This document shows positions 1 through 64,000 of a stretch of 64,000 nucleotides of DNA, piece by piece. Below the pieces are notes generated by a model. The model was not told the DNA's origin, did no database searches, and saw only the letters and a list, made by a program, of their open reading frames with translations. A program made the translations under genes and the position numbers. The stretch lies in the NCBI GenBank assembly GCA_030432405.1, contig JAUIHG010000001.1, forward strand, positions 5,908 to 69,907. The letters run 5' to 3'. This DNA comes from Bacteroidia bacterium (GTDB lineage Bacteria > Bacteroidota > Bacteroidia > Chitinophagales > BACL12). Every line of letters begins with the position of its first letter. Within the stretch, counting starts at the first letter, position 1.

Positions 1-177
1 GTTGCCGTCCGCGTCCAGGTCCAGGTTGTAGAAATCGGAGAAAAAGCCGTCGCTGAAGACCGGTTCGTCGGGGTCCAGGTTGGTGTAGGCAATCTGGCCT
101 TCGGCCGAAAGGCCGGTCAGGCCCACGGCGAGGCCCAGAAACAGGACGCGTGGTATCGGACAGGTGAACGTGTGCAT
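1..177 (-). CDS. N-terminus of a secreted protein (partial, runs off the left edge)
   Basis: ATG at 177..175 on the minus strand. Translation is MHTFTCPIPRVLFLGLAVGLTGLSAEGQIAYTNLDPDEPVFSDGFFSDFYNLDLDADGN. It has a signal-peptide-like hydrophobic start and a DxDxDG-like motif. At 59 codons it is below the ORF-track cutoff. Confidence 0.35.
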   Translation of the reverse strand, partial: MHTFTCPIPRVLFLGLAVGLTGLSAEGQIAYTNLDPDEPVFSDGFFSDFYNLDLDADGN

Positions 178-379
178 GGGTGTGGTGTGTCGGCGGAAAT
201 GGCCTGCAATTTGGCCACATACCTAAAGGTATGGACTTACAGGGTCAATAACGAATGGAAAAACACCTGTCCCCAGACGCAAAAAGAGCCCCTCCGGTCT
301 TTGCTGCGCCGGGCACGGCAAAGGATCCGGGAGGGACTCCACACCTGAAAAGGAGCGGCCTTGTATCCGCCGTATTGTG

Positions 380-3300
380 CTACTCCACGACCAACTTGCC
401 CGTGTAGGCTTTGCCGGAAACGGCTCCTGCTTCCACGGTATACGTGCCGGGTTGCAGGGTGCCACGGGCCATGCGGAAGCGGCTTTGGCCTCCGGCCTTC
501 CACTGGGCCATGGTGCGGCCCTGGGCATCGAGTACACGCACCCAGTCCAGGCCTTCGGGGCTTTCAAACTGGTCCTGGTTGGCATCCGGGATCAGCCAGG
601 TGGCCTCGTGCATGGGATTGGGCTGGATGAGCAAATGCCCGAACGCATCGGCATCCCCGCGCTGGAACTGGATGGTCCGCCGCTCGGTATTGGTGGCCAT
701 CGGTGCCTCAAAATCAAAAACAATGTGGGCCTGGTTGTCGATGGCTGTGCCACCCGGAAGATCGGCTTTGGGCATAATGCGGTACTCCACAAAACCCTGG
801 GCGCCGACCGGGTTGCGGACGTTCGGCGGCAGGGCAATGCCGTCAAAGGTCCAGTGCAGGGTCTGTCCTTCGCGGTGGAACTGCACCGGGTGGCTTGCGG
901 CCGTCATCACCAGGCTGGCCGGGTCCAGTCCTGCGGGCAGTTTGTTTTCAATTTCCACCCGCGACGCGGTAAAGCTGCCCACGTTTTCAAAGCGGATGCG
1001 GTAGGTCAGGGTATCGCTGGCCCGGATGTAACCGGCTTCTCCACGGCCCTCCGGCCAGCACAGCAGGTCGTTGGGGTCTATGGCCCCCACGATGGCCTCG
1101 CGCAAGGCCACCGCATCGTTGTTGTAGTCCAGTTGGCTGCTGCCGGTTTGCACCGTTGCCGCAAGGGTTGCGGTATCGCCGATGGCCAGCGCAGTGGTCA
1201 CCGAATCCACAATCCGGATGGCCGCGGCGTGGCCGGCTTCCAGCGTGCCGAGGTTCCAGGTATACACAAGGCCGTCCTGGCTTGTGAAGGCCGGTTGGGT
1301 CGATTGGATGTTCACGCCATTGGGCATGGTCAACTGCACCGAACAAGCTTCGGCCGCTTGCGTGCCGAGGTTGCGGTATTCCAGATCCAGCACGGCGGCA
1401 AAGCCCCGGCGGTGGGCCGTGGAGGCCAGCTGCACCGTCAGGTCCGGGCCGTTCTGGAGCGCCTCAGCGGCGAAGTCCAGGTCCATGATGGGTGCCCCGG
1501 CCCCGCTGATGGAAACGGCTACCGCTCCGGTGCAGCCTTCGCCCCAATAGCGGGCGTCCCCCTGCAGGCGGAATGTGTAGGTCCCCGGCGCCAGGTATGC
1601 GTGGAAACGGCCGTCCCGGTCGGTGGCAAAACTCAAACCGCCGGGCTCTACGCTGATCCATTGGCCGGCTATGGTGTTTTCGCCTTCGGCGAAGGCGCAA
1701 TTGCCGTTGGCATCCTCAAAGACGCGGCCCGAAATCAGGTTGCCGGCGTCTTCCGCGATGGTGATGAACTGGTTGGCATCCACATTGGTCCGGCGGCTGA
1801 TGTAGCCCGAAGGCCAGCGCACTTCAATGCTGTCCACCTGGTCCAGGGTCCCCAGGCCAAAATGGGCGCGCAGGCCGTCCTGTCCACCAAAACCCTGCTG
1901 GGCATTGAGTTCGACGCTTTGCCAGATGCCCCCGGCTTTGACACGCACGCGTGCCCCGATGCCCGATGCATTGGATTGGGTGCCGGCCAGCCGGATGTTG
2001 AGGAAATGGTTGCCGTTGCCGTTGTTGGTGAACAACAAATCGGCTTCGCCCGAACGGGTGGAAACAAACAAGTCCAGATCCCCGTCGCGGTCAAAGTCGC
2101 TCCAGGCCGTACCGTAGGTATTGCCCTGCGCAGCCGTGATGACCTCCATGGCATCCCTGCTGAAGTTTCCGGAACCATCGTTCCAATACAGGAATTTCTC
2201 CTTGTCCTGATCGTTGACCACGTACAGGTCCAGGTCTCCGTCGTTGTCCGCATCCACAAAGGCCGCTCCGTGGGAGTGGCCCAGGTCGGTTCCTACCGGA
2301 CCTTCGGTAATCCGGGAAAACGTGCCATCGCCGTTGTTGCGGTAAAGGAAATTGGGTTGGTTGGAGGCGTTGGATACAAAGAGATCCAGGTCGCCGTCGC
2401 GGTCGATGTCGCCCCAGATGCTGCCCACGGAATTGCCGCCGTCCGCGGGGATGGGACCGTCCTCCATGCGGGTGAACGTACCGTCCCCGTTGTTGGTGTA
2501 CAGGCTGTTGGAGGCCCCGTAGCCATTGGGCACAAAGAGGTCCGGTGCGCCGTCGTTGTTGTAGTCCGCCCAGCTCGGTCCGATGCTGCGTGCCGCTTCC
2601 AGGGCAGGCGCGGCATCCTCCACGGCGCTGAAGGTGCCGTCGCCGTTGTTGTGGTAGAGGCGGTTGAAGCTGGTGGGAATGAAATTGGCAATGAACAGGT
2701 CCACATAGCCGTCGCGGTCGTAATCCGCCCAGGCTGCCCCGTGGTCGTAGCCGTAGGTGTCGTCCAGGCCACTGCCGGCCGAAACATCCGTGAATACGCC
2801 GCTGCCGTTGTTGGTGTACAGGTAGAGAAAGCCGCCGTTGACGGCTACGGCCGCGTCCCGGTCCCCGTCGTTGTCGATGTCGGCAAAGGTGGCGGCAATG
2901 CAACCGTCGGCGTTTTCAACCAAATCGCCATAGGCGATGCGGGTGAAGGTGGTGTCGCCGTTGTTGCGGTAAAGGCGGTTGCCTTCGTCATCGCCGTAGG
3001 CGGTCAAAAACAAATCGTCGTATCCGTCTCCGTTGACGTCCACCCAGTTGGCGGTCCAGGCATCGGTGCGGTCCCCGACCAGGCTCCCTTCATAGCGCTG
3101 CTGGAAGAGCAGCAGGGACTGGTTGTGCGAACGGTTGGACACCCCCTGCGTGGTGGCCGATTGCTGCGTGGCGCCGTCCACCTGCCCGGTCACCACCACT
3201 TCGGTCTGGATCACACCTTCATTGGGAAAGGGCTCTCCGTCGTTTTCCATCGGCTTGATGAGGATGTCGGTCTCCACCTCGTATTCGTGGGTCGGGTCCA

Positions 3301-5011
3301 AATCCGGCAGCCCGTCAAAATGCACCGTGGTGTTGTTTTCGTTTTCGGTGATGGTGCCGGACACACGGGCATTGTCCGTACGGTCCACAAAATCCGACGT
3401 GGTCACTTCCGCACCCGTACCCACGATGACGTCCACTTCCAGGTCGGTGACCGGATTGTCGGTGTCGAAGGTGATGGCACTGACGATGTTGACCGTTTCG
3501 CCCGGAAGGGCGGAAGAACTGCTGGCTGAACTCTGCTGGCCGAAACTCTGCTGCAGCGAGGAACCGAAGTACATCATCCAGTTGTCGTTGAAATTGGTGC
3601 TCATCACGCTGATGGGCCGGTCCGATTTCACGATCACATAGGGCCGCTCCGGGCCGTCGTCCTTGTTGCCCGTGCCGTTGTAGATGCTGCGCCAATCGGC
3701 CATGGAGAGCGCGCAATCCGCGTAACGGCCGGAGTCGATGGCGTAGCTCCGGTTGAGCTTGGTGCCGCCCGTGTAGGCATCGAGGATCTCCACGTTGGCG
3801 CCCGTTCGGGCGAACAGATACAGGTGGGCGAAGTTGTCGCCGAAGGCGGTCCCGGTAAAGGGATCCACAACATTGGTCTGCCTGCCGGGAGGACAGACGT
3901 AGACCAGGAAGCGTTTGCCGGAGGTTTTGCCGGTCTCCGCGGTCACCATGCTGGCCATGTCCGAAGTGCCGGGATAGCCGGTTTCCATCCAGTTGGCCTC
4001 AAACACGGAAATGCGTTTCCCGGTGCTGCAGCGCGCGCGGAAAACGGTGGCGTGCGATGCGCCGTGGTCGTGGCCCACCCATTCGGTGGCCTTCATGCTG
4101 TCCACGGTTTCGGTCATCATGTTGACCCAGTTGCCCTTGGAGTAGCGCTCCAGGGTCACGGTATTATTCTGGTCCCAGGACACCAGGCGGATCTCCTGCT
4201 CCCCGCCGGATTGGTACGGTACGGCGAAGTAGAAGAGCTCCCCGGCGCTGCTGCCGTTTTCCGCCGGCACGTAGCCGCCGCCATCGCGGGAATTGCCCCA
4301 CAGGGCGCCGTACATCACCGAAACAGGACCGCTGGCTTCCACCAGGTAGGTCCCTCCGGCGTCCAGCAAATCCCGGCCAATGCTGTTGGCATAAATCAGG
4401 TCTTCGCCCCGGTCCAGTGTGGCTTGTCCCACAATGAGCGGATTGTCCCAGGATACATCGGTATAGCCGGTATTGGTTTTGGCCTGGGTGCTCAATTCGG
4501 TGATGGTCACCGTCACGCCATCCTCGTAGGGAAACACGTTCAGGTCGCGTGTGCTGCTGGAAGCTTTGGGCGCATAGAGGATGAATTTTTCCCCTACCGA
4601 GGACTTGTTGACCGATGGCAGCCAGTCGTGCTGCCAATCGCTGTTGGTGCTCTGGCTGGCATACACCAGCTTGTCGGAGGTGATGGTGAAATAATCGCCA
4701 TCCCAGGTCAGGGTGCCGCCGGAGGCATACCGCGCGTCGTCGTTGATGCCGTTGTCGCGGATGTAGAGCACGTAACTCTGCCCCGCCATGAGCACTCCGG
4801 TAACCGAATCATCGGTATCGCCATCCATGCCGTCGTCGATGATCTGGAAATGCGTGCTGTCGTATATGGCCGTGACCACCAGCGCCACATCCCGCTGCAC
4901 CGCATCGTTGTTCGGGGGCACGTAAATGTTAAAGTACGTGGAGGGTTCGCCGGTGGCGAAGGCACGCAGGCTGCAGCCCAGCAAAATCAAAATCAGGTAA
5001 ACGTTGCGCAT
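380..5011 (-). CDS. Giant T9SS-secreted FG-GAP/VCBS repeat protein with a UnbV/ASPIC-like domain (CRTAC1-like architecture)
   Basis: 1543-aa ORF with an ATG start and signal peptide MRNVYLILILLGCSLRAFA. It has repeated NNGDGTF...DxDxDGDxD FG-GAP/VCBS units. A UnbV/ASPIC-like segment reads IGARVRVKAGGIWQSVELNAQQGFGGQDG...VDSIEVRWPSG. Ig-like DUF11/CARDB-type segments follow. The C-terminal ~80 aa (LLIQPNPMHEATW...YTGKLVVE) resembles a T9SS type A sorting domain. Confidence 0.85.
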   Translation of the reverse strand: MRNVYLILILLGCSLRAFATGEPSTYFNIYVPPNNDAVQRDVALVVTAIYDSTHFQIIDDGMDGDTDDSVTGVLMAGQSYVLYIRDNGINDDARYASGGTLTWDGDYFTITSDKLVYASQSTNSDWQHDWLPSVNKSSVGEKFILYAPKASSSTRDLNVFPYEDGVTVTITELSTQAKTNTGYTDVSWDNPLIVGQATLDRGEDLIYANSIGRDLLDAGGTYLVEASGPVSVMYGALWGNSRDGGGYVPAENGSSAGELFYFAVPYQSGGEQEIRLVSWDQNNTVTLERYSKGNWVNMMTETVDSMKATEWVGHDHGASHATVFRARCSTGKRISVFEANWMETGYPGTSDMASMVTAETGKTSGKRFLVYVCPPGRQTNVVDPFTGTAFGDNFAHLYLFARTGANVEILDAYTGGTKLNRSYAIDSGRYADCALSMADWRSIYNGTGNKDDGPERPYVIVKSDRPISVMSTNFNDNWMMYFGSSLQQSFGQQSSASSSSALPGETVNIVSAITFDTDNPVTDLEVDVIVGTGAEVTTSDFVDRTDNARVSGTITENENNTTVHFDGLPDLDPTHEYEVETDILIKPMENDGEPFPNEGVIQTEVVVTGQVDGATQQSATTQGVSNRSHNQSLLLFQQRYEGSLVGDRTDAWTANWVDVNGDGYDDLFLTAYGDDEGNRLYRNNGDTTFTRIAYGDLVENADGCIAATFADIDNDGDRDAAVAVNGGFLYLYTNNGSGVFTDVSAGSGLDDTYGYDHGAAWADYDRDGYVDLFIANFIPTSFNRLYHNNGDGTFSAVEDAAPALEAARSIGPSWADYNNDGAPDLFVPNGYGASNSLYTNNGDGTFTRMEDGPIPADGGNSVGSIWGDIDRDGDLDLFVSNASNQPNFLYRNNGDGTFSRITEGPVGTDLGHSHGAAFVDADNDGDLDLYVVNDQDKEKFLYWNDGSGNFSRDAMEVITAAQGNTYGTAWSDFDRDGDLDLFVSTRSGEADLLFTNNGNGNHFLNIRLAGTQSNASGIGARVRVKAGGIWQSVELNAQQGFGGQDGLRAHFGLGTLDQVDSIEVRWPSGYISRRTNVDANQFITIAEDAGNLISGRVFEDANGNCAFAEGENTIAGQWISVEPGGLSFATDRDGRFHAYLAPGTYTFRLQGDARYWGEGCTGAVAVSISGAGAPIMDLDFAAEALQNGPDLTVQLASTAHRRGFAAVLDLEYRNLGTQAAEACSVQLTMPNGVNIQSTQPAFTSQDGLVYTWNLGTLEAGHAAAIRIVDSVTTALAIGDTATLAATVQTGSSQLDYNNDAVALREAIVGAIDPNDLLCWPEGRGEAGYIRASDTLTYRIRFENVGSFTASRVEIENKLPAGLDPASLVMTAASHPVQFHREGQTLHWTFDGIALPPNVRNPVGAQGFVEYRIMPKADLPGGTAIDNQAHIVFDFEAPMATNTERRTIQFQRGDADAFGHLLIQPNPMHEATWLIPDANQDQFESPEGLDWVRVLDAQGRTMAQWKAGGQSRFRMARGTLQPGTYTVEAGAVSGKAYTGKLVVE

Positions 5012-5284
5012 AAGGAGGGCGTGTTGTTTGGCTCGGCCTCTGCCAATCCTGAACCGTGCCAGGCTTGGAATACCCTGGTGTTCAAGCCGATAGGGCCCAT
5101 ATGGAAGGCCTATATGTTCCCAAAACGGGAATCCCGTCCCGCATCGGGAGGCAGCCGTTGACAGCGGTACTTCGGCACCGCTTTGCTATACCCGCTGTGC
5201 CCCCGGCGGGTTGTTCGATTTTTGTCGGCTGCGCGAAAAAGACTAATTATATCAAACCTTCCCTGACGCTTCAATTCCCCAATC

Positions 5285-5842
5285 ATGACTGGCAAAGTGT
5301 TCATTTCCGCTCTGGTCGGCGGCATCCTTCTGTTCATCTGGCAAAGCCTATCCTGGGCGGTTTTGAATGTGCATGGTGATGCCATGGCCTTTTCGGCCGA
5401 AGGCCAGGAGGAGATTTTGGAAGCCATGTCCGAGCACCTGGAGACCAACATCTATTACCTCTCCTACGCCGACCCGGAAGCAACGCCCGAGGAATTCTCC
5501 GAACAAGCCACGGGCAGGCCGCAGGCGTTGGTCAACTATGTGTCCGAATACCAGAACAACATGGGTCCGCTCATGGTCCGCGGGCTGGTGTATTCGTTTT
5601 TTGTGGCCCTTGTGGTGAGCCTGGTCCTGGCCCGCAGCCGCAATACGGGTTTCATTGGCCGCTTTTTTACCGTCATGGGTTTTGCCCTGGTGTTGATTTT
5701 GTTCGACACCCTGGGCGACATGAACTGGTGGTACCATCCCATGAACTGGGTCTGGCCGGAAGTCATCGATTACCTGGTCATGTTTGCGTTGTCCGGCATC
5801 TGGATGGCCTGGTGGATGGGCCGCGGCGAACGCAGCTACTGA
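5285..5842 (+). CDS. Hypothetical multi-pass membrane protein
   Basis: ATG start, 185 aa with about 4 hydrophobic helices (ISALVGGILLFIWQSL, LVYSFFVALVVSLVLA, FFTVMGFALVLILF, YLVMFALSGIWMAWWM). The overlapping 387-aa antisense ORF looks like a GC artefact. Confidence 0.6.
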   Translation: MTGKVFISALVGGILLFIWQSLSWAVLNVHGDAMAFSAEGQEEILEAMSEHLETNIYYLSYADPEATPEEFSEQATGRPQALVNYVSEYQNNMGPLMVRGLVYSFFVALVVSLVLARSRNTGFIGRFFTVMGFALVLILFDTLGDMNWWYHPMNWVWPEVIDYLVMFALSGIWMAWWMGRGERSY

Positions 5843-5884
5843 TTTTTTCACCGCGTTCCAAAACCGCTCTTTAAAACCGCTTCC

Positions 5885-6334
5885 ATGAAACGCGTGACCG
5901 GGATCGGCGGCGTCTTTTTCAAGGCCAAAGACCCCAAAAAACTGCAGGACTGGTACCGCAAGCACCTGGGCATCGACTCGGGTCCCTACGGCATGTCCTT
6001 CCGCTGGCGGCACCACGATGCCCCCGACCAGGAAGGGGCCACGGCCTGGAGCATCTTCGACCACAAGACCGAATACACCGAGCCCAGCAAAGCGGACCAC
6101 ATGATCAACTACCGTGTGCATGACCTGCGCGCCCTGTTGAAGGTCCTGGCGGACGAAGGCGTGGAGCAGGTCGGGGAGATCATGGAAGAGGACTACGGCC
6201 GCTTTGCCTGGGTGCTGGACGGGGAAGGCAACAAAGTCGAACTCTGGGAACCGGTGGACGAGGCCTACAGCAAGATGCTGGACGCCGAGGAGGCCGACCC
6301 CGAGGAGCCGTCGGCACACCAAGGGGCTTCCTGA
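5885..6334 (+). CDS. VOC (glyoxalase/bleomycin-resistance fold) family protein
   Basis: 149 aa. N-terminus MKRVTGIGGVFFKAKDPKKLQDWYRKHLGI and C-terminal GRFAWVLDGEGNKVELWEP are typical of small VOC-family proteins. Confidence 0.75.
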   Translation: MKRVTGIGGVFFKAKDPKKLQDWYRKHLGIDSGPYGMSFRWRHHDAPDQEGATAWSIFDHKTEYTEPSKADHMINYRVHDLRALLKVLADEGVEQVGEIMEEDYGRFAWVLDGEGNKVELWEPVDEAYSKMLDAEEADPEEPSAHQGAS

Positions 6335-6383
6335 GGCCTTGTGTGGGCGCTGAACCATCGCCCCTGCCTCCTGTTTGGAGGGC

Positions 6384-7055
6384 ATGCAGCATCCCATTTT
6401 GCTCATCGGCGGCAACAGCGGCATCGGTGCCGCGCTGGCCGATCGCCTTCGCGCGCAAGGCGCGAACATTCTTTCTGCCCACCGCAGCGGTGAACCGGCC
6501 TTTGACGCCACCGCAGAGGAGCCCGATTTCCCGGATGTGGACGGCCCGCTCGGCGGTTTGGTCTACCTGCCCGGCAGCATCAACCTCAAGCCCTTCAAGT
6601 CCCTGAAGCCGGCCGATTTTGACGCGGATTTCAAGATCAACGTGCTGGGCGCTGTGCGGACCCTGCAGCACTACGAATCCGCGTTGAAGGAGGCCGACAA
6701 CACGTCGGTTTTGCTTTTCTCCACGGTGGCCGTGGCCACGGGCATGCCCTTCCACACTTCGGTGGCGGCCGCCAAGGGGGCCGTCGAAGGCCTCGTGCGC
6801 AGTTTGGCGGCAGAGTGGGCGCCGACCGTGCGCGTCAACGCCATTGCCCCTTCGCTGACCGACACACCCCTGGCCGCGCGGCTGCTGCGCAACGACAAAC
6901 AGCGCGAAGCCGGCAACGAGCGCCATCCGCTCCAGCGCATCGGTCAGCCGGAAGACATCGCCAACCTGGGTGCCTTTCTGATGGACCCGGCCAACGGTTG
7001 GATCACCGGCCAGGTCTGGAACGCCGATGGCGGTTTGGGCGCCCTGCGGGTGTAG
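6384..7055 (+). CDS. Short-chain dehydrogenase/reductase (SDR) family protein, atypical active site
   Basis: Rossmann motif LLIGGNSGIGAALA, NVLG motif and RVNAIAPS segment. The track start at 6375 is TTG, so I use the in-frame ATG at 6384. No Tyr lies in the expected YxxxK position (reads HTSVAAAK). Confidence 0.8.
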   Translation: MQHPILLIGGNSGIGAALADRLRAQGANILSAHRSGEPAFDATAEEPDFPDVDGPLGGLVYLPGSINLKPFKSLKPADFDADFKINVLGAVRTLQHYESALKEADNTSVLLFSTVAVATGMPFHTSVAAAKGAVEGLVRSLAAEWAPTVRVNAIAPSLTDTPLAARLLRNDKQREAGNERHPLQRIGQPEDIANLGAFLMDPANGWITGQVWNADGGLGALRV

Positions 7056-7093
7056 CGGTCTTGCTTTCTTCCTTTGCAGCTTACCGTTTTACC

Positions 7094-7771
7094 ATGACCG
7101 CAGTCCACCCATCCGCAGAACGCTCGTTCCACATCGGCGATATCGACGCCTTGGAACGCTTTTACCGCACCGCGCTGGTCAACAGCCTCTTTGGCGGCAA
7201 GGCCCTCGTCCTGGTCGGCACGCAGAACACCGAAGGATCGTGCAACCTGGCGCCTTTCAACAGTCTGGTGCATGTGGGTGCCAATCCGCCCCTGGTTGGC
7301 CTGGTGTTCCGTCCCCTGACCGAGCGCGTGGGGCAAACCTGGCGCAACCTGGAAGCCACCGGGGCCTGCACCCTGAACGCCGTGCACGGTGGCATGATCA
7401 AAGCTGCGCATGCCTGCTCGGCCAAGTTTCCGCCCAATGTGTCCGAGTTTCATGCCACTGGTTTGACGGTGCTGCGGAGTTCCGCCCCTTCGGGCGAAGC
7501 CTTCCCCGCGCCCTTTGTGGCGGAAAGCCGCGTCCGCGTGGCCTGCAAACTGCTGGAGAGCCATGCCATCCGTGCCAACGGCACCCGCTTTGCGGTGCTG
7601 GCCGTGCAGTCCATCGTGCTGCCGGAGGATGCGTTGGGCGCAGACGGCTTTGTGGATCCCAGTGTGACGGGCAGCCTTTCGGCCGCAGGCCTCGACGCCT
7701 ATGGCCAACTTGGTCCCCTCACCCGCCTGCCCTATGCCCAAACGCCCGGTCCCGCTGCCGGCTCCGCGTAA
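7094..7771 (+). CDS. Flavin reductase-like (FMN-binding split-barrel) domain protein
   Basis: The track ORF 6815..7771 has an Arg/Pro-rich, non-protein-like N-terminus, so I use the internal ATG at 7094 (MTAVHPSAERSF...). KALVLVGTQNTEGSCNLAPFNSLVHVGANPPLVGLVFRP matches the flavin-reductase-like pattern. Confidence 0.7.
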   Translation: MTAVHPSAERSFHIGDIDALERFYRTALVNSLFGGKALVLVGTQNTEGSCNLAPFNSLVHVGANPPLVGLVFRPLTERVGQTWRNLEATGACTLNAVHGGMIKAAHACSAKFPPNVSEFHATGLTVLRSSAPSGEAFPAPFVAESRVRVACKLLESHAIRANGTRFAVLAVQSIVLPEDALGADGFVDPSVTGSLSAAGLDAYGQLGPLTRLPYAQTPGPAAGSA

Positions 7772-7825
7772 AAGCCCGGTTCTCCGTCGTCATCCGCATC
7801 GGCGGAGGACCGTTGATCCCTCGCC

Positions 7826-8053
7826 ATGACAGCCCACGGCAACACATACGGCGGCAACAAATCCTACCTGGAGCAGAAACCCTGCACCCATTGCGGCCGC
7901 ACCATGACCTGGCGGAAAAAATGGGCCCGCACCTGGGATGCCGTGCGCTATTGTTCCGAGCGGTGCCGTCGTGAGGCACGGCAGCAGCGCAGCGCGGCAT
8001 CGGACGCGGACCGGACGAACGCCACTTCCGAACAGAACGATCATTCCAGTTAA
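7826..8053 (+). CDS. DUF2256-type zinc-ribbon protein
   Basis: 75 aa. KPCTHCGRTMTWRKKWARTWDAVRYCSERCRR is the CxxC...C..C DUF2256 signature. The gene sits immediately upstream of a cryptochrome/photolyase gene, which is usual for this family. Confidence 0.75.
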   Translation: MTAHGNTYGGNKSYLEQKPCTHCGRTMTWRKKWARTWDAVRYCSERCRREARQQRSAASDADRTNATSEQNDHSS

Positions 8054-8065
8054 ATCATCAGCTGT

Positions 8066-9481
8066 ATGCCCGGCCTGCACCTCCACTGGTACCGCAACGA
8101 CTTGCGCACGGACGACCATCCGGCGGTGGATCAGGCCATGTCCGCCGAGGCCTTTTTTCCTGTTTTTGTCTGGCAGCCGGCCTGGTACGCCGAGACCCGC
8201 TATGGGTTCCGCAAGGCCAGCGCCCGGCGGGCGCGCTTTCTGCACGAAAGCCTGGAAGCCTTGGACGCCGCCCTGCAGCGGCTAGGTTCCGCTTTGCTGG
8301 TGGTGGTGGGCAAACCCGAAGACGTGCTGCCTGAACTGGCGCGGAAGCTGGGCGCCCAGCGCATCACGGCCCAGGCCGAACACACCCACGAAGAGCTGGA
8401 AGACGAGCGCCGGGTAGGGGAGGCACTTGCTGCCACGGAAGGGCCAGCGTTGGAGCTGTTCGAGGGCTTGACCATGGTGCACCCTTCGGCCCTGCCTTAT
8501 GCGGTGGAGGAGGTGCCGGATGTGTTCGGGGCGTTTCGCCGGAAGGCGGAAAAACACAGCCCCATCCGCGAGCCCCTGCCCGAGCCGGAAGCCGTGCCGG
8601 GCTGGCCGTCCATGGAGGCCTTGTCCTCCAGCCTGGAGCTGCTGGGCCGCGGGTCCCTTCCCGCCTCTGGCGAAGGCTTGGCAGGAGCTTTGCCAGGCGG
8701 TCTGGCGGACCTGGGCTTCAGCGCCGAGGAAATCGATGAAGCGGCGCAAGACGATCCCCGCAGCGCCTTTCCTTTTTCCGGTGGGCAGGCCTCGGCACGC
8801 GCGCGGCTGGACGATTACGTGTTTGGCCGCGCCTTGGTGGCCAACTACAAAAAGACGCGCAATGGCCTGCTCGGCGAAGCCTTTTCCAGCAAGCTGTCGC
8901 CCTGGTTGGCCAACGGCAGCCTTTCGCCCAGAAGGGCGCATGAAGCCGTCAAAACCTTCGAAGCGCAAAACGGCGGCAACCAGAGCACATACTGGTTGAT
9001 TTTCGAATTGCTCTGGCGCGATTTTTTCCGTTTTCAGGCCATGAAGGTGGGGCGCAAACTATTCACGCCGGGCGGCATCCAGGAAAAGGACCGCAGCTAT
9101 CAAAATGCACATCAAGCCTTCGCCGGTTGGCAAGATGGAAAAAGCGGACACCCTTTCATCGACGCCAATATGGTGGAACTGGCCCGGACCGGCTGGATGA
9201 GCAACCGCGGGCGGCAGAACGTGGCGAGTTGGCTGGTGCGCGACCTGGACGTGGATTGGCGCTGGGGTGCGGCCTGGTTTGAGCACCACCTGCTGGACTA
9301 CGACCCCTGCAGCAACTACGGCAATTGGCAATACGTGGCAGGTGTTGGCCACGACCCGCGCGGCGACCGCCGCTTTGATCCGGACCGCCAGGCCTGGACC
9401 TACGACCGCAAGGGCCGTTTTGTGGAGACCTGGCTGCCGGAACGCCAAACCAAAGTGCCACAGCGCAAGCTGTTCGGTTGA
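8066..9481 (+). CDS. Cryptochrome DASH / deoxyribodipyrimidine photolyase family protein
   Basis: 471 aa. N-terminal LHLHWYRNDLRTDDHPAV. The FAD-binding region reads LSPWLANGSLSPRR, STYWLIFELLWRDFF, MSNRGRQNVASWL and YDPCSNYGNWQYVAG. Confidence 0.85.
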   Translation: MPGLHLHWYRNDLRTDDHPAVDQAMSAEAFFPVFVWQPAWYAETRYGFRKASARRARFLHESLEALDAALQRLGSALLVVVGKPEDVLPELARKLGAQRITAQAEHTHEELEDERRVGEALAATEGPALELFEGLTMVHPSALPYAVEEVPDVFGAFRRKAEKHSPIREPLPEPEAVPGWPSMEALSSSLELLGRGSLPASGEGLAGALPGGLADLGFSAEEIDEAAQDDPRSAFPFSGGQASARARLDDYVFGRALVANYKKTRNGLLGEAFSSKLSPWLANGSLSPRRAHEAVKTFEAQNGGNQSTYWLIFELLWRDFFRFQAMKVGRKLFTPGGIQEKDRSYQNAHQAFAGWQDGKSGHPFIDANMVELARTGWMSNRGRQNVASWLVRDLDVDWRWGAAWFEHHLLDYDPCSNYGNWQYVAGVGHDPRGDRRFDPDRQAWTYDRKGRFVETWLPERQTKVPQRKLFG

Positions 9482-9492
9482 GGCCTCAAGGC

Positions 9493-10128
9493 ATGTGCAC
9501 GGCTTCTTTTCATTTGGGCATTGACTTTGGCGCCAAGCGCTCCGGCACAACCGCGTTGGTACACAACCGGGAAGACCGGCTCACTGTGTTGCGCTGTGCC
9601 AAAAACGAAGACGCCGATGCCTTTCTGGAACGCTCGGTTGCCGCACTCAGCGGTGGCGAAGCAGCGGCCATCTACATCGATGCACCGCTGAGTTTGCCGC
9701 GGGTGCTGCACGGGCTTTCAGCAGATGGGCCGACGGATGCGCAGGCCGATCCAGCCATGGCCGATTGGTTTTTCCGCGCCGCCGACCGCGCGTTGGGCGC
9801 CATGTCGCCGATGTTTCTGGGCGGGCTGAGTGCCCGGGCCATGAAACTGGCCTGGACCTGGCGGCGGGAGGGCCACACCGTGGTTGAAACCTGGCCGCGC
9901 GGAATGGTCCGGCTGCTGGAACTGGAGGGCTACCGGGCTAAAGACCGCGGCGCGGTGCAGGGCTTTCTGGAACGGCATGCCGCGCTGCTTGGCCTCCCAC
10001 AGCCCTTGCCCGCTTTGCGCGACCAGCACGAATTGGACGCCGTGCTGGCCTGGGCCAGTGGGCTTCGCCACAGGCGGGGCATTGGTAGCGCCTTCGGCGA
10101 ACCCGACGAGGGGCTGATCCACCTTTGA
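9493..10128 (+). CDS. Hypothetical protein, tentatively RNase H-fold / DUF429-like
   Basis: The track ORF starts at TTG 9478, overlapping the cry stop codon; the first ATG is at 9493. Motifs are HLGIDFGAKRSGTTAL near the N-terminus, YIDAPLSLP, and HELDAVLAW near the C-terminus. The family assignment comes from memory of motif patterns only. Confidence 0.55.
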   Translation: MCTASFHLGIDFGAKRSGTTALVHNREDRLTVLRCAKNEDADAFLERSVAALSGGEAAAIYIDAPLSLPRVLHGLSADGPTDAQADPAMADWFFRAADRALGAMSPMFLGGLSARAMKLAWTWRREGHTVVETWPRGMVRLLELEGYRAKDRGAVQGFLERHAALLGLPQPLPALRDQHELDAVLAWASGLRHRRGIGSAFGEPDEGLIHL

Positions 10129-10178
10129 GCCCGCGGGCAACACGGAACAGGCAACCATCCGTGCGGCTCGCGTGTTGC

Positions 10179-11636
10179 ATGGTCATGTCCGAAGCAAGCC
10201 TGGTTTTTCCGCACCAATTGTTCCACCCCCACCCGGCGCTGGACCGCGACCGGCCCGTGTACCTGCTGGAGGACGATTTGTTTTTCGGGCAGTTGGACTT
10301 TCATCCGCTCAAACGCATCCTGCACCGCGCGTCGATGAAAGCCTACCAGGATGAACTGGAGGCCGATGGCTACACAGTGCAGTATGTGGACCATGCGGGT
10401 CTTGGAAAGCTCACGGAATGGATACAGCAACAGGACGTGGACCGCTGGCATTGGAGCGATCCCTGCGACTACCTGCTGGAACGGCGGCTCCAACGTGCCG
10501 CTCCGGATGGCGTGGTGCATCACGGTCGCGGTTTTCTGCTGAACCGGGAAGAAGCCTTGGAGCGGCTCAAGGCCGGCAAGCGTTACCACCAAACGGATTT
10601 TTACCAGCGCCAGCGCAAGCAGTTTAACCTGTTGATGGACGGCGGCGAACCGCTGGGCGGCAAATGGACCTACGACACCGAAAATCGAAAAAAGCTGCCC
10701 AAGGACCTGGAGCCACCTCACCCCTGGATTCCGGGTGCAAACGCCCATACCAAAGCAGCGGTCGAATACGTGGCGAAGACCTGGGGTGCGGATCGCTCTG
10801 TGGGCGACAACTTTCCCTGGCCGGTCACCCGGAAAGACGCGCGCAAGGTTTTGGAAGACTTTGTCGAAAACCGCTTGCACGCCTTTGGCGACTACCAGGA
10901 CGCCCTGGACCCGAACCACCCGTTTGTTTTTCACGGGCTGCTGACGCCAGCGCTGAACATCGGCCTGCTGGAACCCATGGAGGTCATCAAAGCGGCTCTG
11001 GACCGCCACGACGCCGACCCTGTACCCATCAATGCCTTGGAGGGTTTTGTCCGGCAGGTGTTGGGCTGGCGCGAATACCTGCGGGCGGTATACGTGGAGG
11101 AAGGCACCGCGCAGCGCACGCGCAATTTTTGGGGTTTTGAGGAGGGCCTGCCCAAGGCTTTCGCCGAAGGCAAAACGGGTTGGCCTCCGGTGGACGATGT
11201 GCTGCGGAAGGTGGACCGCTACGCCTACGCCCACCACATCGAACGGCTCATGGTGCTGGGCAATGTGCTCCTGTTGACCGAAACGCATCCCGATGCGGTG
11301 TACCGTTTTTTCATGGCGCGGTTTATCGACGCCTACGATTGGGTGATGGTGCCCAACGTCTACGGCATGAGCCAGTACGCCGATGGCGGGCTGATCACCA
11401 CCAAGCCCTACCTGAGCGGTTCCAACTACATCCGCAAACAAAGCCACTACAAAAAAGGCGACTGGTGTGCCGAATGGGATGCCTTGTATTGGCGTTTCAT
11501 TTGGGTGCACCGCGAGGTCTTTGCAGACAATCCACGCATGTCCATGATGGCCCGGATGGTCGAAAAGATGGGCAGCGTAAAGCGAAAAAGCCACCTGGAT
11601 CGGGCCGAGGCCGTACTCGAGCGTTGGCGGAAATAA
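10179..11636 (+). CDS. Cryptochrome/photolyase family protein of the COG3046 (PhrB/CryB-like, prokaryotic 6-4 photolyase-related) type
   Basis: About 485 aa. Motifs include SLVFPHQLF, HQTDFYQRQRK, GGKWTYDTENRKK, LGWREYLRAVY, AYAHHIERLMVLGN and TKPYLSGSNYIRK. The start is uncertain: TTG 10125, ATG 10179 or ATG 10185. Confidence 0.85.
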   Translation: MVMSEASLVFPHQLFHPHPALDRDRPVYLLEDDLFFGQLDFHPLKRILHRASMKAYQDELEADGYTVQYVDHAGLGKLTEWIQQQDVDRWHWSDPCDYLLERRLQRAAPDGVVHHGRGFLLNREEALERLKAGKRYHQTDFYQRQRKQFNLLMDGGEPLGGKWTYDTENRKKLPKDLEPPHPWIPGANAHTKAAVEYVAKTWGADRSVGDNFPWPVTRKDARKVLEDFVENRLHAFGDYQDALDPNHPFVFHGLLTPALNIGLLEPMEVIKAALDRHDADPVPINALEGFVRQVLGWREYLRAVYVEEGTAQRTRNFWGFEEGLPKAFAEGKTGWPPVDDVLRKVDRYAYAHHIERLMVLGNVLLLTETHPDAVYRFFMARFIDAYDWVMVPNVYGMSQYADGGLITTKPYLSGSNYIRKQSHYKKGDWCAEWDALYWRFIWVHREVFADNPRMSMMARMVEKMGSVKRKSHLDRAEAVLERWRK

Positions 11637-11742
11637 GGGCGTGACCACCAGCAGCGCGCGACCGTCAAGGTCCAGGTGCCCAGCGCTTCAAGCGCCCGCT
11701 GGACAGCGCGTTCGGCCACGGACTTTGGCGCACCTTTGCGCC

Positions 11743-12468
11743 ATGCTGGCCACCACCAAAGGCATCGTCCTGCGCCAAACCCGATACGGGGACTCCAGCT
11801 TGATCCTTCAGGTCTATACCCGGGAGTACGGCAGCGTCGGTTGCGTGGTCAGCGGGGTGCGCTCCGCGCGAAGCCGCCACAAGGCCGCCCTCTACCAGCC
11901 CATGAGCCTGCTCGACCTGGTGCTCTATTTCAAGGAAGACCGGGACCTGCAGCGCATCAAGGAAGCGCGCTTCGAGCGGGTCTACGGCCGAGTGCCCTTT
12001 GAGCCTGGTCGCCGGGCGGTGGGTTTGTTCATGGCCGAAGTCCTCTTGCGCGCCTTGCGCGAAGAACCGCCCCACCCCGAGCTCTACGACTTTGTGGAAC
12101 AAGCGTTCCACAACCTGGATGCCTGCTCGCGCGGTTTCAGCGCCATGCCCCATGCCTTCCTGCTGGGCATCAGCGACCGCATGGGCTTTGCTCCCCAGGG
12201 CAGGCCATCCGAGGATACGCCCTGGTTTGATCTGCAGGACGGCGTTTTTTGCCGCAACCGGCCCACACACGGCGCGCTGCTGCGGCCGGAAGAAGGCGCC
12301 TGGCTCATCGAAGCCGCCGGCTTTGACTGGAGCGCGCCCCAGCCCCTGCGCATGGACCCCACGCAACGGCAAATCCTGCTTGACCGCCTGCTGCGCTACA
12401 TGGCCTTCCACGTGCACGGCTTCGGCGTGCTGCGCAGCCCGGAGGTGTTTCGGGAGTTGGGGGGTTAG
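11743..12468 (+). CDS. recO: DNA repair protein RecO
   Basis: I use the internal ATG at 11743. MLATTKGIVLRQTRYGDSSLILQVYTREYG... is the RecO N-terminal OB-fold pattern. Length is 241 aa. The upstream part of the track ORF (from 11641) is Arg/Pro-rich junk. Confidence 0.8.
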   Translation: MLATTKGIVLRQTRYGDSSLILQVYTREYGSVGCVVSGVRSARSRHKAALYQPMSLLDLVLYFKEDRDLQRIKEARFERVYGRVPFEPGRRAVGLFMAEVLLRALREEPPHPELYDFVEQAFHNLDACSRGFSAMPHAFLLGISDRMGFAPQGRPSEDTPWFDLQDGVFCRNRPTHGALLRPEEGAWLIEAAGFDWSAPQPLRMDPTQRQILLDRLLRYMAFHVHGFGVLRSPEVFRELGG

Positions 12469-14432
12469 GGTTGGGCATCCTCTATGTCCACCTCGATGCG
12501 GTAGACGGCCGGAATGCCTTCGCCGGGAGGCATGGTCTGTACGTAGACCTTCTTCATCCGTTCAAAACGGTCAAGCGCTGTCCAGGAATCCACCCAGATC
12601 AAAACCGGATCAGGGTACAGCTTTCCATGTTCCGCACTGTAATAAGGCCACTCCATCCGGTGGTCCTTTCGAGCGTCAACCGGAACACTGGGCAGCAGGT
12701 TGGGTTTGGCCAGCACCCAAAGCGGATACTCCCAGGCATCCGCACTCAAGAGCAGCGCTGGAATGGTGTTGTTGGATCGGGTGCGCACCATCAGCGCTGC
12801 CCGCTCCCGGTATGGCGCTTCCAATTCCGGCCAGGTGGCAAAATATTGGCTGCTGCGGGGTGTGGTGAAAATGCTCTGCGCGCCAAACCAGGGGCGGGAA
12901 TAATTGGCCCACCAATAGGGTGCGGCGCTCGTCAGCAGCACAAGGCCCAATGCGGCACCCGGAATGCGGGGAAGTCGGGCCAGCCAGGCGCCGATCGGCA
13001 CCGCGCCCAGCAACAGCAAGGGCAGCATCAGGCGCATGTGCCAGACCTGCCACCGCAGGGCCAGGCCAAAACCGAAAAAAAGCAGCCACCAGGCCAGCGT
13101 ATAGCCCTGCATGGGACGGCACCATGTTTTGGAACGGTTGGTCCAAATGGCCAGGCTCGCGGCAATCAGCAGCAAAAAGAAGACCGGTGCGGGCGCATAG
13201 TCTTCCTGCATGAGGTGTTCGCGGTCGCCGAAGGCGACCACATCAAACGCCGGCGTCCAGGGCCAGGTGGCGTCCGGGTCGTGCAGGTCGCGGCCCATCA
13301 GGCCATGGAAAGCGCCGGTGGCGTCGTGCAGCAAGCGGTTGGCCGCTTTTGAAGGGGTGCGCAGCAGCCAGGCCGCATTGCGCGCGCTGTTGCCCAGGCC
13401 CACGCCCAGGCCGTATTTGGCGTTGGCCAGTTGGTAGTCCGGGCCCAAAATGCTCCCGTAGGTGCCCGCGTTGCGGTAGGCATGCGGCGCGTTCAGTGCG
13501 GCCACACTCAGCACGGCCAATACCGCCAACAGCAGCGGACGCCAAAGCCCCATCATTTTCCGCCCTAGGGATGCCTCCGCATCACGCCCCATCCATTCCT
13601 GGCCCGCCAAGGCCAGCAACCACAGCCCCAAAAGGGGTGGGACCAGCAACAGCGCCGTACCCTTGGTCCACCAGGCCATTGCCATGCCCAGCATGGCCAA
13701 TGCCGCGTCGCCACGCCGCCGGTGCTGCACATGGCGCAGCGCAGCTACAGCGGACCAGATCAGCACCGCACCCAGGATCAAATCGTTTTGCGTGGAACTC
13801 TGCTGGAGCAGGAACATCGGCAGGCATGCCGCCGCAAAAACCGTCCAAGCGCCGGCGCGCCGGCGAAGCCCTTCACTCCAGGCGCCCGGCCAAAACCCGG
13901 CCCCCAGCTCCCGCAGCCCCAGCAGCGCAAAAAGCCCGGCGGTCCATTGCACCAGGTTGGCCAGGCGGTCGCCGCCGGTGAGGACGTAGCCGTGCAGGAT
14001 GGCGTATTCGCCGGCAGGCGGTTGGGAAAGTTGGCGGCTGATGCCGGTGTGGTAGAAATCCACGCTCCCGCGCGAAGCCCATTGGGCCACCCGCGCCAGG
14101 TGGTAGACCATGGAGTCCCAGTTGTTGGGGGCGGCAACCAGTGCGGTGACCAAGGTGCAGACCAGCGCGATGGCGGCGGTGATCAACAGCACGCCGGAAG
14201 TTCCCCGCCAGGTTGCCCGTGCGCACCAAAAGGAGCCGGCAGATGCGCGGATTGGAAACCAGCGGAGGTGCAGGGCCGCGGGCACGAGAAAGAGTACCCA
14301 GCACAGCAGGAGCGTCCAGCGGTTTATGGACGCAGCCAGGCTCAACACTTCCACCGATACCGCCGACCAGGCATACGCCAACAGGGCCAGATAGCCCAGG
14401 CGCAGCACCGCTGGACGAGCAGGACCCTCCAT
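12465..14432 (-). CDS. Polytopic membrane protein, probable GT-C fold glycosyltransferase (ArnT/PMT-like)
   Basis: 655 aa with more than 10 predicted TM helices. The first loop reads NNWDSMVYHLARVAQWASRG...QLSQPPAGEY, resembling the D-x-x-x-Y...PP loop of GT39/GT83 enzymes. The C-terminal soluble domain is about 150 aa. Confidence 0.65.
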   Translation of the reverse strand: MEGPARPAVLRLGYLALLAYAWSAVSVEVLSLAASINRWTLLLCWVLFLVPAALHLRWFPIRASAGSFWCARATWRGTSGVLLITAAIALVCTLVTALVAAPNNWDSMVYHLARVAQWASRGSVDFYHTGISRQLSQPPAGEYAILHGYVLTGGDRLANLVQWTAGLFALLGLRELGAGFWPGAWSEGLRRRAGAWTVFAAACLPMFLLQQSSTQNDLILGAVLIWSAVAALRHVQHRRRGDAALAMLGMAMAWWTKGTALLLVPPLLGLWLLALAGQEWMGRDAEASLGRKMMGLWRPLLLAVLAVLSVAALNAPHAYRNAGTYGSILGPDYQLANAKYGLGVGLGNSARNAAWLLRTPSKAANRLLHDATGAFHGLMGRDLHDPDATWPWTPAFDVVAFGDREHLMQEDYAPAPVFFLLLIAASLAIWTNRSKTWCRPMQGYTLAWWLLFFGFGLALRWQVWHMRLMLPLLLLGAVPIGAWLARLPRIPGAALGLVLLTSAAPYWWANYSRPWFGAQSIFTTPRSSQYFATWPELEAPYRERAALMVRTRSNNTIPALLLSADAWEYPLWVLAKPNLLPSVPVDARKDHRMEWPYYSAEHGKLYPDPVLIWVDSWTALDRFERMKKVYVQTMPPGEGIPAVYRIEVDIEDAQP

Positions 14433-14433
14433 A

Positions 14434-15180
14434 TCAATCGTAGCTCTCCAGATGGATCTGCTTGCGGTTGTAGCCCATGCCCTTGAGGTTGCGGCGTGCT
14501 TCGTTGATCATGTCGCCCCAACCGCAAATGAAAAAACGCAGGTCTTCGCCGCCGTGGCGGCCCTGCACCAGACGCTCGTAGACGGGGTGCACGTAGCCCT
14601 GCTCCAGGCCCTCGACGGCCTGGCGGGAGAGTGTGGGGTGGTAGTGGAAGCCGTCAAGCTCACGCTCCAACTGGCGGAATTCGTCGGCGTAGAGCATGTG
14701 CTCCTGCGTGCGGCAACCAAACACCAAATGCATGTCCCGGTGCAGGCGCGGGTGCGCCTTGAGGTCCAACAGCATGCTGCGGAATGGTCCAACGCCCGTG
14801 CCCGTGGCGATGAACACCAGGTCCTCGGCAATGGGCCCGCGCTCCTCCGCGTTGGGCAAAACCATACGGCCCATCGGGTCGGAAATCCGGACGGCATCGC
14901 CCGGTTTGGCCTGGTCAAACAGCCAGGCCGTACCCGCTCCGCCTTCCAGGCGAACGATGGCAAACTCGATCCGGTTGGAACCGTCCGGGCGCGAGGCGAT
15001 CGAATAGGAGCGGCTGCATTTGGCCGGGTCTTCGTGAATGGGCATTTCCACCTTGACAAACTGGCCAGGCAGAAAATCAAAGGCCTCCACGTCCGTGACC
15101 TCAAAAACAAAGGTTTGGGTGTTCGGGCTCAGCGGCTGCGCCTCCACAAATCGGGCTTGGTGCCATGCGGGTTTGGGCAT
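14434..15180 (-). CDS. Ferredoxin-NADP reductase-type FAD/NAD(P)-binding oxidoreductase
   Basis: I use the internal ATG at 15180 (MPKPAWHQARFVEAQPLS...). The FAD motif is RSYSIAS and the NAD motif is LVFIATGTGVGPF. C-terminal FFICGWGDMI...IHLESYD is typical of the FNR family. Confidence 0.8.
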   Translation of the reverse strand: MPKPAWHQARFVEAQPLSPNTQTFVFEVTDVEAFDFLPGQFVKVEMPIHEDPAKCSRSYSIASRPDGSNRIEFAIVRLEGGAGTAWLFDQAKPGDAVRISDPMGRMVLPNAEERGPIAEDLVFIATGTGVGPFRSMLLDLKAHPRLHRDMHLVFGCRTQEHMLYADEFRQLERELDGFHYHPTLSRQAVEGLEQGYVHPVYERLVQGRHGGEDLRFFICGWGDMINEARRNLKGMGYNRKQIHLESYD

Positions 15181-15432
15181 GCGGCAAAAGTACGGAGGCA
15201 CAGCCCAGTACCATGGGCTGCGCAAGACGCCACCGGCAAGCCAGGTCAAGTCCGTTCGATGCACGCGTTCGAACACGCCTTGTGCGATGGGCACACGGGC
15301 GCACGCACGTTTTGCCATGGGTTTTCAGGCATCGGGGTTCAGGAACCGGGCTTTGCCGTGCCTGCACTTTGGCCAGCAGCGCATGCAGCATCCGGAAACA
15401 CAACCTGTGCTGTCCAGGCAGGGCCATATGGC

Positions 15433-16569
15433 CTATTCGCCACCGATGTACACCTGAATGGTTTTCACGCTTGTCGTGTTGGCGTACTGAAGGAGATAAA
15501 GGCCTTCAGCGCAGCGGGAGGGCAGGTGCACCTGCAACAGGCCTTCCCCCACGGGATCTGCCGGTAGATCGGCAAAGACCAGGGCGCCCTTTGTGTCGAA
15601 GAGCTGCACTTGCAGCGGCTCAGGCCCAGCCGCATGGTGTAGGAAGAATGTTGTACGCACCGGGTTTGGCCAAACCCTGGGTTCATCTGGCGGCAGGGAA
15701 TGACCCGCTTCGTTCAAGCCCACCGGCGGCAAAATCCCGCTGATCAACCTGATGGCCTTGGTGTTGTATTCCGATATGTACAGGGAGTCGCCCGTTGCGC
15801 TTATGGAAATGCCGTTTGGGCTGTTGAACAGTGCCGTATCCAGACCACCGTCCACCGCCCCTTGCGTAGAGCCCGCATAAACCGTCCATTCGGCCGTGTT
15901 GATGTCGATGCGGTAGATCTGATGGGTGAAAACGCCTGTGGCGTAGATATAGGAGCCAAACCTGGCGATGTGTCCAAGGCTCGAAGTGGGCAGCGTACAA
16001 AAGGTATACACGGAGTCGTCGGGTGCTTTGCGCACGATGCGTCCGCTGTAATAATTGGCCGTATACAAGTTGTTTGCGTCGTCCCACAACATCGATACCG
16101 GCGCATTGAACAGGGGACTGGACAGGTACAGGCTCGTATCGCCGTTTGGCGCAAGGCAATACAGGCTGTTGGTGAAAACACTGCTCACCAAAAGCGAATC
16201 AGAGCCCGGCATTCGGACAAGTCCCGCTGGATTGGGGATCATGCTGGTCAACAAGGTCTGGGTTTCATCTACCGGGTCAAACAAGACAATACGATGACCC
16301 TGGCTTTCCGCGACCGCAATGCGGCCATCGGACAGTTCTGCCATTTCCGAGGGACTGTCCAAAGCATCAAGGACGGGCACCGCTGCTCCCGGAGCGAACG
16401 TATTGAGCGTGCCGTTGTCATAGCCCGTCCCATACAAAACACCGTTGGCGGCCCTGAACAGTGCCTCGTCTATCCCTGAGCCCCCTGGCAAAATGGTGCT
16501 CACCGTTTGTGCGCACAGCAGGTGCACATGCAAAAGTGTCCATACGCCGATCCATGCAGTTCTTTTCAT
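15433..16569 (-). CDS. Secreted beta-propeller (NHL/SMP-30-like) protein with a T9SS C-terminal domain
   Basis: Signal peptide MKRTAWIGVWTLLHVHLLCAQ, with the ATG at 16569. Repeated blade-like segments are present. The C-terminus reads VWPNPVRTTFFLHH...YLLQYANTTSVKTIQVYIGGE, a T9SS type A CTD pattern. Confidence 0.7.
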   Translation of the reverse strand: MKRTAWIGVWTLLHVHLLCAQTVSTILPGGSGIDEALFRAANGVLYGTGYDNGTLNTFAPGAAVPVLDALDSPSEMAELSDGRIAVAESQGHRIVLFDPVDETQTLLTSMIPNPAGLVRMPGSDSLLVSSVFTNSLYCLAPNGDTSLYLSSPLFNAPVSMLWDDANNLYTANYYSGRIVRKAPDDSVYTFCTLPTSSLGHIARFGSYIYATGVFTHQIYRIDINTAEWTVYAGSTQGAVDGGLDTALFNSPNGISISATGDSLYISEYNTKAIRLISGILPPVGLNEAGHSLPPDEPRVWPNPVRTTFFLHHAAGPEPLQVQLFDTKGALVFADLPADPVGEGLLQVHLPSRCAEGLYLLQYANTTSVKTIQVYIGGE

Positions 16570-16623
16570 GTCAAAAGCAAAATTCGACATGCCCCTGATT
16601 GGAAAATTGTATGAAATCGTAGC

Positions 16624-17412
16624 TCAAAAAATATCGTCCTGGATGCCGGACGGTTGGGCGAAATACGCTTTCGGGGAAAAGCCGGTGTAGGCCCTGAAGG
16701 CACGAATCATGTGGGCCTGATCGTAGTAACCGCTCGCATAGGCCAGGTCGGTCAGCGTCAGGTTCCTGGCCCTGAAGGTCTTGATGCAGTGGACAAAGCG
16801 GACCAACCCGCAATACGCCTTAGGTGTAAGCCCCAGAAAGGTCTTGAACTTGTTTTCCAACGTCTTTGTACTGATGTTGAGCTGTTTGCACAATCGCCCC
16901 AACTGGATATTGCCATGGCGTTGTTCGATCCTGGTCTTTGCGTATTGAAAGGCAGCATGGTCCGTTGTGCTGGAAACCGACCACTTTTTTGCGATAAACC
17001 GATGGATCAGGTCAAGCCGTTCAGCGGTGGTCGTCTGGTCAAACAGCTGGCCTTCAAACTGCTCAAACTGGCGGCCGAATGCGTCTTCAGGGAGCACGCT
17101 TTGATCCCGAAATTCAAAAGCAGGAATGCCGGTCAACTGGAAGATTTTATCCGCTTTGAAGCGGATGGAGATCAACGGACTGCCTTCCAGGGAGATGTCC
17201 TGCCATGTGGTTTTAAGCCCCGAGAAGTGGCTGGATACGGTCATGGTGCTGTCGCGCTGGGACAAGCGCCTTGTGAACCGCTTGTCGGTGATGATCAATT
17301 CCACGGTATTGTCCGGTACGATGCGGTTGAAGACACCCTGGTTGCGCGGAATGGAGAAATAGTGCTCCACAAAAACACAATCGACAACAGCATCCAATGC
17401 TCTGCCCGGCAT
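16624..17412 (-). CDS. AraC family transcriptional regulator
   Basis: The C-terminal HTH_18 region reads LCKQLNISTKTLENKFKTFLGLTPKAYCGLVRF...LAYASGYYDQAHMIRAFRAYTGFSPKAYF. I trimmed the start to ATG 17412 because the upstream 83 codons of the track ORF are not protein-like. Confidence 0.8.
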   Translation of the reverse strand: MPGRALDAVVDCVFVEHYFSIPRNQGVFNRIVPDNTVELIITDKRFTRRLSQRDSTMTVSSHFSGLKTTWQDISLEGSPLISIRFKADKIFQLTGIPAFEFRDQSVLPEDAFGRQFEQFEGQLFDQTTTAERLDLIHRFIAKKWSVSSTTDHAAFQYAKTRIEQRHGNIQLGRLCKQLNISTKTLENKFKTFLGLTPKAYCGLVRFVHCIKTFRARNLTLTDLAYASGYYDQAHMIRAFRAYTGFSPKAYFAQPSGIQDDIF

Positions 17413-17796
17413 ATACCATACACCGTGCCGCTTTCCGCAAGCCATCGGAGCGGTGGGGCCTGTGGAATCGTGACCTAAGCTGTTTATCAAAATGCGTGTT
17501 TGCCCATCATCCTGAATGCCCATGCAAGACCCTGCTGCTCCGGCGTACCACATATGGCCCGCAAAGGGATGGCCCCATAAGGCGCCGGCGTGGGCTGGGC
17601 ATGGCTGGCCCACAAGCACCCTGGGCTTTAAATTGAGGGCACGCTCCCTGGCATGTGCCACAGGGCTGTCACCTTTCGGGAAACAGCCCTCGTTTGGTGG
17701 AAGGCATCGACGGAGCCCAATACCCGGCCTCGACCCCCGTATACCCGGGCATCGCGCGTCTGCGTTGTTTCGGATAGGGGTATAAAGCGCGGGTGC

Positions 17797-18726
17797 TTAT
17801 TCGGACCAATCGAGCAAGGCTTCGATGAACTGGTCCTGCTGATCGATGTAGACGTTGTGGGAGCATCGGTCCAGATACCGAAGCCGATCGGGACCGATGA
17901 GGGTGCCCAAGGCTTTCGCCTGTTCAGGCGAATACAGACCGTCGTCTTTGCCGTACAGTCCAAACACGGGAACCTCCTTTTCGACCAGTTCCCGCAATAC
18001 CGGTTTCAGGTTGAGCGTGGTGTAGGCTTCGTTTTTCGAATACGCAAAGGGGGCTGCATAGGTCGTCTTGGAAGCGTATTGCTGCAGCACCGTATCGGTG
18101 GCAAATGCCTTGTACAAACGCCGGGCGTCTTCGGTGATGTCCTCCGGCGCATAGAACCCATTTTGCATGGCGTGCATCAAACAGTACGTGCTGTACTGCA
18201 AGGAACTCGTATCCATGCGCTCCAACTCCGCGATGTAGTTCAAATTGACGCTGTCGTTGTTGGCGGCATATATGGCCTTGCTGCTGGATAGAATGGTCTC
18301 GAAGGATTCCTGCATGACCACCGGAGCGCTGACCAATACGACCGACTGCACGTCTTCCGGATGCTGTTGGGCATACAGAGCCGCCAGAACGCCCCCGAAA
18401 CTGTGCCCGATCAGCATTGGGTCGTCGGCCTCCAGCGAATCCAACAGGCGCTCCAGGTCCCCAAGGGTTTGCTCAAACGTGAAGGCGGCATGCGCATCGA
18501 CGCTGCGTCCGACGCCCCGCCTGTCGTACACCAGCACAAAAAACCCCGCTTCGGCCAGGACTTCCGCGGTGGTCTGTTCGAAAACCGCACTGTTGTACCC
18601 CGGCCCACCGTGCAAGAAGACCACAGGCTGATCTTCCGGCTGGCCATGGGTTTTCACATAGAGCCCCTGGGCATGCAGCGCGAAGCCCGTAAACACCGCA
18701 GCGGCAATTCCGAAAATACGTTTCAT
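17797..18726 (-). CDS. Alpha/beta hydrolase (prolyl aminopeptidase-like, S33 family)
   Basis: Signal-like start MKRIFGIAAAVFTGFALHAQ (ATG 18726). The oxyanion region is VVFLHGGPGYNS and the nucleophile elbow is IGHSFGG. CSHNVYIDQ lies near the C-terminus. Confidence 0.8.
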   Translation of the reverse strand: MKRIFGIAAAVFTGFALHAQGLYVKTHGQPEDQPVVFLHGGPGYNSAVFEQTTAEVLAEAGFFVLVYDRRGVGRSVDAHAAFTFEQTLGDLERLLDSLEADDPMLIGHSFGGVLAALYAQQHPEDVQSVVLVSAPVVMQESFETILSSSKAIYAANNDSVNLNYIAELERMDTSSLQYSTYCLMHAMQNGFYAPEDITEDARRLYKAFATDTVLQQYASKTTYAAPFAYSKNEAYTTLNLKPVLRELVEKEVPVFGLYGKDDGLYSPEQAKALGTLIGPDRLRYLDRCSHNVYIDQQDQFIEALLDWSE

Positions 18727-18987
18727 CCAGTCGCTTCCGATTAAGGTCAGAAAGGGCAGCAACGCGTGGGTCCGCATTGCCCGCTATACAAAGCGGAACA
18801 GGCGCGCTGTACGGGTGTTGGCCGTCCCCCAGGTCAAGGGCTTCGCGCGAGCGCGATGCGATGGCGCGATGCGGTGGAAAGATAGCGGGCGCACGGCACC
18901 ATGACCCTGGTCAACCGTATCGAAATGCCGCGTCATTGCCCCGCAAGCCATTGGGTCGGAGCTTCCATGCACCCAAAACCGCGTGCC

Positions 18988-19851
18988 ATGACCCGTGCTG
19001 CATCCTCCCGAACCGACCGCCCCGTGCAGGCCTGGCTTGCCATTGTGGTGATCCCCGTGGCCCTGGTGGCCGCCTGGGCCATCTACCGCTTCATCCTCGG
19101 CAACCCCGCAAACTTTGTGGGTGGAGATCCGGCAGGCGAACCGCTGACGGGCAATTACCTGGGCGTCATCCACAAAGGCGGTCCGATCGTGATTCTTTTG
19201 ATCGCCTTCCAGGTCATTCTGCTCACCTACGTGGTGGAGCGATTTCTGACCATCCGACAGGCCTGGGGCGGCGGCTCGGTGACCGCCTTTTTGGCGCGCA
19301 TCAAACCGCTCATCGAACAGGGGCAACACGCCAAGGCCCTGGAAGCTTGCGACGCACACCGCGGCTCGGTGGCCAGCGTGGTCCGCAACGGCCTGGCCAC
19401 CTACGGGGAACTGGCCGCGGACCCCGGTAAAACGGAAGACGAAAAAGTGCTGCTGCTCCAACATGATTTGGAAGAGGCCACACAGCTCGAACTGCCGCCG
19501 CTGAACAACAACCTGCCGGTGATTGCGACCCTCGCGCAGATCGCCACGCTCATCGGTCTGCTGGGTACGGTCACCGGGATGATCAAGGCCTTTGCGGCCC
19601 TGGCGCGCGTGGGTTCGCCGGACGCCGTAGGCCTGGCCGGCGGCATCAGCCAGGCGCTGGTGACCACGGCGCTCGGCATCTCCACAGCTGCGGTGGCCAT
19701 TGTCTTCCACAACCTCTTTGCCGGGCGGATCGCCAAGATCACCCACGCCATCGACGAGGCCACTTACGCGGTGCTGCACGCCTTCCAGGTGCGCGATGCC
19801 CGCCAGCGCGCCAACACCAAGGCCGATACCAAAGCCCGACCCAACGCATAG
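18988..19851 (+). CDS. exbB: MotA/TolQ/ExbB proton-channel family protein
   Basis: TM helices plus the conserved IATLAQIATLIGLLGTVTGMIKAF and ISQALVTTALGISTAAVAIVFHN. The start is uncertain: ATG 18988 is preferred, with ATG 18967 and 18901 as alternatives. Confidence 0.85.
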   Translation: MTRAASSRTDRPVQAWLAIVVIPVALVAAWAIYRFILGNPANFVGGDPAGEPLTGNYLGVIHKGGPIVILLIAFQVILLTYVVERFLTIRQAWGGGSVTAFLARIKPLIEQGQHAKALEACDAHRGSVASVVRNGLATYGELAADPGKTEDEKVLLLQHDLEEATQLELPPLNNNLPVIATLAQIATLIGLLGTVTGMIKAFAALARVGSPDAVGLAGGISQALVTTALGISTAAVAIVFHNLFAGRIAKITHAIDEATYAVLHAFQVRDARQRANTKADTKARPNA

Positions 19852-19855
19852 CGCC

Positions 19856-20467
19856 ATGGCCCGCTCCGCACAACACGGCTCACCCGTCCTGGACATGAAC
19901 CCCATGGTGGACCTGGCTTTTCTGCTGGTCACCTTCTTCATGCTCACCACCACCTTCCGGATGCCGGAACCGGTGGCCGTGGCCTTGCCGGCCTCAACGG
20001 CCGAAACCAAGCTGCCGGAGCGGGACGTGATCCAGGTGACCGTGGCTCCCGACGGGCGTGTGTTTCTGGACCTGGACGGCAAGCACGTGCGCGAGCGCCT
20101 GTTGATGCGCGTGGGCCGGTCCACGGGGGTGGCCTTTTCGGCTGGGCAGGCCGAAGCCTTCGCCCTGGCCGGAGGCCATGGCATGCCGCTGGACCAACTG
20201 GGTGCCTGGCTGGCGCTGCCTCCTGCGGAGCGCAAGGAGGTGCCCGCCCCCGGCATTCCGGTGGACAGCCTGCGCAACGAACTGGGCACCTGGATCGTGC
20301 AGGCCCGCGCCGAACACCCCGCCTACCGCGTGGCCATCCGCGCCGACGCCGATGTGCCCTACGCGCGCATCAAGGCCGTGACCGGCACCCTGCTCGAGCG
20401 CGGGGTGACCCGCTTCATCCTCATCACCGAAACCGAGCCGGCACCGGCAACCGGTACCGCATCGTGA
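19856..20467 (+). CDS. exbD: Biopolymer transport protein ExbD/TolR
   Basis: I use the internal ATG at 19856. LDMNPMVDLAFLLVTFFMLTTTF is the ExbD TM signature. AIRADADVPYARIKAVTGTLLERGVTRFILITE is the typical C-terminal region. Confidence 0.85.
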   Translation: MARSAQHGSPVLDMNPMVDLAFLLVTFFMLTTTFRMPEPVAVALPASTAETKLPERDVIQVTVAPDGRVFLDLDGKHVRERLLMRVGRSTGVAFSAGQAEAFALAGGHGMPLDQLGAWLALPPAERKEVPAPGIPVDSLRNELGTWIVQARAEHPAYRVAIRADADVPYARIKAVTGTLLERGVTRFILITETEPAPATGTAS

Positions 20468-21036
20468 AACGCGCGGTGGATGGCAACCGTTTCGCCCGTC
20501 CCGGGCGAACACCCCGGGAGGCCCGCGGGGAACAGCTTCCCGTGTCCATCGACATGAACCCGATGGTGGACCTGGCCTTTCTGCTGCTGACCTTTTTCAT
20601 GCTGGCCTCGTCGTTCAACCAGCCCCAGGCCATGGAGCTGGTCCTGCCGCCGCCGCCCGAACCAGACGAAGCCGTTATGGAACAACCGGTCAAGGAATCC
20701 AAAGCGCTGACCCTGGTGTTGGGTGAGGCCGACCGGCTGTATTGGTACCGCGGCATCACCGAACCCGAGGTGCAGGAAAGCACCTACGGTCCCGCAGGAC
20801 TTGAGCGCCTGCTGCGCGAACAACTGGCGGCCACTCCGGATCTGGTGGTGCTGGTCAAGCCACTCGATGCCTCGCGCTACGCCAACCTGGTGGATGTCCT
20901 GGACGACCTTGGGCGTGCCGCGGCACCCCGTTATGCGCTGACGGAAGCTGGGCCGGAGGATCGGCGCCTGATTGAAGCGCTCGCCCGTTCGGGCGAAAAC
21001 AAAAACGGAGAAATCAACAATCAAGCCGCGCCATGA
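20464..21036 (+). CDS. exbD: Biopolymer transport protein ExbD/TolR (second copy)
   Basis: IDMNPMVDLAFLLLTFFMLASSF, then LVVLVKPLDASRYANLVDVLDDL. The GTG start at 20464 overlaps the previous stop codon, and the start is tentative. Confidence 0.8.
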   Translation: MKRAVDGNRFARPGRTPREARGEQLPVSIDMNPMVDLAFLLLTFFMLASSFNQPQAMELVLPPPPEPDEAVMEQPVKESKALTLVLGEADRLYWYRGITEPEVQESTYGPAGLERLLREQLAATPDLVVLVKPLDASRYANLVDVLDDLGRAAAPRYALTEAGPEDRRLIEALARSGENKNGEINNQAAP

Positions 21037-21857
21037 ACCGCCCCGACACCACAACGGGCTGGCTGGCCACCGTTTATTCGGGGAGAAACCGCGCCTATGG
21101 CGGGTACGCGCTACGGCGCGCTGAGACCCGGTATACGCTGCGGGGGTTGGTGGCTGGTTTGGTGCTGGTGGGCCTGATCTTCGGTGTGCCTTTGGGCCTT
21201 TACCACTGGCAGCAGCGCATGGCCGCCCGCGTACCCGCGGAGCAGGTCCGCGTGGTGACCTACCACCAATTGGCCCCACCGCCGCCCATCGAACGGCGCG
21301 AACCTCCTCCCCCGCCACCGGAGAAGCCGGTACCCAAGGCCAAACTGCGCTATGCGCCACCGGTGGTCAAACCCGACGAGGAGGTGCCCGATGATGAATT
21401 GCCGCCCACGGTCGAAGAATTGGCCCTGCTGGATCCCGGTCCACAGGCCGAACCGGGCGACTCCGTAGTATGGATCGAGGAACCCGTTGCCGTTGTGGAA
21501 CCGGAACCTGCACCTAAACCGGAACCAGACGCACCGATGAAGCCCTTTGTGATTGCCGAGGTCATGCCCGAATTTCCGGGAGGCATCGACGGGCTCTATG
21601 CACACCTGGCCCGCGAAATCCGCTATCCGGTCGTAGCCATGGAAAACGGCATCCAGGGCAAGGTCTTTGTGCGCTTTGTGGTTCAGGTGGATGGGCGCGT
21701 AACGGACGCGGCCGTCCTGCGCGGCATTGGCGGAGGTTGCGATGAAGAAGCCTTGCGCGTCATCCGCGCCCTGCCACGCTGGACGCCCGGGCGTCAGAAC
21801 GACCGTCCGGTACCAGTGGAGTACACGCTGCCGGTGCGGTTTGTGCTCAAGAAATAA
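21033..21857 (+). CDS. tonB: Energy transducer TonB
   Basis: The start overlaps the exbD stop (ATGA). It has an N-terminal TM helix and a Pro-rich spacer (PPPPIERREPPPPPPEKPVPK). The TonB C-terminal domain reads FPGGIDGLYAHLAREIRYPVVAMENGIQGKVFVRFVV...PVEYTLPVRFVLKK. Confidence 0.85.
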   Translation: MNRPDTTTGWLATVYSGRNRAYGGYALRRAETRYTLRGLVAGLVLVGLIFGVPLGLYHWQQRMAARVPAEQVRVVTYHQLAPPPPIERREPPPPPPEKPVPKAKLRYAPPVVKPDEEVPDDELPPTVEELALLDPGPQAEPGDSVVWIEEPVAVVEPEPAPKPEPDAPMKPFVIAEVMPEFPGGIDGLYAHLAREIRYPVVAMENGIQGKVFVRFVVQVDGRVTDAAVLRGIGGGCDEEALRVIRALPRWTPGRQNDRPVPVEYTLPVRFVLKK

Positions 21858-21917
21858 TGCCGGTGCGCTGCAGCGACGAGACGGTCTCTTCGGTGGTGGT
21901 AAAGGACTTCAATTGCT

Positions 21918-22322
21918 TTACCCATTGTTTCCACCGTTCCTAAACGCCTTTCTGGTCATGACCAACGGGATACCGATCAAGACCAAAGCCACCAAGTTGA
22001 TCATGACGACATTGTGCAGGGCATTGTAGTAGATCGAAATGCCGCTATCTATGGCAAACCACGACAGCAGTCCCAACCACATGGCCCGGTATGCCCAGAA
22101 CTCCTTTTTCTCAAAGGCATGCTCGGAGAGCATAACCATAAGCGCATGAAACCCCACGATGGTGCCACCAATCACCCCGAAAAACCAATTCTTGAGTTCC
22201 AACAGCTTGCCTTCAAACTCCTCCCCGTTCAGAAATACCTCCCTGGTATAGCCATTGTGCACTTCAAAGAAGAATGAGTTACCGGCGAACACCCCAACAG
22301 TCCTACGCCGATGGTAAACCAT
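21918..22322 (-). CDS. Hypothetical small membrane protein
   Basis: The track start at 22334 is TTG, so I use ATG 22322. About 3 TM helices (FFGVIGGTIVGFHALMVML, AMWLGLLSWFAIDSGISIYY, VVMINLVALVLIGIPLVM). No family recognised. Confidence 0.45.
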   Translation of the reverse strand: MVYHRRRTVGVFAGNSFFFEVHNGYTREVFLNGEEFEGKLLELKNWFFGVIGGTIVGFHALMVMLSEHAFEKKEFWAYRAMWLGLLSWFAIDSGISIYYNALHNVVMINLVALVLIGIPLVMTRKAFRNGGNNG

Positions 22323-22438
22323 TGGCCCAGTCAATCATCGTTGCCAGAAGTAGAAGTGTTTATCGCCTTCATTCATAACGCTTGGGCTAACCCTTGCTAT
22401 TAACAAGTCTAGGTATTGTTAGCAATCTATCATTCTTC

Positions 22439-22864
22439 TTATTGGATTAATCGCTGTAAATTGATATTCGTTTTTACAGCATTATCAAAGCATGCAGCTT
22501 CATAAAAACGATCATACTTTGGCGTAAACCTCATGAATACCGCCACCATTTTATCCGCCTCATAATTTTCTTTACTGATTAAATAGTTGAAAATATCATC
22601 TCCTATAGTTTCAGTAATCAAATAATACCTAGACACAGATGCTTTTTGAGTCTTTTTATTGAAATGCAGAAGCACCAATTCTTTGCCTATGAGTTCTTCG
22701 GCCTTTTTCGAGACTTTTAATTCATCTCGTTTCTTATATGTCAGCGGGATGTCATGAAAACAGTCGGATAAACTAGCTTCTCCTTGGAATAACTCTTCTT
22801 CAGATTGGGCGTGTGTAGTGCCTGCCAAGAGGGCAATGGCCAAAAGCAATAAAACATTCGTCAT
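22439..22864 (-). CDS. Hypothetical small secreted protein
   Basis: AT-rich ORF. The ATG at 22864 gives signal peptide MTNVLLLLAIALLAGTTHAQ. An alternative ATG lies at 22900. No family recognised. Confidence 0.5.
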   Translation of the reverse strand: MTNVLLLLAIALLAGTTHAQSEEELFQGEASLSDCFHDIPLTYKKRDELKVSKKAEELIGKELVLLHFNKKTQKASVSRYYLITETIGDDIFNYLISKENYEADKMVAVFMRFTPKYDRFYEAACFDNAVKTNINLQRLIQ

Positions 22865-23008
22865 CTCATCAAAGATGCAGTTTATGAGCGTATGGTTCAT
22901 TATGGTTCTTGTATCACTTTCCTGTCCGTCTGAAACGAACGTTGTACAAGACTGTACACTTGGAGACTAGCACTTTACTCCCATAAACTAGATGCATTGC
23001 TAGCCCAA

Positions 23009-23926
23009 TTATTTTTTGTTCTTTTTCATTGATTGTTTTATCAGGCTCAAAATATATTCCATTTCTTCGTCAGTCCGCACTACAATTTCATAGTCCCCAT
23101 TTCCCCAATGTCCCACAGATGAAACATCTCTCGCTAACTCTTTAGGGTCATCAAGGTCACCCTGGTGTAAATTTAGCCACATTTTCAGAGCGTTCTTTTG
23201 AATGTGAATATCAACTACGTTCGATCCTGATACAAAAGCAATGTACTTTTTCTTGGGTTTTATTTCTAAATCGTCAAAGTTCAGTATAGCATTTTTATAA
23301 GTCTCATAAAGCTCTTTTATGCCTTCAGTTCCTTTTTCAAGATGTTCGTCCTCTGTGTAAACTTTAATTTCTTTAGTCACTTTTTCAATCGCTTCATCTT
23401 GTCGGCTGATTGTTTTTACACTTTCCTGAGCTCCTGAGGTCTTTATATGATTATAATTAATTGTCTGATTGTCGTATTTCCTTATTTCCCAAAGTTCAAT
23501 CGGCAGGTCTTTGAAATTGATTGCTTCTTTTTGATAAGTCGTGAATGAAGGCGAAATAAAAATCACTCTAGATTGCGACCAATCTACGTCATTTCTTTTT
23601 AATGTTTCTTTTGAGTTTTCGTTAAACTCAAGTATGAAGTCCGCTTTGTTATTGAGCATCAAGGAAAGGTAAGCGTATCCTTGGTCGATTACGCTAAAGT
23701 TTTTGTCTCGTTTGTATTCGATAATTACAAAAGTCCCTGCGTCTTTGTCGAACGCTAAAGTGTCGATACGAAATGTTTTCAGACTGAATTCCGACTTCAC
23801 TAAGTCAAGTCCGAAAATGGAATTCAGATTTTTCTCTGTCAGAGATTGAATGTCTTTTTCGAGCTTGAAAGGTTGTTCCTTAATGTTCTCAAGTCGCTCG
23901 TTATGTTCTATTTTAAAAAGAGCCAT
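23009..23926 (-). CDS. PD-(D/E)XK nuclease-like protein (NucS/DUF91-type N-terminal core plus a DUF5655/DUF4268-like C-terminal domain)
   Basis: 305-aa AT-rich ORF with an ATG start. The candidate core is FRIDTLAFDKDAGTFVIIEYKRDKN (D55, E70, K72; nt 23711..23764). It is preceded by EKDIQSLTEKNLNSIFG and followed by IDQGYAYLS. The C-terminal KKYIAFVSGSNVVDIHIQKNALKMWLNL...GDYEIVVRTDEEMEYILSLIKQS resembles DUF5655-type domains. All assignments are by motif memory. Confidence 0.65.
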   Translation of the reverse strand: MALFKIEHNERLENIKEQPFKLEKDIQSLTEKNLNSIFGLDLVKSEFSLKTFRIDTLAFDKDAGTFVIIEYKRDKNFSVIDQGYAYLSLMLNNKADFILEFNENSKETLKRNDVDWSQSRVIFISPSFTTYQKEAINFKDLPIELWEIRKYDNQTINYNHIKTSGAQESVKTISRQDEAIEKVTKEIKVYTEDEHLEKGTEGIKELYETYKNAILNFDDLEIKPKKKYIAFVSGSNVVDIHIQKNALKMWLNLHQGDLDDPKELARDVSSVGHWGNGDYEIVVRTDEEMEYILSLIKQSMKKNKK

Positions 23927-24436
23927 TTAATTACTTCGTGTTGTTTTTCTAATGTGGTCCAACCTGTTGGCTAATTGCACCCAGTGGTGTTTAGTCAACT
24001 TGGGTTTGCAGTGGATTGTTTCGCTTTTTCAACCGGCGTCCTACGGATAGCACTCCTATCAGAATGGTCATAAAGTGGCGGTTCTTCGCATCGGACACTT
24101 AAAAATAGGCCCGCAATCGTGCAATGCATAAGGGGCCACTAGCGGTACTATGGCACAAGGCTTGCAGCTGGACGCCGTGCGCGTACGGCATGCCTTTTGC
24201 CGTGAAAAGCAGGTGCTGCTTGTGAAAAATGGGCGCAAACAGCTCGTGGGCACTAAATGCGGGCGCGCAAAGCCCTCTACACACCACACTATAAGGGCTT
24301 TCCGCGTTCGCCGGGTAGGCGCATGTATGAGAAGGACGGGGAGGCGTACTGTAGTACGTGACCGGTTTGATGAGGAGCCGCGAATTCATTGGCCGCTTTC
24401 GCGGAGCGCCAGCGGGCGCGCTAAGTCCTCCACCTG

Positions 24437-26776
24437 CTACTCGCCCAGCGTATACGTCACACGCAGGGTATAACTCCGCGGCGGATCAATGCGGGCGGGG
24501 CGGATGGCGTATTCGCGGTTCATCACGTTTTTGACGATGCCGGCCACGGTCCAGTGGTCGCCGATGTCCACGCCGGCGCGGAGGTCCCAGATCCAGTCGC
24601 CGCCTTCGCTGCGGGCAGCGCGCCATTCGGCTACGCCGGGCAGGAGCACCTCGAAAATCTGGTCGATGGACTCCATATAGGAGTAGTACTGCACGTTGGT
24701 GCCGAGCAGCAGGATGCCGAACTGGATGTCGCCTTCCGCCTTGAAGGTGTGGCGGTTGCGGTAGGTGAGCACGTTCTCGTCGCTGGAGGTCAGCTCGTTG
24801 ATGTCCTCCGTGAAATCCTGGTACTCGGGGTTAGCCCAGGTATAGCCGCCGCTCAGGTTGATCGGGTTGTCCCCGATGCTTCCCCGACCGGCCAGGCCAA
24901 GTTCCAGGCCGTAGATGCGGGTGTCGCCCACGTTGCGGCTTTGGAAGCCCGTGGACGCAACGGTGGGTTGGAAGAACACAAATTCCATCATGTCCTGGTA
25001 TTGCTGGTAGAAGCCCGCCACGTCCAGGAAGGCATCAAAGCTGCCGATCCGCAGGCCCTGCTTGATGCCGATTTCGGCGTTCCAGCCGGTTTCCGAAACC
25101 AGTCCCGGGTTGGGCAGAATGGCCGGATTCAACAAGCCAGGTTCGCCGCCGCCCAGCGCGGTTTGGATGAACTTCTCGGCGATGGTCGGAAAGCGGTAGC
25201 CTTCGCCCCAGGAGGCCCGGATGTAGGTAAACTCGGCCGCCTGATAGTTCGCGCCCGCGCGAAACACCACCTTCTGCTCCGGCTCGGTAAAGGAGATTTT
25301 GTTGGCTTCCAGCCGGGCGCCAAAAGACAGGTTGAGCTTGTCAAAAAAGCGCTTGTCCAGCTGCACGTAGCCCGCAAAGTTGGAGCCATCCAGCGGGTCG
25401 CCCACCTGCTCAAAACGGCCGTCCACACGCACCGAATCCGCGTACAGGTCCGCTTCCACAGTCACGTAACTGGCCACACCGCCGGTGGTAATGCTGAAAT
25501 CCAGGTCCTCCCAGCGGCGCTGGAACTGGTATTCCCCGTAGTAGAATTTGGAGAAGTTGCCCTGCTGATTGGTGTTGTCGTTGTCCACCTGGTTGTAGCG
25601 CACCTGCACCCGGTGCCGGTTGCCGGCCGGGTCAAAATAGGTCACGAAGGGGTCTATGGTCAGACGGAAGCCCTTGGTGACGGTAGGGCGACCGATGGTC
25701 TCCCAAAAGCGGTAAGAATCTGCGCCCAAGCCGTTCCAAAGGAAGAAGTTGCCGCTTTCGCCCACCTGGGTGTTGATGTTCACGCCCAGCGAAAGCCCGT
25801 CCACGCCCGGTACGCGGTAGCGCGTCAACAGGCTGATGCGGCCGCGGTTGTCAAACTCCCCTTCGCGGAAGCTGTTCTGCTTGAAGTAGTAACCGCCCGC
25901 CGTCAGGTCCAGGTTGCCGAACTTCTTGCGGTAGGCCAGGCTAAGGCCGGTTTCGTAGGGCGGCGCGACGGCGCTGTCGGCCCACCAGGCCTTGTTGCGG
26001 CCCAGGCTGTCCACCCCACCGGCCGGGTTGTTGAATACCGTGCCGAAGGTGCTGGCGCTGAAATAGCCCTTGGTCTTCGGCTCCGCCGAACGCAGGTTGA
26101 TGATGCCGTTGATGGCGCTGGAACCGTAGAGCGCCGACGCCGCGCCCTTGATGATTTCCACCTGGCCGATGTTCTCGATCGGCACGGCGCTCCAGTTGGG
26201 AAAGCCCGCGTCGGCCTGAAGGATGGGCATGTCGTTATAGAGCAGCAGCACCCGCGTGCCGGCCCCATAGCTGTAGCCCGCGCCAGCACGGATGTTGACC
26301 TGCCCGTCGATCACGTTCACGCCAGGCACCCGCTCGATGGCGTCGTCGATCTGCACGGCGTTGATCTGTTCGAGTTGCCGCGGCTGGATGACCTCCATGG
26401 AAACGGTTTCCTCCCCCAGCTTCTTTTCAAAGCGCGAGCCCGTCACCACCACCTGGTTCATCAGGCGCGATTCCTCGCGAATGCTGAAGTTGAGGATGCG
26501 CACTTCGCCGGCCTTGAGCTCCAGCACCTCTTCCACCTTTTCATAGCCCACGTAGGTCACACGGACGCTGGCCGTGCCCGGCTCCAGCTCCAGGCGGTAT
26601 TTGCCGTTCAGGTCCGTGGCTGCGCCCGTGCCCGAGTTGCTTTCCAGGATGTTGACGCCGATCAGCGTTTCGCCGGAGGCGGCATCCGTCACCGTACCGC
26701 TGATCACAGCGTTCTGGGCGTAAAGCGCATGCACGCTCATCGCCACGACAAAGAGGGTCGTGCGGAAAAAATTCAT
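24437..26776 (-). CDS. TonB-dependent receptor with an N-terminal carboxypeptidase-regulatory-like domain
   Basis: I use the internal ATG at 26776 (MNFFRTTLFVVAMSVHALYAQ). The CarboxypepD_reg-like segment is ISGTVTDAASGETLIGVNILESNSGTGAATDLNGKYRLEL. The plug reads VVVTGSR...IDDAIERVPGVNV and IIKGAASALYGSSAINGIINL. The beta-barrel ends ...SYTLRVTYTLGE. Confidence 0.9.
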   Translation of the reverse strand: MNFFRTTLFVVAMSVHALYAQNAVISGTVTDAASGETLIGVNILESNSGTGAATDLNGKYRLELEPGTASVRVTYVGYEKVEEVLELKAGEVRILNFSIREESRLMNQVVVTGSRFEKKLGEETVSMEVIQPRQLEQINAVQIDDAIERVPGVNVIDGQVNIRAGAGYSYGAGTRVLLLYNDMPILQADAGFPNWSAVPIENIGQVEIIKGAASALYGSSAINGIINLRSAEPKTKGYFSASTFGTVFNNPAGGVDSLGRNKAWWADSAVAPPYETGLSLAYRKKFGNLDLTAGGYYFKQNSFREGEFDNRGRISLLTRYRVPGVDGLSLGVNINTQVGESGNFFLWNGLGADSYRFWETIGRPTVTKGFRLTIDPFVTYFDPAGNRHRVQVRYNQVDNDNTNQQGNFSKFYYGEYQFQRRWEDLDFSITTGGVASYVTVEADLYADSVRVDGRFEQVGDPLDGSNFAGYVQLDKRFFDKLNLSFGARLEANKISFTEPEQKVVFRAGANYQAAEFTYIRASWGEGYRFPTIAEKFIQTALGGGEPGLLNPAILPNPGLVSETGWNAEIGIKQGLRIGSFDAFLDVAGFYQQYQDMMEFVFFQPTVASTGFQSRNVGDTRIYGLELGLAGRGSIGDNPINLSGGYTWANPEYQDFTEDINELTSSDENVLTYRNRHTFKAEGDIQFGILLLGTNVQYYSYMESIDQIFEVLLPGVAEWRAARSEGGDWIWDLRAGVDIGDHWTVAGIVKNVMNREYAIRPARIDPPRSYTLRVTYTLGE

Positions 26777-27087
26777 GGATGGCGGTTGAAAACCGGATGC
26801 CTCCGGTAGGGACTCGGGCCGCGGCGGTCCCGGTGTTTCCAAGTGGGCCGGGAGCCGCAGCGCTTGCGGGCGTGTGTTGGTGCGCTCCGCGCGAAGGCTC
26901 CACGGATGGAGATGGGGGTGAGAACAGGGGTGGCCGCCTATCTGCGGCCTGTAGTGCGTGTGGGCTAAGATCGGGCAAGCCGGACCGTTGCTCCAAGTCG
27001 GCTTGTCCCCCTTCCACAGGCTGTGCACAGCCGCTTGTGCATCAAGCGCTTAGACCCGCCTGGACGGGGGCCATTATCTTGCTGGTC

Positions 27088-29214
27088 ATGCGCGCTGTTT
27101 CCGGCTGCAGGCGCCTGCAGCGGCCCATCCATTTCCTGTTGTTCTGGGCCCTTTTGGGCCTTTCCGGCCCGCTGTGCAGGGCTGCGGACGCCGAAATGCC
27201 CGGGCACAGCAGCACGGCGGCGGTCGGGGAATGGCGCGCCTCCGGCGAAGGCCAGTGGCACTGGGGTCCACGCAGCCCGCGCAGCGGCTTCTCCGACCGT
27301 TGGGTGCGTTGGCGCCTGCCCCTCCCGGACTCGGGCTTTGCCGCCGGGCCGGGCACAGTGCTGCAAAGCCCCATCGGCCCCGGTGGACGGTCCACCGCCC
27401 AGCAAAGCCCACACGGGCCCGCCGAAGCCGTGCTGGAAATCGGCAACCCCTTTGTGCCGCACATGGCCCTTGCGCTGTACGACGGCAGTGGCCGGCGCAT
27501 CGACTCCCTGCAGCTGTTCGGCAGCGCCGTGGCATCACCCGTGCGGATGCCGCTGCGGACCCTGGGCGGCCCGCTCGAACGCCGCAGCCCCTCCCCGCTT
27601 TACGTGGTGGAACGGCCCGACCCGCTCTACCAATTGCCCATTGCCTGGAACACCGCAACCGGCGGTTGGGTGGACCTCTGGGTCCGCGGCGACGGCAGCA
27701 ACCGCGTATTTCCCGTCACCCTCTGGAGCCCCGAAAGGCTGGAACACCGCCAGGGCGAACGCCTTGGGGTCATGGCCGCTTTTCTGGCCGTTTTGCTGGC
27801 CGTGCTGGTCTTTGGCGGGCTTTTCTCCACCGTGGTCAGCACCGACTTCGGTTGGCCCTACCTGCTCTGGGTGGCCAGCGGCATGGCCTATCTGGTGGCC
27901 GTTTCCGGCCTGGGCTACGCCTACGCCTATCCCCTGCACTACCACTGGCACGTGCTCTTGCCGGTGCTGTTCGGCAACGCCACGGCCTGGTCCCTGCTGC
28001 TGGTGCTGCAGCGCCTCTACCGCACCCAGCCGCTCTACCCCATCCTCCACCGCGTCTTCGAGCTGACGCGGATTTTGCTGCTCGTTTTTGGCCTGGTCAG
28101 CTTCCTGTTGCCCTGGATGGGCACCGGGGCTACGCGAAGCGTCTATTTAGCCCAGGAGGCTTTGTGGCTGGAGGTTTCGGTGTTGGTGTTTATCGCGCCA
28201 TTGGCCTTCGCCGTACGGCGAAAACACCCGGAATCCCCGCTGCTCTTCCTGGCCCTGGGCCCGTTGGCCGTCGGCGTTGGCATGGAGACCCTGGAGAACA
28301 TGGGCCTGGTGCAATGGGCATTCCGCACGCAGGTGTTGCATTGGATTGGTACGGCCAGTGCGGTGCTGCTTACCGCGCCGATCCTGCTGTTCCGCATGCG
28401 GCGCAAAATCGAAGAGGGCTTCCAATGGGAGGGCGCGGCGCTCTTGCGGCGGCGGCTCGATGCGTTTGTGCTGTTTCAACGGGAGGCGCGTCTGCGCGAA
28501 AACCTGCAACAGGCCATCCAGGAACGGCTCGGGCCGCTGATCCGGGAGGTGGAGGAGGGCTTGGAGCGTTTGCAGGGCGGGGCGGGGGCTTCGCCTGCCG
28601 GCGAACCGCCTTTGCCGGCCGAAGGTGCTGGGTTGACGTCCACCGCTGCAGGGCCTTCACCCGGGGGGGCGGCTTTGCCCACCGCGGCGCTGGACCATGC
28701 CCGGGAGCGGCTGGCTTCGGCCAAGGCCGAACTGCGCGTGATTGCCGAAAACCGCCTGCCCACGGACTTGGTGCGCCAGGACCTGGCTCCGGCCTTGGAG
28801 GGCCTCGCCGAACCGCTGCGGGCCGATGGGGTGGTGGTGGACATCGACCTGACGGGCCTGCCCGGCCGCTGGGATCCCGATCCGATCACCCGCATGGCGC
28901 TCTTCCGCACGGCCCAGGGCCTGTTGAGCAATGTGCTGCAGCATGCCCGGGCCCGGCATTGCTGGCTGGAGCTTTCCGGCACCCACCGCGAGCTGGTGCT
29001 ACGGGTGCGCGACGACGGCATCGGGCTGCCTTCGGCCGGCTGGCCGGATGCATACCAAACGGATGGCAACCCGCCCGAACAACCGCTCATGCCCCGCGGC
29101 CGCGGCATGGACATTTTGCGCCAACGGGTTCAGGCCCTTGGCGGCAGCGTGCACTGGACCGGCGCGGCCGGACAGGGCACCGAATGCGTGGTGCACATTC
29201 CCCTTACCCTCTGA
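27088..29214 (+). CDS. 7TMR-DISM-type sensor histidine-kinase-like protein (HisKA_3/HATPase_c) lacking the phospho-accepting His
   Basis: I use the internal ATG at 27088. It has a signal sequence, a periplasmic domain of about 300 aa and 7 TM helices. The DHp-like helix is REARLRENLQQAIQERL, with Gln where His is expected. The HATPase motifs are LSNVLQHA, VRDDGIGL and GRGMDILRQRVQALGG. Confidence 0.8.
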   Translation: MRAVSGCRRLQRPIHFLLFWALLGLSGPLCRAADAEMPGHSSTAAVGEWRASGEGQWHWGPRSPRSGFSDRWVRWRLPLPDSGFAAGPGTVLQSPIGPGGRSTAQQSPHGPAEAVLEIGNPFVPHMALALYDGSGRRIDSLQLFGSAVASPVRMPLRTLGGPLERRSPSPLYVVERPDPLYQLPIAWNTATGGWVDLWVRGDGSNRVFPVTLWSPERLEHRQGERLGVMAAFLAVLLAVLVFGGLFSTVVSTDFGWPYLLWVASGMAYLVAVSGLGYAYAYPLHYHWHVLLPVLFGNATAWSLLLVLQRLYRTQPLYPILHRVFELTRILLLVFGLVSFLLPWMGTGATRSVYLAQEALWLEVSVLVFIAPLAFAVRRKHPESPLLFLALGPLAVGVGMETLENMGLVQWAFRTQVLHWIGTASAVLLTAPILLFRMRRKIEEGFQWEGAALLRRRLDAFVLFQREARLRENLQQAIQERLGPLIREVEEGLERLQGGAGASPAGEPPLPAEGAGLTSTAAGPSPGGAALPTAALDHARERLASAKAELRVIAENRLPTDLVRQDLAPALEGLAEPLRADGVVVDIDLTGLPGRWDPDPITRMALFRTAQGLLSNVLQHARARHCWLELSGTHRELVLRVRDDGIGLPSAGWPDAYQTDGNPPEQPLMPRGRGMDILRQRVQALGGSVHWTGAAGQGTECVVHIPLTL

Positions 29215-29218
29215 TGGC

Positions 29219-31264
29219 ATGAAGGCGATGCGCCATAAATCTCCATCCACGCACCGTGCTGCCGAGCGGAGTCTTCCGGCCAGTAGGGCTGTGCCTGATG
29301 GAATGCGCGGTTGCACCGGATGGCTGGTGGGCTGTCTTTTGGCGTTGGCCTGTCTGAACGCATGGCCCCTTCATGCGCAAACCGCAAAAGGCTCCGGTAC
29401 ACCATCCGCCGACCCGACCACCGATGGCGCGGTCACGGATTGGGGGCTGTTTGTATTTGGCGGACCGCAGACCAAAGGGCAGGGGGCCATGCGGCACATG
29501 GACCTCGGCGCGTGGACCATTCCAAACGCCGATGGCCAGCACCGGCTCCGCCTCCAAATTCAAAACAACAGCCGCGACAGCGTTCTTGTTTTGGTTTTGC
29601 GCAACCCCTACCTGCAACAGCTGGATGCGGTATGGCAAACGGAAGGCGCAAAGCCCTTCCGGCAACAAACCGGCATAACCGGAGGCTTCCGGCAACGGCC
29701 CGTGGCCACGCCCTTGTTGCGCCTGCGCCTGCCCATCCAACCGGGCGCAACGGGAAGCCTGGACCTGCTGCTCGACAACGGAGGCCTGCGCACGCGCAGC
29801 GTGGTCTCCCTGGAAAGTCCTGCGGCCAGCCAACGGGAGCGGCGGCAGCGCACTGCGGTATTGGCGTTCTACTTGTCCGGTGCAGTATTCACCCTCTTGT
29901 TCGGTTTTTTCATTTTGGCTTTTGTCCGGGCCTACATCCGCTTTTCCTACGGTTTCTTTTTTGCGTCGAGTTTGGGACTGGTGGTGGCCAACCAGGGCAT
30001 CGGCTATGCGCTTTTCTGGCCTTCGGCCGAAGGCTGGCAAGCTTCTGCCGAAGGCGTGCTGATGAATGCCGCTCTGCTGGGCGGTTTGCGTTTCATCCAG
30101 CGTTTTCTCAAACCCGAAAAGCACTTCCGCTGGGCCAGTCCGTTCCTGTTGGCGCTCATGCTGGGCCTGGCGCTTTTTGCGAGTTTGTGGCTTTTTGCAC
30201 CCCATTGGGAGGCGGGAGTCCTTGCGCATTTTCAAAACGCCAACGACGCCTTAATCTTGCTCGGACTGTTGGCCATGGCCGTCCTGCCCTGGGTGCTGTT
30301 TGCACATCAAAAGAACTGGGAAGCGCCCGCGCTATGGCTGTCTTATGGCGTGCTGGCCGGTACGGTGGGGCTGGACAAGGCAGCAGCCCTGGGTTTGGGA
30401 CCGGCCGGTGGTTGGGGGCCCGGTCTGGAGCGCGGACTGTGGGCGGGCATGGTGATCCTGCATTTTGGAACAACCGTTCTGGTTTTGCACCGCATGCGGC
30501 GTGTGGTGCTCAACCAGGCCCGGGCCAAAGCCGACCTGGACACCGCCCGCGTGCGCCTGTTGCGGGGCCTGGTTTTGCAGGAGGAAAGCGAGCGCTTGCG
30601 GATCGGTTCGGATTTGCACGACGAGGCCGGATCGCGCTTTGCCGCCCTCAAAATGCAGCTCAGCGGCCTGGCCTACGACCACGGTCAGGGCGCACAGCAG
30701 CAAGGTCTGGAGCAGGTCATTGATTCCGTGGATGCACTCAGCCACGCCAACCGGCAACTGGCCCACCGCATGCTGGCCGTGAGCCTGGACAAACTGGGCC
30801 TGCAGGATGCCTTGCGGGCCTACCGCCAGCGCCTGCTCGGCGAAGGCCGGCACGTGGTCATGATCGTGGAAGAGGCCGCCCTGCAACACACCGACGAAAC
30901 CGCCGAACGCCTGCTCTACCGCATGGTGCAGGAGGTGGTTGAAGGGCTTTTTCCCGATGTGCCGGAGCTGCGGATGCGCATCGAAAACGCGCCCGGCGAC
31001 ACCCCCGGCACGGGTGCATCAGGCGCCTTATCCGGCAACCGCTCCGGCGGCTGGAAGGACGGCGCTTCCCCGGGCCGGGAATGGCTGCTGACGGCCGAAG
31101 CACAGGAAGAGGAGCAACCGTTGCCTTCGCCGGACCGGAAAGGTCCGGCATACCAGGGCCTTGCCGCCCGCGCGGCGCTGTTCAGCAGCCAGCGCGACCA
31201 TGCCATCGCATGGAAAGGAGGCAAACTGCGCATCTGGCTGCCCAAACGGGTGGGACAGGCGTGA
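29219..31264 (+). CDS. 7TMR-DISM-type sensor histidine kinase paralog with an intact HisKA_3 His box but a degenerate ATP-binding domain
   Basis: The ATG at 29219 lies 4 nt after the upstream stop codon. It has a periplasmic domain and 7 TM helices. The H-box is SERLRIGSDLHDEAGSRFAAL. In the C-terminal region YRMVQEVVEGLF I see neither an N-box Asn nor a DxGxG motif. Confidence 0.75.
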   Translation: MKAMRHKSPSTHRAAERSLPASRAVPDGMRGCTGWLVGCLLALACLNAWPLHAQTAKGSGTPSADPTTDGAVTDWGLFVFGGPQTKGQGAMRHMDLGAWTIPNADGQHRLRLQIQNNSRDSVLVLVLRNPYLQQLDAVWQTEGAKPFRQQTGITGGFRQRPVATPLLRLRLPIQPGATGSLDLLLDNGGLRTRSVVSLESPAASQRERRQRTAVLAFYLSGAVFTLLFGFFILAFVRAYIRFSYGFFFASSLGLVVANQGIGYALFWPSAEGWQASAEGVLMNAALLGGLRFIQRFLKPEKHFRWASPFLLALMLGLALFASLWLFAPHWEAGVLAHFQNANDALILLGLLAMAVLPWVLFAHQKNWEAPALWLSYGVLAGTVGLDKAAALGLGPAGGWGPGLERGLWAGMVILHFGTTVLVLHRMRRVVLNQARAKADLDTARVRLLRGLVLQEESERLRIGSDLHDEAGSRFAALKMQLSGLAYDHGQGAQQQGLEQVIDSVDALSHANRQLAHRMLAVSLDKLGLQDALRAYRQRLLGEGRHVVMIVEEAALQHTDETAERLLYRMVQEVVEGLFPDVPELRMRIENAPGDTPGTGASGALSGNRSGGWKDGASPGREWLLTAEAQEEEQPLPSPDRKGPAYQGLAARAALFSSQRDHAIAWKGGKLRIWLPKRVGQA

Positions 31265-31284
31265 AGCAGCCGGGAACACGAGGC

Positions 31285-31887
31285 TCAGATCAGCCCCCCC
31301 TTGGCCGCCCAACCGATCAGTTCCGCCACGTTTTTGGCGCTGGTTTTGGCCAGCAGGTTTTTGCGGTGGGTGTCGACCGTGTTCTTGGAGATGTAGAGTT
31401 TGCCGGCAATCTCCTGGCTGTTGTAGCCTTCGGCCAACAGCACGAGCACATCTTTTTCCCGCGCGGAAATATCGGGGATGGGCAGGTCGGGTTTGTGGCC
31501 CTGACCGCTGCCCTGGTAAGCCGTTTCGCCGGCGCTCACGCGCTGCAACACATCGAGCAGGCGCTCCTTGGACACGTTTTTGAGCAGGTAGCCGGAGGCC
31601 CCCACTTTTCGGGCGCGCCGGAGCAGGGGCTCCTCGTCGTAATCGGTGAGCATGATGACCTTGAGCTCGGGGCGTTCGGCCAACAGCCGCTCGGTGGCCT
31701 CGATGCCGTTGACCGGGGCCATCTCGATGTCCATCAGGACGATGTCCACCGGCAGGGTGCGGAGCTTGAAGAGGGCTTCCCGGCCATCGGTGGCCGTTCC
31801 GGCAATATTGATGTCGGGTTCGTGCTCCAGCAACATGCTAATCCCGCTGCGGGTCAGCTCCTTGTCGTCAACGATGAATACGCGCAT
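31285..31887 (-). CDS. NarL/LuxR-family response regulator
   Basis: 200 aa. The REC domain reads MRVFIVDDKELTRSG...DIVLMDIEMAPVNG...KVIMLTDY. The LuxR HTH reads ISAREKDVLVLLAEGYNSQEIAGKLYISKNTVDTHRKNLLAK. Confidence 0.9.
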   Translation of the reverse strand: MRVFIVDDKELTRSGISMLLEHEPDINIAGTATDGREALFKLRTLPVDIVLMDIEMAPVNGIEATERLLAERPELKVIMLTDYDEEPLLRRARKVGASGYLLKNVSKERLLDVLQRVSAGETAYQGSGQGHKPDLPIPDISAREKDVLVLLAEGYNSQEIAGKLYISKNTVDTHRKNLLAKTSAKNVAELIGWAAKGGLI

Positions 31888-31904
31888 GGGGCAACTACGT
31901 GAAA

Positions 31905-31923
31905 TGCGGCGGCAACCGCCGCA
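31905..31923 (-). terminator. GC hairpin between the DUF4412-like gene and the response regulator (weak terminator candidate)
   Basis: On the plus strand the sequence is tGCGGCGG-caa-CCGCCGCa, a 7-bp GC stem. On the minus strand it is followed by ATTTCAC, a poor U-tract. Confidence 0.3.
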
Positions 31924-31968
31924 AAGATCAGGTGCAGCCCCGATTCAGGCGCCTCAGAAAACGCTCGG

Positions 31969-32985
31969 CTAGCGGCCCATCGCCTGGAAGGTGTAGTCCG
32001 ACTTGCGGATGGTGGTGCCGGAGGTGCTGATTTTGGTGGTCACCCAGGAGGTGGTATCCCCGGATTTCTTGTCTACGGCATGCGACTCCATCATGGTACC
32101 CTGCAGGTCGCCGTAGCCCTGGAAAAAGGCCGCGGGCGCATTGGCGCCAAAGCCGCTCATGAAGGCGTCCATCCAGTCGGCAGGCAGTTCCCGGGTCATG
32201 TAGAAGGTGGCCTCGGTATCCTCGTCTTCGCCTTTGTACTCCGAACACTTGTAGCCGGCCACGGTCTTGGTGCGGCCGGTAGCCTTGAAACCATACGCTT
32301 CGTAGTCCTGGCCGGCCTGCTCCATCTGGGCCTGCCCGTATTGGCCGGCCATTTCCATCATGTTGGGGATGGCCATGGCGGTTTTGCTGCCGTCCTCTTC
32401 TTCAGTGAACACGGCCATCAGGCCATTTTCCGAGTCGATGACGCTGGTCTGGTGGCGGTCGGTGCCCTCTTCCTGCATGGCCACGCCAAAACGGTCGCCG
32501 TCCTTGTCGACAAGCAATTCCAGCTGCTGGGGGTCTTCGCCAGTCTGGCGAATTTCCACATGCATGACCATGTCAAAGGTGTAGGTGGCGGGCACCTCGG
32601 CCGATTTGTCCATGTTGCCCATCATCTGCTGCATCATGGCCATTTGCTCCTCGGTCATGCCGCTTTGGCCCGCGCTGCCGCCGGAAGGCATGCTGCTGGA
32701 GCTGCTGCTGCTCCCGGAGGATTGGGAGGCGCCGGAGGAGCTGCCGCTGCTTTGCTGGGAGCCGCCAAACAGGCCGTCCAGCCAGCTGTCCACAGCTTCG
32801 CTGGATTCTTCGGCAACCTTGTCCGATGCACTTTCCGATACGCCCTCGGTGACCTTTTCGGTGGTTTTGTCCGCCGTTTTGTCGATCAGCTTGTCCAGGA
32901 ATCCCTGGCCCTGGGCCGGTTGGATGGAAAAGGCCAAGAACGCCATCATGGCGAAGGCCATCGTGAGTTTGTGTGCGTTGGTCAT
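31969..32985 (-). CDS. Secreted DUF4412-like protein with a Ser/Gly-rich linker
   Basis: I use the internal ATG at 32985 (MTNAHKLTMAFAMMAFLAFSIQPAQG). A low-complexity tract reads SSGSSSGASQSSGSSSSSSS. C-terminal FKATGRTKTVAGYKCSEYKGEDEDTEATFYMTRELP fits the DUF4412 pattern. Confidence 0.6.
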   Translation of the reverse strand: MTNAHKLTMAFAMMAFLAFSIQPAQGQGFLDKLIDKTADKTTEKVTEGVSESASDKVAEESSEAVDSWLDGLFGGSQQSSGSSSGASQSSGSSSSSSSMPSGGSAGQSGMTEEQMAMMQQMMGNMDKSAEVPATYTFDMVMHVEIRQTGEDPQQLELLVDKDGDRFGVAMQEEGTDRHQTSVIDSENGLMAVFTEEEDGSKTAMAIPNMMEMAGQYGQAQMEQAGQDYEAYGFKATGRTKTVAGYKCSEYKGEDEDTEATFYMTRELPADWMDAFMSGFGANAPAAFFQGYGDLQGTMMESHAVDKKSGDTTSWVTTKISTSGTTIRKSDYTFQAMGR

Positions 32986-33120
32986 CGTATGTGTGCTTGA
33001 TGCGTGTGTGGGTGCTGGTGCGCGGCAGCGGGTCCGTCTAGCTTTGGCGCCGCAACATACAAAGGTAGCCGATCGGTGAGGTGGGGCCAAATCGCGGCAC
33101 GGCGGTACGGCCGCAGTGCG

Positions 33121-35538
33121 TTATGGCGTTTTTCGATCCAGGCTCCAGCGCAGCCCGATGTAGCCTTCCCGGCCGTGGTTGGGCGCGTAGGCATAGGCCG
33201 TGTCGAAAAAGGGGCTGAAGCCGGGCGGATTGCCAGGGTCGCCCAGGCCGGACAGCGGCGAACCGGGCTGGCGGTAGTTCAGCAGGTTCTGCACGCCACC
33301 GTAGACGGCCAGTCGTTCGCCAAAGCGCTTTTCGATCTGGATGTTGGCCAGCACAAAGGGCTCGGAAACCTGCGCGCGCGGATTGGGCAGCGGGTTGCCG
33401 GCCGCATCGAGGTCGTAGACTTGGGGCAGGGCCATGGGGCCGGTGGCGTTCGCCGTAACGGCGAACGTGATGTCCGGCTTGCGCCAGGTGTAGTTGGCGG
33501 TGAACACGCCGGTCCAGCGGGGCGCAAGCTCGATGTCGCGCAGGGTTCGGGTGCCGGTTTCGTCGACCTCGGCCTCCACCACGCGCTGGGCCTGGAAGCT
33601 GGCCTGGAACCCGAGCGGGAAGTTGAAGCTGTACTGCACGCTCAGTCCGCCGCCGGCGGTGAGCGCGTAGCCGTTGACGTTGCGGTAGTTGATCTCGCCG
33701 ATGGTTTCGTAATCGGTGATCACCTTGTTGGTGAAGTAAGTGCCGAAGCCGTCGATGTCAAAACTGCCCGTGCCCAGGCTGATGTTGAAGAGCTGGTGCA
33801 GGTTCACCGCACCGCTCCAGGAACGCTCGGGTGCGAGGTTTTCGGCAATGACCACCTCGCGCTGGCCGGTGACAAAGGCGTGGTCTTCGGCAAAGAGGTT
33901 CACGATCCGGAAGCCGCTTCCGCCATTCAGGCGAAGGGTGGTCAGGCTGCTCGGGGCGTATTGCACGCTCAGGCGCGGCGACCAGACCAGCCCGTGCCGC
34001 CGGTAATGGTCCATGCGCAGCCCGCCGAGCAGGGTGAGTTTCTCGCTGACCGACCACTCGTCCTGCACAAAGAGCCCGGGGATGAACTGGTTGTCCGGGC
34101 GGTTTTCTGGGGCCGGATCCGGGCCGCCGCCAGATCCCGAACCGCCACCCGCCGGAGTCTCCGTGGCCACGGTATTGTCGTCGTAGTGCTGGCCGCGCAG
34201 GGTGGCGCCGGCCAGGATGCTGTGGTCCCCGAAGGCCTCGTCGTAGATCATGTTGAGGAAGCCCGTGCCTTGCTGTGCCACGTAGCCGTCCGATCCGTAG
34301 TAGCTGTCCTGGTCGTGCCAGGAGGCCGAGTAGTCCAGGCGCAGCGGCAAGGTGGTGTTGAGTTCGTAACGGCCAAAGAGCTCCACGCGTTTGGTGTAGA
34401 TGCTTTCGCCGTACAGGCTGTCGTTTCCGCGGATCTCCCGGTAGGCCCGGTCGGCGAGGTAGTCCTCCAGGCCGTTGCGCCGGTCCTCGTAATAGGCCTT
34501 CGCCGCCAGGCTCCATGCCTTGCCGCTGGGCCGGCCGATTTGCCATTTGCTGAACAGCGAAAGCCGGTCCATGGAAACCGCGTCGCTGAAGCCGTCGTTG
34601 TTGGCGTCGTCAAAGCGGTTGAGGTAGGTCCAGTTCACGCCGATGAAACCGTGCGTATTGCCGATGCGCGGGGCCAGGCCCAGGTTGCCGAAGCTTTCGC
34701 GGTGGGTGGTGCCCATCAGGTCCAGCGAAAACGGCGCCTGCTTTTGCGGGTCCTTGGTGATGATGTTGACCACGCCCGCCACGGCCTCCGAGCCGTAGAG
34801 CGTGCTGTTGGGCCCCTTCATGACCTCGAAGCGGTCGATCATCATGTTCGGAATGCCGTTGAGGCCATACACGTTGGCCAGGCTGCCGTAGATCGGCATG
34901 CCGTCCATCAGCACGGAGGTATAGGGGCCGGGTAGGCCGTTGATGGAGATGCTGTTGGTGAAACACACGCCGCAGGCCACCACTTCCTGCACGCCGTTGA
35001 CCAGGTTGATGCTTTCCACCACGCTTGACGCGGCGGAGGGCAGATAGGTGTTCAACTGTACGTCCGTGATCACCTCGACCTTGACCGGGCTGTCCTTCAG
35101 GTAGCCGTGTTTCATGGTGCCGCTGACCACGACGGTGCTGAGCGCTTCTCCGGGATGGAGGGTCAGGTTGGCGGTGGTGGTTTGCCCGGCTTTTACCGTC
35201 ACCGTTTGCCGTATGCCCTGGTAGCCCACCGCCGTGGCGCGCAGGGTATAGGTCCCTTCTTGCACGCCTTCCAGGCGAAAACGCCCCTCGGCATCGGCGG
35301 CCACCCCATGCGGCGTGCCTTCCAGCAACACATTGGCAAAGGGGATCGGGGCGCTGGTGGAGTCCTCCGGACCGGGGCTTTCGATGCGGCCTTCCAGGGT
35401 GCCTGTTTCCTGGTGTTGCGCCTGGTTTTGCGCCTGTCCTTTCGCGTGGTCTTGCGCCTGCCCGGCGAAGGCCAGGCACAGCGGCAACAGCAGCGCCAGG
35501 AGCGGGCGGAGGTGCAGATGTGGAGTTGATCGGGGCAT
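33121..35538 (-). CDS. TonB-dependent receptor with an N-terminal carboxypeptidase-regulatory-like domain
   Basis: I use the internal ATG at 35538 (MPRSTPHLHLRPLLALLLPLCLAFAGQAQ). The regulatory-like domain is LEGRIESP...FANVLLEGTPHGVAADAEGRFRLEGV. The plug reads VMKGPNSTLYGSEAVAGVVNIITK. The barrel ends YIGLRWSLDRKTP. Confidence 0.9.
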   Translation of the reverse strand: MPRSTPHLHLRPLLALLLPLCLAFAGQAQDHAKGQAQNQAQHQETGTLEGRIESPGPEDSTSAPIPFANVLLEGTPHGVAADAEGRFRLEGVQEGTYTLRATAVGYQGIRQTVTVKAGQTTTANLTLHPGEALSTVVVSGTMKHGYLKDSPVKVEVITDVQLNTYLPSAASSVVESINLVNGVQEVVACGVCFTNSISINGLPGPYTSVLMDGMPIYGSLANVYGLNGIPNMMIDRFEVMKGPNSTLYGSEAVAGVVNIITKDPQKQAPFSLDLMGTTHRESFGNLGLAPRIGNTHGFIGVNWTYLNRFDDANNDGFSDAVSMDRLSLFSKWQIGRPSGKAWSLAAKAYYEDRRNGLEDYLADRAYREIRGNDSLYGESIYTKRVELFGRYELNTTLPLRLDYSASWHDQDSYYGSDGYVAQQGTGFLNMIYDEAFGDHSILAGATLRGQHYDDNTVATETPAGGGSGSGGGPDPAPENRPDNQFIPGLFVQDEWSVSEKLTLLGGLRMDHYRRHGLVWSPRLSVQYAPSSLTTLRLNGGSGFRIVNLFAEDHAFVTGQREVVIAENLAPERSWSGAVNLHQLFNISLGTGSFDIDGFGTYFTNKVITDYETIGEINYRNVNGYALTAGGGLSVQYSFNFPLGFQASFQAQRVVEAEVDETGTRTLRDIELAPRWTGVFTANYTWRKPDITFAVTANATGPMALPQVYDLDAAGNPLPNPRAQVSEPFVLANIQIEKRFGERLAVYGGVQNLLNYRQPGSPLSGLGDPGNPPGFSPFFDTAYAYAPNHGREGYIGLRWSLDRKTP

Positions 35539-35615
35539 GGCGGAGCAGCGGGAGCGTTGGTGCGTCTCGGACATGCGTTCGCCGGATGGCACCGTGTTTA
35601 TGCCGCCAAAGATCG

Positions 35616-35637
35616 TTTTTTAGATTGGTCTAAAAAA
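35616..35637. repeat. Perfect 9-bp AT-rich inverted repeat (TTTTTTAGA-ttgg-TCTAAAAAA)
   Basis: Read directly at 35616..35624 and 35629..35637. It lies between the higA stop codon (35653) and the TBDR start codon (35538). It could be an operator or a weak bidirectional terminator. Confidence 0.35.
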
Positions 35638-35652
35638 CTGTTTGTGCAGGCT

Positions 35653-35970
35653 TTAACGTTTACCCCCTTCTTCGCCCGGTCTGCCGAGCACCCGCACGCG
35701 CTTGACCTTCCGCTTGGGTTTGGTCCTGGCCAGGTGGTGGTTGACCTGCAGGTTCAGCCAGAACTCCGGCGTAGTTCCCAACGCACCCGACAGCATCCAT
35801 GCCTCCGTTGCCGATACCATGCTACGACCCTCCACAATCGACGCTATCCTGTTGGCTGGAAGGTTCAAATGCTTGGCCAAGTCCTTTATTGTCAAAGTCA
35901 AAGGCTCGAGAAATTCGAAAGACAATACTTCTCCTGGGTGTGCCGGGATGCGCTTGGAGTATTGATTCAT
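35653..35970 (-). CDS. higA: HigA-family antitoxin (XRE-type HTH)
   Basis: 105 aa. IPAHPGEVLSFEFLEPLTLTIKDLAKHLNLPANRIASIVEGRSMVSATEAWMLSGALGTTPEFWLNLQ is the canonical HigA/VapI signature. A basic C-terminal tail follows. Confidence 0.85.
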   Translation of the reverse strand: MNQYSKRIPAHPGEVLSFEFLEPLTLTIKDLAKHLNLPANRIASIVEGRSMVSATEAWMLSGALGTTPEFWLNLQVNHHLARTKPKRKVKRVRVLGRPGEEGGKR

Positions 35971-36195
35971 GGATTATCGTAAGAGCTATGAGGTGGATGG
36001 AGTACTTAAGAGCTGCATACTCAGGGATCAGGCCAAAAAAAGCAAGGAATTCGTCATCACTTTTTGAAGCATCAACAAGGAATGCCACAGGGCTAAAAAT
36101 CTGAGTCCAACATTTGAACGTGTACTGAGCTAAAACAGTGAAATTCAAAAGCAATACCGCCATGCAGGTAAAAGCAACTCTTGTCATGGGGGTGT

Positions 36196-36708
36196 TTAAG
36201 CGTTGACCCTATTGAGCAGCTGAAGTTGATCGCTTTTTCGCTTCCTATACCAAATCAGCAAATACGCTAAAATCAAACCTAAAGCAGGCGTTACCACATC
36301 GCCCCATTCGACAAACTTGTAGTATGCCGTTACCGCAATCATGGGTAACGCAAATGCTCGGTAGGTTTTGCTTTTGGTCGTAGCAAAGGTGTAGGCCAAA
36401 AACAGGACATGGCCTGAATGGTATAGGTATCCAAGCATTCGCATACCCGTGAGCAAGAGCACTACAAGGTCGATTAATATCAACTCTATGTGATAGGCTC
36501 CCTCGTCATCAAGCCGTGCCCAAACCCAAACAAAAAACAAGAACACCATCGGCACCGAATAGATGATGGTGCCCTGGGCGACATCCGCAGCATCGTACAA
36601 CAGGGCATAGCCTAAGACCGTGGCCGTGAAGCCAAGGCCTACCACCCAACAGGCCATCCGCAACAGCGGCAAGATGGGCTTGAGGTCATCTCGGGAAAGC
36701 AAACGCAT
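36196..36708 (-). CDS. Hypothetical multi-pass membrane protein
   Basis: Lower-GC ORF (40-47% by hand count of two lines) with about 5 TM helices. I prefer ATG 36708 because the track start at 36765 is TTG. No family recognised. Confidence 0.5.
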   Translation of the reverse strand: MRLLSRDDLKPILPLLRMACWVVGLGFTATVLGYALLYDAADVAQGTIIYSVPMVFLFFVWVWARLDDEGAYHIELILIDLVVLLLTGMRMLGYLYHSGHVLFLAYTFATTKSKTYRAFALPMIAVTAYYKFVEWGDVVTPALGLILAYLLIWYRKRKSDQLQLLNRVNA

Positions 36709-36772
36709 AATCGGACGGGCGCAGGAAACACCTATGCTCCGCTGAAAAGATACAACGGCGATCAACCGCCCC

Positions 36773-39700
36773 TTACTCCGGCACCACCACCTCCTGCTCT
36801 AGCCCCAGCGCGGCGGACATGCCGTTGAGGATGCCGAAGGCTTGCTCCATGGAGCGGACGTTCTCGAAGCTGAGCTGCAGGCGGCCGCGGGCTTCCTTCA
36901 TGCGGCATTGGCCGGGATGCGACTGCACGTAGCGGATCAGGTTGCCGAAGAGCTTGCTCTCGTAATATGCGCTCTCCTGATTCTCGACAAAATAGCAGCG
37001 GAGCTTGCCTTGCTTGAAAATAATGCGCTCGAAGCCGAGCGAAACCGCCAGCCAACGCAAGCGCACGCCGTTGAACAGTTCCTCAACCTGACGCGGAATC
37101 GGGCCAAAGCGGTCCTCCAGTTTGGTGCGGAATTCGCCAAGGGCGGCCTCATCCGGAACATTGTCCAATTGCGTGTAAAGGCTCAGGCGCTCGTTGATGG
37201 CGTTGACGTAATTGTCCGGGATGAGCATCTCCACGTCGGTGTCGATCTGGCAATCGGTGACGTAGGCCTGCTTGCGCTCCAGCTCCTCGGCAAAGAGGTC
37301 CTTGAAATCGGTGGCCTTGAGGTCGGCGATGGCCTCGTCGAGGATCTTGTGATACATCTCAAAACCGACTTCGGCCAAAAAGCCGCTTTGCTCCCCGCCC
37401 AACAGATTGCCCGCACCGCGGATGTCCATGTCGCGCATGGCAATCTGGAAACCGCTGCCGAGGGCGGCGAACTCTTCGATCGTGCGCAGGCGCTTGCGGC
37501 TGTCTGAGGAAAGCGAATGCAGCGGCGGCGCAAAAAGGTAGCAGAAGGCCTTTTTGTTGGAGCGGCCCACCCGGCCGCGCAGCTGGTGCAGGTCGCTGAG
37601 GCCAAAGTTCTGCGCGTTGTGGATGATGATCGTGTTGGCGTTGGGGATGTCCAGACCGCTTTCCACGATGTTGGTACAGACCAGGATGTCGAACTGGCGG
37701 TTGATGAACTTGAGCATGCGCTCTTCCAGCACATGGCCTTCCAACTGTCCGTGTGCGATGCCCACATCCATGTCGGGCACCATGTTTTTGATCATGCCCG
37801 CGATCTGCTCGATGTCCTTGACCCTGTTGTGCACGAAATACACCTGGCCGCCGCGGTAGACTTCGTATTGGATGGCCTCGCGGATCAACTCCGGATCAAA
37901 GGGCTTGAGTTCGGTGTGGATCGGCTGGCGGTTGGGCGGCGGCGTATTGATGACGCTCAAATCGCGGGCCCCCATCAAAGAGAATTTGAGCGTTCGCGGA
38001 ATGGGCGTAGCCGTCAGCGTCAGCGAATCGACGTTGGCCTTGATTTTTTTGAGTTTGTCCTTGACCGCCACGCCGAATTTTTGCTCTTCGTCCACCACGA
38101 GCAGGCCCAGTTCCTTGAACTCGACCGCTTTGCCCACGATGGCGTGCGTGCCGATGAGGATGTCGGTTTCGCCGGAGGCGACCCGCGACAGCGTTTCTTT
38201 TTTCTTTTTCCCGGTCACAAAACGATTGAGCACTTCCACCTTGCAGGGGAAATCCGCCAGGCGGTCCTCGAAGGTTTTGTGGTGCTGCATGGCCAGGATG
38301 GTGGTGGGCACGAGCACGGCCACCTGCTTGGAATCCGCCACCGCCTTGAAGGCCGCGCGGATGGCCACTTCGGTTTTGCCAAAGCCCACATCGCCGCAGA
38401 CCAGGCGGTCCATCGGGCTGGAGGCCTCCATGTCGCGCTTGACGTCGTCGGTGGCCTTTTCCTGGTCCGGCGTGTCCTCGTAAATGAAACTGGCCTCCAG
38501 CTCGGTCTGCATGTAGCTGTCCGGTGAAAACGCAAATCCAACGGAGGCCTTGCGCTTGGCGTAGAGTTGGATGAGGTCTCGCGCAATGTCCTTGACCTTC
38601 TTGCGCGTGCGGCGCTTGAGGTTCTCCCAGGCGTCGCTGCCAAGCTTGTTGATTTTTGGCTCCTGCCCTTCCTTGCCGCTGAACTTGGCAATCTTGTGCA
38701 GGCTGTTGATCGGGACGTAGAGCAGGTCGTTGTCCCGATATACGAGGCGCACCGCTTCCTGCGGTTGTCCGTTGACGTCGATTTTTTCGAGGCCCGAGTA
38801 CTTGCCCACGCCGTGGTCGATGTGGGTCACGAAATCGCCGGGCCGCAATTCCCGGATGGCCTTCAGCGTCAGCGCTTCGGAGCGCGAATAGCCCCGGCGC
38901 ACGGCGTATTTGTGGTAACGCTCAAAGACCTGGTGGTCGGTGTAGGCAGCAATGCCTGCACCCCGATCGATAAACCCCGCGCTCAGCGGCGCGGCCACCG
39001 GCTGGTAATCGACGTAGTTGGTTTTGGAACGCACGGTCCGCTTGGCGCGCATCGGGCCGGAGGCCTCAGAAGGCACCTTGGCTTGGCTGCGTTCTTCATC
39101 GCGGAGGTCTTCGCCTTCCGGCGAAAACCCGCCCCGCAATTGGGCCTCCAAGCTGATGCCGCCCAGGTCGATGTCCTCCGGCAGGGATTCGGTGCGGCCC
39201 TTGTTTTCGGTTTTGGAGCCGGGTTTGGCACGGTCCGAAGCAGCACCGGGTCCGCCGGCAGCATCCGGAGCAATGCCCAATGCCTCGGCGTCCTGGGAAC
39301 CCGGCTCGGGCAGGGCACCCAAATCCGTGAAAATCTGGCGGAAGCGCTCGATCTGCCGGGCGTTGGAACAATAGAGGTAATTGTCCAGGCCTTCGTTGCT
39401 GTTGCGGCGCAGGTCCGCCAAAAGCAATTCGAAATTCTTGTTGAAGCTCGGCTGCGGTTCTGTATCAAAACGGACCTCCTCAGCATCCGGGAAACGCGAT
39501 TCCGGACCACACTCCAAGATGGGCAGTGTGGCCACATCCTCCAGCCATTCGGCCTGGGTGGTGAACAGGTCCTTGGCCTCGTAGCGGACCAGGGGATGCT
39601 GCTCGTCGGGTTTGGGCACCTTGCGCAGGGTTTCGGCCGCTTTGGTGGCTTTGTCCCAGCAGGTGCCCAGGCGCTCGGCCGCCAGACGGGCGTCGCGGAT

Positions 39701-40537
39701 CCAGAGCGTGGTGTTCGCCGGAAGGGCGGAAAGCAAATCCACTTTTTGCGCCTCGTCGAACTGCGTTTGCATGTTCGGCACGATGGTCACCCGCTCGATG
39801 CGGCGTGTGCTGAGTTGGCTTTCCGGATCAAAAATGCGGATGCTCTCCACCTCGTCGCCAAACAACTCGATGCGGTAGGGCAACTCGTTGCCGTAACTGA
39901 AAATGTCCACGATGCCGCCACGCACGGAAAAGTGGCCGGGCTCGTAGACAAAATCCACCGGCTTGAAGCCGTTTTCGACCAAAACGTCGAGAATGAATTC
40001 CGTATCCAGCGGCTCGCCCTTGGTGATGAACAGCGTGCGTGCTTCCAGCGCCTTGGGCGGCACGATGCGCTCGAACAGCGCCTCGGGATAGGTCACGATC
40101 AGCTCGCGGCGGGCGGCCCCCGGTTTGCCGCCACTCAACGCCGCATTGGACAGGCGGTTGACCGCCTCCGTTCGGAGCAGCACGTTGTGGGCGTTGACCT
40201 CGTCGTAGCGCGCCGGCTGCTTGAACGAATCGGGAATGAACAGCAGGTCCTTGCGGTCCAGCAAGGCCTGCAGGTCGTTGAGGAAATACGCCGCTTCCTC
40301 TTTGTCGTCCAGCACAAAAAGGTGGTGGCCGGCCTGGCCACAGGCGGGCTCGTGGTGCTTGATCATGGCCGCTGCCGCAACGGCTATGGCCGAACCAGTT
40401 CCGCCCGCCAGGTGGATCCGGGCGGGTTCATCGGGTTTGGCGTCGGGGCCTTTTGCCGCGGCCGACGCGAGCATTTCGGCTGCCCGCCGAAGCCGCTTGT
40501 CGTCGCGGTACCGGTCGAGCATGGAGGGCTTGTCCAT
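36773..40537 (-). CDS. mfd: Transcription-repair coupling factor Mfd
   Basis: 1254 aa. Walker A is GDVGFGKTEVA and the DEEQ box is VVDEEQKFGV. Helicase motifs are TLTATPIPRTL and QLHQLRGRVGRS. UvrB-homology and CarD-like (RID) regions are present. Confidence 0.95.
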   Translation of the reverse strand: MDKPSMLDRYRDDKRLRRAAEMLASAAAKGPDAKPDEPARIHLAGGTGSAIAVAAAAMIKHHEPACGQAGHHLFVLDDKEEAAYFLNDLQALLDRKDLLFIPDSFKQPARYDEVNAHNVLLRTEAVNRLSNAALSGGKPGAARRELIVTYPEALFERIVPPKALEARTLFITKGEPLDTEFILDVLVENGFKPVDFVYEPGHFSVRGGIVDIFSYGNELPYRIELFGDEVESIRIFDPESQLSTRRIERVTIVPNMQTQFDEAQKVDLLSALPANTTLWIRDARLAAERLGTCWDKATKAAETLRKVPKPDEQHPLVRYEAKDLFTTQAEWLEDVATLPILECGPESRFPDAEEVRFDTEPQPSFNKNFELLLADLRRNSNEGLDNYLYCSNARQIERFRQIFTDLGALPEPGSQDAEALGIAPDAAGGPGAASDRAKPGSKTENKGRTESLPEDIDLGGISLEAQLRGGFSPEGEDLRDEERSQAKVPSEASGPMRAKRTVRSKTNYVDYQPVAAPLSAGFIDRGAGIAAYTDHQVFERYHKYAVRRGYSRSEALTLKAIRELRPGDFVTHIDHGVGKYSGLEKIDVNGQPQEAVRLVYRDNDLLYVPINSLHKIAKFSGKEGQEPKINKLGSDAWENLKRRTRKKVKDIARDLIQLYAKRKASVGFAFSPDSYMQTELEASFIYEDTPDQEKATDDVKRDMEASSPMDRLVCGDVGFGKTEVAIRAAFKAVADSKQVAVLVPTTILAMQHHKTFEDRLADFPCKVEVLNRFVTGKKKKETLSRVASGETDILIGTHAIVGKAVEFKELGLLVVDEEQKFGVAVKDKLKKIKANVDSLTLTATPIPRTLKFSLMGARDLSVINTPPPNRQPIHTELKPFDPELIREAIQYEVYRGGQVYFVHNRVKDIEQIAGMIKNMVPDMDVGIAHGQLEGHVLEERMLKFINRQFDILVCTNIVESGLDIPNANTIIIHNAQNFGLSDLHQLRGRVGRSNKKAFCYLFAPPLHSLSSDSRKRLRTIEEFAALGSGFQIAMRDMDIRGAGNLLGGEQSGFLAEVGFEMYHKILDEAIADLKATDFKDLFAEELERKQAYVTDCQIDTDVEMLIPDNYVNAINERLSLYTQLDNVPDEAALGEFRTKLEDRFGPIPRQVEELFNGVRLRWLAVSLGFERIIFKQGKLRCYFVENQESAYYESKLFGNLIRYVQSHPGQCRMKEARGRLQLSFENVRSMEQAFGILNGMSAALGLEQEVVVPE

Positions 40538-40539
40538 CC

Positions 40540-40584
40540 GGCCGCAAAGATACGCCCGACATGGCTTCGGGCCATCTTGCGGCC
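40540..40584 (-). terminator. Long imperfect hairpin between the App1-like gene stop and the mfd start
   Basis: GGCCGCAAAGAT...ATCTTGCGGCC forms an outer stem of about 11 bp with one bulge. It encloses GCCCGA-catggct-TCGGGC (6 bp). No U-tract follows. The hairpin ends 3 nt from the mfd ATG. Confidence 0.4.
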
Positions 40585-40599
40585 GTACGCAAACACGGC

Positions 40600-41574
40600 C
40601 TATTGCTCCGGCGGATCCAACAATCCGATCTCCCGGGAATGCGCCAGGGCTTCAGTGCCGTTGCGGCAGCAGCAACAGGCCGTGCCTTGCGCTTCGATGC
40701 GCTTTTGGGCTGCCCGCGCCGCGGGCGAAGGCTCCCCCTTGATGGCGCGCAGGTACACCGCCTTGATGCGCCCCGGATGCTGCTCCACAAGCTCGGCGTA
40801 GAGCTCCGGGTCGCGCTGCGCGTCGTCGCCGAGCAATACAAAAGGGCGGTGCGGATAAAAGGCCAGCAGGTTGTCGATTTTGCTGGCCTTGTGGTCGTGG
40901 TCGCCTCCGCCCGTACCCAGAAAGTCCCGCAGGCTTGATTTGATTTTGCGCAGTTTGTACACCGCCTTCGGTAAACCCTGCAATTCCGAAAACTGATCGA
41001 TCAGGTTGTAGAGGTTCCACTCGCTGCTGGACACAAAAAACTGGGCATTCTGACCATTGGTGCGGCCTGCATCGCGCAGAGCGCGGTAATGCTCCACGGT
41101 GCCGGGGACGGCTTTTCGCTTGCCCACATTGCTGCCCAAAATCAAAAAGAGCTTTCGCCAGGTACTGGCGGAATGCGAAATCAAAAACGTGTCGTCGATA
41201 TCCGACACCAGGATCATGCCACCGGGTTCGGGCCACTGGAATTCGCCAAGGGCGGAAACGGTTTTCCCCCGGTGGCGCACCGTCACGTCCACCGGGTGCC
41301 AACCCGGCACCGGGTCGCGTCCGTGGTCCAATTCAAAACGGAAATAGCCGTCGGCCTCGGAATGCGTTTGTGCGGTTTCGCCCGCCCAGGACATAGTCAA
41401 ATCGGCGCCCTCCACGGTCTGCACGGTGAACAGGCGCAGCATGTTCAGCGCGTGGCGCAGCGGGCGGCGGTCCAGACGGATGCCTGCCGGCGAACGCTTC
41501 CCAAACACATGTCCCTCCAACACCAGCGTACGGTCGTTGGCATAGCCCCTGTATAGCTTGCAATGCATCGCCAT
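40600..41574 (-). CDS. App1-family (DUF2183) phosphatidate phosphatase-like protein
   Basis: 324 aa. The HAD-like motif is LVSDIDDTFLISH. Later motifs are FFVSSSEWNLYNLI and FVLLGDDAQRDPELY. The N-terminal beta-sandwich-like region reads YRGYANDRTLVLEGHVF. Confidence 0.75.
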   Translation of the reverse strand: MAMHCKLYRGYANDRTLVLEGHVFGKRSPAGIRLDRRPLRHALNMLRLFTVQTVEGADLTMSWAGETAQTHSEADGYFRFELDHGRDPVPGWHPVDVTVRHRGKTVSALGEFQWPEPGGMILVSDIDDTFLISHSASTWRKLFLILGSNVGKRKAVPGTVEHYRALRDAGRTNGQNAQFFVSSSEWNLYNLIDQFSELQGLPKAVYKLRKIKSSLRDFLGTGGGDHDHKASKIDNLLAFYPHRPFVLLGDDAQRDPELYAELVEQHPGRIKAVYLRAIKGEPSPAARAAQKRIEAQGTACCCCRNGTEALAHSREIGLLDPPEQ

Positions 41575-41611
41575 CTTTACGCGCGGATCGTTTTCTTTTC
41601 AAATCTGCTTC

Positions 41612-42487
41612 ATGCCCAAAGAAACCATATTGGCCGTCGTCAACCCGATTGCCGGAGACGTGGACAAATCCCCAATGGTGGACCATATCGCCGAGCGCCT
41701 TTCCGGCGAACACCCCTTCGAGGTCTACGAAACCACCGGGGACGCCGACGGCGAGGCCATTGCGCAGTGCGTCCAGGAACACAACCCGGGGCGCATCCTG
41801 GTGCTGGGCGGAGACGGTACGGTCAAAACCGTGGTGGAGGCGCTCGGGGAAAACCGCATTCCGCTGGGCATCGTTCCCACCGGGTCGGCCAACGGTCTGG
41901 CCACGGACCTAAACCTGCCTGAAGGCTGGGAAGCCGCGGTGGACGTGGCGCTCAACGGGCGCGAACAGGCCCTGGACGTGTTGCAACTCAACGGCCACAT
42001 GGGGCTGCACATCAGCGACGTGGGCCTGAACGCCGAGCTGATCTGCGGCTACGAAGGCTCCAATTTCCGCGGCCTGTTCGGCTATGCGCTGCAAAGCGTG
42101 CCCACCCTGATCAAAAGCGCGGCCCCCTGGTCGTTTCGCCTGCAGGCGAACGGCAAAACCCGGGACTTTGAGGCCGTTATGGTGGCCTTTGCCAACAGCC
42201 GCCGCTTTGGCACCGGCGCGGTGGTCAACCCCATCGGCCAAATCGACGACGGCCAATTTGAGGTGCTGCTGTTCAAAAAACTAGACCCCGCACGCATCCT
42301 CGAAACCATCCGCAACCAGGCCCCCATCGAATCCGATTTCCTGGACATCGTGCAAACCGACCAGGCTGTGCTCACCATGGAGCACCCCATCGCCTTTCAG
42401 GTGGATGGAGAGTTTCTCGGCGAAACGCGACGCGTAGAGGTGGGCATCGCGCCAAGGCGTGCGGTGGTGGTGGTGCCGAACGCGTAA
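41612..42487 (+). CDS. Diacylglycerol kinase-family lipid kinase (YegS/BmrU-like)
   Basis: I use the internal ATG at 41612 (MPKETILAVVNPIAGD). The catalytic-domain motifs are ILVLGGDGTVKTVVEAL and LGIVPTGSANGLA. Confidence 0.85.
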   Translation: MPKETILAVVNPIAGDVDKSPMVDHIAERLSGEHPFEVYETTGDADGEAIAQCVQEHNPGRILVLGGDGTVKTVVEALGENRIPLGIVPTGSANGLATDLNLPEGWEAAVDVALNGREQALDVLQLNGHMGLHISDVGLNAELICGYEGSNFRGLFGYALQSVPTLIKSAAPWSFRLQANGKTRDFEAVMVAFANSRRFGTGAVVNPIGQIDDGQFEVLLFKKLDPARILETIRNQAPIESDFLDIVQTDQAVLTMEHPIAFQVDGEFLGETRRVEVGIAPRRAVVVVPNA

Positions 42488-42501
42488 ATCCGCTGGGGTG
42501 G

Positions 42502-43473
42502 CTAGGTGTTGTTTTCGCTTTTCAGCGAAGGCATAAACAACTCCCCCAGCATGCAGCGTGCGCTGCCTCCGCCGAGGGCTTCGATGGCGTCGAGTTTGGG
42601 CCGCAACACCCGGGTACGCGCTTCCAGCAGCTCCCGCTGCTCGGGCAACAGCGCAGACCAGGCTTGCGCGGAACAGACGGTGATGGCATCGGCATCACCC
42701 GATGCCGTGCCGGAAACAGCGCGCAACTCCAGCATGTTTCCGGCAAAGCGTTCCATTTGGCGGAGGGTGATGGGCAGGAGGGTTTTGCCGTTGTTTTCCA
42801 GGCGTTCGCGCAGGCGCGCACGGTCATCAGGAACCACCGCCTCCAGGCAAACCACCGCCACCTTGGAACCGGCATGCATCAACACGTTGGTGTGGTAGAT
42901 GGGCTTCCCGGCGGCGTCCACCGCGTCAAAAAGCACTGGGGTGTAGCCAAAGCCTTCGGCCCAGGCCGAAACGAGCCGCTCGTCCGTGCGTGGACTGCGG
43001 CAGGCATAAACCACGCGCGCGGCGCGGTCCAGGACCAGCGAACCGGTCCCTTCCAAATACCGGCCCTCGGCCTCCTGGCCCGACCAGTCGAGCACCGATC
43101 CCATGCGCAGGCCCAGTGCTTCGGCCGCACCTTCAAGAGCTTCGATCCGCCGTTCCGTGCGCCGCAACGGCGACTGCATGGGATACAGGACCACCGTGCC
43201 GTCGGCGTGCGTGCTGAACCAGTTGTTGGGAAACAGCGCGTCGGGACTGGGGCAACCGCCGGCATCGTCTATATATACACGAATGCCGGCGCTCCGCAAG
43301 GCCTGCGCAAAGGCCTCAAACTCTTCCGCCGCCTGGGCCTGCAACGCGGCATAGCGGCGCTGCTCCGGGCTGTCGTTTTGGAACGCATTGCTTTCGGCGG
43401 TTTCCGGGTTCGCGCCAAAGCGCGAAGGCCGGACCAGCAGGACGGTGTCGGTGAAAAAGCGGTCGCGGTGCAC
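42502..43473 (-). CDS. Amidinotransferase-fold protein (arginine deiminase-related / CtlX-like citrulline utilisation hydrolase)
   Basis: GTG start at 43473. Motifs are VLLVRPSRFGANPETAESNAFQ, PDALFPNNWFSTH and IYHTNVLM. The C-terminal GGGSARCMLGE contains the catalytic Cys motif. Confidence 0.7.
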   Translation of the reverse strand: MHRDRFFTDTVLLVRPSRFGANPETAESNAFQNDSPEQRRYAALQAQAAEEFEAFAQALRSAGIRVYIDDAGGCPSPDALFPNNWFSTHADGTVVLYPMQSPLRRTERRIEALEGAAEALGLRMGSVLDWSGQEAEGRYLEGTGSLVLDRAARVVYACRSPRTDERLVSAWAEGFGYTPVLFDAVDAAGKPIYHTNVLMHAGSKVAVVCLEAVVPDDRARLRERLENNGKTLLPITLRQMERFAGNMLELRAVSGTASGDADAITVCSAQAWSALLPEQRELLEARTRVLRPKLDAIEALGGGSARCMLGELFMPSLKSENNT

Positions 43474-43558
43474 GCCCCGAAACTAGGGCAGGGTAGCATA
43501 GGGCTTGTCCTTTGCCGGTGTCGTTCAGCGGACCACGGCGCACAACCGTAGCGGCACT

Positions 43559-44047
43559 TCAGGAAGCCGTCGGCCGAAGGCGGATCGTGTCCGGCTTGCC
43601 GAACAATTCTTCGAGTTTGACGGTGCGGTAATCGAAAATCTGTTTGACCCGCGGTTCAACGATGGCGTTCGCCAGCGGCGCAAAAGGACCGCCGTACAGG
43701 GCGTAGTGCAGGTCGTCTTCCATCCACACGCCGCCGTCTTTCTCGGTGAAGCGGTGCAGGTGGTGCCAAAGCTTGTAGGGGCCGAAACGCTGCTCGTCCA
43801 CGAAGTATTCGCGGTCCACGCAATGGGTGATTTCCGTGGTCCAGCTCATCGGGATGTTCCAGATCGGGCGCACACGGTAGCGGATCAGTTGCCCGGCGAA
43901 GGTCTTGCGGTCGGCCCCTTCCAGGATCTCGAAGCGCATGTCCGGGGGCGTGATTTTGGCCAGGTTGCGCGGCGAGGAAAAGAAGTCCCAGGCTTCGTCG
44001 AGGGACAGCGGCAGCCATTGGGTGGTGTACAGGCGGTAGAGCTTCAC
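43559..44047 (-). CDS. SRPBCC (START/cyclase-dehydrase fold) family protein
   Basis: VKLYRLYTTQWLPLSLDEAWDFFSSPRNLAKITPP, then FVDEQRFGPYKLWHHLHRF. The track start at 44068 is TTG. GTG 44047 gives an N-terminus like homologs remembered as M-K-x-Y. Confidence 0.7.
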   Translation of the reverse strand: MKLYRLYTTQWLPLSLDEAWDFFSSPRNLAKITPPDMRFEILEGADRKTFAGQLIRYRVRPIWNIPMSWTTEITHCVDREYFVDEQRFGPYKLWHHLHRFTEKDGGVWMEDDLHYALYGGPFAPLANAIVEPRVKQIFDYRTVKLEELFGKPDTIRLRPTAS

Positions 44048-44197
44048 GGGTGCGGGTTTGGCATACAAACAGCGCAGGGCGGGTCTGGTTCGCGGGCGGG
44101 GGTTTGCGAGTGGGCATCGGCTCTATGTGGAAGCCGGGCCAGCTCTGCCCTGCGGGCGAAAGCCCTCCGTCATCCGTTGGGTCACCATACCGTCACA

Positions 44198-44262
44198 AAC
44201 GGGCTTTTCCGTTGTAAAACGGGTTTTTTAGTTGATCAACGGATAATTCCGTTATAGCTTTG
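44198..44262 (+). promoter_or_regulatory. Candidate BlaI operator (two AACGG/CCGTT inverted repeats) overlapping a Bacteroidota-type -7 element
   Basis: IR1 is AACGG-N6-CCGTT at 44198..44213. An extra half-site AACGG lies at 44218..44222. IR2 is AACGGA-taat-TCCGTT at 44238..44253. TAGCTTTG at 44255..44262 matches the TAnnTTTG -7 consensus. The blaI ATG is at 44348. Confidence 0.4.
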
Positions 44263-44347
44263 GCGTTGTGGATGGGCATTCGCCGGACAGGCGGACCGGC
44301 CCAGAGGTTGGATCTCCGTTCCAGCTCCACTCAAGCAACCGCGCACC

Positions 44348-44764
44348 ATGCAACAACTCACCCGCACCGAAGAGGACATCATGCAACGGATCTGGGACCA
44401 CGGCCCGGTGTTCGTGCGCGAGCTCATTGAGGCCATGCCCGAGCCCAAGCCCAATTACAACACCATCTCCTCGGTGGTGCGCATCCTGGAGCAAAAGGGT
44501 TTTGTGGGGCACGAGGCCTTCGGCAAGAGCCATCGCTACCACGCCATTGTGCCCAAGTCCGCCTACCGGCGAAGAAGTTTCCGCCGCCTGTTGCAGGACT
44601 ACTTCGACGGGTCGCACGCGGCCATGCTGCAGTTTTTCAGCAAGGAAGAAGGCCTGGATGCGGCCGAGCTGCAGCGGATGCTGGAGGCCTTGCCGGAAGA
44701 GGATGGCGGTGCAGCCGACCGCAGCACGGATGCTTCCAACACCCCAAAATCGGACGCGCCATGA
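44348..44764 (+). CDS. blaI: BlaI/MecI/CopY family transcriptional repressor
   Basis: 138 aa. MQQLTRTEEDIMQRIWDHGPVFVRELIEAMPEPKPNYNTISSVVRILEQKGFVGHEAFGKSHRYHA is the winged-helix Penicillinase_R pattern. Confidence 0.9.
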   Translation: MQQLTRTEEDIMQRIWDHGPVFVRELIEAMPEPKPNYNTISSVVRILEQKGFVGHEAFGKSHRYHAIVPKSAYRRRSFRRLLQDYFDGSHAAMLQFFSKEEGLDAAELQRMLEALPEEDGGAADRSTDASNTPKSDAP

Positions 44765-46281
44765 ATACCTTGACCGCTGTTATACAACCGGGTGCGGTAC
44801 CCGCCACCGCGCTCTGGCAAGGTCCCTGGACGGGCCAGATGCTCGACGCACTGCTGCGCAGCAGCCTGCTCTTGCTCGTGGCCTGGGCGGGCTACCGCTT
44901 CCTGTTGCGCGACACGCGCTGGTTCCGCCTCAACCGCGCCGTGCTGCTGGGCATCGTAGCCGCCACCGCACTGGTGCCCTGGCTGCCCCTGCGCAGCACC
45001 GCTACCGGGATCGCACGCTGGTTCCGGGCCGCACCGCAGGCCGCCGAACCGGTTTCCCCCGGCTTTGAGGCCCTGTTGACGGGTTTCATGTTGCCCACGG
45101 TGACGGCCTCGGTGGCCGATGCGCCCGGCTGGGGCCAGGTGCTCCTGCTGATCTGGGCGCTGGGCGTGGCGTTTTTTGCCGGGATGTTCTTGCGGGACCT
45201 GGGGCGGGTGTTCGCCCGCTTGCGGGCCACGCGACCGGCCATGCTGTTGGGGCAGCGCGTCCGCCTGGGACAGGACAACGACAGTTTCAGCTTTGGCCCG
45301 GCCGTGGTGATCGGCCGCCGCGACGCGGAGGATCCGGAGCGCTTGGCCGCCGTGCTGGCGCACGAACGCGCCCACAGCCGGCAGGGGCATTCGCTGGATG
45401 TGCTGATGGCCGAATTGCTGCGCGTGCTGCTGTGGTTTCACCCGGCCGCCTGGTGGCTGCGCGGGGACATTGCCGAAAACGCGGAATTCTTGGCGGACCG
45501 CGCAGCGGTGGAAGCCACCACGGCAGGCCCGCGTGATGCCGCAGCGGATGGGACCGCGGCAGATGGGACTGCACCGAGCGGGGCTCCGAGTACTGCCGCG
45601 CCGGATCACAACACCGCCCCCGGCCAGGCCGCCTTCGCGCGCGCGCTCAACAACAACCCCGCCCTGCCCTACGCCCGGCGGCTGATCGAACACCAATTGG
45701 CCAACCTGCAGGGCCATTCCCGTGCACCGCACGCTGCATCACAACACAGCCTGGTGCACGCTTTTCATCAACACCAACTCAAACGACGCATCGACATGCT
45801 CACACACACCAAAACACCCCGTGCCCGACTGCTGCGCTATGCGGCCGTCCTGACCATTGCTTCCACCGCCATTGTGGCCTGCGCCAGCGAAGCGGAACAG
45901 GACATCCAGGCCGACGCCCGGATGCATTCCGGTAACCACGCCACGCCCATGGATTCGATTTACATGGTCACCGATGATCCGGCCGAATTCCCCGGCGGCA
46001 TGGAGGCCATGATCGAATACCTGTCCGAAGAAATCACCTACCCCGCCGAAGCCAAAAAAGCCGGTGTGCAGGGCAAAACCTTTGTGCAATTTGTGGTGGA
46101 CCCCGATGGCCGCGTGGTCCGCACCAAAGTGGTCAAGGGCTTTTCCGATGCCTGCGACGCTGAAGCCCTGCGTGTGGTCGAGGCCATGCCCGACTGGCAA
46201 CCCGCCAAAATGAAAGGCGAATCGGTGGCCATGCAAATGACCCTGCCGATTGCTTTTGTGCTGCCGCCCAAAAGCGAATAA
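44761..46281 (+). CDS. M56-family (BlaR1-like) metallopeptidase signal transducer fused to a TonB C-terminal domain
   Basis: The start overlaps blaI (ATGA). It has 4 N-terminal TM helices and the HExxH motif LAHERAHSRQGH. The C-terminal TonB_C domain reads FPGGMEAMIEYLSEEITYPAEAKKAGVQGKTFVQFVV...MTLPIAFVLPPK. Confidence 0.85.
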   Translation: MNTLTAVIQPGAVPATALWQGPWTGQMLDALLRSSLLLLVAWAGYRFLLRDTRWFRLNRAVLLGIVAATALVPWLPLRSTATGIARWFRAAPQAAEPVSPGFEALLTGFMLPTVTASVADAPGWGQVLLLIWALGVAFFAGMFLRDLGRVFARLRATRPAMLLGQRVRLGQDNDSFSFGPAVVIGRRDAEDPERLAAVLAHERAHSRQGHSLDVLMAELLRVLLWFHPAAWWLRGDIAENAEFLADRAAVEATTAGPRDAAADGTAADGTAPSGAPSTAAPDHNTAPGQAAFARALNNNPALPYARRLIEHQLANLQGHSRAPHAASQHSLVHAFHQHQLKRRIDMLTHTKTPRARLLRYAAVLTIASTAIVACASEAEQDIQADARMHSGNHATPMDSIYMVTDDPAEFPGGMEAMIEYLSEEITYPAEAKKAGVQGKTFVQFVVDPDGRVVRTKVVKGFSDACDAEALRVVEAMPDWQPAKMKGESVAMQMTLPIAFVLPPKSE

Positions 46282-46404
46282 ACCGGCCCGACTTTCCTAT
46301 CGGAAAGCCATACCGCGCACACGCGAAACACCACGATCGACGTACGCGATCCATCCCGGAAATCGCAGCGGATCTACCCGCTGCCGGACCGGCTGGAAAA
46401 GCGA

Positions 46405-46440
46405 AAACCCCGGCCCGCTTGCGCGGTGCCGGGGTTTCTT
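46405..46440. terminator. Bidirectional rho-independent terminator candidate between convergent genes
   Basis: The stem is CCCCGGC (46408..46414) paired with GCCGGGG (46428..46434). An A-tract lies upstream (gaaaa) and TTTCTT lies downstream. Confidence 0.55.
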
Positions 46441-46458
46441 GTACGCTTTTGAATTGCG

Positions 46459-48525
46459 CTAGAAGTCGGTTACCGTCCGTTCTCCCCCGCCAATGGCGTA
46501 AAGGACTTGCAATCCTCCAATGGGCTTGTTGATGCCGTACTGGATCACGCCGCTGGAGGAGTTCTGATAGCCGATGAGGGGAAAGGTTCCCAACAGCCCC
46601 CATTTGTCGGCCACGTCGAAATACAGGCCAGCGTTCAGGCCGGCGCCGTAAAACACATCGGTATCGGTTGATGTGCTGCTTTCCATGTAGCCCATGAAAT
46701 TGTATTTGCTGAAATCCGCGCCCACCTCAGCGGTGATGCCAAACATGGGCTGCACCGGACCGTCCAATTCAATGGGATAGGCCTGCAGCATGGCTTCCAC
46801 ACCCACCATAATGTTGCGTTGGGTATTCGTTTCCTCCATGCCAAAGCCGCCAAAATCAAACGTGCTTCTGGAACGGTCGTAGCCAACCCCCACATTGGCC
46901 CCAACCAGGAAATTGTCCAGCACAGGAACCATGGCGCCGGCGCCCGCACGAACACGGCCATTATTGCTTTTTCCGTTTTGGCCATCGCCCAGCCAATGCC
47001 AGTAGCCCAGGTTGCCGCAGCCTACAATGCCGTCGTGGGCTGTCGGATCAAAGCCGGAGATGCGGGGCGTATAGTAGCGGGTGCGTTCGCCGGCGGAGCC
47101 GGCATTAAAATCATAGGTGGCGGAGAAGCTGGGCGCCTTGAGGTTGAGCGAATGGAAAAACAACGTCTCCTTGTACCCGAAGGCCGTCGATCCATCCGCC
47201 TTGAACGTTTCCGAGCGGTATTGCACCAGCGGGATGGAAAGACCGGCGGAAAAGCCTTCGGTCAGCTGGGCCTGAATGCCGTAATAGGCGCCCACCCGCC
47301 AACCGGTGATGTTGTCCTTTGATTCCGTGCCGCCAAAAGGGCCGTCGAAGCGGTATCGACGGCTGCCCAAAATGCCCCCGGCATGCACACCGGCGAAGGG
47401 CTGCACCGGTCCTCCGCATCCGAAAAACCAATCAAAAAACGCGTCGATCTCGCTGCGGCATTCGCTGTTGACCACGTCTCCGAATTTGTCCCGCTCACGG
47501 TCGTAGGTATAGGCCAGTCCGGCTACCGCCGAATTGAAAACCGGCATGCCCCCGCGAACGCCCACACAACTGTAGCTCAAGGTGCCGGAGTTGACGTAAT
47601 TCTCAGCGTTGTAGCCGCCAAAGGCGGTCACGATCGGTCCGTCAAAAGGCACATTGCCAGTGCAACCGTCGCCGCCGTTGATGCAGGGGTCGTCGCTATA
47701 GCCATACCCTGCATTTTGGGGACCGGCCTGATCCATCAGATCTTCCGCCGTTTTAGGCTCCTCGTCCAAGGCCGTGCGTGGGTCCTCCTCTTCGTCGCGG
47801 TCCTTCTTGCAACAGGCCAACTTCTTGACGTAGTAGAGCGTGTTTTCGGTTTCGGCCGTCAAGGCCAATCCAGCTCCCACAGCTTCCCCGGCGTACATCA
47901 TGGAAATGGGCACCACATAATCGATGGCGTAGCTTTTTATCCGGCCCTGTTCGGGCGAACAATCGCACGCATACAGCACTTGGCCGTGCAAATGGTATCC
48001 CGGCGCAGCGTTCCCATCGTTTGGGTTGCCGTCCACCATGGCCACGCGCAAATCCGGTTTGCAGGGTTCATTGTTTCGGGTTTGGTAGAGCCAGGTATCC
48101 TTCATGCGTTCGCGGAACGCGCGCAAGGCTTCAAGCTGCTCCTCCGTGAGGTCATCCGGCAGGGCCGCCATGAACGCATCCCGGTCGGCGGTGCTGCTCA
48201 GGGCCGTCAGGGTGGCGGCGCGGCCGGCCGGATCCAAACCGGATAGCGCGGCGTCCAGGTCCTGCATCAAGCTGCGGACCATGCTGTTGTCCGCCTGCTT
48301 CAAACCGGCTTGGGCGGCTTTGTAGGCCTGTTTGAGCGCGGCATCGTAACAGCGCTTTTCCAGGTGCTTGGCATCGGCCACGGTATTGGCCGGGGTCGGC
48401 TCTGGCAAGCTGAGTTCCCGGATGGGGTTTACCAGTCCGTCGGTGCCGAGTTGGGCCTTCGCCGGAGGCGAAAACAAGAGGCAGGCCAGGAGCATCAGAC
48501 TGAGCGTTCCTGCCTTTGCGGCCAT
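46459..48525 (-). CDS. Hypothetical Cys-rich outer-membrane protein (helical N-terminal region plus probable C-terminal beta-barrel)
   Basis: I use the internal ATG at 48525 (MAAKAGTLSLMLLACLLFSPPAKAQ). The C-terminal half has an alternating, Gly/aromatic-rich pattern and ends ...LQVLYAIGGGERTVTDF; a terminal Phe is typical of OMP barrels. No family recognised. Confidence 0.55.
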   Translation of the reverse strand: MAAKAGTLSLMLLACLLFSPPAKAQLGTDGLVNPIRELSLPEPTPANTVADAKHLEKRCYDAALKQAYKAAQAGLKQADNSMVRSLMQDLDAALSGLDPAGRAATLTALSSTADRDAFMAALPDDLTEEQLEALRAFRERMKDTWLYQTRNNEPCKPDLRVAMVDGNPNDGNAAPGYHLHGQVLYACDCSPEQGRIKSYAIDYVVPISMMYAGEAVGAGLALTAETENTLYYVKKLACCKKDRDEEEDPRTALDEEPKTAEDLMDQAGPQNAGYGYSDDPCINGGDGCTGNVPFDGPIVTAFGGYNAENYVNSGTLSYSCVGVRGGMPVFNSAVAGLAYTYDRERDKFGDVVNSECRSEIDAFFDWFFGCGGPVQPFAGVHAGGILGSRRYRFDGPFGGTESKDNITGWRVGAYYGIQAQLTEGFSAGLSIPLVQYRSETFKADGSTAFGYKETLFFHSLNLKAPSFSATYDFNAGSAGERTRYYTPRISGFDPTAHDGIVGCGNLGYWHWLGDGQNGKSNNGRVRAGAGAMVPVLDNFLVGANVGVGYDRSRSTFDFGGFGMEETNTQRNIMVGVEAMLQAYPIELDGPVQPMFGITAEVGADFSKYNFMGYMESSTSTDTDVFYGAGLNAGLYFDVADKWGLLGTFPLIGYQNSSSGVIQYGINKPIGGLQVLYAIGGGERTVTDF

Positions 48526-48669
48526 AGCAAAACCACGGCCTGATCCTAAGCGCCTATGGCGCCGGATCGGCGAAAACAAAAAAGAAAGCATGTGCGTTGT
48601 TGTGTTTGTTCCACAGGGAAAGTACAACGGCACACGGTGTATTAAAAATCTGCATCCGTTCCAAAGGCC

Positions 48670-49452
48670 TTATTCAGCCTCGGAGAAGTGTGGATACTGC
48701 ATATCAAAGCTGTCCAGCACTTCAGCAATTTGCGTGAGTATGACGTGCTCTTTCCACCAGTTTTTGTTGGCCGGAACGATGGTCCAGGGCCGCTCCGGAC
48801 CGCAGTGCTTGAACACGTCCTCATAGGCGGCCATGTAGGCGTCCCAGTGCTTGCGCTGTTCCCAGTCGCCGGGGTTGTGCTTCCACATTTTGTCGCGCTC
48901 CTCCATGCGTTCGCGCAGTTCATTTTCCTGTTCCTCGTAGGAAATGTGGAGGTAGAACTTCAAAACGACGGTTCCGTTGTCCTCCTCCAGGAGCTGCTCA
49001 AAGTTGTTGATGTGGCGGAAACGCTGCTGCACTTTTGTTTCGTCGATCCAGTGGTGCACGCGCTGGATCAGCACGTCTTCGTAGTGCGAGCGGTTGAAAA
49101 TGGCCACCTGCCCGCGCTCCGGCACTGCCTTGTGCACCCGCCAGAGGAAATCGTGTTTCATTTCCGTTTCCGTGGGCTTCTTGAAGGACGTGATCCGGCA
49201 ACCGATCGGGCTCATGCCTTCGAGGATGGCGTGTATGGAACCGTCTTTGCCCGCAGCGTCCATGCCCTGCAAAACGATCAGCAAACTGCGCTTGCCTTCG
49301 GCATACAACAGGCGCTGGCGCTCGCGGATATGCTCCTGCAGTTCCTTGTTGCGGTCCTTGATGGCGCCTTTGTTCGCATCGGCAGGTGGGTCGGCGGAAA
49401 TGGCGCTGAGTTTGGGCGGCTGGAAATCGGCGGTGGATCGGGTATCGGACAT
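48670..49452 (-). CDS. ppk2: Polyphosphate kinase 2 (PPK2) family protein
   Basis: I use the internal ATG at 49452. Walker A reads LLIVLQGMDAAGKDGSI. Other motifs are FLWRVHKAVPERGQVAIFNRSHYEDVL, FYLHISYEEQ and WTIVPANKNWWK. Confidence 0.9.
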   Translation of the reverse strand: MSDTRSTADFQPPKLSAISADPPADANKGAIKDRNKELQEHIRERQRLLYAEGKRSLLIVLQGMDAAGKDGSIHAILEGMSPIGCRITSFKKPTETEMKHDFLWRVHKAVPERGQVAIFNRSHYEDVLIQRVHHWIDETKVQQRFRHINNFEQLLEEDNGTVVLKFYLHISYEEQENELRERMEERDKMWKHNPGDWEQRKHWDAYMAAYEDVFKHCGPERPWTIVPANKNWWKEHVILTQIAEVLDSFDMQYPHFSEAE

Positions 49453-49544
49453 GGCTGCAAGTTGGGCAATCTCTGGATTCCGTTGGGTCGGGTTGGCCGT
49501 TTGTCGTGCCCAGCGCGGCTTTCCCAGCGCGCGGATCGGCTGCA

Positions 49545-50057
49545 TCAGGCCTCCAGTGGCCCGATCGGTGTGCGGTCCAGGCCCACCGGGAAGGCATCCG
49601 CCTTGCGGAGTTCGGCAAATGCGTCGGTACGGGGAAGTTGGCGGACCAGGGCGGCCAGGGCTGCGGGCGCTTCGCGCACGGTGCGCGCATCCAGATCGAT
49701 CCAGCAAAAGGTACACCAGGCCTTGACCGCCATGTGCCCGTTGGGTGCATACACCGCCTGTGCAAAGCGCACAAAACGTTCGTCCGCAGACAAGCCATCG
49801 AGGGCCAGGCTGACGCGCAGCACCGACTCCGGCGGACACTCGTGCAGGTAAAACACCCGGTCGCGCAGAATGGCCGGTCCGACGCGTTCCCGGTCAAAAT
49901 CTGCCTGCGCAAAACCGCCTTCCCGAAACCAGTCCATGCGCGTCTGGATCATGTAATGGCCATAAGCCGTATTGGCCACATGGCGGTTGACGTCCAGGTC
50001 GTCCCAACGCACACGGAATTTCCGCAGGTAGGGCATGTTGGAGGAGGTGGATTCCAT
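49545..50057 (-). CDS. Hotdog-fold thioesterase (4HBT/YbgC-like)
   Basis: 170 aa. FRVRWDDLDVNRHVANTAYGHYMIQTRMDWF fits the acyl-CoA thioesterase pattern, with a catalytic Asp near the N-terminus. Confidence 0.65.
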   Translation of the reverse strand: MESTSSNMPYLRKFRVRWDDLDVNRHVANTAYGHYMIQTRMDWFREGGFAQADFDRERVGPAILRDRVFYLHECPPESVLRVSLALDGLSADERFVRFAQAVYAPNGHMAVKAWCTFCWIDLDARTVREAPAALAALVRQLPRTDAFAELRKADAFPVGLDRTPIGPLEA

Positions 50058-50075
50058 GGAAATGGAACGGTCGGT

Positions 50076-51131
50076 TTAATTTGATTTTGGCACCTTGGCG
50101 CGCTGCGGACCGTACGGCACCGGTTTGGCCTCCCGAAACGGCGCCAAGGGAAACTTGGCCGCCTGCCGGCGAAGCCATTCCCGGTCCGTGACGTCCAGCA
50201 CCCTTTCGGCTTTGTTGCTTTTGGAAAGCGAACCGGTGTTGCGGTTTTTCCAGGATTCGCCGGAGGCGATCACCCCGGAAGCCCTGTCCTGATACGCCAT
50301 GACCGCCTCATCCCAGGGCAGGCCCAAAAACGAAAGCACGGGCCGGAGGGTTTCTTCCGGTTTGGCCACCAGGTCTTCGTAGCAGACAAAGGCATGGCCC
50401 GGCCGGCCAATCAGCGCACGCTGCAGGATGTATTCTTTTTTCCAGCGCTTCCAGGCCGTGCTGACGCTGCCCTGGCGGAAGGCTTCGCCGTGGCGTGTGC
50501 CTGCGTCCACGAGGCTGGCCACCTGGTCGACAGGGTCGCGCAGCATGTGCACGATGCGCACGGCGGGGTCGGCCGCACGGAAGAGGTCGGTGTAATAGAG
50601 GTGCAGCGGGGTCTTTTCGAGCCACACCGAGCGGCCCGCTTCTGCGGCCAGCGCGTCCAAAACCGAAAACAGGCCCCGAGTCCAGGCGGTGGGGTCGGCC
50701 AGGGGTTTGTCCGGGAGGCGCTGCACCGCCGCAGCCACGGCTGCGGCCTTGGCAGGGGCCGCGGCTTCCGGTAAAGGCTCCGCCTGGCCACCCGCACCAG
50801 CCTCACCGGCTACGCCGGCCAACAGGCCATGCTCGGTTAAAAAGCGCTCAACCCGGTCGCGGGCCGCACCCGGGTCGCCTGGCATAACGCTGCGGAAACG
50901 CCGGAGCCAAGGCTGCTTGGGCACGCTGTAGTCCCAAAAATGCGTTTCGGGCAGCGTGTAGACGGCCGGATGAGCGCCCAACATGCTCTGCAAGAGCGTG
51001 GTACCGCCGCGCGCGGTGCCCACCAGGAAGCAGCGGGTTTTCGCCGGAGGCGCGGCAGCTTGCGCGCGTGCGTGCGCGGCGGCCTGCGCAGAGACTTGAG
51101 GGCGGGCTTCGGAAGGTCGGCTGGACGGCAT
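50076..51131 (-). CDS. Sulfotransferase family protein
   Basis: I use the internal ATG at 51131. The PAPS-binding 5-prime PSB loop is CFLVGTARGGTTLLQSML. Later motifs are VHMLRDPVD and YEDLVAKPEETLRPVLSFLGLPWD. Confidence 0.7.
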   Translation of the reverse strand: MPSSRPSEARPQVSAQAAAHARAQAAAPPAKTRCFLVGTARGGTTLLQSMLGAHPAVYTLPETHFWDYSVPKQPWLRRFRSVMPGDPGAARDRVERFLTEHGLLAGVAGEAGAGGQAEPLPEAAAPAKAAAVAAAVQRLPDKPLADPTAWTRGLFSVLDALAAEAGRSVWLEKTPLHLYYTDLFRAADPAVRIVHMLRDPVDQVASLVDAGTRHGEAFRQGSVSTAWKRWKKEYILQRALIGRPGHAFVCYEDLVAKPEETLRPVLSFLGLPWDEAVMAYQDRASGVIASGESWKNRNTGSLSKSNKAERVLDVTDREWLRRQAAKFPLAPFREAKPVPYGPQRAKVPKSN

Positions 51132-51364
51132 ATTGCGGGCCTTCTGGCCCGGGCTTGAAGTTAAGCTCCTTTGCTGCCCGTGGCTTTCGCCCTTTGGGCG
51201 CCCCAAACCGCAACCCCGCCCTGCCCGCTGCGTACGCCTTGTTTCGGCGCAAAAGCATCCAAAACGGCCCAGCAACGCCGCTTTTGCCGATCTTTGCCCC
51301 CGACTTAGCGTACCTAGTACACTAAGCCTTCGCCTGCAAAGGCCCTCCCTTCAACAGACTGCAT

Positions 51365-53074
51365 ATGAACCCCAACGCCACCTGGCATCACCCCTACGAA
51401 CCTGATCCGCGCTTTGGCAAGCGCGTGGCCTACTTCTGCATGGAGTACGGCATCCATCAGCCGCTGAAGATCTACTCCGGCGGCCTCGGTTTCCTGGCCG
51501 GCAGCCACATGCGCAGCGCCGCCGCGATGAAGCAGAACCTCATCGGCATCGGCATGCTGTGGAAATTCGGCTACTACGACCAGTACCGCAACGAGGACAA
51601 GACCCTCCAGCCCGTCTTCATCAAGAAGTACTACCCCTTCCTGGAGGAGACCGGCATCATTGTCCCGGTCTACATCAACCAGCACCAGGTCCTGGTCAAG
51701 GCCCTCTACCTGCGTCCGGAGATCTTCGGCACCGTGCCGATGTACTTCCTGACCACCAACATCGAGGAAAACGACCACCTGGCCCGCTCCATCACCGACC
51801 GCCTCTACGACGCCAACCACGAAACCCGCATCGTCCAGAACATCATCCTGGGCGTGGGCGGTGCCAAAGTGGTCGAAGCGCTCGGCGGCACGGACATCTA
51901 CCACCTCAACGAGGGCCACGCCCTTCCGGTGGCCTTCCACCTGTACAGCAAGTACCGCGACATGAGCGAGGTGCGCCGCCGCATGGTCTTCACGACCCAC
52001 ACGCCGGAAAAAGCCGGCAACGACGAGCACGACATCTACCTCATGGACCGTCTGGGCTTCTTCAGCGACATCCCCGTCGACGAAGTCAAGCAGCTCACCG
52101 GTCAGCACGGCCACTCGCTGAGCTATACCCCGGCGTGTTTGACCTTCGCCAAACGGGCGAACGGCGTGAGCCAACTGCACGGCGCGGTGAGCCGCGGCAT
52201 GTGGAAGGACGTGCACGAAGGCTGCGAAATTGTGGGCATCACCAACTCCCAGAACAAGGCCTACTGGACGGATCCCGCCATTGAAAACGCCCGCCTGGCC
52301 GGCGATGACGAGGGGATGCGTTCGCGCAAGCGCGAAATGAAAGCCGCCCTCTTCGAGGAAGTGGCCAACCAGACCGGCAAGCTGTTTGACCCCAATGTGC
52401 TGACCATCGTCTGGGCCCGCCGCTTTGCCGCATACAAGCGCGCCGACCTGATCATGCGCGACCTGACGCGTTTCAACCGCCTGATTACCAACACGGACCG
52501 CCCCATCCAGATCATCTGGGCGGGCAAGCCTTACCCCAAGGACGAGGGCGCGATCTCGCTGTTCAACCACATCCAGAAGTACACCTACAAGCGCAAAAAC
52601 GTGGCCGTTTTGGTGGGCTACGAAATGGCGCTGTCCAAGCTGCTCAAGCAGGGCTCGGACGTGTGGCTGAATACGCCGCGCCGTCCGCGCGAAGCCTCGG
52701 GCACCAGCGGCATGACCGCCGCCATGAACGGCTCGGTGAACTTCTCGATCAACGACGGGTGGATTCCGGAATTCGCCAAGCATGGCGAAAACTGCTTCCT
52801 CATCCCCGCTGCCGAACCCGGCCTGCCGCTCAACCAGATCGACGACCTGGACCACGGCAACATGATGCGCATCCTCGAAGAGGAGCTCATCCCGGCGTAC
52901 TACGGCAAGGGCGGCGAGTGGCTGAAAATCGTCAAGCAGTCCATGCACGACGTGGCCCCGCAATTCGACTCCGACCGCATGGTCACCGAATACTACGAGC
53001 AGCTCTTCAACTACGACATGGACGTGCAAGGCCGCGGCGCGCAAAAGCGCGAAGCCGCCGTCCAGGCGAACTGA
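51365..53074 (+). CDS. Alpha-glucan (glycogen/maltodextrin) phosphorylase family GT35-like protein, divergent
   Basis: 569 aa. Motifs are VAYFCMEYGIHQPLKIYSGGLGFLAGSHMRSA, VFTTHTPEKAGNDEHD, IIWAGKPYPKDEG and NTPRRPREASGTSGMTAAMNGSVNFSINDGW. Thr (ACC, 52715..52717) sits where the PLP-binding Lys is expected. Confidence 0.85.
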   Translation: MNPNATWHHPYEPDPRFGKRVAYFCMEYGIHQPLKIYSGGLGFLAGSHMRSAAAMKQNLIGIGMLWKFGYYDQYRNEDKTLQPVFIKKYYPFLEETGIIVPVYINQHQVLVKALYLRPEIFGTVPMYFLTTNIEENDHLARSITDRLYDANHETRIVQNIILGVGGAKVVEALGGTDIYHLNEGHALPVAFHLYSKYRDMSEVRRRMVFTTHTPEKAGNDEHDIYLMDRLGFFSDIPVDEVKQLTGQHGHSLSYTPACLTFAKRANGVSQLHGAVSRGMWKDVHEGCEIVGITNSQNKAYWTDPAIENARLAGDDEGMRSRKREMKAALFEEVANQTGKLFDPNVLTIVWARRFAAYKRADLIMRDLTRFNRLITNTDRPIQIIWAGKPYPKDEGAISLFNHIQKYTYKRKNVAVLVGYEMALSKLLKQGSDVWLNTPRRPREASGTSGMTAAMNGSVNFSINDGWIPEFAKHGENCFLIPAAEPGLPLNQIDDLDHGNMMRILEEELIPAYYGKGGEWLKIVKQSMHDVAPQFDSDRMVTEYYEQLFNYDMDVQGRGAQKREAAVQAN

Positions 53075-53126
53075 GCCGCGCTACATGCTGTGCGGGGTTG
53101 CTGTTGAGCGGCCCTGAAGATTTAAG

Positions 53127-53159
53127 CCCCCATCGACCGAGAGGTTGGTGGGGGTTTTT
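53127..53159 (+). terminator. Rho-independent terminator downstream of the phosphorylase-like gene
   Basis: The stem is CCCCCATC (53127..53134) paired with GGTGGGGG (53147..53154), 8 bp including one G-U pair. TTTTT follows at 53155..53159. Confidence 0.6.
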
Positions 53160-53189
53160 GATGCCCGGGCCTCAGGCCCATTGTGGCCT

Positions 53190-53897
53190 TTAACGCTCCG
53201 GCACCATCTCCACCTCTTGCCCATCCTCCAACAACACCTTCCGATCCATCGCCACGTACACCTCCCGGCAAGGGTTGCAATGGTTTTCCAGCACCTCCCA
53301 GCGCAGCGGGTAGGGCGGAAAGGATTCCCGGTCCAATTCGGGCACCCCCCAATCGGTATCCGGATAGGCTTTTTGTACCACGGCCAAAGCCTGCTCGGGT
53401 GTGAGCAAACGGCCCTTTTGAACCGCCTTAACGGCTTTGGCGGCCTGGCTTAGGTATAGCTGCATCCGTTCCACTTCATTGTCAAAGGAAAAGTCGGACA
53501 GGGATACGGTGTCCCCGATGAACGGCAGGCTGAAGGGGAATTCAAGGGTGTGTGCCGGTTCGGGCAATGCCTTGAACACAAACATCAGTTTGGCGTGGTG
53601 CAGCGAGTCCGTGTCGTCCACGGATTTGTACCAGAGCCGGCTCCGTGTGGAGTCGAGCGTCCAGTAGTTGGAAGCGTTCGCCAAAGGCGTATTGGCGTTG
53701 ATGAAGGCCTGTGCGGAAGCAAGCACCCCGGCCCAATTGCGCGTGTAGCGCTGCCTGGGGGTCTCCATAACCTGGGTTTGGCTTCCGTCTGGAACCGTTT
53801 CAATTGCTTGTGCACATAAACAAATCGGCGCCCAGACCAACAGTGCCAAGCTCCATGTCAGGGGCCTCCATGCCGTGTGCACTCGTCTCGGTTCCAT
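53190..53897 (-). CDS. Hypothetical secreted protein
   Basis: 235 aa, ATG start, signal-like LTWSLALLVWAPICLCAQ. No family recognised. Confidence 0.5.
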   Translation of the reverse strand: MEPRRVHTAWRPLTWSLALLVWAPICLCAQAIETVPDGSQTQVMETPRQRYTRNWAGVLASAQAFINANTPLANASNYWTLDSTRSRLWYKSVDDTDSLHHAKLMFVFKALPEPAHTLEFPFSLPFIGDTVSLSDFSFDNEVERMQLYLSQAAKAVKAVQKGRLLTPEQALAVVQKAYPDTDWGVPELDRESFPPYPLRWEVLENHCNPCREVYVAMDRKVLLEDGQEVEMVPER

Positions 53898-54053
53898 GCC
53901 CCAAAGATCGACCAGGATCCGCCAAAGGCGAATACGTCCTTCGGGTGCAAGGTGATCCCCGACTTCCCCTCAGGTGCCCAAAATCACCCCGTTGACGTGT
54001 GGTGGCGCATAGCTTTATCCAATACGATCCGCCAATCCAAATCCAGTGGTACC

Positions 54054-54512
54054 ATGCCTCTGAAAACGTGTACACACATCCTTGTTGCGGCCTTGATGGC
54101 CTCTTGTGGGGCGGCTGATCAGGCCAAGCATACGCCTACAGCAGAAGCAGTACAGGAAGACGCCGAACTGCACAGCCATGCTGTTGACATCCGGTTGAAT
54201 GCAGGTAAAAAGTGGGCTGTCAATGAAGCGATGAAGCCACATATTGAACTGGGACGCTCGGCTTTGGATGCTTACATCCAGGAAAAGAACACCGACCATC
54301 AAGAACTTTCCAAAACCCTTGAAAGGCACAACCAAGCCCTGATTCAGAGTTGTACCATGACCGGAAAGAGCCACGATGAACTCCACAAGTGGCTGCATCC
54401 ACACATGGGTCTGATCCGCGCATTGTCGGAAGCCCGAAACGAACAAAAAGTCAGTGAGATCATCAAGGGATTAGAACGATCGTTCCAGACCTACGAAGAC
54501 CATTTTCAATGA
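54054..54512 (+). CDS. Hypothetical helical lipoprotein, His-rich
   Basis: I use the internal ATG at 54054. The lipobox-like sequence is ILVAALMASCG. The mature part is predicted helical, with scattered His residues (HSHAVD, KPHIE, TDHQE, ERHNQ, KSHDELHKWLHPHMG). Confidence 0.5.
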   Translation: MPLKTCTHILVAALMASCGAADQAKHTPTAEAVQEDAELHSHAVDIRLNAGKKWAVNEAMKPHIELGRSALDAYIQEKNTDHQELSKTLERHNQALIQSCTMTGKSHDELHKWLHPHMGLIRALSEARNEQKVSEIIKGLERSFQTYEDHFQ

Positions 54513-54796
54513 ACCTGAGCGGATTGCATACAACGGGGAAGGCCGTCAGCGCCAAGCCCCTTTCGGATAAACTGGAATCAAAAGCTGTTTCCATTCAAAT
54601 GCGGGAAGGGGGGCTGCTGAAAGAACACTGCACCAAGACCCCTGCCCTGTTATTGTGTGTGTTGGGGTCAGTGGAATACGGCGATGAAAATGGAAACACC
54701 GTTAGGCTCCTACCGGGCGATATACACCCTATTGAACCCCTGGTCAAACACTGGGTAAAGGCCTTGCAGGACAGCCAGCTTTTGTTGCACAAATAG
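54509..54796 (+). CDS. Small cupin-like protein
   Basis: The start overlaps the upstream stop codon (ATGA). 95 aa. LKEHCTKTPALLLCVLGSVEYGDENGNTVRLLPGDIHPIEPLVKHWVKA resembles a minimal cupin barrel. Confidence 0.45.
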   Translation: MNLSGLHTTGKAVSAKPLSDKLESKAVSIQMREGGLLKEHCTKTPALLLCVLGSVEYGDENGNTVRLLPGDIHPIEPLVKHWVKALQDSQLLLHK

Positions 54797-54850
54797 CCGC
54801 TGCTGCTGGTCGGCCGGCAATGCCCTGGCAAGCCGCCCGTTTTCATTGCC

Positions 54851-55726
54851 TCAATTGAAGGCGTAGGCAAAACCGATCGATACGGTGCTGAAGTGCAGCC
54901 AGTTTTTGACGTAGCCGTCGCTTGGCGGATCGGGGTTGTCGGAGGTACCGACCGCACCTCCACCGAGGTAGCGCAGGTTGAGAAAGGCACGGACGGGTTC
55001 GATAATCTGCACGCCCGTGCGTAGGCTGGCGTCCAGAATGGCGCCGGTGACTTCGTTGTCGCTGCCGTTCAGGTAGCTGACCGGCGCGTAGATGCCGTCG
55101 GCTTCAAGTTCCAGGTCCCAGTGTTCCCCGAGTTGGGTATTGGTGCGGATTTTCAAGGCGGGTACGGGACCAACATCGCGGTTGGTGCGGAAGCGGTTGC
55201 CGCTGCCGGATTCAAAGGAGATCGTAGCGTTGCGCAACTGCAGGCTGGCACCGATGGCAAACCCCCATTGGTCGTTGTTCGGCATCAACTCCCGCAGGTA
55301 ACTGATGCGGTAGAACGGGAAATTGTAGAGCAGTTTGACGCTGCTGTTGGCGGGAAAAATCAGATCGTCGACAATCAAGTCTTCGTTGAGCAGGACCTGG
55401 GTCTCCAGGCGCAACGGTTGGTACAAAAAGACAAACGTGTTGCGCTCGTTGAAGTCCAGCTCTACGGAAAAGCGCGTGACGGGAAAGAGTACGTCCTGCC
55501 CGCCGTCTTCGCGGTAGTCAAAATAGGTGCCGTTGTTCCCGAATTGGACCTTATGGTCCAAAACCCCTACAAAGCCGATTTCGGCAATAGCCCGGAAAGC
55601 AGGATCAGACGAGCTGCTCTCGCCTTCTTCGGGTTCGTTGGTGGTTATCTGATAGCCGTTCTGCGCGGTTGCCAGCGCGCAAAACGATAAGGTCAAGAGC
55701 AGTACGGCGATTCTGTGCATATCCAT
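54851..55726 (-). CDS. Hypothetical outer-membrane beta-barrel protein
   Basis: I use the internal ATG at 55726 (MDMHRIAVLLLTLSFCALATAQ). It shows an alternating beta-strand pattern and ends ...FSTVSIGFAYAFN. Confidence 0.5.
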   Translation of the reverse strand: MDMHRIAVLLLTLSFCALATAQNGYQITTNEPEEGESSSSDPAFRAIAEIGFVGVLDHKVQFGNNGTYFDYREDGGQDVLFPVTRFSVELDFNERNTFVFLYQPLRLETQVLLNEDLIVDDLIFPANSSVKLLYNFPFYRISYLRELMPNNDQWGFAIGASLQLRNATISFESGSGNRFRTNRDVGPVPALKIRTNTQLGEHWDLELEADGIYAPVSYLNGSDNEVTGAILDASLRTGVQIIEPVRAFLNLRYLGGGAVGTSDNPDPPSDGYVKNWLHFSTVSIGFAYAFN

Positions 55727-55810
55727 AGATAGTTGGTGACGGTATCCAAAGGCAACCAGACGCATAGGGCTTTGGTTCACCAAAAGCCGCACGAATTCAA
55801 GAAAGTTGAG

Positions 55811-56152
55811 CTAGTTGCTCCACACCGCATAACGCTTGCGGCGCAGCTCGAGGGTGAGCTGCTTTTCTGCCGCCAGGGCTTCCTTGCGCGTTTTGAAAAC
55901 CGGCAGGTGCTCGTAGAGGCTGGGGCGCAGGTAGATGCCATAGCGCTGTACGATGTTAGCGCTCAGTTTTCGCCCTTGGGCGTTGCGGTGACCTTCCTTG
56001 TGCTGTTGGAGGCGCTCCTGCGGCGTCTTGCTGGTCTGGCCCACGTAAAGGCATTCCAGCATGCCGTTGAATTGCGGATTGGCGGCACGAAAGCGCGCGT
56101 GTTCGGTGAACACGCGGCGCGAAAGCTCCACAACGTACACGCGGTAGGGCAT
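55811..56152 (-). CDS. Small GIY-YIG-like domain protein
   Basis: 113 aa. YRVYVVEL...LECLYVGQTSKTPQERLQQHKEG...EALAAEKQLTLELRRKRYAVW resembles the GIY...YVG core with downstream Arg/Glu. Its ATG overlaps the phoD-like stop codon by 1 nt (TGATG). Confidence 0.45.
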   Translation of the reverse strand: MPYRVYVVELSRRVFTEHARFRAANPQFNGMLECLYVGQTSKTPQERLQQHKEGHRNAQGRKLSANIVQRYGIYLRPSLYEHLPVFKTRKEALAAEKQLTLELRRKRYAVWSN

Positions 56153-58146
56153 CAGCGCAACAGCACGCTCCGGGTCAGCCGCTCGGCTCCGCGCTGGCCC
56201 TCCATCTCGATGCTCAACAGCATCGGACCGGAGGGCAGCTCACCAAGCTCGGTGCGCAATTCGTAATGGCCCGCCGGCAGTTGGCCGGCGAACAACTCCT
56301 GCAGCCGCTGGCCATCCACCCCGGTCAACCAGGCGCGGACCGGACCGCCGCGTTGTACGCTGAAGGCGGCGGTGATGCGGCGATCCGCACCCACGGGGTT
56401 GGGATACACGCTCCACAGGTGCAGGGCGGGCAGTGCCGTCAAGCCGGTGGTGCCTGCGGTGGGATCCGGAGCGGGGTCCTGTTGCTCGGCCTTGGGCGGA
56501 GCTTCGGCGCTGGCCGTTTGCAGGTGGTTTTCGCCCGAAAGGGTGAAACGTCCGGTCCCCCAAGCCTCCACGGTGGACGGCGCGTCCTTGGTGTCCACAA
56601 AGTACCAGTCGCTTTGCGCACGGGTGGGCGTCAAATCCAACACGAGGTAGCCGTGGCGGTCAAAATCGTTGAAGGCCCCGTGCGGGTTTTCGTCCAGGAA
56701 AAGGCCCTCCACCAGGTTGGCCAAAAACACGCCGATGATCTCGTCGAAATTCGAAGAAGAAATGCTGGGGGTGACAAATTCCACCGCATGGCTTCCCGCG
56801 GCTGTGGCGGGATTGTAGAAGAGGCTGTCGCCGTCCCAATCGGGCACGTCAAAGGCGATGGAAATGTGCACGTCGCCGGTGCAGAAAACCACGTCCTGGA
56901 TGGCGTTCGCCGAAAGGCTGTCCAACAAACGCGAACGCTCGGCCGGATAGCCGTTCCACACGTCCAGAAACTGGTCCTGGGCACCGGGATACACACCTTC
57001 GAATTCCGCGAGCAAAAGCGGGGCAAAAACCACCTGATTGCCGATCAGTTTCCATTGGGCCGTGCTGTTGCGCAGGCCTTCGTTGAGCCAGGCAAATTGA
57101 TCGGCACCGAGGATGGTGCGCGACGGGTCCCACAGCGCCGGGTCGGTGTGGTCGGGGATCTGTTCTTCCCGTCCCTCCAGGCGCGTGTCCAGCATGTGCC
57201 ATTCGGCCAGGCTGCCGTAGGAGACCCGGCGGTAGACCTTGAAATCGGGTTCATCGGGGACCGGCACCCATTCGAAATACACGCGGCGCGCGCGGTTTTT
57301 CCGGTTTTCCCAGGAGCCCTCTGTGGCCGGGCTGTGGTTTTCCGCACCGCCCGTCCAGGAATCGTTGGCCGACTCGTGGTCGTCCCAAACAAAAATGAAC
57401 GGATGCTGCTGCATGGCCCGGCGCAGGTCTGCATCCAGGCGGTACCAGGCATACCGCGTGCGGTAATCGTCGGAAGACAAAATTTCATTTTCGGGTTCGA
57501 GGATGCCGCGGTCCGGATCCGATGTATCGCTTTCGTACTCGTAAATGAAATCGCCCAGGTGCACCACCGCATCGATGTCGTTGCGTTCGGCAATCCTGCC
57601 GAAGGCGTTGAAATAGCCCCCTTGGTAGCTGTTGCAGGACACCACGGCAAACTTCAACTGATCGGCGTCCTGATCCGCCGTGCGCGTGCGGCCGATCAGG
57701 CTTTTGATGCCCCCACTTTCAAAACGGTAATAGTAGGTGGTGCCTTCCGCCAGGCCCGTGACCGGGATTTTGACGGTATGGTCACGGCTGGAATCGGTGC
57801 TCACCGTGCCGCTTTGCACAATGCTGGAAAAGGCCGTGTCCGGCGCCATTTCCCAGTCCACGGTCAGCACATCCCCGGGGTCGTCCGGAGTCACGCGGGT
57901 CCACAGCAGGATGCCGTCGGCCGTCGGGTTGCCGGAGGCCACGCCGTGGTAAAAGGGGGCCAGGCGAGGGTCCACGGTGGCGGTACGGGCCAGTGGGTGG
58001 GCGGTGTTTTCGCCGGAGGCGAAAGCGGATTGATTGGATGCGGGGCCGGACGGGCCATGCACAATGGGCGTGAGATGAGCGTGCTGAGCCTGGAGCATGG
58101 TCGAGGCCAACAGGCTAAACAGTATGGACGGAAGGCGGTAGCGCAT
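56152..58146 (-). CDS. phoD: Alkaline phosphatase D (PhoD) family protein with a T9SS C-terminal sorting domain
   Basis: I use the internal ATG at 58146 (MRYRLPSILFSLLASTMLQAQ). Motifs are FYHGVASGNPTADGILLWTR, FAVVSCNSYQGGYFNAF, VHLGDFIYEY and FIFVWDDHESAND. The C-terminus is LWSVYPNPVGADRRITAAF...SVLLR. Confidence 0.85.
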   Translation of the reverse strand: MRYRLPSILFSLLASTMLQAQHAHLTPIVHGPSGPASNQSAFASGENTAHPLARTATVDPRLAPFYHGVASGNPTADGILLWTRVTPDDPGDVLTVDWEMAPDTAFSSIVQSGTVSTDSSRDHTVKIPVTGLAEGTTYYYRFESGGIKSLIGRTRTADQDADQLKFAVVSCNSYQGGYFNAFGRIAERNDIDAVVHLGDFIYEYESDTSDPDRGILEPENEILSSDDYRTRYAWYRLDADLRRAMQQHPFIFVWDDHESANDSWTGGAENHSPATEGSWENRKNRARRVYFEWVPVPDEPDFKVYRRVSYGSLAEWHMLDTRLEGREEQIPDHTDPALWDPSRTILGADQFAWLNEGLRNSTAQWKLIGNQVVFAPLLLAEFEGVYPGAQDQFLDVWNGYPAERSRLLDSLSANAIQDVVFCTGDVHISIAFDVPDWDGDSLFYNPATAAGSHAVEFVTPSISSSNFDEIIGVFLANLVEGLFLDENPHGAFNDFDRHGYLVLDLTPTRAQSDWYFVDTKDAPSTVEAWGTGRFTLSGENHLQTASAEAPPKAEQQDPAPDPTAGTTGLTALPALHLWSVYPNPVGADRRITAAFSVQRGGPVRAWLTGVDGQRLQELFAGQLPAGHYELRTELGELPSGPMLLSIEMEGQRGAERLTRSVLLR

Positions 58147-58227
58147 GCCGTGAAGGTATTGAGCGCACATTAAGCACACCTTACGTCATCGCTGCGTTTC
58201 CCGTACTTTGCTCTTCAGCCTCGCCCT

Positions 58228-60576
58228 ATGTCCAGCCCTTCAGCACCCACCAACGCCGAACCCCAATCCCATAAACCGCAGGGTTTCTGGTCCGAACTGC
58301 GCGCCCGCCGCGTGCCGCAGTTTGTCGGCTCTTACCTGGTCGGTTCCTTCGTTTTTCTGCAATTCCTGGATTGGTGTGCCAGCCGCGATTTCTTCTCCGG
58401 CGACTGGGCCATCCTCGTCTTCCGTTTCCTGGCGCTGCTCCTTCCGAGCGTGATCCTGTTGTCCTGGCGCTTCGGCCGTCCAGGCCCGGACCAATGGAAA
58501 AAAGTGGACAAGGTTGCCGTTCCGGCGAACGTTATCGGCGCCATTCTGCTCGTGGTCTTCATGGCCTTTGGCATGCCCTTTTTGCGGGCCGGCCAAACGA
58601 CCGTCACGGTTGAGGATGAAAATGGAGAAACCATCCAACGCGTGGTGCCGGAGGCCGACCGCATCAAACGCGTAGCCGCGTTCTTTTTTGAGAACCGCAG
58701 CGGCGACCCGGAGCTGGATTACCTGCGCCACGGCCTGCATTTTCTGACCACCTACGACCTGAGCCAGGACATGATGCTCTCGGTCATGAGCTCGCAATAC
58801 CTCATTGCCGAGTTGTGGCGCCTGAGCCCGGAAGATCCATTTGATATTCCTCTGCTGGCCCAGCGCGAGGTGGCGGAAGATTACCAGTGCACGCATTTTT
58901 TCAACGGGGCCTTCGCCCGGGAGGGCGAAAACTGGGAGGTGGACCTGGTGCTTTACAACACCAAAACGGGCCGCAAAACGGCGGAGCACCAATACCGCGG
59001 TCGTGATCTGTTTGCGCTGATCGACCAGGCTTCGGTGGAACTGCGCCGTGACCTCGGGGTGCCGGAATACCACATTGCCGAAAGCGAAGACCTGCCCATT
59101 GCCGCCATCACCTCTGACGATCTGAAGGCCTACCGCAAGTACATTGAAGGGGCCAATGCGTTGTTGCTGCACAACGACTACGCCAACGCGGAAAAGGCCC
59201 TGGATGAAGCCATCGCCCTGGATCCGCGGTTTGGCCTGGCGCATTTCATGCAAATGCAGGTCTACGCCAACGGCGGGCAGCCCGAGCGCGCACCGGAAGC
59301 CATGGACAATACCATGGATGTGCTTTACAATTTCCCGGAGCGCATGAAATTCCTGGTCAAAGCCACCAATTATGTGGTCACCGGGGAATCCGAAAAGCGC
59401 ATGGCCATCCTCAGCATGTGGGTGGAACTGTATCCACAGGACGCTTCCGGCATTACGCAATTGGCTTATTCCTATCAGCAGATGGGCGATTACGAAGCCG
59501 CTGCCGGTATTTATGAGGAAGCCCTGAAATTCGACGACAACCGCGGCGAATTTTTGGTGCAATTGGGCAGTTGCTACGAATTGATGGGGCGTTTTGACGA
59601 CGCGCTGGCACAATATGCGCGTTACACCGAACGCTACCCGGAAAGCACCAAAGGCCTCAAGCAGGCCGCAGACGTGTACCGCAACACGGGCCGCTACGCG
59701 GAGGCCTGGTCGGCCTACGAGCGCATCATGCTGCAGGAACCGGACAATATCACGGTGCAGATCAACATGGCCGCGGTGCGCGAATGGGAAGGCCGTTTTG
59801 ACGATGCCCTGGCGCTGCTGGAACAAGCGGAGGAAGATGCTGCCTCCATAGTGGACCAGGCAAGCGCCGCTGGCGAACGCGCCTCGCTTTTGGCGGAGCT
59901 CGGCCGCATCCGGGAAGCCATTGTACTGCACGAGCAGACCACGGAAATGCGGCGCGTGTTTGATCGACCGTTCAGTCTGGCATTTCGGGGCATCGACATG
60001 ATGTCCTACCACATGCGCATCGGCGACACCGCCACGGGCATGCAATACTGGCGCGCCAACAAGCCCATGTTCAGCGGGATTTTCGCCGACGGCGAAGGCT
60101 TTTACCGGACGGTTTATGGCGTGGCCATCGAAAACCCGGACACCATTGCCGCGGGCCTCGAGCAGGTTCAACGCTTTTCGGACGCGTTTGGCGCAGACCC
60201 GCGCTTTCTGGTGCAAATGCGTGCCGAAAAGCTGCGCCTTGAAGGCAAACCCGATGAGGCCGCCGCGCTTTACGGTGGCTTCATCGACAACCGCCGTGGG
60301 CAAGTTTATCGGGGTCGCGTGGAACTTGCGGAACTGCATCGCCTGGCCGGTGATCTTCAGACCGCTCAAAGCATCATCGATGAAGTTCTGGAGCTCCTGC
60401 CCCGCTACGCCGAAGGCCTGATGGAGGCCGCAGAAATTGCCCGGGCCCGCGGAAACCGCAAGGCGGCCGCTGCTCACCTGGACGAACTCCTGGGCGTTTG
60501 GTCCAAAGCGGACCCGGACTTTGCGCCCTTGGTCGAGGCCCAGGCCATGCGCAAGGAAATCGAGGCCGGTGTTTGA
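58228..60576 (+). CDS. Membrane-anchored tetratricopeptide-repeat (TPR) protein
   Basis: 782 aa with 3 N-terminal TM helices. The C-terminal ~480 aa carries multiple TPR-like repeats (YANAEKALDEAIALDPRFGLAH, MGDYEAAAGIYEEALKFDDN, GRFDDALAQYARYTERYPES, GRYAEAWSAYERIMLQEPDN). Confidence 0.8.
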   Translation: MSSPSAPTNAEPQSHKPQGFWSELRARRVPQFVGSYLVGSFVFLQFLDWCASRDFFSGDWAILVFRFLALLLPSVILLSWRFGRPGPDQWKKVDKVAVPANVIGAILLVVFMAFGMPFLRAGQTTVTVEDENGETIQRVVPEADRIKRVAAFFFENRSGDPELDYLRHGLHFLTTYDLSQDMMLSVMSSQYLIAELWRLSPEDPFDIPLLAQREVAEDYQCTHFFNGAFAREGENWEVDLVLYNTKTGRKTAEHQYRGRDLFALIDQASVELRRDLGVPEYHIAESEDLPIAAITSDDLKAYRKYIEGANALLLHNDYANAEKALDEAIALDPRFGLAHFMQMQVYANGGQPERAPEAMDNTMDVLYNFPERMKFLVKATNYVVTGESEKRMAILSMWVELYPQDASGITQLAYSYQQMGDYEAAAGIYEEALKFDDNRGEFLVQLGSCYELMGRFDDALAQYARYTERYPESTKGLKQAADVYRNTGRYAEAWSAYERIMLQEPDNITVQINMAAVREWEGRFDDALALLEQAEEDAASIVDQASAAGERASLLAELGRIREAIVLHEQTTEMRRVFDRPFSLAFRGIDMMSYHMRIGDTATGMQYWRANKPMFSGIFADGEGFYRTVYGVAIENPDTIAAGLEQVQRFSDAFGADPRFLVQMRAEKLRLEGKPDEAAALYGGFIDNRRGQVYRGRVELAELHRLAGDLQTAQSIIDEVLELLPRYAEGLMEAAEIARARGNRKAAAAHLDELLGVWSKADPDFAPLVEAQAMRKEIEAGV

Positions 60577-60775
60577 AGCAGTCAGGCCTTGCTGGCAGCC
60601 TGGCCTTGCCGAAGCTGGTGGCACACCCACCCGGTCCCCATACAGGCCCAAATGCTGCGCGTGCGTGAACTTCGCAGTGCAGCCGCGATCGCATGCCCAG
60701 GCAGATACCGGGCCACGCGCTGCAGCCGCCCTTCTCCCCGCTTTCCGCACCGCCCGTCCCGCGCCAGCCAATCCA

Positions 60776-61405
60776 ATGCCCATGCCCCGTTTCCGTACCG
60801 CCGCTTTGTTGTTGCTCCTGACCCTGCTGGCCGGCTTCGCCGGCGAAAGCCAGGCGCAAACCGCAGAACCCAGCAACCACTACAACGCCGACGAAGGCAC
60901 CACGCTCTCCGGCTTCGGGGGAGCGCTGCTGCACTACAGCACCGTAGACGGCGACGCGCGCATGCAGGTCGGGGCCGGCGGCGCGCTGTTGGTCAACGGA
61001 CGCTACACCGTGGGCGTCTACGGCATGCTCATGGTGCCGACCATCGAACGCACGGTTTTTGACCCGCGCATCACGTCCTCGGACAGCATGCTGCTGGACA
61101 TCGGCTTCAACCACGGCGGCCTTTGGGCCGGCTACGCGGTCAATCCCAAAAACAAGCTCCAGGTCGGCATCAACAGCCTGTTTGGCATTGGCGCCTTCCG
61201 CGCCCCGGAAGTCAACGGCCGCGACCGCGTCTACGTGCTCAGCCCCTTCCTGAGCGTACAGTACAGCGCCACGTCCTGGATGCGCCTCGAGCTTCAGGGC
61301 GGTTACCGGGCCGTGCTCTCCGAAAACGACCTCGACCTATTCCGCAACACCGACCAGGGCGCACCCTTCGGCGGGTTGGCGCTCAAGTTCGGGGTGTTTG
61401 ACTGA
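60776..61405 (+). CDS. Hypothetical small outer-membrane beta-barrel-like protein
   Basis: I use the internal ATG at 60776 (MPMPRFRTAALLLLLTLLAGFAGESQAQ). It is Gly-rich with alternating strands and ends GLALKFGVFD. Confidence 0.5.
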   Translation: MPMPRFRTAALLLLLTLLAGFAGESQAQTAEPSNHYNADEGTTLSGFGGALLHYSTVDGDARMQVGAGGALLVNGRYTVGVYGMLMVPTIERTVFDPRITSSDSMLLDIGFNHGGLWAGYAVNPKNKLQVGINSLFGIGAFRAPEVNGRDRVYVLSPFLSVQYSATSWMRLELQGGYRAVLSENDLDLFRNTDQGAPFGGLALKFGVFD

Positions 61406-61431
61406 GGCCAGCCTCCAGGCGTGCCACACGG

Positions 61432-62598
61432 TTACAACACCTCCCCCGCTGCCAGGCGCCATTCTTTGTACAGCGCACTGCGGTGCAGGCTGGGGACCGA
61501 CTGTGCAATCCACGCATCCAAGTCATCGAGCGGCAGGCCACTGCCGGATACGAGGTCCAGGATTTGGTCCAGTGCTTCCTGTGGGTCATCCAGCGCCTGG
61601 CAGTTCAGGCCCGCCCAGGGCAGCAGCGGAAAGTCGGGCTGGTAGTCCTCGAAATCGGCATACGCCGCTTCCGCGCTGGCGCAGTCGCCGGCCCATTCGG
61701 CCGCCAGGCCGGTATAAAACCGCAACAGGGTATCGGCACCAAACTGGCGCTGGAGGTCGCCGGTGGCCCGGCGAAGGCCATCTCCATCCCGCGCGCGCAA
61801 CGACCAGCTGAAGGCCAGGTGCGCCATGGCCGGCGCTTCCAACACATGGCCGGAAGCCAAGGCCTCCTCCGGAAAGCGCGAATGGCCCGCATCGGAGAGC
61901 ACCCGCAGGCGCTCGGCCACCACCAGGGGGTGGGCTTTGGCCGTTTCGGGCAAGAGGTCCAGGGCATCCAGCGCCGCGGACGGGTTTTCGGCCTCGGATT
62001 GTCGCGAAGCCTCCACCAGCGCAAACACCGTCTGGCTCAGCACTTCCGGGCCCAGGGCAGCGCGCAACTGCTCCATGGCCGACCAGCGCTGGTCCATGCT
62101 CATGGCCCCGGGGTATTCGGTCCAGTCGGCAATCACCAGGCTGTCGCGGCCGTAGCCGTTCGCCGGCATCGGCGCCTGCCCCAAAGCCAAACGCAAATAC
62201 ACCGGCCGCTCCCCATCAAAGTTGCGGAACCAGAGCAGAGGGCCCTGTGCGCCGCTGCTGTCGCGTTCGATGCGCAGCAATTCCAGCATCCCGAATTCGC
62301 GTTCGGCGGCCGCCCATTCCTCGATAAAGCCGGTGCCCAGGTTGGACACCGGGCTTGGGCCTGCCGTGGAGTCGCTGCCTGCGGTCGGTGTGGCCTCCAG
62401 ACCCGTGCCGATGCCGCCGCTGAATCCCTGGGGCGGCACCATGCGTTCGCGCAGCCATTCGGCATTGCCCACCTGCAAGGCGTGGGTCGCCCTTCGGGCG
62501 AAGCCTTCCACCGCCTGCGGATTGTCCACCAGGGCCTTGCTGGGGTTGGTGCAGCCGAAGCCCAGCAGCAGCATTGTGGCAGACAGGCCCAGGAGCAT
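61432..62598 (-). CDS. Hypothetical lipoprotein
   Basis: I use the internal ATG at 62598 (MLLGLSATMLLLGFGCTNPS, lipobox-like). 388 aa, acidic and helical. The upstream 72 codons of the track ORF are Arg/Gly/Pro-rich and unlikely to be coding. Confidence 0.5.
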   Translation of the reverse strand: MLLGLSATMLLLGFGCTNPSKALVDNPQAVEGFARRATHALQVGNAEWLRERMVPPQGFSGGIGTGLEATPTAGSDSTAGPSPVSNLGTGFIEEWAAAEREFGMLELLRIERDSSGAQGPLLWFRNFDGERPVYLRLALGQAPMPANGYGRDSLVIADWTEYPGAMSMDQRWSAMEQLRAALGPEVLSQTVFALVEASRQSEAENPSAALDALDLLPETAKAHPLVVAERLRVLSDAGHSRFPEEALASGHVLEAPAMAHLAFSWSLRARDGDGLRRATGDLQRQFGADTLLRFYTGLAAEWAGDCASAEAAYADFEDYQPDFPLLPWAGLNCQALDDPQEALDQILDLVSGSGLPLDDLDAWIAQSVPSLHRSALYKEWRLAAGEVL

Positions 62599-62780
62599 GG
62601 ACCATGCCCCGTTCAACCGGCATGTCCGCGGTGGGCATGACCGCGGTGCGCCAGACCAAACCGCGGCACGCCGCGGCGAGCATAGCTTGTGTTGTGTTCC
62701 CGGCATGGGACAAATGTAAACCGGACGCCGGGGGCAAGAAATGATGCAGCGCAGCGGCAGGGACGAGCCACGCGTTCCGC

Positions 62781-63695
62781 CTAAATCTCCTCCACCGCCT
62801 TTGCCCGCGCCCAACCCACGTTGCCGTCGGCCAGGCCGAGTTGCAGCCAGGTCGTGCCGGACTCGCTTTCGAGTTCGTCGAGCAGGTCCAGCTTGTAGCC
62901 TTCGCGCAGGATGTAGAGGTTGGTGCTGCTTTCCGTCGGCGCGCTTTTGAGCACCACGCTGGGCGCCATGACCACCACCGCACGATCATTGACCACCTGG
63001 CGGTAGGCCGACCAGCCAAGACCAGTGGCGCCCAACATCAGCAACAAGGCCGTGGCGCTGATGAACAGACCCCGGTTGCGCCACACCGCCGAGCGCGCCA
63101 CAAACATCAGGGACAAGCCAATGAGCAACAGCAATCCCCAGATCAGGGCATTGATGGCCCAGCCGTTCGGCGAAAGCAGCCCCGTCCAGCCGCGCCAGAA
63201 GCGCTGCAGGGGATGCGTAGGCAAGGCGGACACCGCCTTGTCCGGCTGGCGGAGGTAGGCCAACTCCAGGTTGTGCTGCACATCGGCATTGCGCGGTTCC
63301 ATGCGGGCGGCGCGCTCAAAATGCAGGATGGCGGGACCCAGGTTACCGGCCTTGTAATGGGCGTTGCCCAGGTTGAATTCGGTGTTGAAGCCGCGGTAGC
63401 CTTCGGCCAACAGGCCTTCATAAATGGCGGCCGCCGAATCGTAATTGCCCGCGTCGTACTGCTTGGCGGCCACCGTCCAGCGGTAGGCTGCCAGGTCTTT
63501 CGGAGCGGAGGACCGCGCTTGCTCCGTGGCATAAGCCGGCTCTTCCAGCCGGTAACCGCCTTCCGGATCAAGGCCTTCCCCGGGCTGCTGCAGCGGTTGC
63601 GGCTCGGCCGTTTCCAGGGTGCCGTTTTGGGCCTGGAGCACGGTGCTGAACGCCAGCAGCAGCACCAGCAGATGGTATGGCCTCATGCGGATCAT
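62781..63695 (-). CDS. batE: BatE-like TPR / TM / SH3-like protein (aerotolerance-operon type)
   Basis: I use the internal ATG at 63695 (MIRMRPYHLLVLLLAFSTVLQAQ). TPR repeats read NYDSAAAIYEGLL and LGNAHYKAGNLGPAILHFERAARMEP. There are 2 TM helices and a C-terminal SH3b-like segment, VVLKSAPTESSTNLYILREGYKLDLLDE...WLQLGLADGNVGWARAKAV. Confidence 0.7.
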   Translation of the reverse strand: MIRMRPYHLLVLLLAFSTVLQAQNGTLETAEPQPLQQPGEGLDPEGGYRLEEPAYATEQARSSAPKDLAAYRWTVAAKQYDAGNYDSAAAIYEGLLAEGYRGFNTEFNLGNAHYKAGNLGPAILHFERAARMEPRNADVQHNLELAYLRQPDKAVSALPTHPLQRFWRGWTGLLSPNGWAINALIWGLLLLIGLSLMFVARSAVWRNRGLFISATALLLMLGATGLGWSAYRQVVNDRAVVVMAPSVVLKSAPTESSTNLYILREGYKLDLLDELESESGTTWLQLGLADGNVGWARAKAVEEI

Positions 63696-64000
63696 GACAG
63701 CGCGCTTTCGATGTCGGCCAATAGGGTGGTCGCGGTTTCGAGGTCTTCTGCGGGACCGCCACTTTCCACCGGCGCGTACAACGCCATTTCGCTGCGGTCC
63801 AGCAGGGCGATGCAGCGCTCGACGGCCTCCTGCGGCACACCGCGTTCCAGCAGTGTTGCACGAATGCCCTCGCGGTTGAGGTTCCCGGCCTCCAGGCCGA
63901 AGCGGTCGCCGAGGTAGGCCCACAGGGCGTGGACCAGCTCGTCGTAGAAGGCTTTGCGTTCGCCGGAGGCGGCCAGGGTCCGGGCCTTTTTGAGGCGTTT
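63692..64000 (-). CDS. batD: BatD-like protein, C-terminal part (partial, runs off the right edge)
   Basis: My translation of the minus strand is KRLKKARTLAASGERKAFYDELVHALWAYLGDRFGLEAGNLNREGIRATLLERGVPQEAVERCIALLDRSEMALYAP... This matches the BatD C-terminal pattern. Its TGA stop overlaps the batE ATG (ATGA). Confidence 0.6.
   Translation of the reverse strand, partial: KRLKKARTLAASGERKAFYDELVHALWAYLGDRFGLEAGNLNREGIRATLLERGVPQEAVERCIALLDRSEMALYAPVESGGPAEDLETATTLLADIESALS

Follow-up and report, generated by a model that had tools for sequence, protein, structure and literature searches.

A PDC-S18 nuclease-like gene, probably a decayed integron cassette, between a TonB gene and a TonB-dependent receptor gene of a Bacteroidia bacterium

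Between a TonB gene and a TonB-dependent receptor gene of a Bacteroidia bacterium lies a gene, here gene C, that encodes a 305-aa protein with a PD-(D/E)XK nuclease-like domain and a DUF5655 domain. The stretch of DNA analyzed, referred to below as the window, comprises 64,000 nucleotides. We believe that gene C is probably a foreign gene of the PDC-S18 family with a restriction-like role, that it was delivered in trans as an integron cassette which has since decayed, and that its neighbors, gene A and ORF B, took no part in either. In the proposed sequence of events, the 1.6-kb block 22,382–23,963 would have entered a Chitinophagales chromosome of high GC content from elsewhere, between the TonB and receptor genes. 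An integron integrase acting in trans would have delivered the C cassette to a site outside any integron, where it would now be immobile. The features discussed below are as follows.

21033..21857, plus strand: TonB gene, left flank, convergent with the receptor gene (ORF list; synteny with loci L014, L016 and L017)
21918..22376, minus strand: gene A, disrupted copy of a Bacteroidota membrane protein of ~150 aa (homology, tblastn)
22382..22391, minus strand: GTTAGCCCAA box, exact canonical R′ partner of the R″ of the C attC
22439..22864, minus strand: ORF B, 141 aa with a predicted signal peptide (ORF list; 153 aa if started at 22900)
22879..23008, minus strand: decayed attC of the C cassette (covariance model R1; sequence homology with attC sites in L046 and L001)
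23009..23926, minus strand: gene C, 305-aa PD-(D/E)XK nuclease-like and DUF5655 protein (PADLOC PDC-S18, Pfam)
23954..23963, minus strand: 5′ cassette boundary box GTTGGACCAC (flank alignments, GC steps)
23964..24436, no strand: spacer between cassette and receptor gene, GC 0.47–0.64 and thus near that of the host, without counterpart in relatives
24437..26776, minus strand: gene for the TonB-dependent receptor, bounding the insertion site on the right (ORF list, orthologs)

The insertion site and its composition

The GC content falls from 0.60–0.72 at 19,000–21,900 and 24,200–29,900 to 0.32–0.42 at about 22,250–24,050 (300-bp windows), the deepest dip of the whole 64 kb. The remaining dips were inspected and held nothing notable. 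The 1-kb bins within the block have GC contents of 0.42 and 0.36, and the minimum among the other bins is 0.51. In 500-bp windows the block mean is 0.369 versus 0.618 ± 0.043 outside (z = −5.9). The sharp GC drop described in an earlier reading of the sequence alone (the sequence-only reading) is borne out at all three window sizes, and the three minus-strand ORFs of that reading are present in the ORF list at 21918–22334, 22439–22900 and 23009–23926.

The islet had been delimited as 21900–24067, which is too narrow. DNA without counterpart in three Chitinophagales/Bacteroidota relatives (L014, L016 and L017) spans 21,858–24,436. In these relatives TonB and receptor genes stand back to back, 24–170 bp apart and without A, B and C, and the receptor orthologs adjoining TonB are 71–72% identical. 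The empty site that the synteny comparison was expected to reveal is therefore seen three times, and together with a GC3 of 0.37 versus 0.71–0.84 in host genes it upholds the proposal of horizontal acquisition. The composition profile does not treat the three ORFs alike. Low GC and low GC3 are confined to ORF B and gene C, 22,382–23,963, each with a GC3 of 0.37, whereas the GC3 of gene A is host-like (0.69).

The spacer at 23964–24436 contains no recognizable feature, with no Rfam match and no similarity to any locus compared. Upstream of the cassette, a hairpin of 54 nt (23957–24010) was considered as a preceding attC and rejected, as its stability is no better than that of shuffles (z = +0.2). 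Scans of the islet gave no tRNA gene and no match to an Rfam family, and promoter and terminator matches were at chance level. No tyrosine-recombinase homolog is found anywhere in the 64-kb window, and there are no convincing flanking direct repeats, generic repeat finding returning chance-level short repeats only; the sequence-only reading had come to the same view on tRNAs, integrases and repeats. The ORF list and the Pfam, PADLOC and NCBIfam profiles indicated no methyltransferase in the inserted DNA.

The neighboring ORFs and the nuclease-like protein

The three ORFs are adjacent, lie on the same strand and are all absent from the three relatives, which led to the earlier idea of one horizontally acquired multi-gene defense cassette whose products work together. 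We consider this reading very improbable. A homolog of A or B occurs in 0 of 97 loci that carry a C homolog, and at two B-homolog loci and one A-homolog locus the other two genes are absent, so that, in the sampled loci, the co-occurrence check set by the sequence-only reading refutes a three-gene unit. The GC3 values are also unlike (0.69 for A versus 0.37 for B and C), gene A is broken by a stop codon and frameshifts, ORF B has a mere three homologs in the whole database, and an attC remnant stands between C and B. ORF B and gene A are bystanders, not partners of C.

What had been described as a 134-aa three-helix membrane protein is actually gene A, a 5′-disrupted copy of a conserved ~150-aa family with about 320 homologs. 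The original ATG is at 22376, followed by an in-frame TGA at 22335–22337 and by frameshifts in the first transmembrane segment. The gene is intact from about 22289, and from FAGNSFFF onward it is again homologous to the family. In tblastn, homolog residues 1–148 align to 22376–21936, and a three-frame translation shows the stop and the changes of frame. Truncation of gene A by the insertion was rejected because its original ATG and N-terminus are still there, though disrupted. Gene A was likewise rejected as a cassette, since the homolog locus L127 is without attC.

ORF B encodes the 141-aa secreted protein of the sequence-only reading, and a signal peptide is indeed predicted. Its start is most likely ATG 22864, as the 36 extra nt at the 5′ end of the 153-aa ORF overlap with the attC remnant. 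ORF B is a near-orphan, with only three homologs in 5.8 billion proteins, and there was no Pfam, NCBIfam, PADLOC or PHROG match. A homolog in L012, on a 30%-GC contig, has different neighbors and no attC. This, and the lack of a covariance-model match after B, led us to reject ORF B as a second canonical cassette. The GCTAAC…GTTAGC hairpin, at 40 nt, is too short for this and weakly stable (z = −2.3).

Protein C matches the PADLOC profile PDLC04945 with residues 1–300 on profile positions 1–301 of 302 (E 2.7e-141, 468 bits), and a second profile, PDLC04946, matches with an E value of 4e-65. By these sequence profiles C is a full-length member of the PADLOC candidate family PDC-S18. The protein had been held not to be assignable to a named defense system; this no longer applies, with the proviso that PDC-S18 is a computational, single-gene candidate family. 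The PDC set consists of computational phage-defense candidates that Payne et al. obtained through “guilt by embedding”, each family being defined by its occurrence inside BREX, DISARM or type I R-M systems (10.1101/2024.01.29.577857). No paper in the literature searched mentions PDC-S18, and S18 is not among the PDC candidates assayed in PMC12881386.

In Pfam, DUF5655 matches residues 193–301 of C (48 bits, cut-off 24), and HSDR_N_2 and NucS_C match weakly. Of the DUF5655/DUF4268-like domain suggested for the C-terminus, the DUF5655 part therefore stands, whereas DUF4268 finds no support from Pfam in protein C. The nuclease motif of C is E23/D55/E70-x-K72/Q82-xxx-Y86. Residues E23, Q27, D55, E70, K72, Q82, Y86 and W116 are invariant in 43 homologs at 33–56% identity, and the codons of the D55/E70/K72 core predicted by the sequence-only reading lie where it had placed them, at 23711–23764.

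A shallow alignment for AF2 (80–94% identity) gave a poor model of C (pLDDT 68.5), and diverse homologs were used instead, with a pLDDT of 93.8 and a pTM of 0.86. The best Foldseek matches of this model are NucS/EndoMS (PDB 2vld, 5gke; E 4e-5, probability 1.0, residues ~20–160), followed by SfsA, Shedu, R2 restriction-like nuclease domains and restriction enzymes. The C-terminal half matches YjbR, SPO1766 and RPA0323. The profile and structure searches suggested earlier for the 305-aa protein thus return PDC-S18, DUF5655 and a NucS-like predicted fold, in keeping with a nuclease-like core. A PDB sequence search with two different C alignments gave no match. Viral PD-(D/E)XK and RecB-family proteins also match the model structurally. 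Some phages encode structural relatives of C (gp54 of Bacillus phage G is one), and the family is thus not confined to hosts; a scan of viral contigs found no close relative. The Ka/Ks of gene C is 0.04–0.06. C is an intact, strongly constrained single-polypeptide protein with an N-terminal NucS/HsdR-like PD-(D/E)XK domain and a C-terminal DUF5655 of YjbR/DUF1801-like fold.

Cassette boundaries and attC sites

Members of the C family normally travel in integron-type gene cassettes. Copies from Cyclobacterium, Trichodesmium and Balneolaceae share 84–87% nucleotide identity with gene C, limited to ~1 kb, and the amino-acid identity of C copies is about 90% across bacterial phyla. The cassettes have a GTTRRRY start, then the ORF, then an attC of ~130 nt, in co-oriented arrays, and alignments of the flanks show that the flanking boxes covary across C subfamilies. 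About 15 distinct attC hairpins of 127–138 nt were found 3′ of the stop codon. Each is an imperfect palindrome directly after the ORF, arranged as R″ (…YAAC)-L″-variable loop-L′-R′ (GTTRRRY), and RNAalifold reported compensatory changes in 12 of 12 base pairs of the attC. Two conserved mismatches, each A·C on the top strand and G·T on the bottom strand, are present in these sites rather than clear bulged extrahelical bases. The attC features of the C family agree with the description in PMC5027507.

An energy-based attC scanner gave 82 matches in AT-rich loci versus 9 in shuffles, but in the GC-rich window it was non-specific (33 matches versus 11–26 in shuffles, none in the islet), and covariance model R1 replaced it for attC detection. 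Across 591 kb of loci, the covariance model matched 96 times, in 95 cases on the strand of the gene, and it had no match in control loci. An attC lies within 40 nt of the C stop codon in 26 of 63 contexts. Arrays of attC sites, with a median spacing of 1.1 kb, occur in 20 of 69 C contexts, and no attC was detected in 33 of the 69. The starts of 31 cassettes are complementary to their own downstream R″ at 6.35 of 7 positions, versus 2.52 of 7 for the abutted attC and 2.50 for random pairs, a signature of G|TT crossover (Wilcoxon p = 1.3e-6). The flanking inverted repeats were also considered as mRNA 5′-3′ pairing or as transposon terminal repeats. Both readings were rejected, because the same elements flank unrelated array genes and, for each gene, the box upstream pairs with the element that follows this gene, not with the adjacent one. 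No integron integrase has been demonstrated beside any array. A recombinase upstream of the array in L066 passes a generic tyrosine recombinase/integron integrase model (226.5, cut-off 220) and falls below TIGR02249 (210.5, cut-off 265).

In the window, the upper edge of the low-GC block is the 5′ box at 23954–23963, for which the family consensus is GTTAGCCCAC (GTTRRRY core site), ~30 nt upstream of the C ATG. R1 matches 22879–23005 at full length (21.4 bits, E 0.0023), its sole match in the 64 kb on both strands. The R″ of this attC is TTGGGCTAGC at 22999–23008, in which a mutation has turned AAC into AGC. Both the L″ and the L′ arm can be recognized, a 4-nt deletion is seen at the expected R′ CGTT, and folding into a hairpin is no longer favored (z = −0.6). 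The GTTAGCCCAA box is on the far side of ORF B, where the low-GC block has its lower edge, and precedes the original gene A ATG by 5 nt. With at most one mismatch, GTTAGCCCAA has three matches on the two strands of the window, one of which is R″ itself. The 5′ box GTTGGACCAC agrees with its own R″ at 4 of 7 positions, while the exact partner GTTAGCCCAA is 0.6 kb away past ORF B, which indicates that this was not a simple single-cassette insertion. The attC is the only one in the 64-kb window, with no attC array, attI or intI. Integrase-less attC arrays and single attC sites are termed CALIN and SALIN, respectively, in IntegronFinder.

The sequence-only reading had noted the absence of visible mobility genes. 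None is present in the window, but the means of mobility is visible as cassette boundaries and an attC remnant, and the travel of the C family as an integron cassette explains why such genes are missing. Relative to integron cassettes in general, the C family is alike in attC layout, in co-oriented spacing of ~1 kb and in starts complementary to their own R″ (G|TT crossover). Its attCs are long (~130 nt), with A·C/G·T mismatches in place of obvious bulged bases. The window departs from this pattern in having one defective attC (AGC, R′ deleted) and no array, attI or intI.

Arrival without an integrase, for example by natural transformation of a donor fragment with a dead cassette and illegitimate or short-homology recombination, would make the cassette features fossils of the donor. 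We regard this as a real but doubtful possibility. It would account for an attC without R′ and with a mutated R″, for the position of ORF B between L′ and a displaced R′-like box, for the lack of an integrase in the window and for the half of C contexts without a detectable attC. Moreover, ~470 bp of DNA with near-host GC and the disrupted gene A are also missing in the relatives, which points to more than one event. However, cassette-type GTT boxes stand at both edges of the block (23963–23954 and 22391–22382), that at the lower edge matches the canonical partner of R″ exactly, with a chance of about 0.02 or less, and decay after integrase-mediated insertion explains the defects equally well. 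We favor delivery of the cassette by an integrase in trans.

The solitary spread of C at 90% or more amino-acid identity across phyla, with an invariant catalytic motif, might also suggest a selfish nuclease of the addiction or homing type that maintains or spreads its own cassette and does not help the host. This is improbable, as no antitoxin or immunity partner was found in any C context, and the attC sites, which serve unrelated neighboring cassettes equally, fully account for the mobility. The Ka/Ks of 0.04–0.06 persists where the attC has decayed, as in Trichodesmium, which indicates selection at the level of the host.

Proposed function and known systems

C would be a restriction-like endonuclease that needs no methyltransferase and is directed against invading DNA, and DUF5655 would be its substrate-selecting module. 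The restriction-like role is suggested by three observations. A distant C relative is located between hsdS and hsdR in A. baumannii plasmids, in the order hsdM-hsdS-DUF5655-hsdR, and others stand beside type I R-M genes in Staphylococcus and Rhizobium plasmids. The same DUF5655 domain occurs in fusion with type IV restriction enzymes of the GmrSD family, as GmrSD_N + GmrSD_C + DUF5655. In locus L009, an XhoI-type R-M pair and C share one attC-bounded array. Phage-defense genes are known as cargo of integron cassettes (10.1101/2024.07.02.601719), and a defense activity of C would be in line with this.

The copy in the window shares the full-length PDC-S18 profile match, and its distant relatives on plasmids occur within type I R-M operons, in agreement with the PDC definition. 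It differs in that it sits in a decayed integron cassette; its neighbors are TonB, ORFs A and B and the TonB-dependent receptor gene, with no R-M, BREX or DISARM system and no other defense gene adjacent. Most C copies are, like this one, without an R-M neighbor. From classical R-M, C differs in having no cognate methyltransferase in the inserted DNA.

The order of the motif in C, E…D…ExK…QxxxY, is the same as in the NucS family. C shares the fold of the C-terminal RecB-like nuclease domain of NucS/EndoMS (E 4e-5), but it is without the N-terminal DNA-binding/dimerization domain of NucS, and DUF5655 is absent from NucS. The NucS family models NF003270 and NF002876 score 16.4 bits (cut-off 216) and 15.5 bits (cut-off 252) on C. 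In GmrSD type IV enzymes, which are modification-dependent, the C-terminal DUF5655 is 31–35% identical to C residues 190–302, and Pfam confirms this domain in a GmrSD-family protein of Deinococcus gobiensis. Both GmrSD enzymes and C (by prediction) are single-polypeptide nucleases without a methyltransferase. The catalytic module differs, being DUF262 (ParB-like) plus DUF1524 in GmrSD and PD-(D/E)XK in C. Shedu (SduA, DUF4263) is a single-protein defense built on a NucS-like PD-(D/E)XK domain and is a weak fold match to C (8ti9, E 0.04). No PADLOC Shedu or DUF4263 match was obtained for C, and the accessory domain and its position differ.

C could instead be an accessory or repair nuclease and not an autonomous defense effector, for instance one that assists type I R-M complexes, or a NucS-like enzyme specific for mismatches or for certain structures. 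NucS/EndoMS as the top structural match, the weak HSDR_N_2 similarity and the tight hsdS-hsdR embedding in Acinetobacter plasmids fit this view, which we nevertheless consider unlikely. The NCBIfam NucS models reach 15–16 bits against cut-offs of 216–252 and the NucS N-terminal domain is absent, an R-M neighbor is missing for most copies including that of the window, and stand-alone GmrSD enzymes, too, carry a fused DUF5655. The solitary spread of gene C as a cassette likewise favors a protein that functions by itself. A restriction-like endonuclease is the reading that we prefer.

Tentatively, this may be extended to the whole family. PDC-S18 proteins may be self-sufficient, methyltransferase-independent restriction nucleases in which DUF5655 is a portable substrate sensor, and they may have spread from phylum to phylum (Bacteroidota, Balneolaceae, Cyanobacteria, Calditrichia), for the most part as an integron cassette. 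In that case the window would hold a cassette inserted outside an integron, with later decay of its attC, and this class of attC may mark the recombining strand by conserved G·T/A·C asymmetry and not by bulged bases.

The instance in the window is otherwise ordinary. Carriage as an integron cassette, with integrases acting in trans, would explain how the product of a 1-kb gene can be ~90% identical across phyla without a linked mobility gene. For annotation, an isolated low-GC gene in Bacteroidota can be traced to a cassette through GTTRRRY / …AAC boxes despite the decay of its attC. PDC-S18 gains three independent contextual supports, namely relatives inside type I R-M operons, a sensor-like domain that GmrSD enzymes also have, and carriage in an attC array beside an R-M pair. 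These give good reason to choose the family for phage-challenge and nuclease assays.

The low-GC block and its insertion site

Three minus-strand ORFs lie between the TonB genes and the receptor gene, namely A (21918-22376), B (22439-22864, 141 aa) and C (23009-23926), which encodes a 305-aa nuclease-like protein. All three claimed by the sequence-only reading are present in the ORF list, and the sharp drop in GC that it reported was borne out. GC is 0.32-0.42 at about 22,250-24,050 versus 0.60-0.72 on both flanks in 300-bp windows; with 500-bp windows the block averages 0.369 versus 0.618 ± 0.043 outside (z = -5.9). The two 1-kb bins of the islet have GC of 0.42 and 0.36, and the lowest other bin in the 64 kb is 0.51. 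This low-GC block is of foreign origin. GC3 is 0.71-0.84 in host genes, 0.69 in A and 0.37 in B and C; it separates A from the other two, so the compositionally foreign part is B and C alone, at about 22,382-23,963. No tRNA was found in the islet scan, no Rfam family matched in the islet, and its repeat search gave short repeats at chance level and nothing more. Tyrosine-recombinase similarity was found nowhere in the 64-kb window. These searches agree with the earlier statement that integrase, tRNA and convincing direct repeats are absent. Elsewhere, two small ORFs at 35822-36708 on the minus strand (121 aa, GC3 0.41, and 170 aa, GC3 0.60; no Pfam match) coincide with a slight fall in GC (0.51 in a 1-kb bin) and may represent a further small acquisition.

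The receptor protein was used as the query against species-representative genomes, and the matches were Chitinophagales/Bacteroidota metagenome-assembled genomes. The three closest (L014, L016 and L017), with receptors 71-72% identical, keep the gene order of histidine kinase, receptor and then convergent TonB-ExbD-ExbD-ExbB. The gap between the receptor and TonB stop codons is 24-170 bp in these loci and 2,579 bp (21,858-24,436) in the window, and homologues of A, B and C are absent from the three loci. Because the order is conserved and the short gap of the relatives lacks A, B and C, the DNA at 21,858-24,436 is an insertion relative to these genomes; its timing is only loosely bounded because they are distant relatives.

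The relatives of A are Bacteroidota membrane proteins about 150 aa long, a family with about 320 members. By tblastn, residues 1-148 of an A homologue align to window positions 22376-21936. Three-frame translation reveals that the original start MNEGDKHFYFWQR is followed by a TGA in frame at 22335-22337 and by changes of frame across the first transmembrane segment, and homology to the family restarts at FAGNSFFF. The rest of A, about 120 codons with host-like GC3, is intact and 61-70% identical to full-length family members. Judging from these lesions, A is a disrupted gene. The lesions cluster beside the foreign block.

A search of 5.8 billion proteins gave three homologues of B, namely its own source record and two that are 61-64% identical; one of these two lies in a 30%-GC contig with neighbours unlike those of the window. 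No family match was obtained for B in profile searches, and from M13 (MTNVLLLLAIALLAGTTHAQ…) its sequence reads, on inspection, as a predicted signal peptide. The proposal that the three genes form one cassette, which had been tied to their co-occurrence elsewhere, fails: an A or B homologue is found in none of the 97 loci carrying a C homologue, and the loci of the B and A homologues lack the remaining two genes. A, B and C are unrelated to each other.

The C family moves as attC-bounded cassettes

Homologues of C with at least 90% protein identity occur in Flavobacteriaceae, Balneolaceae, Cyclobacterium, Trichodesmium and Calditrichia, in surroundings unrelated to one another. Nucleotide similarity among them is 84-87% and limited to 960-1,050 bp, a span that takes in the gene together with about 35 bp on its 5' side and as much as about 110 bp on its 3' side. 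Alignment of about 70 distinct C contexts revealed a 10-nt box at each boundary. The upstream box, about 30-40 nt before the ATG, has the consensus GTTAGCCCAC, and the downstream box, GTGGGCTAAC, directly follows the stop codon and is the reverse complement of the upstream one. The pairs covary among subfamilies (GTTAGCACAC/GTGTGCTAAC, GTTAGCGGT/ACCGCTAAC, GTTGTGGCG/CGCCACAAC and GTTGGCATT/AATGCCAAC). Integron core and inverse-core sites are GTTRRRY and RYYYAAC (PMC5027507), and the C boxes fit this pattern by their sequence.

In about 15 distinct loci the stop codon is followed by an imperfect palindrome of 127-138 nt with the layout R″-L″-variable loop-L′-(5-6 nt)-R′. RNAalifold predicted 12 pairs on 15 palindromes, all 12 with compensatory double changes. 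The covariance model built from the palindromes gave 96 matches (E ≤ 0.01) in 591 kb of homologue loci, 95 of them on the strand of the gene, and none in control loci. Among 69 non-redundant contexts, an attC lies within 40 nt of the stop codon in 26 of 63 and ends within 70 nt of the ATG in 16 of 61, and 20 of the 69 hold at least two attC sites (median spacing 1,093 bp).

The most discriminating test covered 31 cassettes, mostly of unrelated genes, in which the 7 nt that follow GTT at the upstream site were set against two candidate partners. Cassette starts complement the 7 nt before the AAC of their own downstream site at 6.35 of 7 positions and the abutting site at 2.52 of 7 (random, 2.50; Wilcoxon p = 1.3e-6), as predicted by a G|TT crossover of circular cassettes. 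Members of the C family thus move as attC-bounded cassettes. Pairing of mRNA ends and transposon terminal repeats were also considered as the reason for the boxes, and both are excluded by this crossover signature.

One Balneolaceae MAG (GCA_040876105.1, L009 4701-9019) has three consecutive attC-bounded segments, which hold an XhoI-type restriction enzyme with an Eco57I-like methyltransferase, a 209-aa HI_0787_N-like gene and a C homologue. This array is rich in defence genes and adjoins Ku/LigD. No intI was proven next to the arrays. In L066 an attC array is preceded by the gene of a 378-aa tyrosine recombinase in the same orientation (1036-2172). The recombinase scores above the cut-off of NF040815, a generic Xer/IntI model (226.5 bits, cut-off 220), and below that of the integron-integrase model TIGR02249 (210.5 bits, cut-off 265); it could be a divergent integron integrase. 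A fragment 57% identical to this recombinase lies near the A homologue in L127.

The L″/L′ stem of the attC in five loci (L046, L047, L078, L079 and L121) has two conserved top-strand A·C mismatches, which are G·T wobbles on the bottom strand; the bottom strand of L046 (8923-9053) folds as an uninterrupted 16-bp stem. In the usual attC, clearly bulged extrahelical bases take the place of these conserved mismatches, and here the recombining strand could be marked by the G·T/A·C asymmetry instead. In Cyclobacterium marinum CP002955 the C cassette's attC is followed, after about 260 nt, by the start of a transposase gene of the IS110 family (L001 9311-10675); attC sites are the targets of some IS110/IS1111 elements.

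The copy in the window and its decayed attC

The attC covariance model has a single match over both strands of the 64 kb, a full-length one at 22879-23005, directly after the stop codon of C. Since the model derives from relatives of this element, the score (21.4 bits, E 0.0023) shows homology and not independent structure. The sequence is homologous to the attC sites of L046 and L001 and has lost hairpin folding; R″ reads GCTAGC in place of GCTAAC, the stem has lost several of its pairs, and the CGTT of R′ is gone through a 4-nt deletion. The attC of the window has decayed. Three box-like sequences are relevant here:

23963-23954, minus strand, 5' box GTTGGACCAC, the cassette-start boundary upstream of C, at the upper GC boundary
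22999-23008, minus strand, R″ TTGGGCTAGC of the decayed attC of C
22391-22382, minus strand, canonical R′ partner GTTAGCCCAA, beyond B and 5 nt before the original ATG of A, at the lower GC boundary

The 5' box matches the window's own R″ at 4 of 7 positions. The sequence GTTAGCCCAA, 0.6 kb from R″, is its exact canonical partner, including the window-specific T/A pair. With at most one mismatch it has three matches in both strands of the window, one being R″ itself, and a match would fall in that 0.6-kb stretch by chance with a probability of no more than about 0.02. This suggests that B was inserted between L′ and R′, splitting the attC, or that the partner is what is left of a second cassette boundary. 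A spacer of about 470 bp (23964-24436) with near-host GC (0.47-0.64) separates the cassette from the receptor gene; it has no counterpart in the relatives (24-170 bp there) and no recognisable gene, RNA or repeat.

A cassette origin of the window's C is very likely. An integron integrase supplied in trans would have placed the cassette, with B or without it, outside any integron, in the interval between gene A and the receptor gene; the cassette would then have lost its recombination site, and the 5' end of A would have decayed beside it. The less likely rival is that the block entered by a route without an integrase; the lack of tyrosine-recombinase similarity in the window and the defects of the attC speak for this route, the boxes at both GC boundaries against it. 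The cassette origin has a parallel in Trichodesmium erythraeum IMS101 (L006/L053), where the R″ box GTGGGCTAAC is kept, the 5' box is mutated to ATTAGCCAAC and the covariance model detected no attC. Like the window's copy, it counts as a fossil cassette that does not lie in an array.

The nuclease C and its possible role

Homologues of C number in the thousands, and an exhaustive search returned 2,757 cluster representatives at E ≤ 1e-3. C matches the PADLOC family PDC-S18 over its full length (E 2.7e-141) and is a member of this already catalogued candidate family. The PDC set comprises 145 candidate systems of one or more genes, derived from genes found inside BREX, DISARM and type I R-M systems (10.1101/2024.01.29.577857). 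The name PDC-S18 is absent from the text and supplements of the searched literature, and S18 is not among the PDC candidates assayed in PMC12881386.

Pfam places DUF5655 on residues 193-301 of C (48 bits, cut-off 24) and finds weak similarity to HSDR_N_2 and NucS_C in the N-terminal half. The codons of D55, E70 and K72 were correctly placed at 23711-23764 by the sequence-only reading. These residues, with E23, Q27, Q82, Y86 and W116, are invariant in 43 representatives 33-56% identical to C, and they correspond to the E…D…ExK…QxxxY order of RecB/NucS-like PD-(D/E)XK nucleases. PDB sequence searches with C detected no solved structure. The AlphaFold model, built on the 43-homologue alignment (pLDDT 93.8, pTM 0.86), has NucS/EndoMS as its top Foldseek match in the PDB (E 4e-5, probability 1.0), followed by SfsA, the Shedu nuclease domain, R2 restriction-like domains and restriction enzymes; its C-terminal half matches YjbR, SPO1766 and RPA0323. 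Compared with copies from other phyla, C has a Ka/Ks of 0.04-0.06 and is therefore under strong constraint; in the window the gene is intact and constrained. The protein very probably has nuclease activity.

Distant, plasmid-borne family members are 28-53% identical and lie within type I R-M operons or next to them in all three contexts inspected (L128 4185-10820, L129 1-5903 and L130 1-5894): hsdM-hsdS-DUF5655-hsdR in A. baumannii, hsdR-S-M-S-DUF5655 in Staphylococcus nepalensis, and a DUF5655 gene divergent from hsdM-S-R in Rhizobium. DUF5655 alone (C residues 190-302, 31-35% identity) is also C-terminal in proteins annotated DUF262 or DUF262+DUF1524. A protein of Deinococcus gobiensis plasmid P4 (L131 2207-5062) combines GmrSD_N, GmrSD_C and DUF5655 in Pfam, and in plasmid matches H36, H39 and H41-H43 the domain is likewise C-terminal on GmrSD-type (DUF262/DUF1524) enzymes. 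Since it occurs on GmrSD_N + GmrSD_C proteins as well as on C, DUF5655 is, by domain assignment, a module common to two unrelated kinds of stand-alone nuclease, one being the GmrSD type IV restriction family. The two-domain architecture exists in phages too, as gp54 of Bacillus phage G (BFVD G3MBC4) has the same length and matches the whole C model (Foldseek E 1.8e-13, 15% identity); a viral-contig scan found no close relative of C.

We propose that C would be a metal-dependent DNA endonuclease that restricts incoming DNA without a methyltransferase, its DUF5655 domain selecting the substrate. Alternatively, and less probably, C could be an R-M accessory or a repair nuclease, for which the type I operons and the NucS/EndoMS match are the relevant observations and the copies in attC arrays the counterweight. 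Less probably still, it could be a selfish nuclease, for which the protein identity of at least 90% across phyla speaks and against which the low Ka/Ks does. The odds of an anti-phage or anti-plasmid role are about even. Integron cassettes are known to carry defence genes (10.1101/2024.07.02.601719). In the searched literature, PDC-S18/DUF5655 nucleases as common cross-phylum integron cassettes are apparently unrecorded, and so is the sharing of DUF5655 with GmrSD enzymes, DUF5655 being named there in one unrelated paper only. The instance in the window is very probably a fossil cassette.

Follow-up and report, generated by a model that had tools for sequence, protein, structure and literature searches.

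Two adjacent genes, here called A and B, encode full-length transmembrane sensor kinases with reciprocal losses: A retains its ATP-binding domain and has no phospho-acceptor histidine, and B retains the histidine and has lost the ATP-binding motifs. Both lie in the window, the 64,000-nucleotide stretch of Bacteroidia bacterium DNA that was analysed. A division of labour between the two proteins, with ATP binding by A and phospho-acceptance by B, had been hypothesised in a sequence-only reading of this locus, and is now strongly supported by comparative sequence evidence, since the reciprocal losses are conserved, the genes adjoin in 10 of 10 loci, their stop and start codons are coupled, and they are sister paralogs. 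We consider that A and B probably make up a single two-subunit sensor histidine kinase, in which the ATP domain of A would phosphorylate the histidine of B in trans.

Histidine kinases are textbook homodimers, and questions such as cis versus trans phosphorylation, one-site-at-a-time firing and the heterodimerisation of paralogs have been studied mostly with engineered mutant pairs. A conserved natural pair with one complementary defect per subunit would amount to the same complementation experiment performed by evolution.

Reciprocal motif losses in genes A and B

Gene A (27088..29214, + strand; 708 aa) encodes a periplasmic domain, a 7TMR-DISM module, a DHp-like hairpin without His and an intact CA domain. 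Gene B (29219..31264, + strand; 681 aa) encodes a DISMED2 periplasmic domain, a 7TMR-DISM module, a HisKA_3 DHp domain with its His and a pseudo-CA domain. Both open reading frames and the 4 nt between them are as first described; the start of B is ambiguous (29219 or 29303), and its near-identical relative P0004 was called from the later start. In Pfam searches, A matched HATPase_c (residues 604–707, 43.5 bits) with no HisKA_3 match even at E ≤ 1, and B matched HisKA_3 (residues 458–518, 29.5 bits) with no match to HATPase_c. Both proteins have the 7TMR-DISM receptor architecture, a 7TM module plus an extracellular DISMED-type domain. The 7TMR-DISM_7TM family (PF07695) matched B with 43.6 bits and A (residues 230–430) with 27.0 bits, just below the 29-bit cutoff, and the hydropathy profile of A has seven peaks within residues 228–434. 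DISMED2 (PF07696) scored 21.8 bits in B against a 22-bit cutoff, and clearly matches the A orthologs P0016–P0018 and the B orthologs P0010 and P0013.

The DHp-like region of A (residues 440–592; 28405..28863, + strand) was delimited by hhalign against the cytoplasmic part of B and by MAFFT alignment with 49 complete kinases, and consists of two long helices with a variable loop between them that is rich in Pro, Gly and Ala. The codon originally singled out as the missing His (28507..28509) is indeed CAA (Q474), but both alignments place the true His-equivalent one helical turn further on, at Q478 (CAG, 28519..28521, + strand). In this register, the invariant G482 of A falls on the HDxxG glycine. 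The helix holds no His in either register and no conserved His elsewhere. Across the A family, the His-equivalent column reads D4 E3 Q1 A1 N1 S1 (n = 11), never His, with an acidic residue in seven of the 11 proteins; the sole invariant His across seven divergent A proteins is H619, which lies in the N-box. The CA domain that follows (28864..29211, + strand) is intact, as had been claimed, with the N-box N615 (28930–28932), G1 D642–G646 (29011–29025) and G2 G671–G673 (29098–29106), all on the + strand, and 11/11 A-family proteins keep these N, G1 and G2 residues.

Gene B presents the opposite case. Its DHp domain (residues 430–548; 30506..30862, + strand) carries the H-box ERLRIGSDLHDEAG, in which H467 is encoded by CAC at 30617–30619 (+ strand). 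The His first read here is kept in all 13 B-family proteins, and no other part of B is as conserved as the DHp domain (58.8% mean pairwise identity). The catalytic degeneracy first read from this one gene extends across the family, and no B protein has an intact N, G1 or G2 box. In the pseudo-CA domain (residues 549–681; 30863..31261, + strand), the N-box Asn column reads G11 N1 E1 and the G1 Asp column V7 A6 (n = 13 each), and the G1 and G2 glycines are essentially gone, apart from a stray Gly in one or two of the 13 proteins in two of the four columns (G2: first glycine 2/13, second 0/13). The Gly/Pro-rich insertion reported in this domain is present (about residues 590–617; 30986–31069, + strand), but alignment with the orthologs confines it to the window protein and its 98%-identical twin P0004, and it is to be seen as a lineage-specific and not a family feature. 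Beside the His, the Gln of the DxxxQ phosphatase motif is missing from its column in related complete kinases too, so no conclusion on phosphatase activity is drawn for A or B.

Structural modelling was performed with AF2 for the cytoplasmic parts of both proteins, using 3–5 sequences, with pLDDT scores of 67–73. Both models match DesKC over their whole length, at moderate confidence, consistent with a DHp plus CA fold overall. The A model (residues 437–708; pLDDT 67.5, moderate) found the DesK cytoplasmic structures as its best match (E 4.5e-10) and gave a TM-score of 0.79 against the isolated DesK ATP-binding domain 3ehg. In the B model (pLDDT 73.3, moderate), the C-terminal part forms a helix/strand sandwich, a CA-like alpha/beta fold. 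Foldseek matched the B model to DesKC (E 1.4e-5), and its C-terminal part to the DesK CA domain 3ehg (TM 0.65), the VraS CA domain 4gt8 (TM 0.64) and also ChpT 4fmt (E 1.8e-3). A phmmer search of PDB sequences with the cytoplasmic part of B gave nothing meaningful, and the kinship is visible by fold comparison only.

Orthodox HisKA_3 kinases (DesK, NarX, LiaS, UhpB, VraS) provide the closest solved structures and the best NCBIfam partial matches for A and B, and resemble them in having a NarL-type regulator as partner. These kinases, however, are homodimers that hold the His, N, G1 and G2 motifs in one chain. The H-box consensus (E-R-x-R-I-A-x-[DE]-L-H-D) is found in B and not in A, and the N-box, G1 DxGxG and G2 GxG motifs are found in A and not in B.

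Conservation, adjacency and origin of the pair

We compared 11 A-type proteins, 13 B-type proteins and 49 related complete kinases, all relatives being metagenome-assembly sequences. The His is present in 0/11, 13/13 and 49/49 of these, respectively, and the N-box Asn in 11/11, 1/13 and 45/49. The G1 Asp/Gly/Gly set is kept in 11/11 A and essentially 0/13 B proteins, the G2 glycines in 11/11 A proteins, and the ATP motifs in 41–46 of the 49 complete relatives. No ortholog of either gene combines the His with the ATP motifs; rather than being ordinary complete kinases, the orthologs share the same reciprocal losses, in intact full-length ORFs on at least 11 independent contigs, and some A- and B-type relatives are merely 27–40% identical to the window proteins. 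With its recurrence in all orthologs examined, the reciprocal pattern is far beyond chance.

The degenerate domains are conserved as well. Mean pairwise identity within the A family is 43.4% for the DHp-like region, 37.0% for the 7TM module and 32.5% for the periplasmic domain, and the pseudo-CA domain of B reaches 43.1%; the periplasmic and membrane parts of the two families span 30–42%. To judge from these identities, the ‘dead’ domains of A and B are under purifying selection.

Gene pairing is kept in the related loci along with the reciprocal substitutions. A is directly followed by B in all ten loci where the order is visible, and in locus L021 the partners are the most divergent members of their families, P0017 (A) and P0015 (B). 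At every junction examined, the two genes either overlap at stop and start (TGATG, TAATG or 4 nt) or lie 3–4 nt apart.

Similarity between A and B by BLASTP is limited to the membrane part (25% identity, E 2e-11), and their cytoplasmic parts are related at profile level only (hhalign probability 86%). The B family is tight, comprising nine clusters at ≥393 bits among 1.84 billion representative proteins, and the next matches to the B profile are A-type proteins (203–171 bits). Word-indexed homolog searches returned just three matches for A and six for B, a profile built from seven A proteins gave no useful extra homologs, and a metagenome scan with the A alignment found distant generic kinases only (23–27% identity). 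In neighbour-joining trees, in which P0059, near-identical to the A gene of locus L005, was counted as A-type, A and B were each monophyletic in 60/60 bootstraps, and a clade of A plus B without complete kinases appeared in 59/60. This clade was recovered in 58/60 bootstraps from the N-terminal and membrane columns and in 1/60 from the cytoplasmic columns, which fits cytoplasmic halves that diverged after duplication. By these comparisons A and B are sister paralogs. They would have arisen when a complete 7TMR-DISM/HisKA_3 kinase was duplicated in tandem and the copies then underwent reciprocal loss: the phospho-acceptor His would have disappeared from A, with its catalytic ATP-binding domain retained, and B would have retained H467 while its catalytic domain became a non-nucleotide-binding scaffold.

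The single NarL-type regulator noticed near the kinases (31285..31887, − strand) matches Response_reg (92 bits) and GerE (56 bits). Its receiver is canonical (D7, D8, D53, T81 and K103), followed by a GerE HTH. It is the only regulator at the locus and occupies the same position in the window and nine further loci (L001, L002, L003, L005, L006, L007, L021, L023 and the ERR4592245 contig). No hybrid kinase or additional receiver domain was found in any locus examined. A locus with a single regulator bearing canonical phospho-acceptor residues needs a His to donate the phosphoryl group as well as a kinase that uses ATP.

A proposed two-subunit kinase and its alternatives

In the mechanism that we propose, the translationally coupled A and B would be co-produced and would assemble in the inner membrane, most simply as an A:B heterodimer in which each protein contributes one DHp hairpin to the usual four-helix bundle. 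The CA domain of A would phosphorylate His467 of B in trans, and B would pass the phosphoryl group on to the neighbouring NarL-type regulator, at Asp53. DesK autophosphorylates in trans, a point of background that is not counted here as evidence for A and B. Kinase-active histidine-kinase dimers are intrinsically asymmetric, with one engaged CA domain (PMC5231405), and RetS–GacS is a precedent for a DHp–DHp heterodimer of two different sensor kinases (PMC8498467).

The same division of labour could instead be realised by A and B homodimers within an A2:B2 (or larger) membrane complex, with phosphorylation between dimers; this arrangement, for which the split CheA3/CheA4 kinase or the HK1/HK2 pair of M. 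tuberculosis would be a parallel, seems unlikely to us. Known split kinases are complexes of separate proteins and not DHp heterodimers (PMC3591291), RetS–GacS is possibly itself a hetero-tetramer or larger oligomer (PMC8498467), and the DHp-like region of A is conserved enough for self-association. In a B2 homodimer, however, dead pseudo-CA domains would fill both His-side CA positions and crowd out the CA domain of A, and the membrane module shared by these sister paralogs, together with their coupled translation, favours direct co-assembly, although not decisively.

In either arrangement, the likeness to split kinases is that ATP catalysis and the His reside on two polypeptides, as in CheA3/CheA4 of Rhodobacter sphaeroides, Hik36/Hik43 of Synechocystis and HK1/HK2–TcrA of M. 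tuberculosis, whose partners must cooperate to phosphorylate one regulator (PMC3591291; PMC7656254; PMC9321153). By sequence motifs only, A and B fit the definition of a split histidine kinase given by Amin, Porter & Soyer (2013), with ATP function and His on two proteins. Characterised examples, however, are mostly CheA-type, or are fragments that each simply lack the other's domain, whereas A and B are both full-length paralogous transmembrane sensors that each keep, besides a periplasmic and 7TM module of their own, a conserved degenerate copy of the lost domain. The count of potential split kinases by Amin et al. covered HisKA proteins lacking HATPase (3.66% in SMART), and reciprocal pairs of this type are not described there (PMC3591291). 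The A/B pair is a new variant of the known split-kinase idea. A literature search for ‘heterodimeric histidine kinase’ found no paper under that name, with matches only on the pseudo-histidine kinases DivL and RcsD.

These two proteins are kinase-like, with an inactivated site, and work with a real kinase; their partners (CckA and RcsC) are catalytically complete, whereas the defects of A and B are reciprocal and complementary. RetS of Pseudomonas aeruginosa resembles A and B in being a 7TMR-DISM/DISMED2 receptor, and is no functional kinase itself (PMC8498467). RetS inhibits the otherwise complete GacS, the two genes are unlinked, and both proteins also homodimerise; unlike this system, neither A nor B is complete, their association would be productive and not inhibitory, and their genes are always adjacent. 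The catalytically complete partner of RetS/GacS- and DivL/CckA-type pairs has no counterpart here. The sequence-only reading also suggested a regulatory pseudokinase as one of the partners; this is disfavoured, since the pair contains no complete kinase to be regulated, in the window or in any ortholog.

A further possibility, which we judge distinctly improbable, is that B is a membrane-bound phosphotransferase or phosphatase of the ChpT/Spo0B type that serves another kinase, encoded elsewhere and feeding B or drained by it, with A acting as an allosteric modulator or on some other substrate. B shares the architecture of these proteins, a DHp hairpin with a phosphorylatable His followed by a CA-like domain that lacks ATP motifs and nucleotide binding, and ChpT was among its fold matches. 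ChpT and Spo0B are soluble, however, and receive phosphate from a receiver Asp within a phosphorelay, whereas B is a 7TM receptor, the sole receiver in its loci is the terminal regulator, and in place of an intermediate receiver there is an orphan catalytic domain, that of A. Moreover, A keeps all catalytic motifs in 11/11 proteins and has no His of its own, so that it needs an external substrate, and the His of B always travels with A (10/10 loci). The reading that these are decaying duplicates, or an assembly or frameshift artefact, at a locus without a functioning kinase is essentially refuted by the conservation data: each gene alone looks defective by standard motif criteria, but the ORFs are intact on independent and divergent contigs, the degenerate domains are conserved like the rest of the proteins, and the surviving motifs are invariant.

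Returning to the A:B heterodimer, a more elaborate version, which we offer tentatively and hold to be doubtful as a whole, joins hard-wired asymmetry with two-input detection and a phosphomimetic role for the acidic His replacement. The half-of-sites trans geometry that is transient in ordinary homodimeric kinases would be evolutionarily fixed, giving the protomers permanent roles: one would be the catalytic donor, and its partner would accept the phosphoryl group on the His and dock the regulator. Input from two different periplasmic DISMED-type domains would converge on a single reaction centre, making the pair a two-input detector, of coincidence or of ratio. By analogy with DesK H188E, the acidic residue of A would be a built-in phosphomimetic that biases the bundle towards the asymmetric, kinase-competent state.

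Such a pair would offer a clean system for the study of trans-phosphorylation, dimer asymmetry and two-input signal integration, and would exemplify subfunctionalisation that makes duplicate genes mutually dependent. It also carries a warning for annotation, namely that neighbouring kinase genes which look ‘defective’ should be interpreted together, as a single unit.

TonB-dependent uptake genes and a candidate operator

The phosphorylated NarL-type regulator would control the flanking TonB-dependent uptake genes. TonB-dependent receptor 1 (TBDR1; 24437..26776, − strand; Pfam CarbopepD_reg_2, Plug and TonB_dep_Rec_b-barrel) is transcribed divergently from A. On the other side, the regulator follows a DUF4412-like gene (31969..32985, − strand; Pfam DUF4412, 26.7 bits) in a run that begins with TonB-dependent receptor 2 (TBDR2; 33121..35592, − strand; Pfam Plug and TonB_dep_Rec_b-barrel). 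Genes for ExbD, ExbD and TonB, the energising complex for the receptors, lie at 19700..21857 (+ strand; Pfam ExbD twice and TonB_C). NCBIfam searches with TBDR1 and TBDR2 gave only sub-threshold generic matches, and hence no clue to their substrate.

Parts of this layout recur. Upstream of A, TBDR1 has orthologs in L001, L002, L004 (a fragment), L005, L007, L022 and L023, directly adjoined by ExbB-ExbD-ExbD-TonB in L001 and L002. DUF4412-like orthologs hold the same position in L001, L002, L005 and L007, and TBDR2 orthologs are found in L001, L005, L006 and L007. In the divergent intergenic region between TBDR1 and A, the conserved element GGGCTAAGATCGGG (26962..26975, + strand) is the single match with ≤2 mismatches in the window, and GGGCTAATATCGGG is exact and unique in the corresponding region of L002, L004, L005 and L007, making this element a candidate operator or promoter element.

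Complementary domains in the tandem kinase genes

Gene A (27088–29214, forward strand, ORF of 708 aa) and gene B (29219–31264, same direction, ORF of 681 aa) lie 4 nt apart in the window, and a 200-aa response regulator is encoded convergently at 31285–31887 on the reverse strand. In Pfam, A carries HATPase_c (43.5 bits) and a 7TMR-DISM_7TM match that narrowly missed its cutoff (27.0 bits against 29), with no match to HisKA_3 even at E ≤ 1. The Pfam matches of B are DISMED2, 7TMR-DISM_7TM and HisKA_3 (29.5 bits), and HATPase_c is not among them. NCBIfam returned partial, sub-threshold matches only, to HisKA_3-class kinases (MctS, UhpB, LiaS, NarX), covering the catalytic ATP-binding (CA) part in A and the His-bearing helical hairpin (DHp) part in B.

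The catalytic positions were tabulated over 11 A proteins, 13 B proteins and 49 related complete kinases. The phospho-acceptor His is present in 13/13 B and 49/49 complete kinases and in 0/11 A proteins, where it is replaced by Asp (four), Glu (three), Gln, Ala, Asn or Ser. The N-box Asn is kept in 11/11 A and 45/49 complete kinases and in 1/13 B proteins (Gly in 11); the G1 Asp in 11/11, 45/49 and 0/13 (Val or Ala in B), respectively. The G1 glycines are found in 11/11 A, 46/49 complete and 1/13 and 0/13 B proteins, and the G2 glycines in 11/11 A, 41 and 45/49 complete and 2/13 and 0/13 B proteins. The A and B families are defined by their complementary defects, and this reciprocal pattern, which runs throughout both families, means that the orthologs are not ordinary complete kinases, a possibility for which the sequence-only reading had allowed. 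Its description of A as a protein lacking the DHp His with an intact ATP-binding domain, and of B as one keeping the His box with a degenerate catalytic domain, holds across the families.

That reading had taken Q474 (CAA, 28507–28509) as the His equivalent of A and CAC at 30617–30619 as the His codon of B. Both codons are as read, but the equivalent in A lies four residues later. Profile–profile alignment of the cytoplasmic parts of A and B (hhalign, 86% probability) and a MAFFT alignment with the 49 complete relatives give the same register, which points to Q478 (CAG, 28519–28521, forward strand) and puts the invariant A G482 onto the H-D-x-x-G glycine. No His occurs in either register, and the sole invariant His across seven divergent A proteins is H619, in the N-box. 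The replacing residue is acidic in seven of the 11 A-type proteins, which recalls the phosphomimetic DesK H188E of structural work (PDB titles; PMC5231405). In the second helix of A, the ‘SH’ motif is substituted by A/C/S/Y followed by E/D in the MAFFT alignment.

AF2 models, built from shallow alignments and of moderate confidence (pLDDT 73.3 for B residues 426–681, 67.5 for A residues 437–708), both place a long helical hairpin ahead of an α/β domain. In Foldseek, the entire cytoplasmic region of DesK is matched by both (A, E 4.5e-10; B, E 1.4e-5). The C-terminal domain of B matches the isolated ATP-binding domains of DesK (3ehg, TM 0.65) and VraS (4gt8, TM 0.64), and a further match of B is to the phosphotransferase ChpT (4fmt), whose CA-like domain is nucleotide-free. 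These matches indicate that B, on the models, combines a His-bearing DHp with a pseudo-CA domain, and that A joins a genuine CA domain to a DHp that lacks the His. Low-complexity insertions rich in Gly, Pro and Ala occur in both window proteins, in the DHp loop of A (28573–28692, residues ~496–535) and in the ‘lid’ region of the pseudo-CA domain of B (30986–31069, residues about 590–617, also Glu-rich); these insertions are absent or much shorter in orthologs and have pLDDT < 50. The B insertion, noted earlier, is real in the window but is not a family trait, being absent from every ortholog except the window’s 98%-identical twin.

Distribution and origin of the pair

Relatives of the pair are rare. 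Word-indexed homolog searches gave 3 and 6 matches, and when 1.84 billion representatives were searched exhaustively with a profile, only 9 clusters proved to be B-type, scoring at least 393 bits, after which the B-profile score falls sharply to 203 bits. The next three matches are A-type proteins (7TMR-DISM and HATPase_c, no HisKA_3), with ordinary complete 7TMR-DISM/HisKA_3/HATPase_c kinases ranking after them. A genome scan added four more Bacteroidota/Chitinophagales MAG loci and contig look-ups five further loci with DNA (L001, L002, L021–L023); the ERR4592245 contig contributed gene calls only, and all sequences derive from metagenome assemblies.

A neighbour-joining analysis of 73 proteins (60 bootstrap replicates) recovered A and B each as monophyletic in 60/60 replicates, and an A+B clade without any complete kinase in 59/60. 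By region, that clade was recovered in 58/60 replicates from the N-terminal and membrane columns and in 1/60 from the cytoplasmic columns, the pattern expected if one complete sensor kinase had been duplicated in tandem and its cytoplasmic halves had then diverged fast and differently. The earlier description of A and B as paralogs is supported by this grouping, but their recognisable BLASTP similarity is confined to the membrane module (25% identity, E 2e-11). Judged by sequence, the ‘dead’ domains are not in decay. Mean pairwise identity in A and B, respectively, is 32.5% and 30.4% for the periplasmic domain, 37.0% and 42.4% for the 7TM module, 43.4% and 58.8% for the DHp (His-less in A) and 49.5% and 43.1% for the CA domain (pseudo-CA in B).

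B lies directly 3′ of A in 10/10 loci with both sides visible (the window, the ERR4592245 contig, L001, L002, L004, L005, L007 and L021–L023). At L021 the partners are P0017 and P0015, the most divergent members of the A and B families, respectively. The stop codon of A either overlaps the start codon of B (TGATG, TAATG or 4 nt) or is 3–4 nt away from it, as is usual for translationally coupled subunits.

A putative kinase built from two polypeptides

The regulator (Response_reg and GerE in Pfam) has the canonical D7, D8, D53, T81 and K103 set in its translation. Since a canonical receiver depends on phospho-His as its donor, the sole His-box in the locus is that of B and A has all the catalytic motifs, the simplest reading would be one kinase built from two polypeptides, A and B. 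By any standard criterion B is predicted to be a protein that cannot bind ATP; A keeps every catalytic motif and lacks a substrate site of its own. The CA domain of A would thus phosphorylate B H467 in trans, and phosphorylated B would then phosphorylate the regulator.

We regard functional complementation of A and B as fairly probable. A 1:1 A:B heterodimer is a less certain sub-claim, for which a mixed DHp four-helix bundle would be the most economical geometry. A DHp interface between two unlike sensor kinases is seen in the RetS–GacS structure (PMC8498467), and active kinase dimers are asymmetric, with a single CA domain engaged (PMC5231405). The main rival is an A2:B2 assembly, which may be envisaged by analogy with the split CheA3/CheA4 (PMC3591291). 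The other alternative, that one partner is a regulatory pseudokinase, is disfavoured because neither partner is complete, and the pair differs for the same reason from RetS/DivL-type pseudokinase systems.

A two-polypeptide kinase would have precedents. ‘Split kinases’ are established in CheA3/CheA4, Hik36/Hik43 and M. tuberculosis HK1/HK2-TcrA (PMC3591291, PMC7656254, PMC9321153), and Amin et al. found HATPase missing from 3.66% of HisKA proteins in SMART (PMC3591291). Unlike these, A and B are both full-length paralogous transmembrane receptors, each keeps a conserved degenerate copy of the lost domain, and the pair probably derives from a single complete kinase. No account of a reciprocal, A/B-like heterodimeric histidine kinase pair was found in the collection of literature searched.

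Locus organisation and flanking DNA

The signal and the targets of the regulator we infer from context alone. The conserved module order is ExbB/ExbD/TonB, TonB-dependent receptor 1 (TBDR1, reverse), A and B (forward), regulator, DUF4412 and TBDR2 (all reverse). Downstream of the regulator, the DUF4412–TBDR2 pair is missing from L003 and L021, and L002 lacks TBDR2 only, as does L023, provided that a 209-aa gene without annotation there is orthologous to DUF4412; because of this variability, the invariant core is TBDR1–A–B–regulator. The mfd/TRCF (transcription-repair coupling factor) gene adjoins the regulator in several related loci (L002, L003, L021, L023).

A 14-nt element, GGGCTAA(T/G)ATCGGG, is conserved in the divergent intergenic region between TBDR1 and A, and may be an operator, possibly the regulator’s, or a promoter element. 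The form GGGCTAATATCGGG occurs once, without mismatch, in each of four distant loci (L002 7971–7984, L004 325–338, L005 3908–3921, L007 3777–3790); GGGCTAAGATCGGG, at 26962–26975 on the forward strand of the window, is the sole match with ≤2 mismatches in 64 kb, and L001 has a looser version. Upstream of its A gene, L002 has a ~30-nt unit (gcggccgggtgctgggcggcgtgctga...) repeated several times in tandem at 8030–8198, and none of the other loci shows this repeat.

Between the TonB gene and TBDR1, a low-GC island at ~22000–24000 of the window (0.39, against about 0.62 in the surroundings) encodes a DUF5655 protein (Pfam; 23009–23926, reverse strand) and an ORF with no Pfam match (22439–22900, reverse strand). 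It looks like a foreign insertion, since TonB directly adjoins TBDR1 in L001 and L002. Just past TBDR2 lies a gene for a small HTH_3 (Xre-type) protein (35653–35970, reverse strand), near a drop in GC around 36000–38000.
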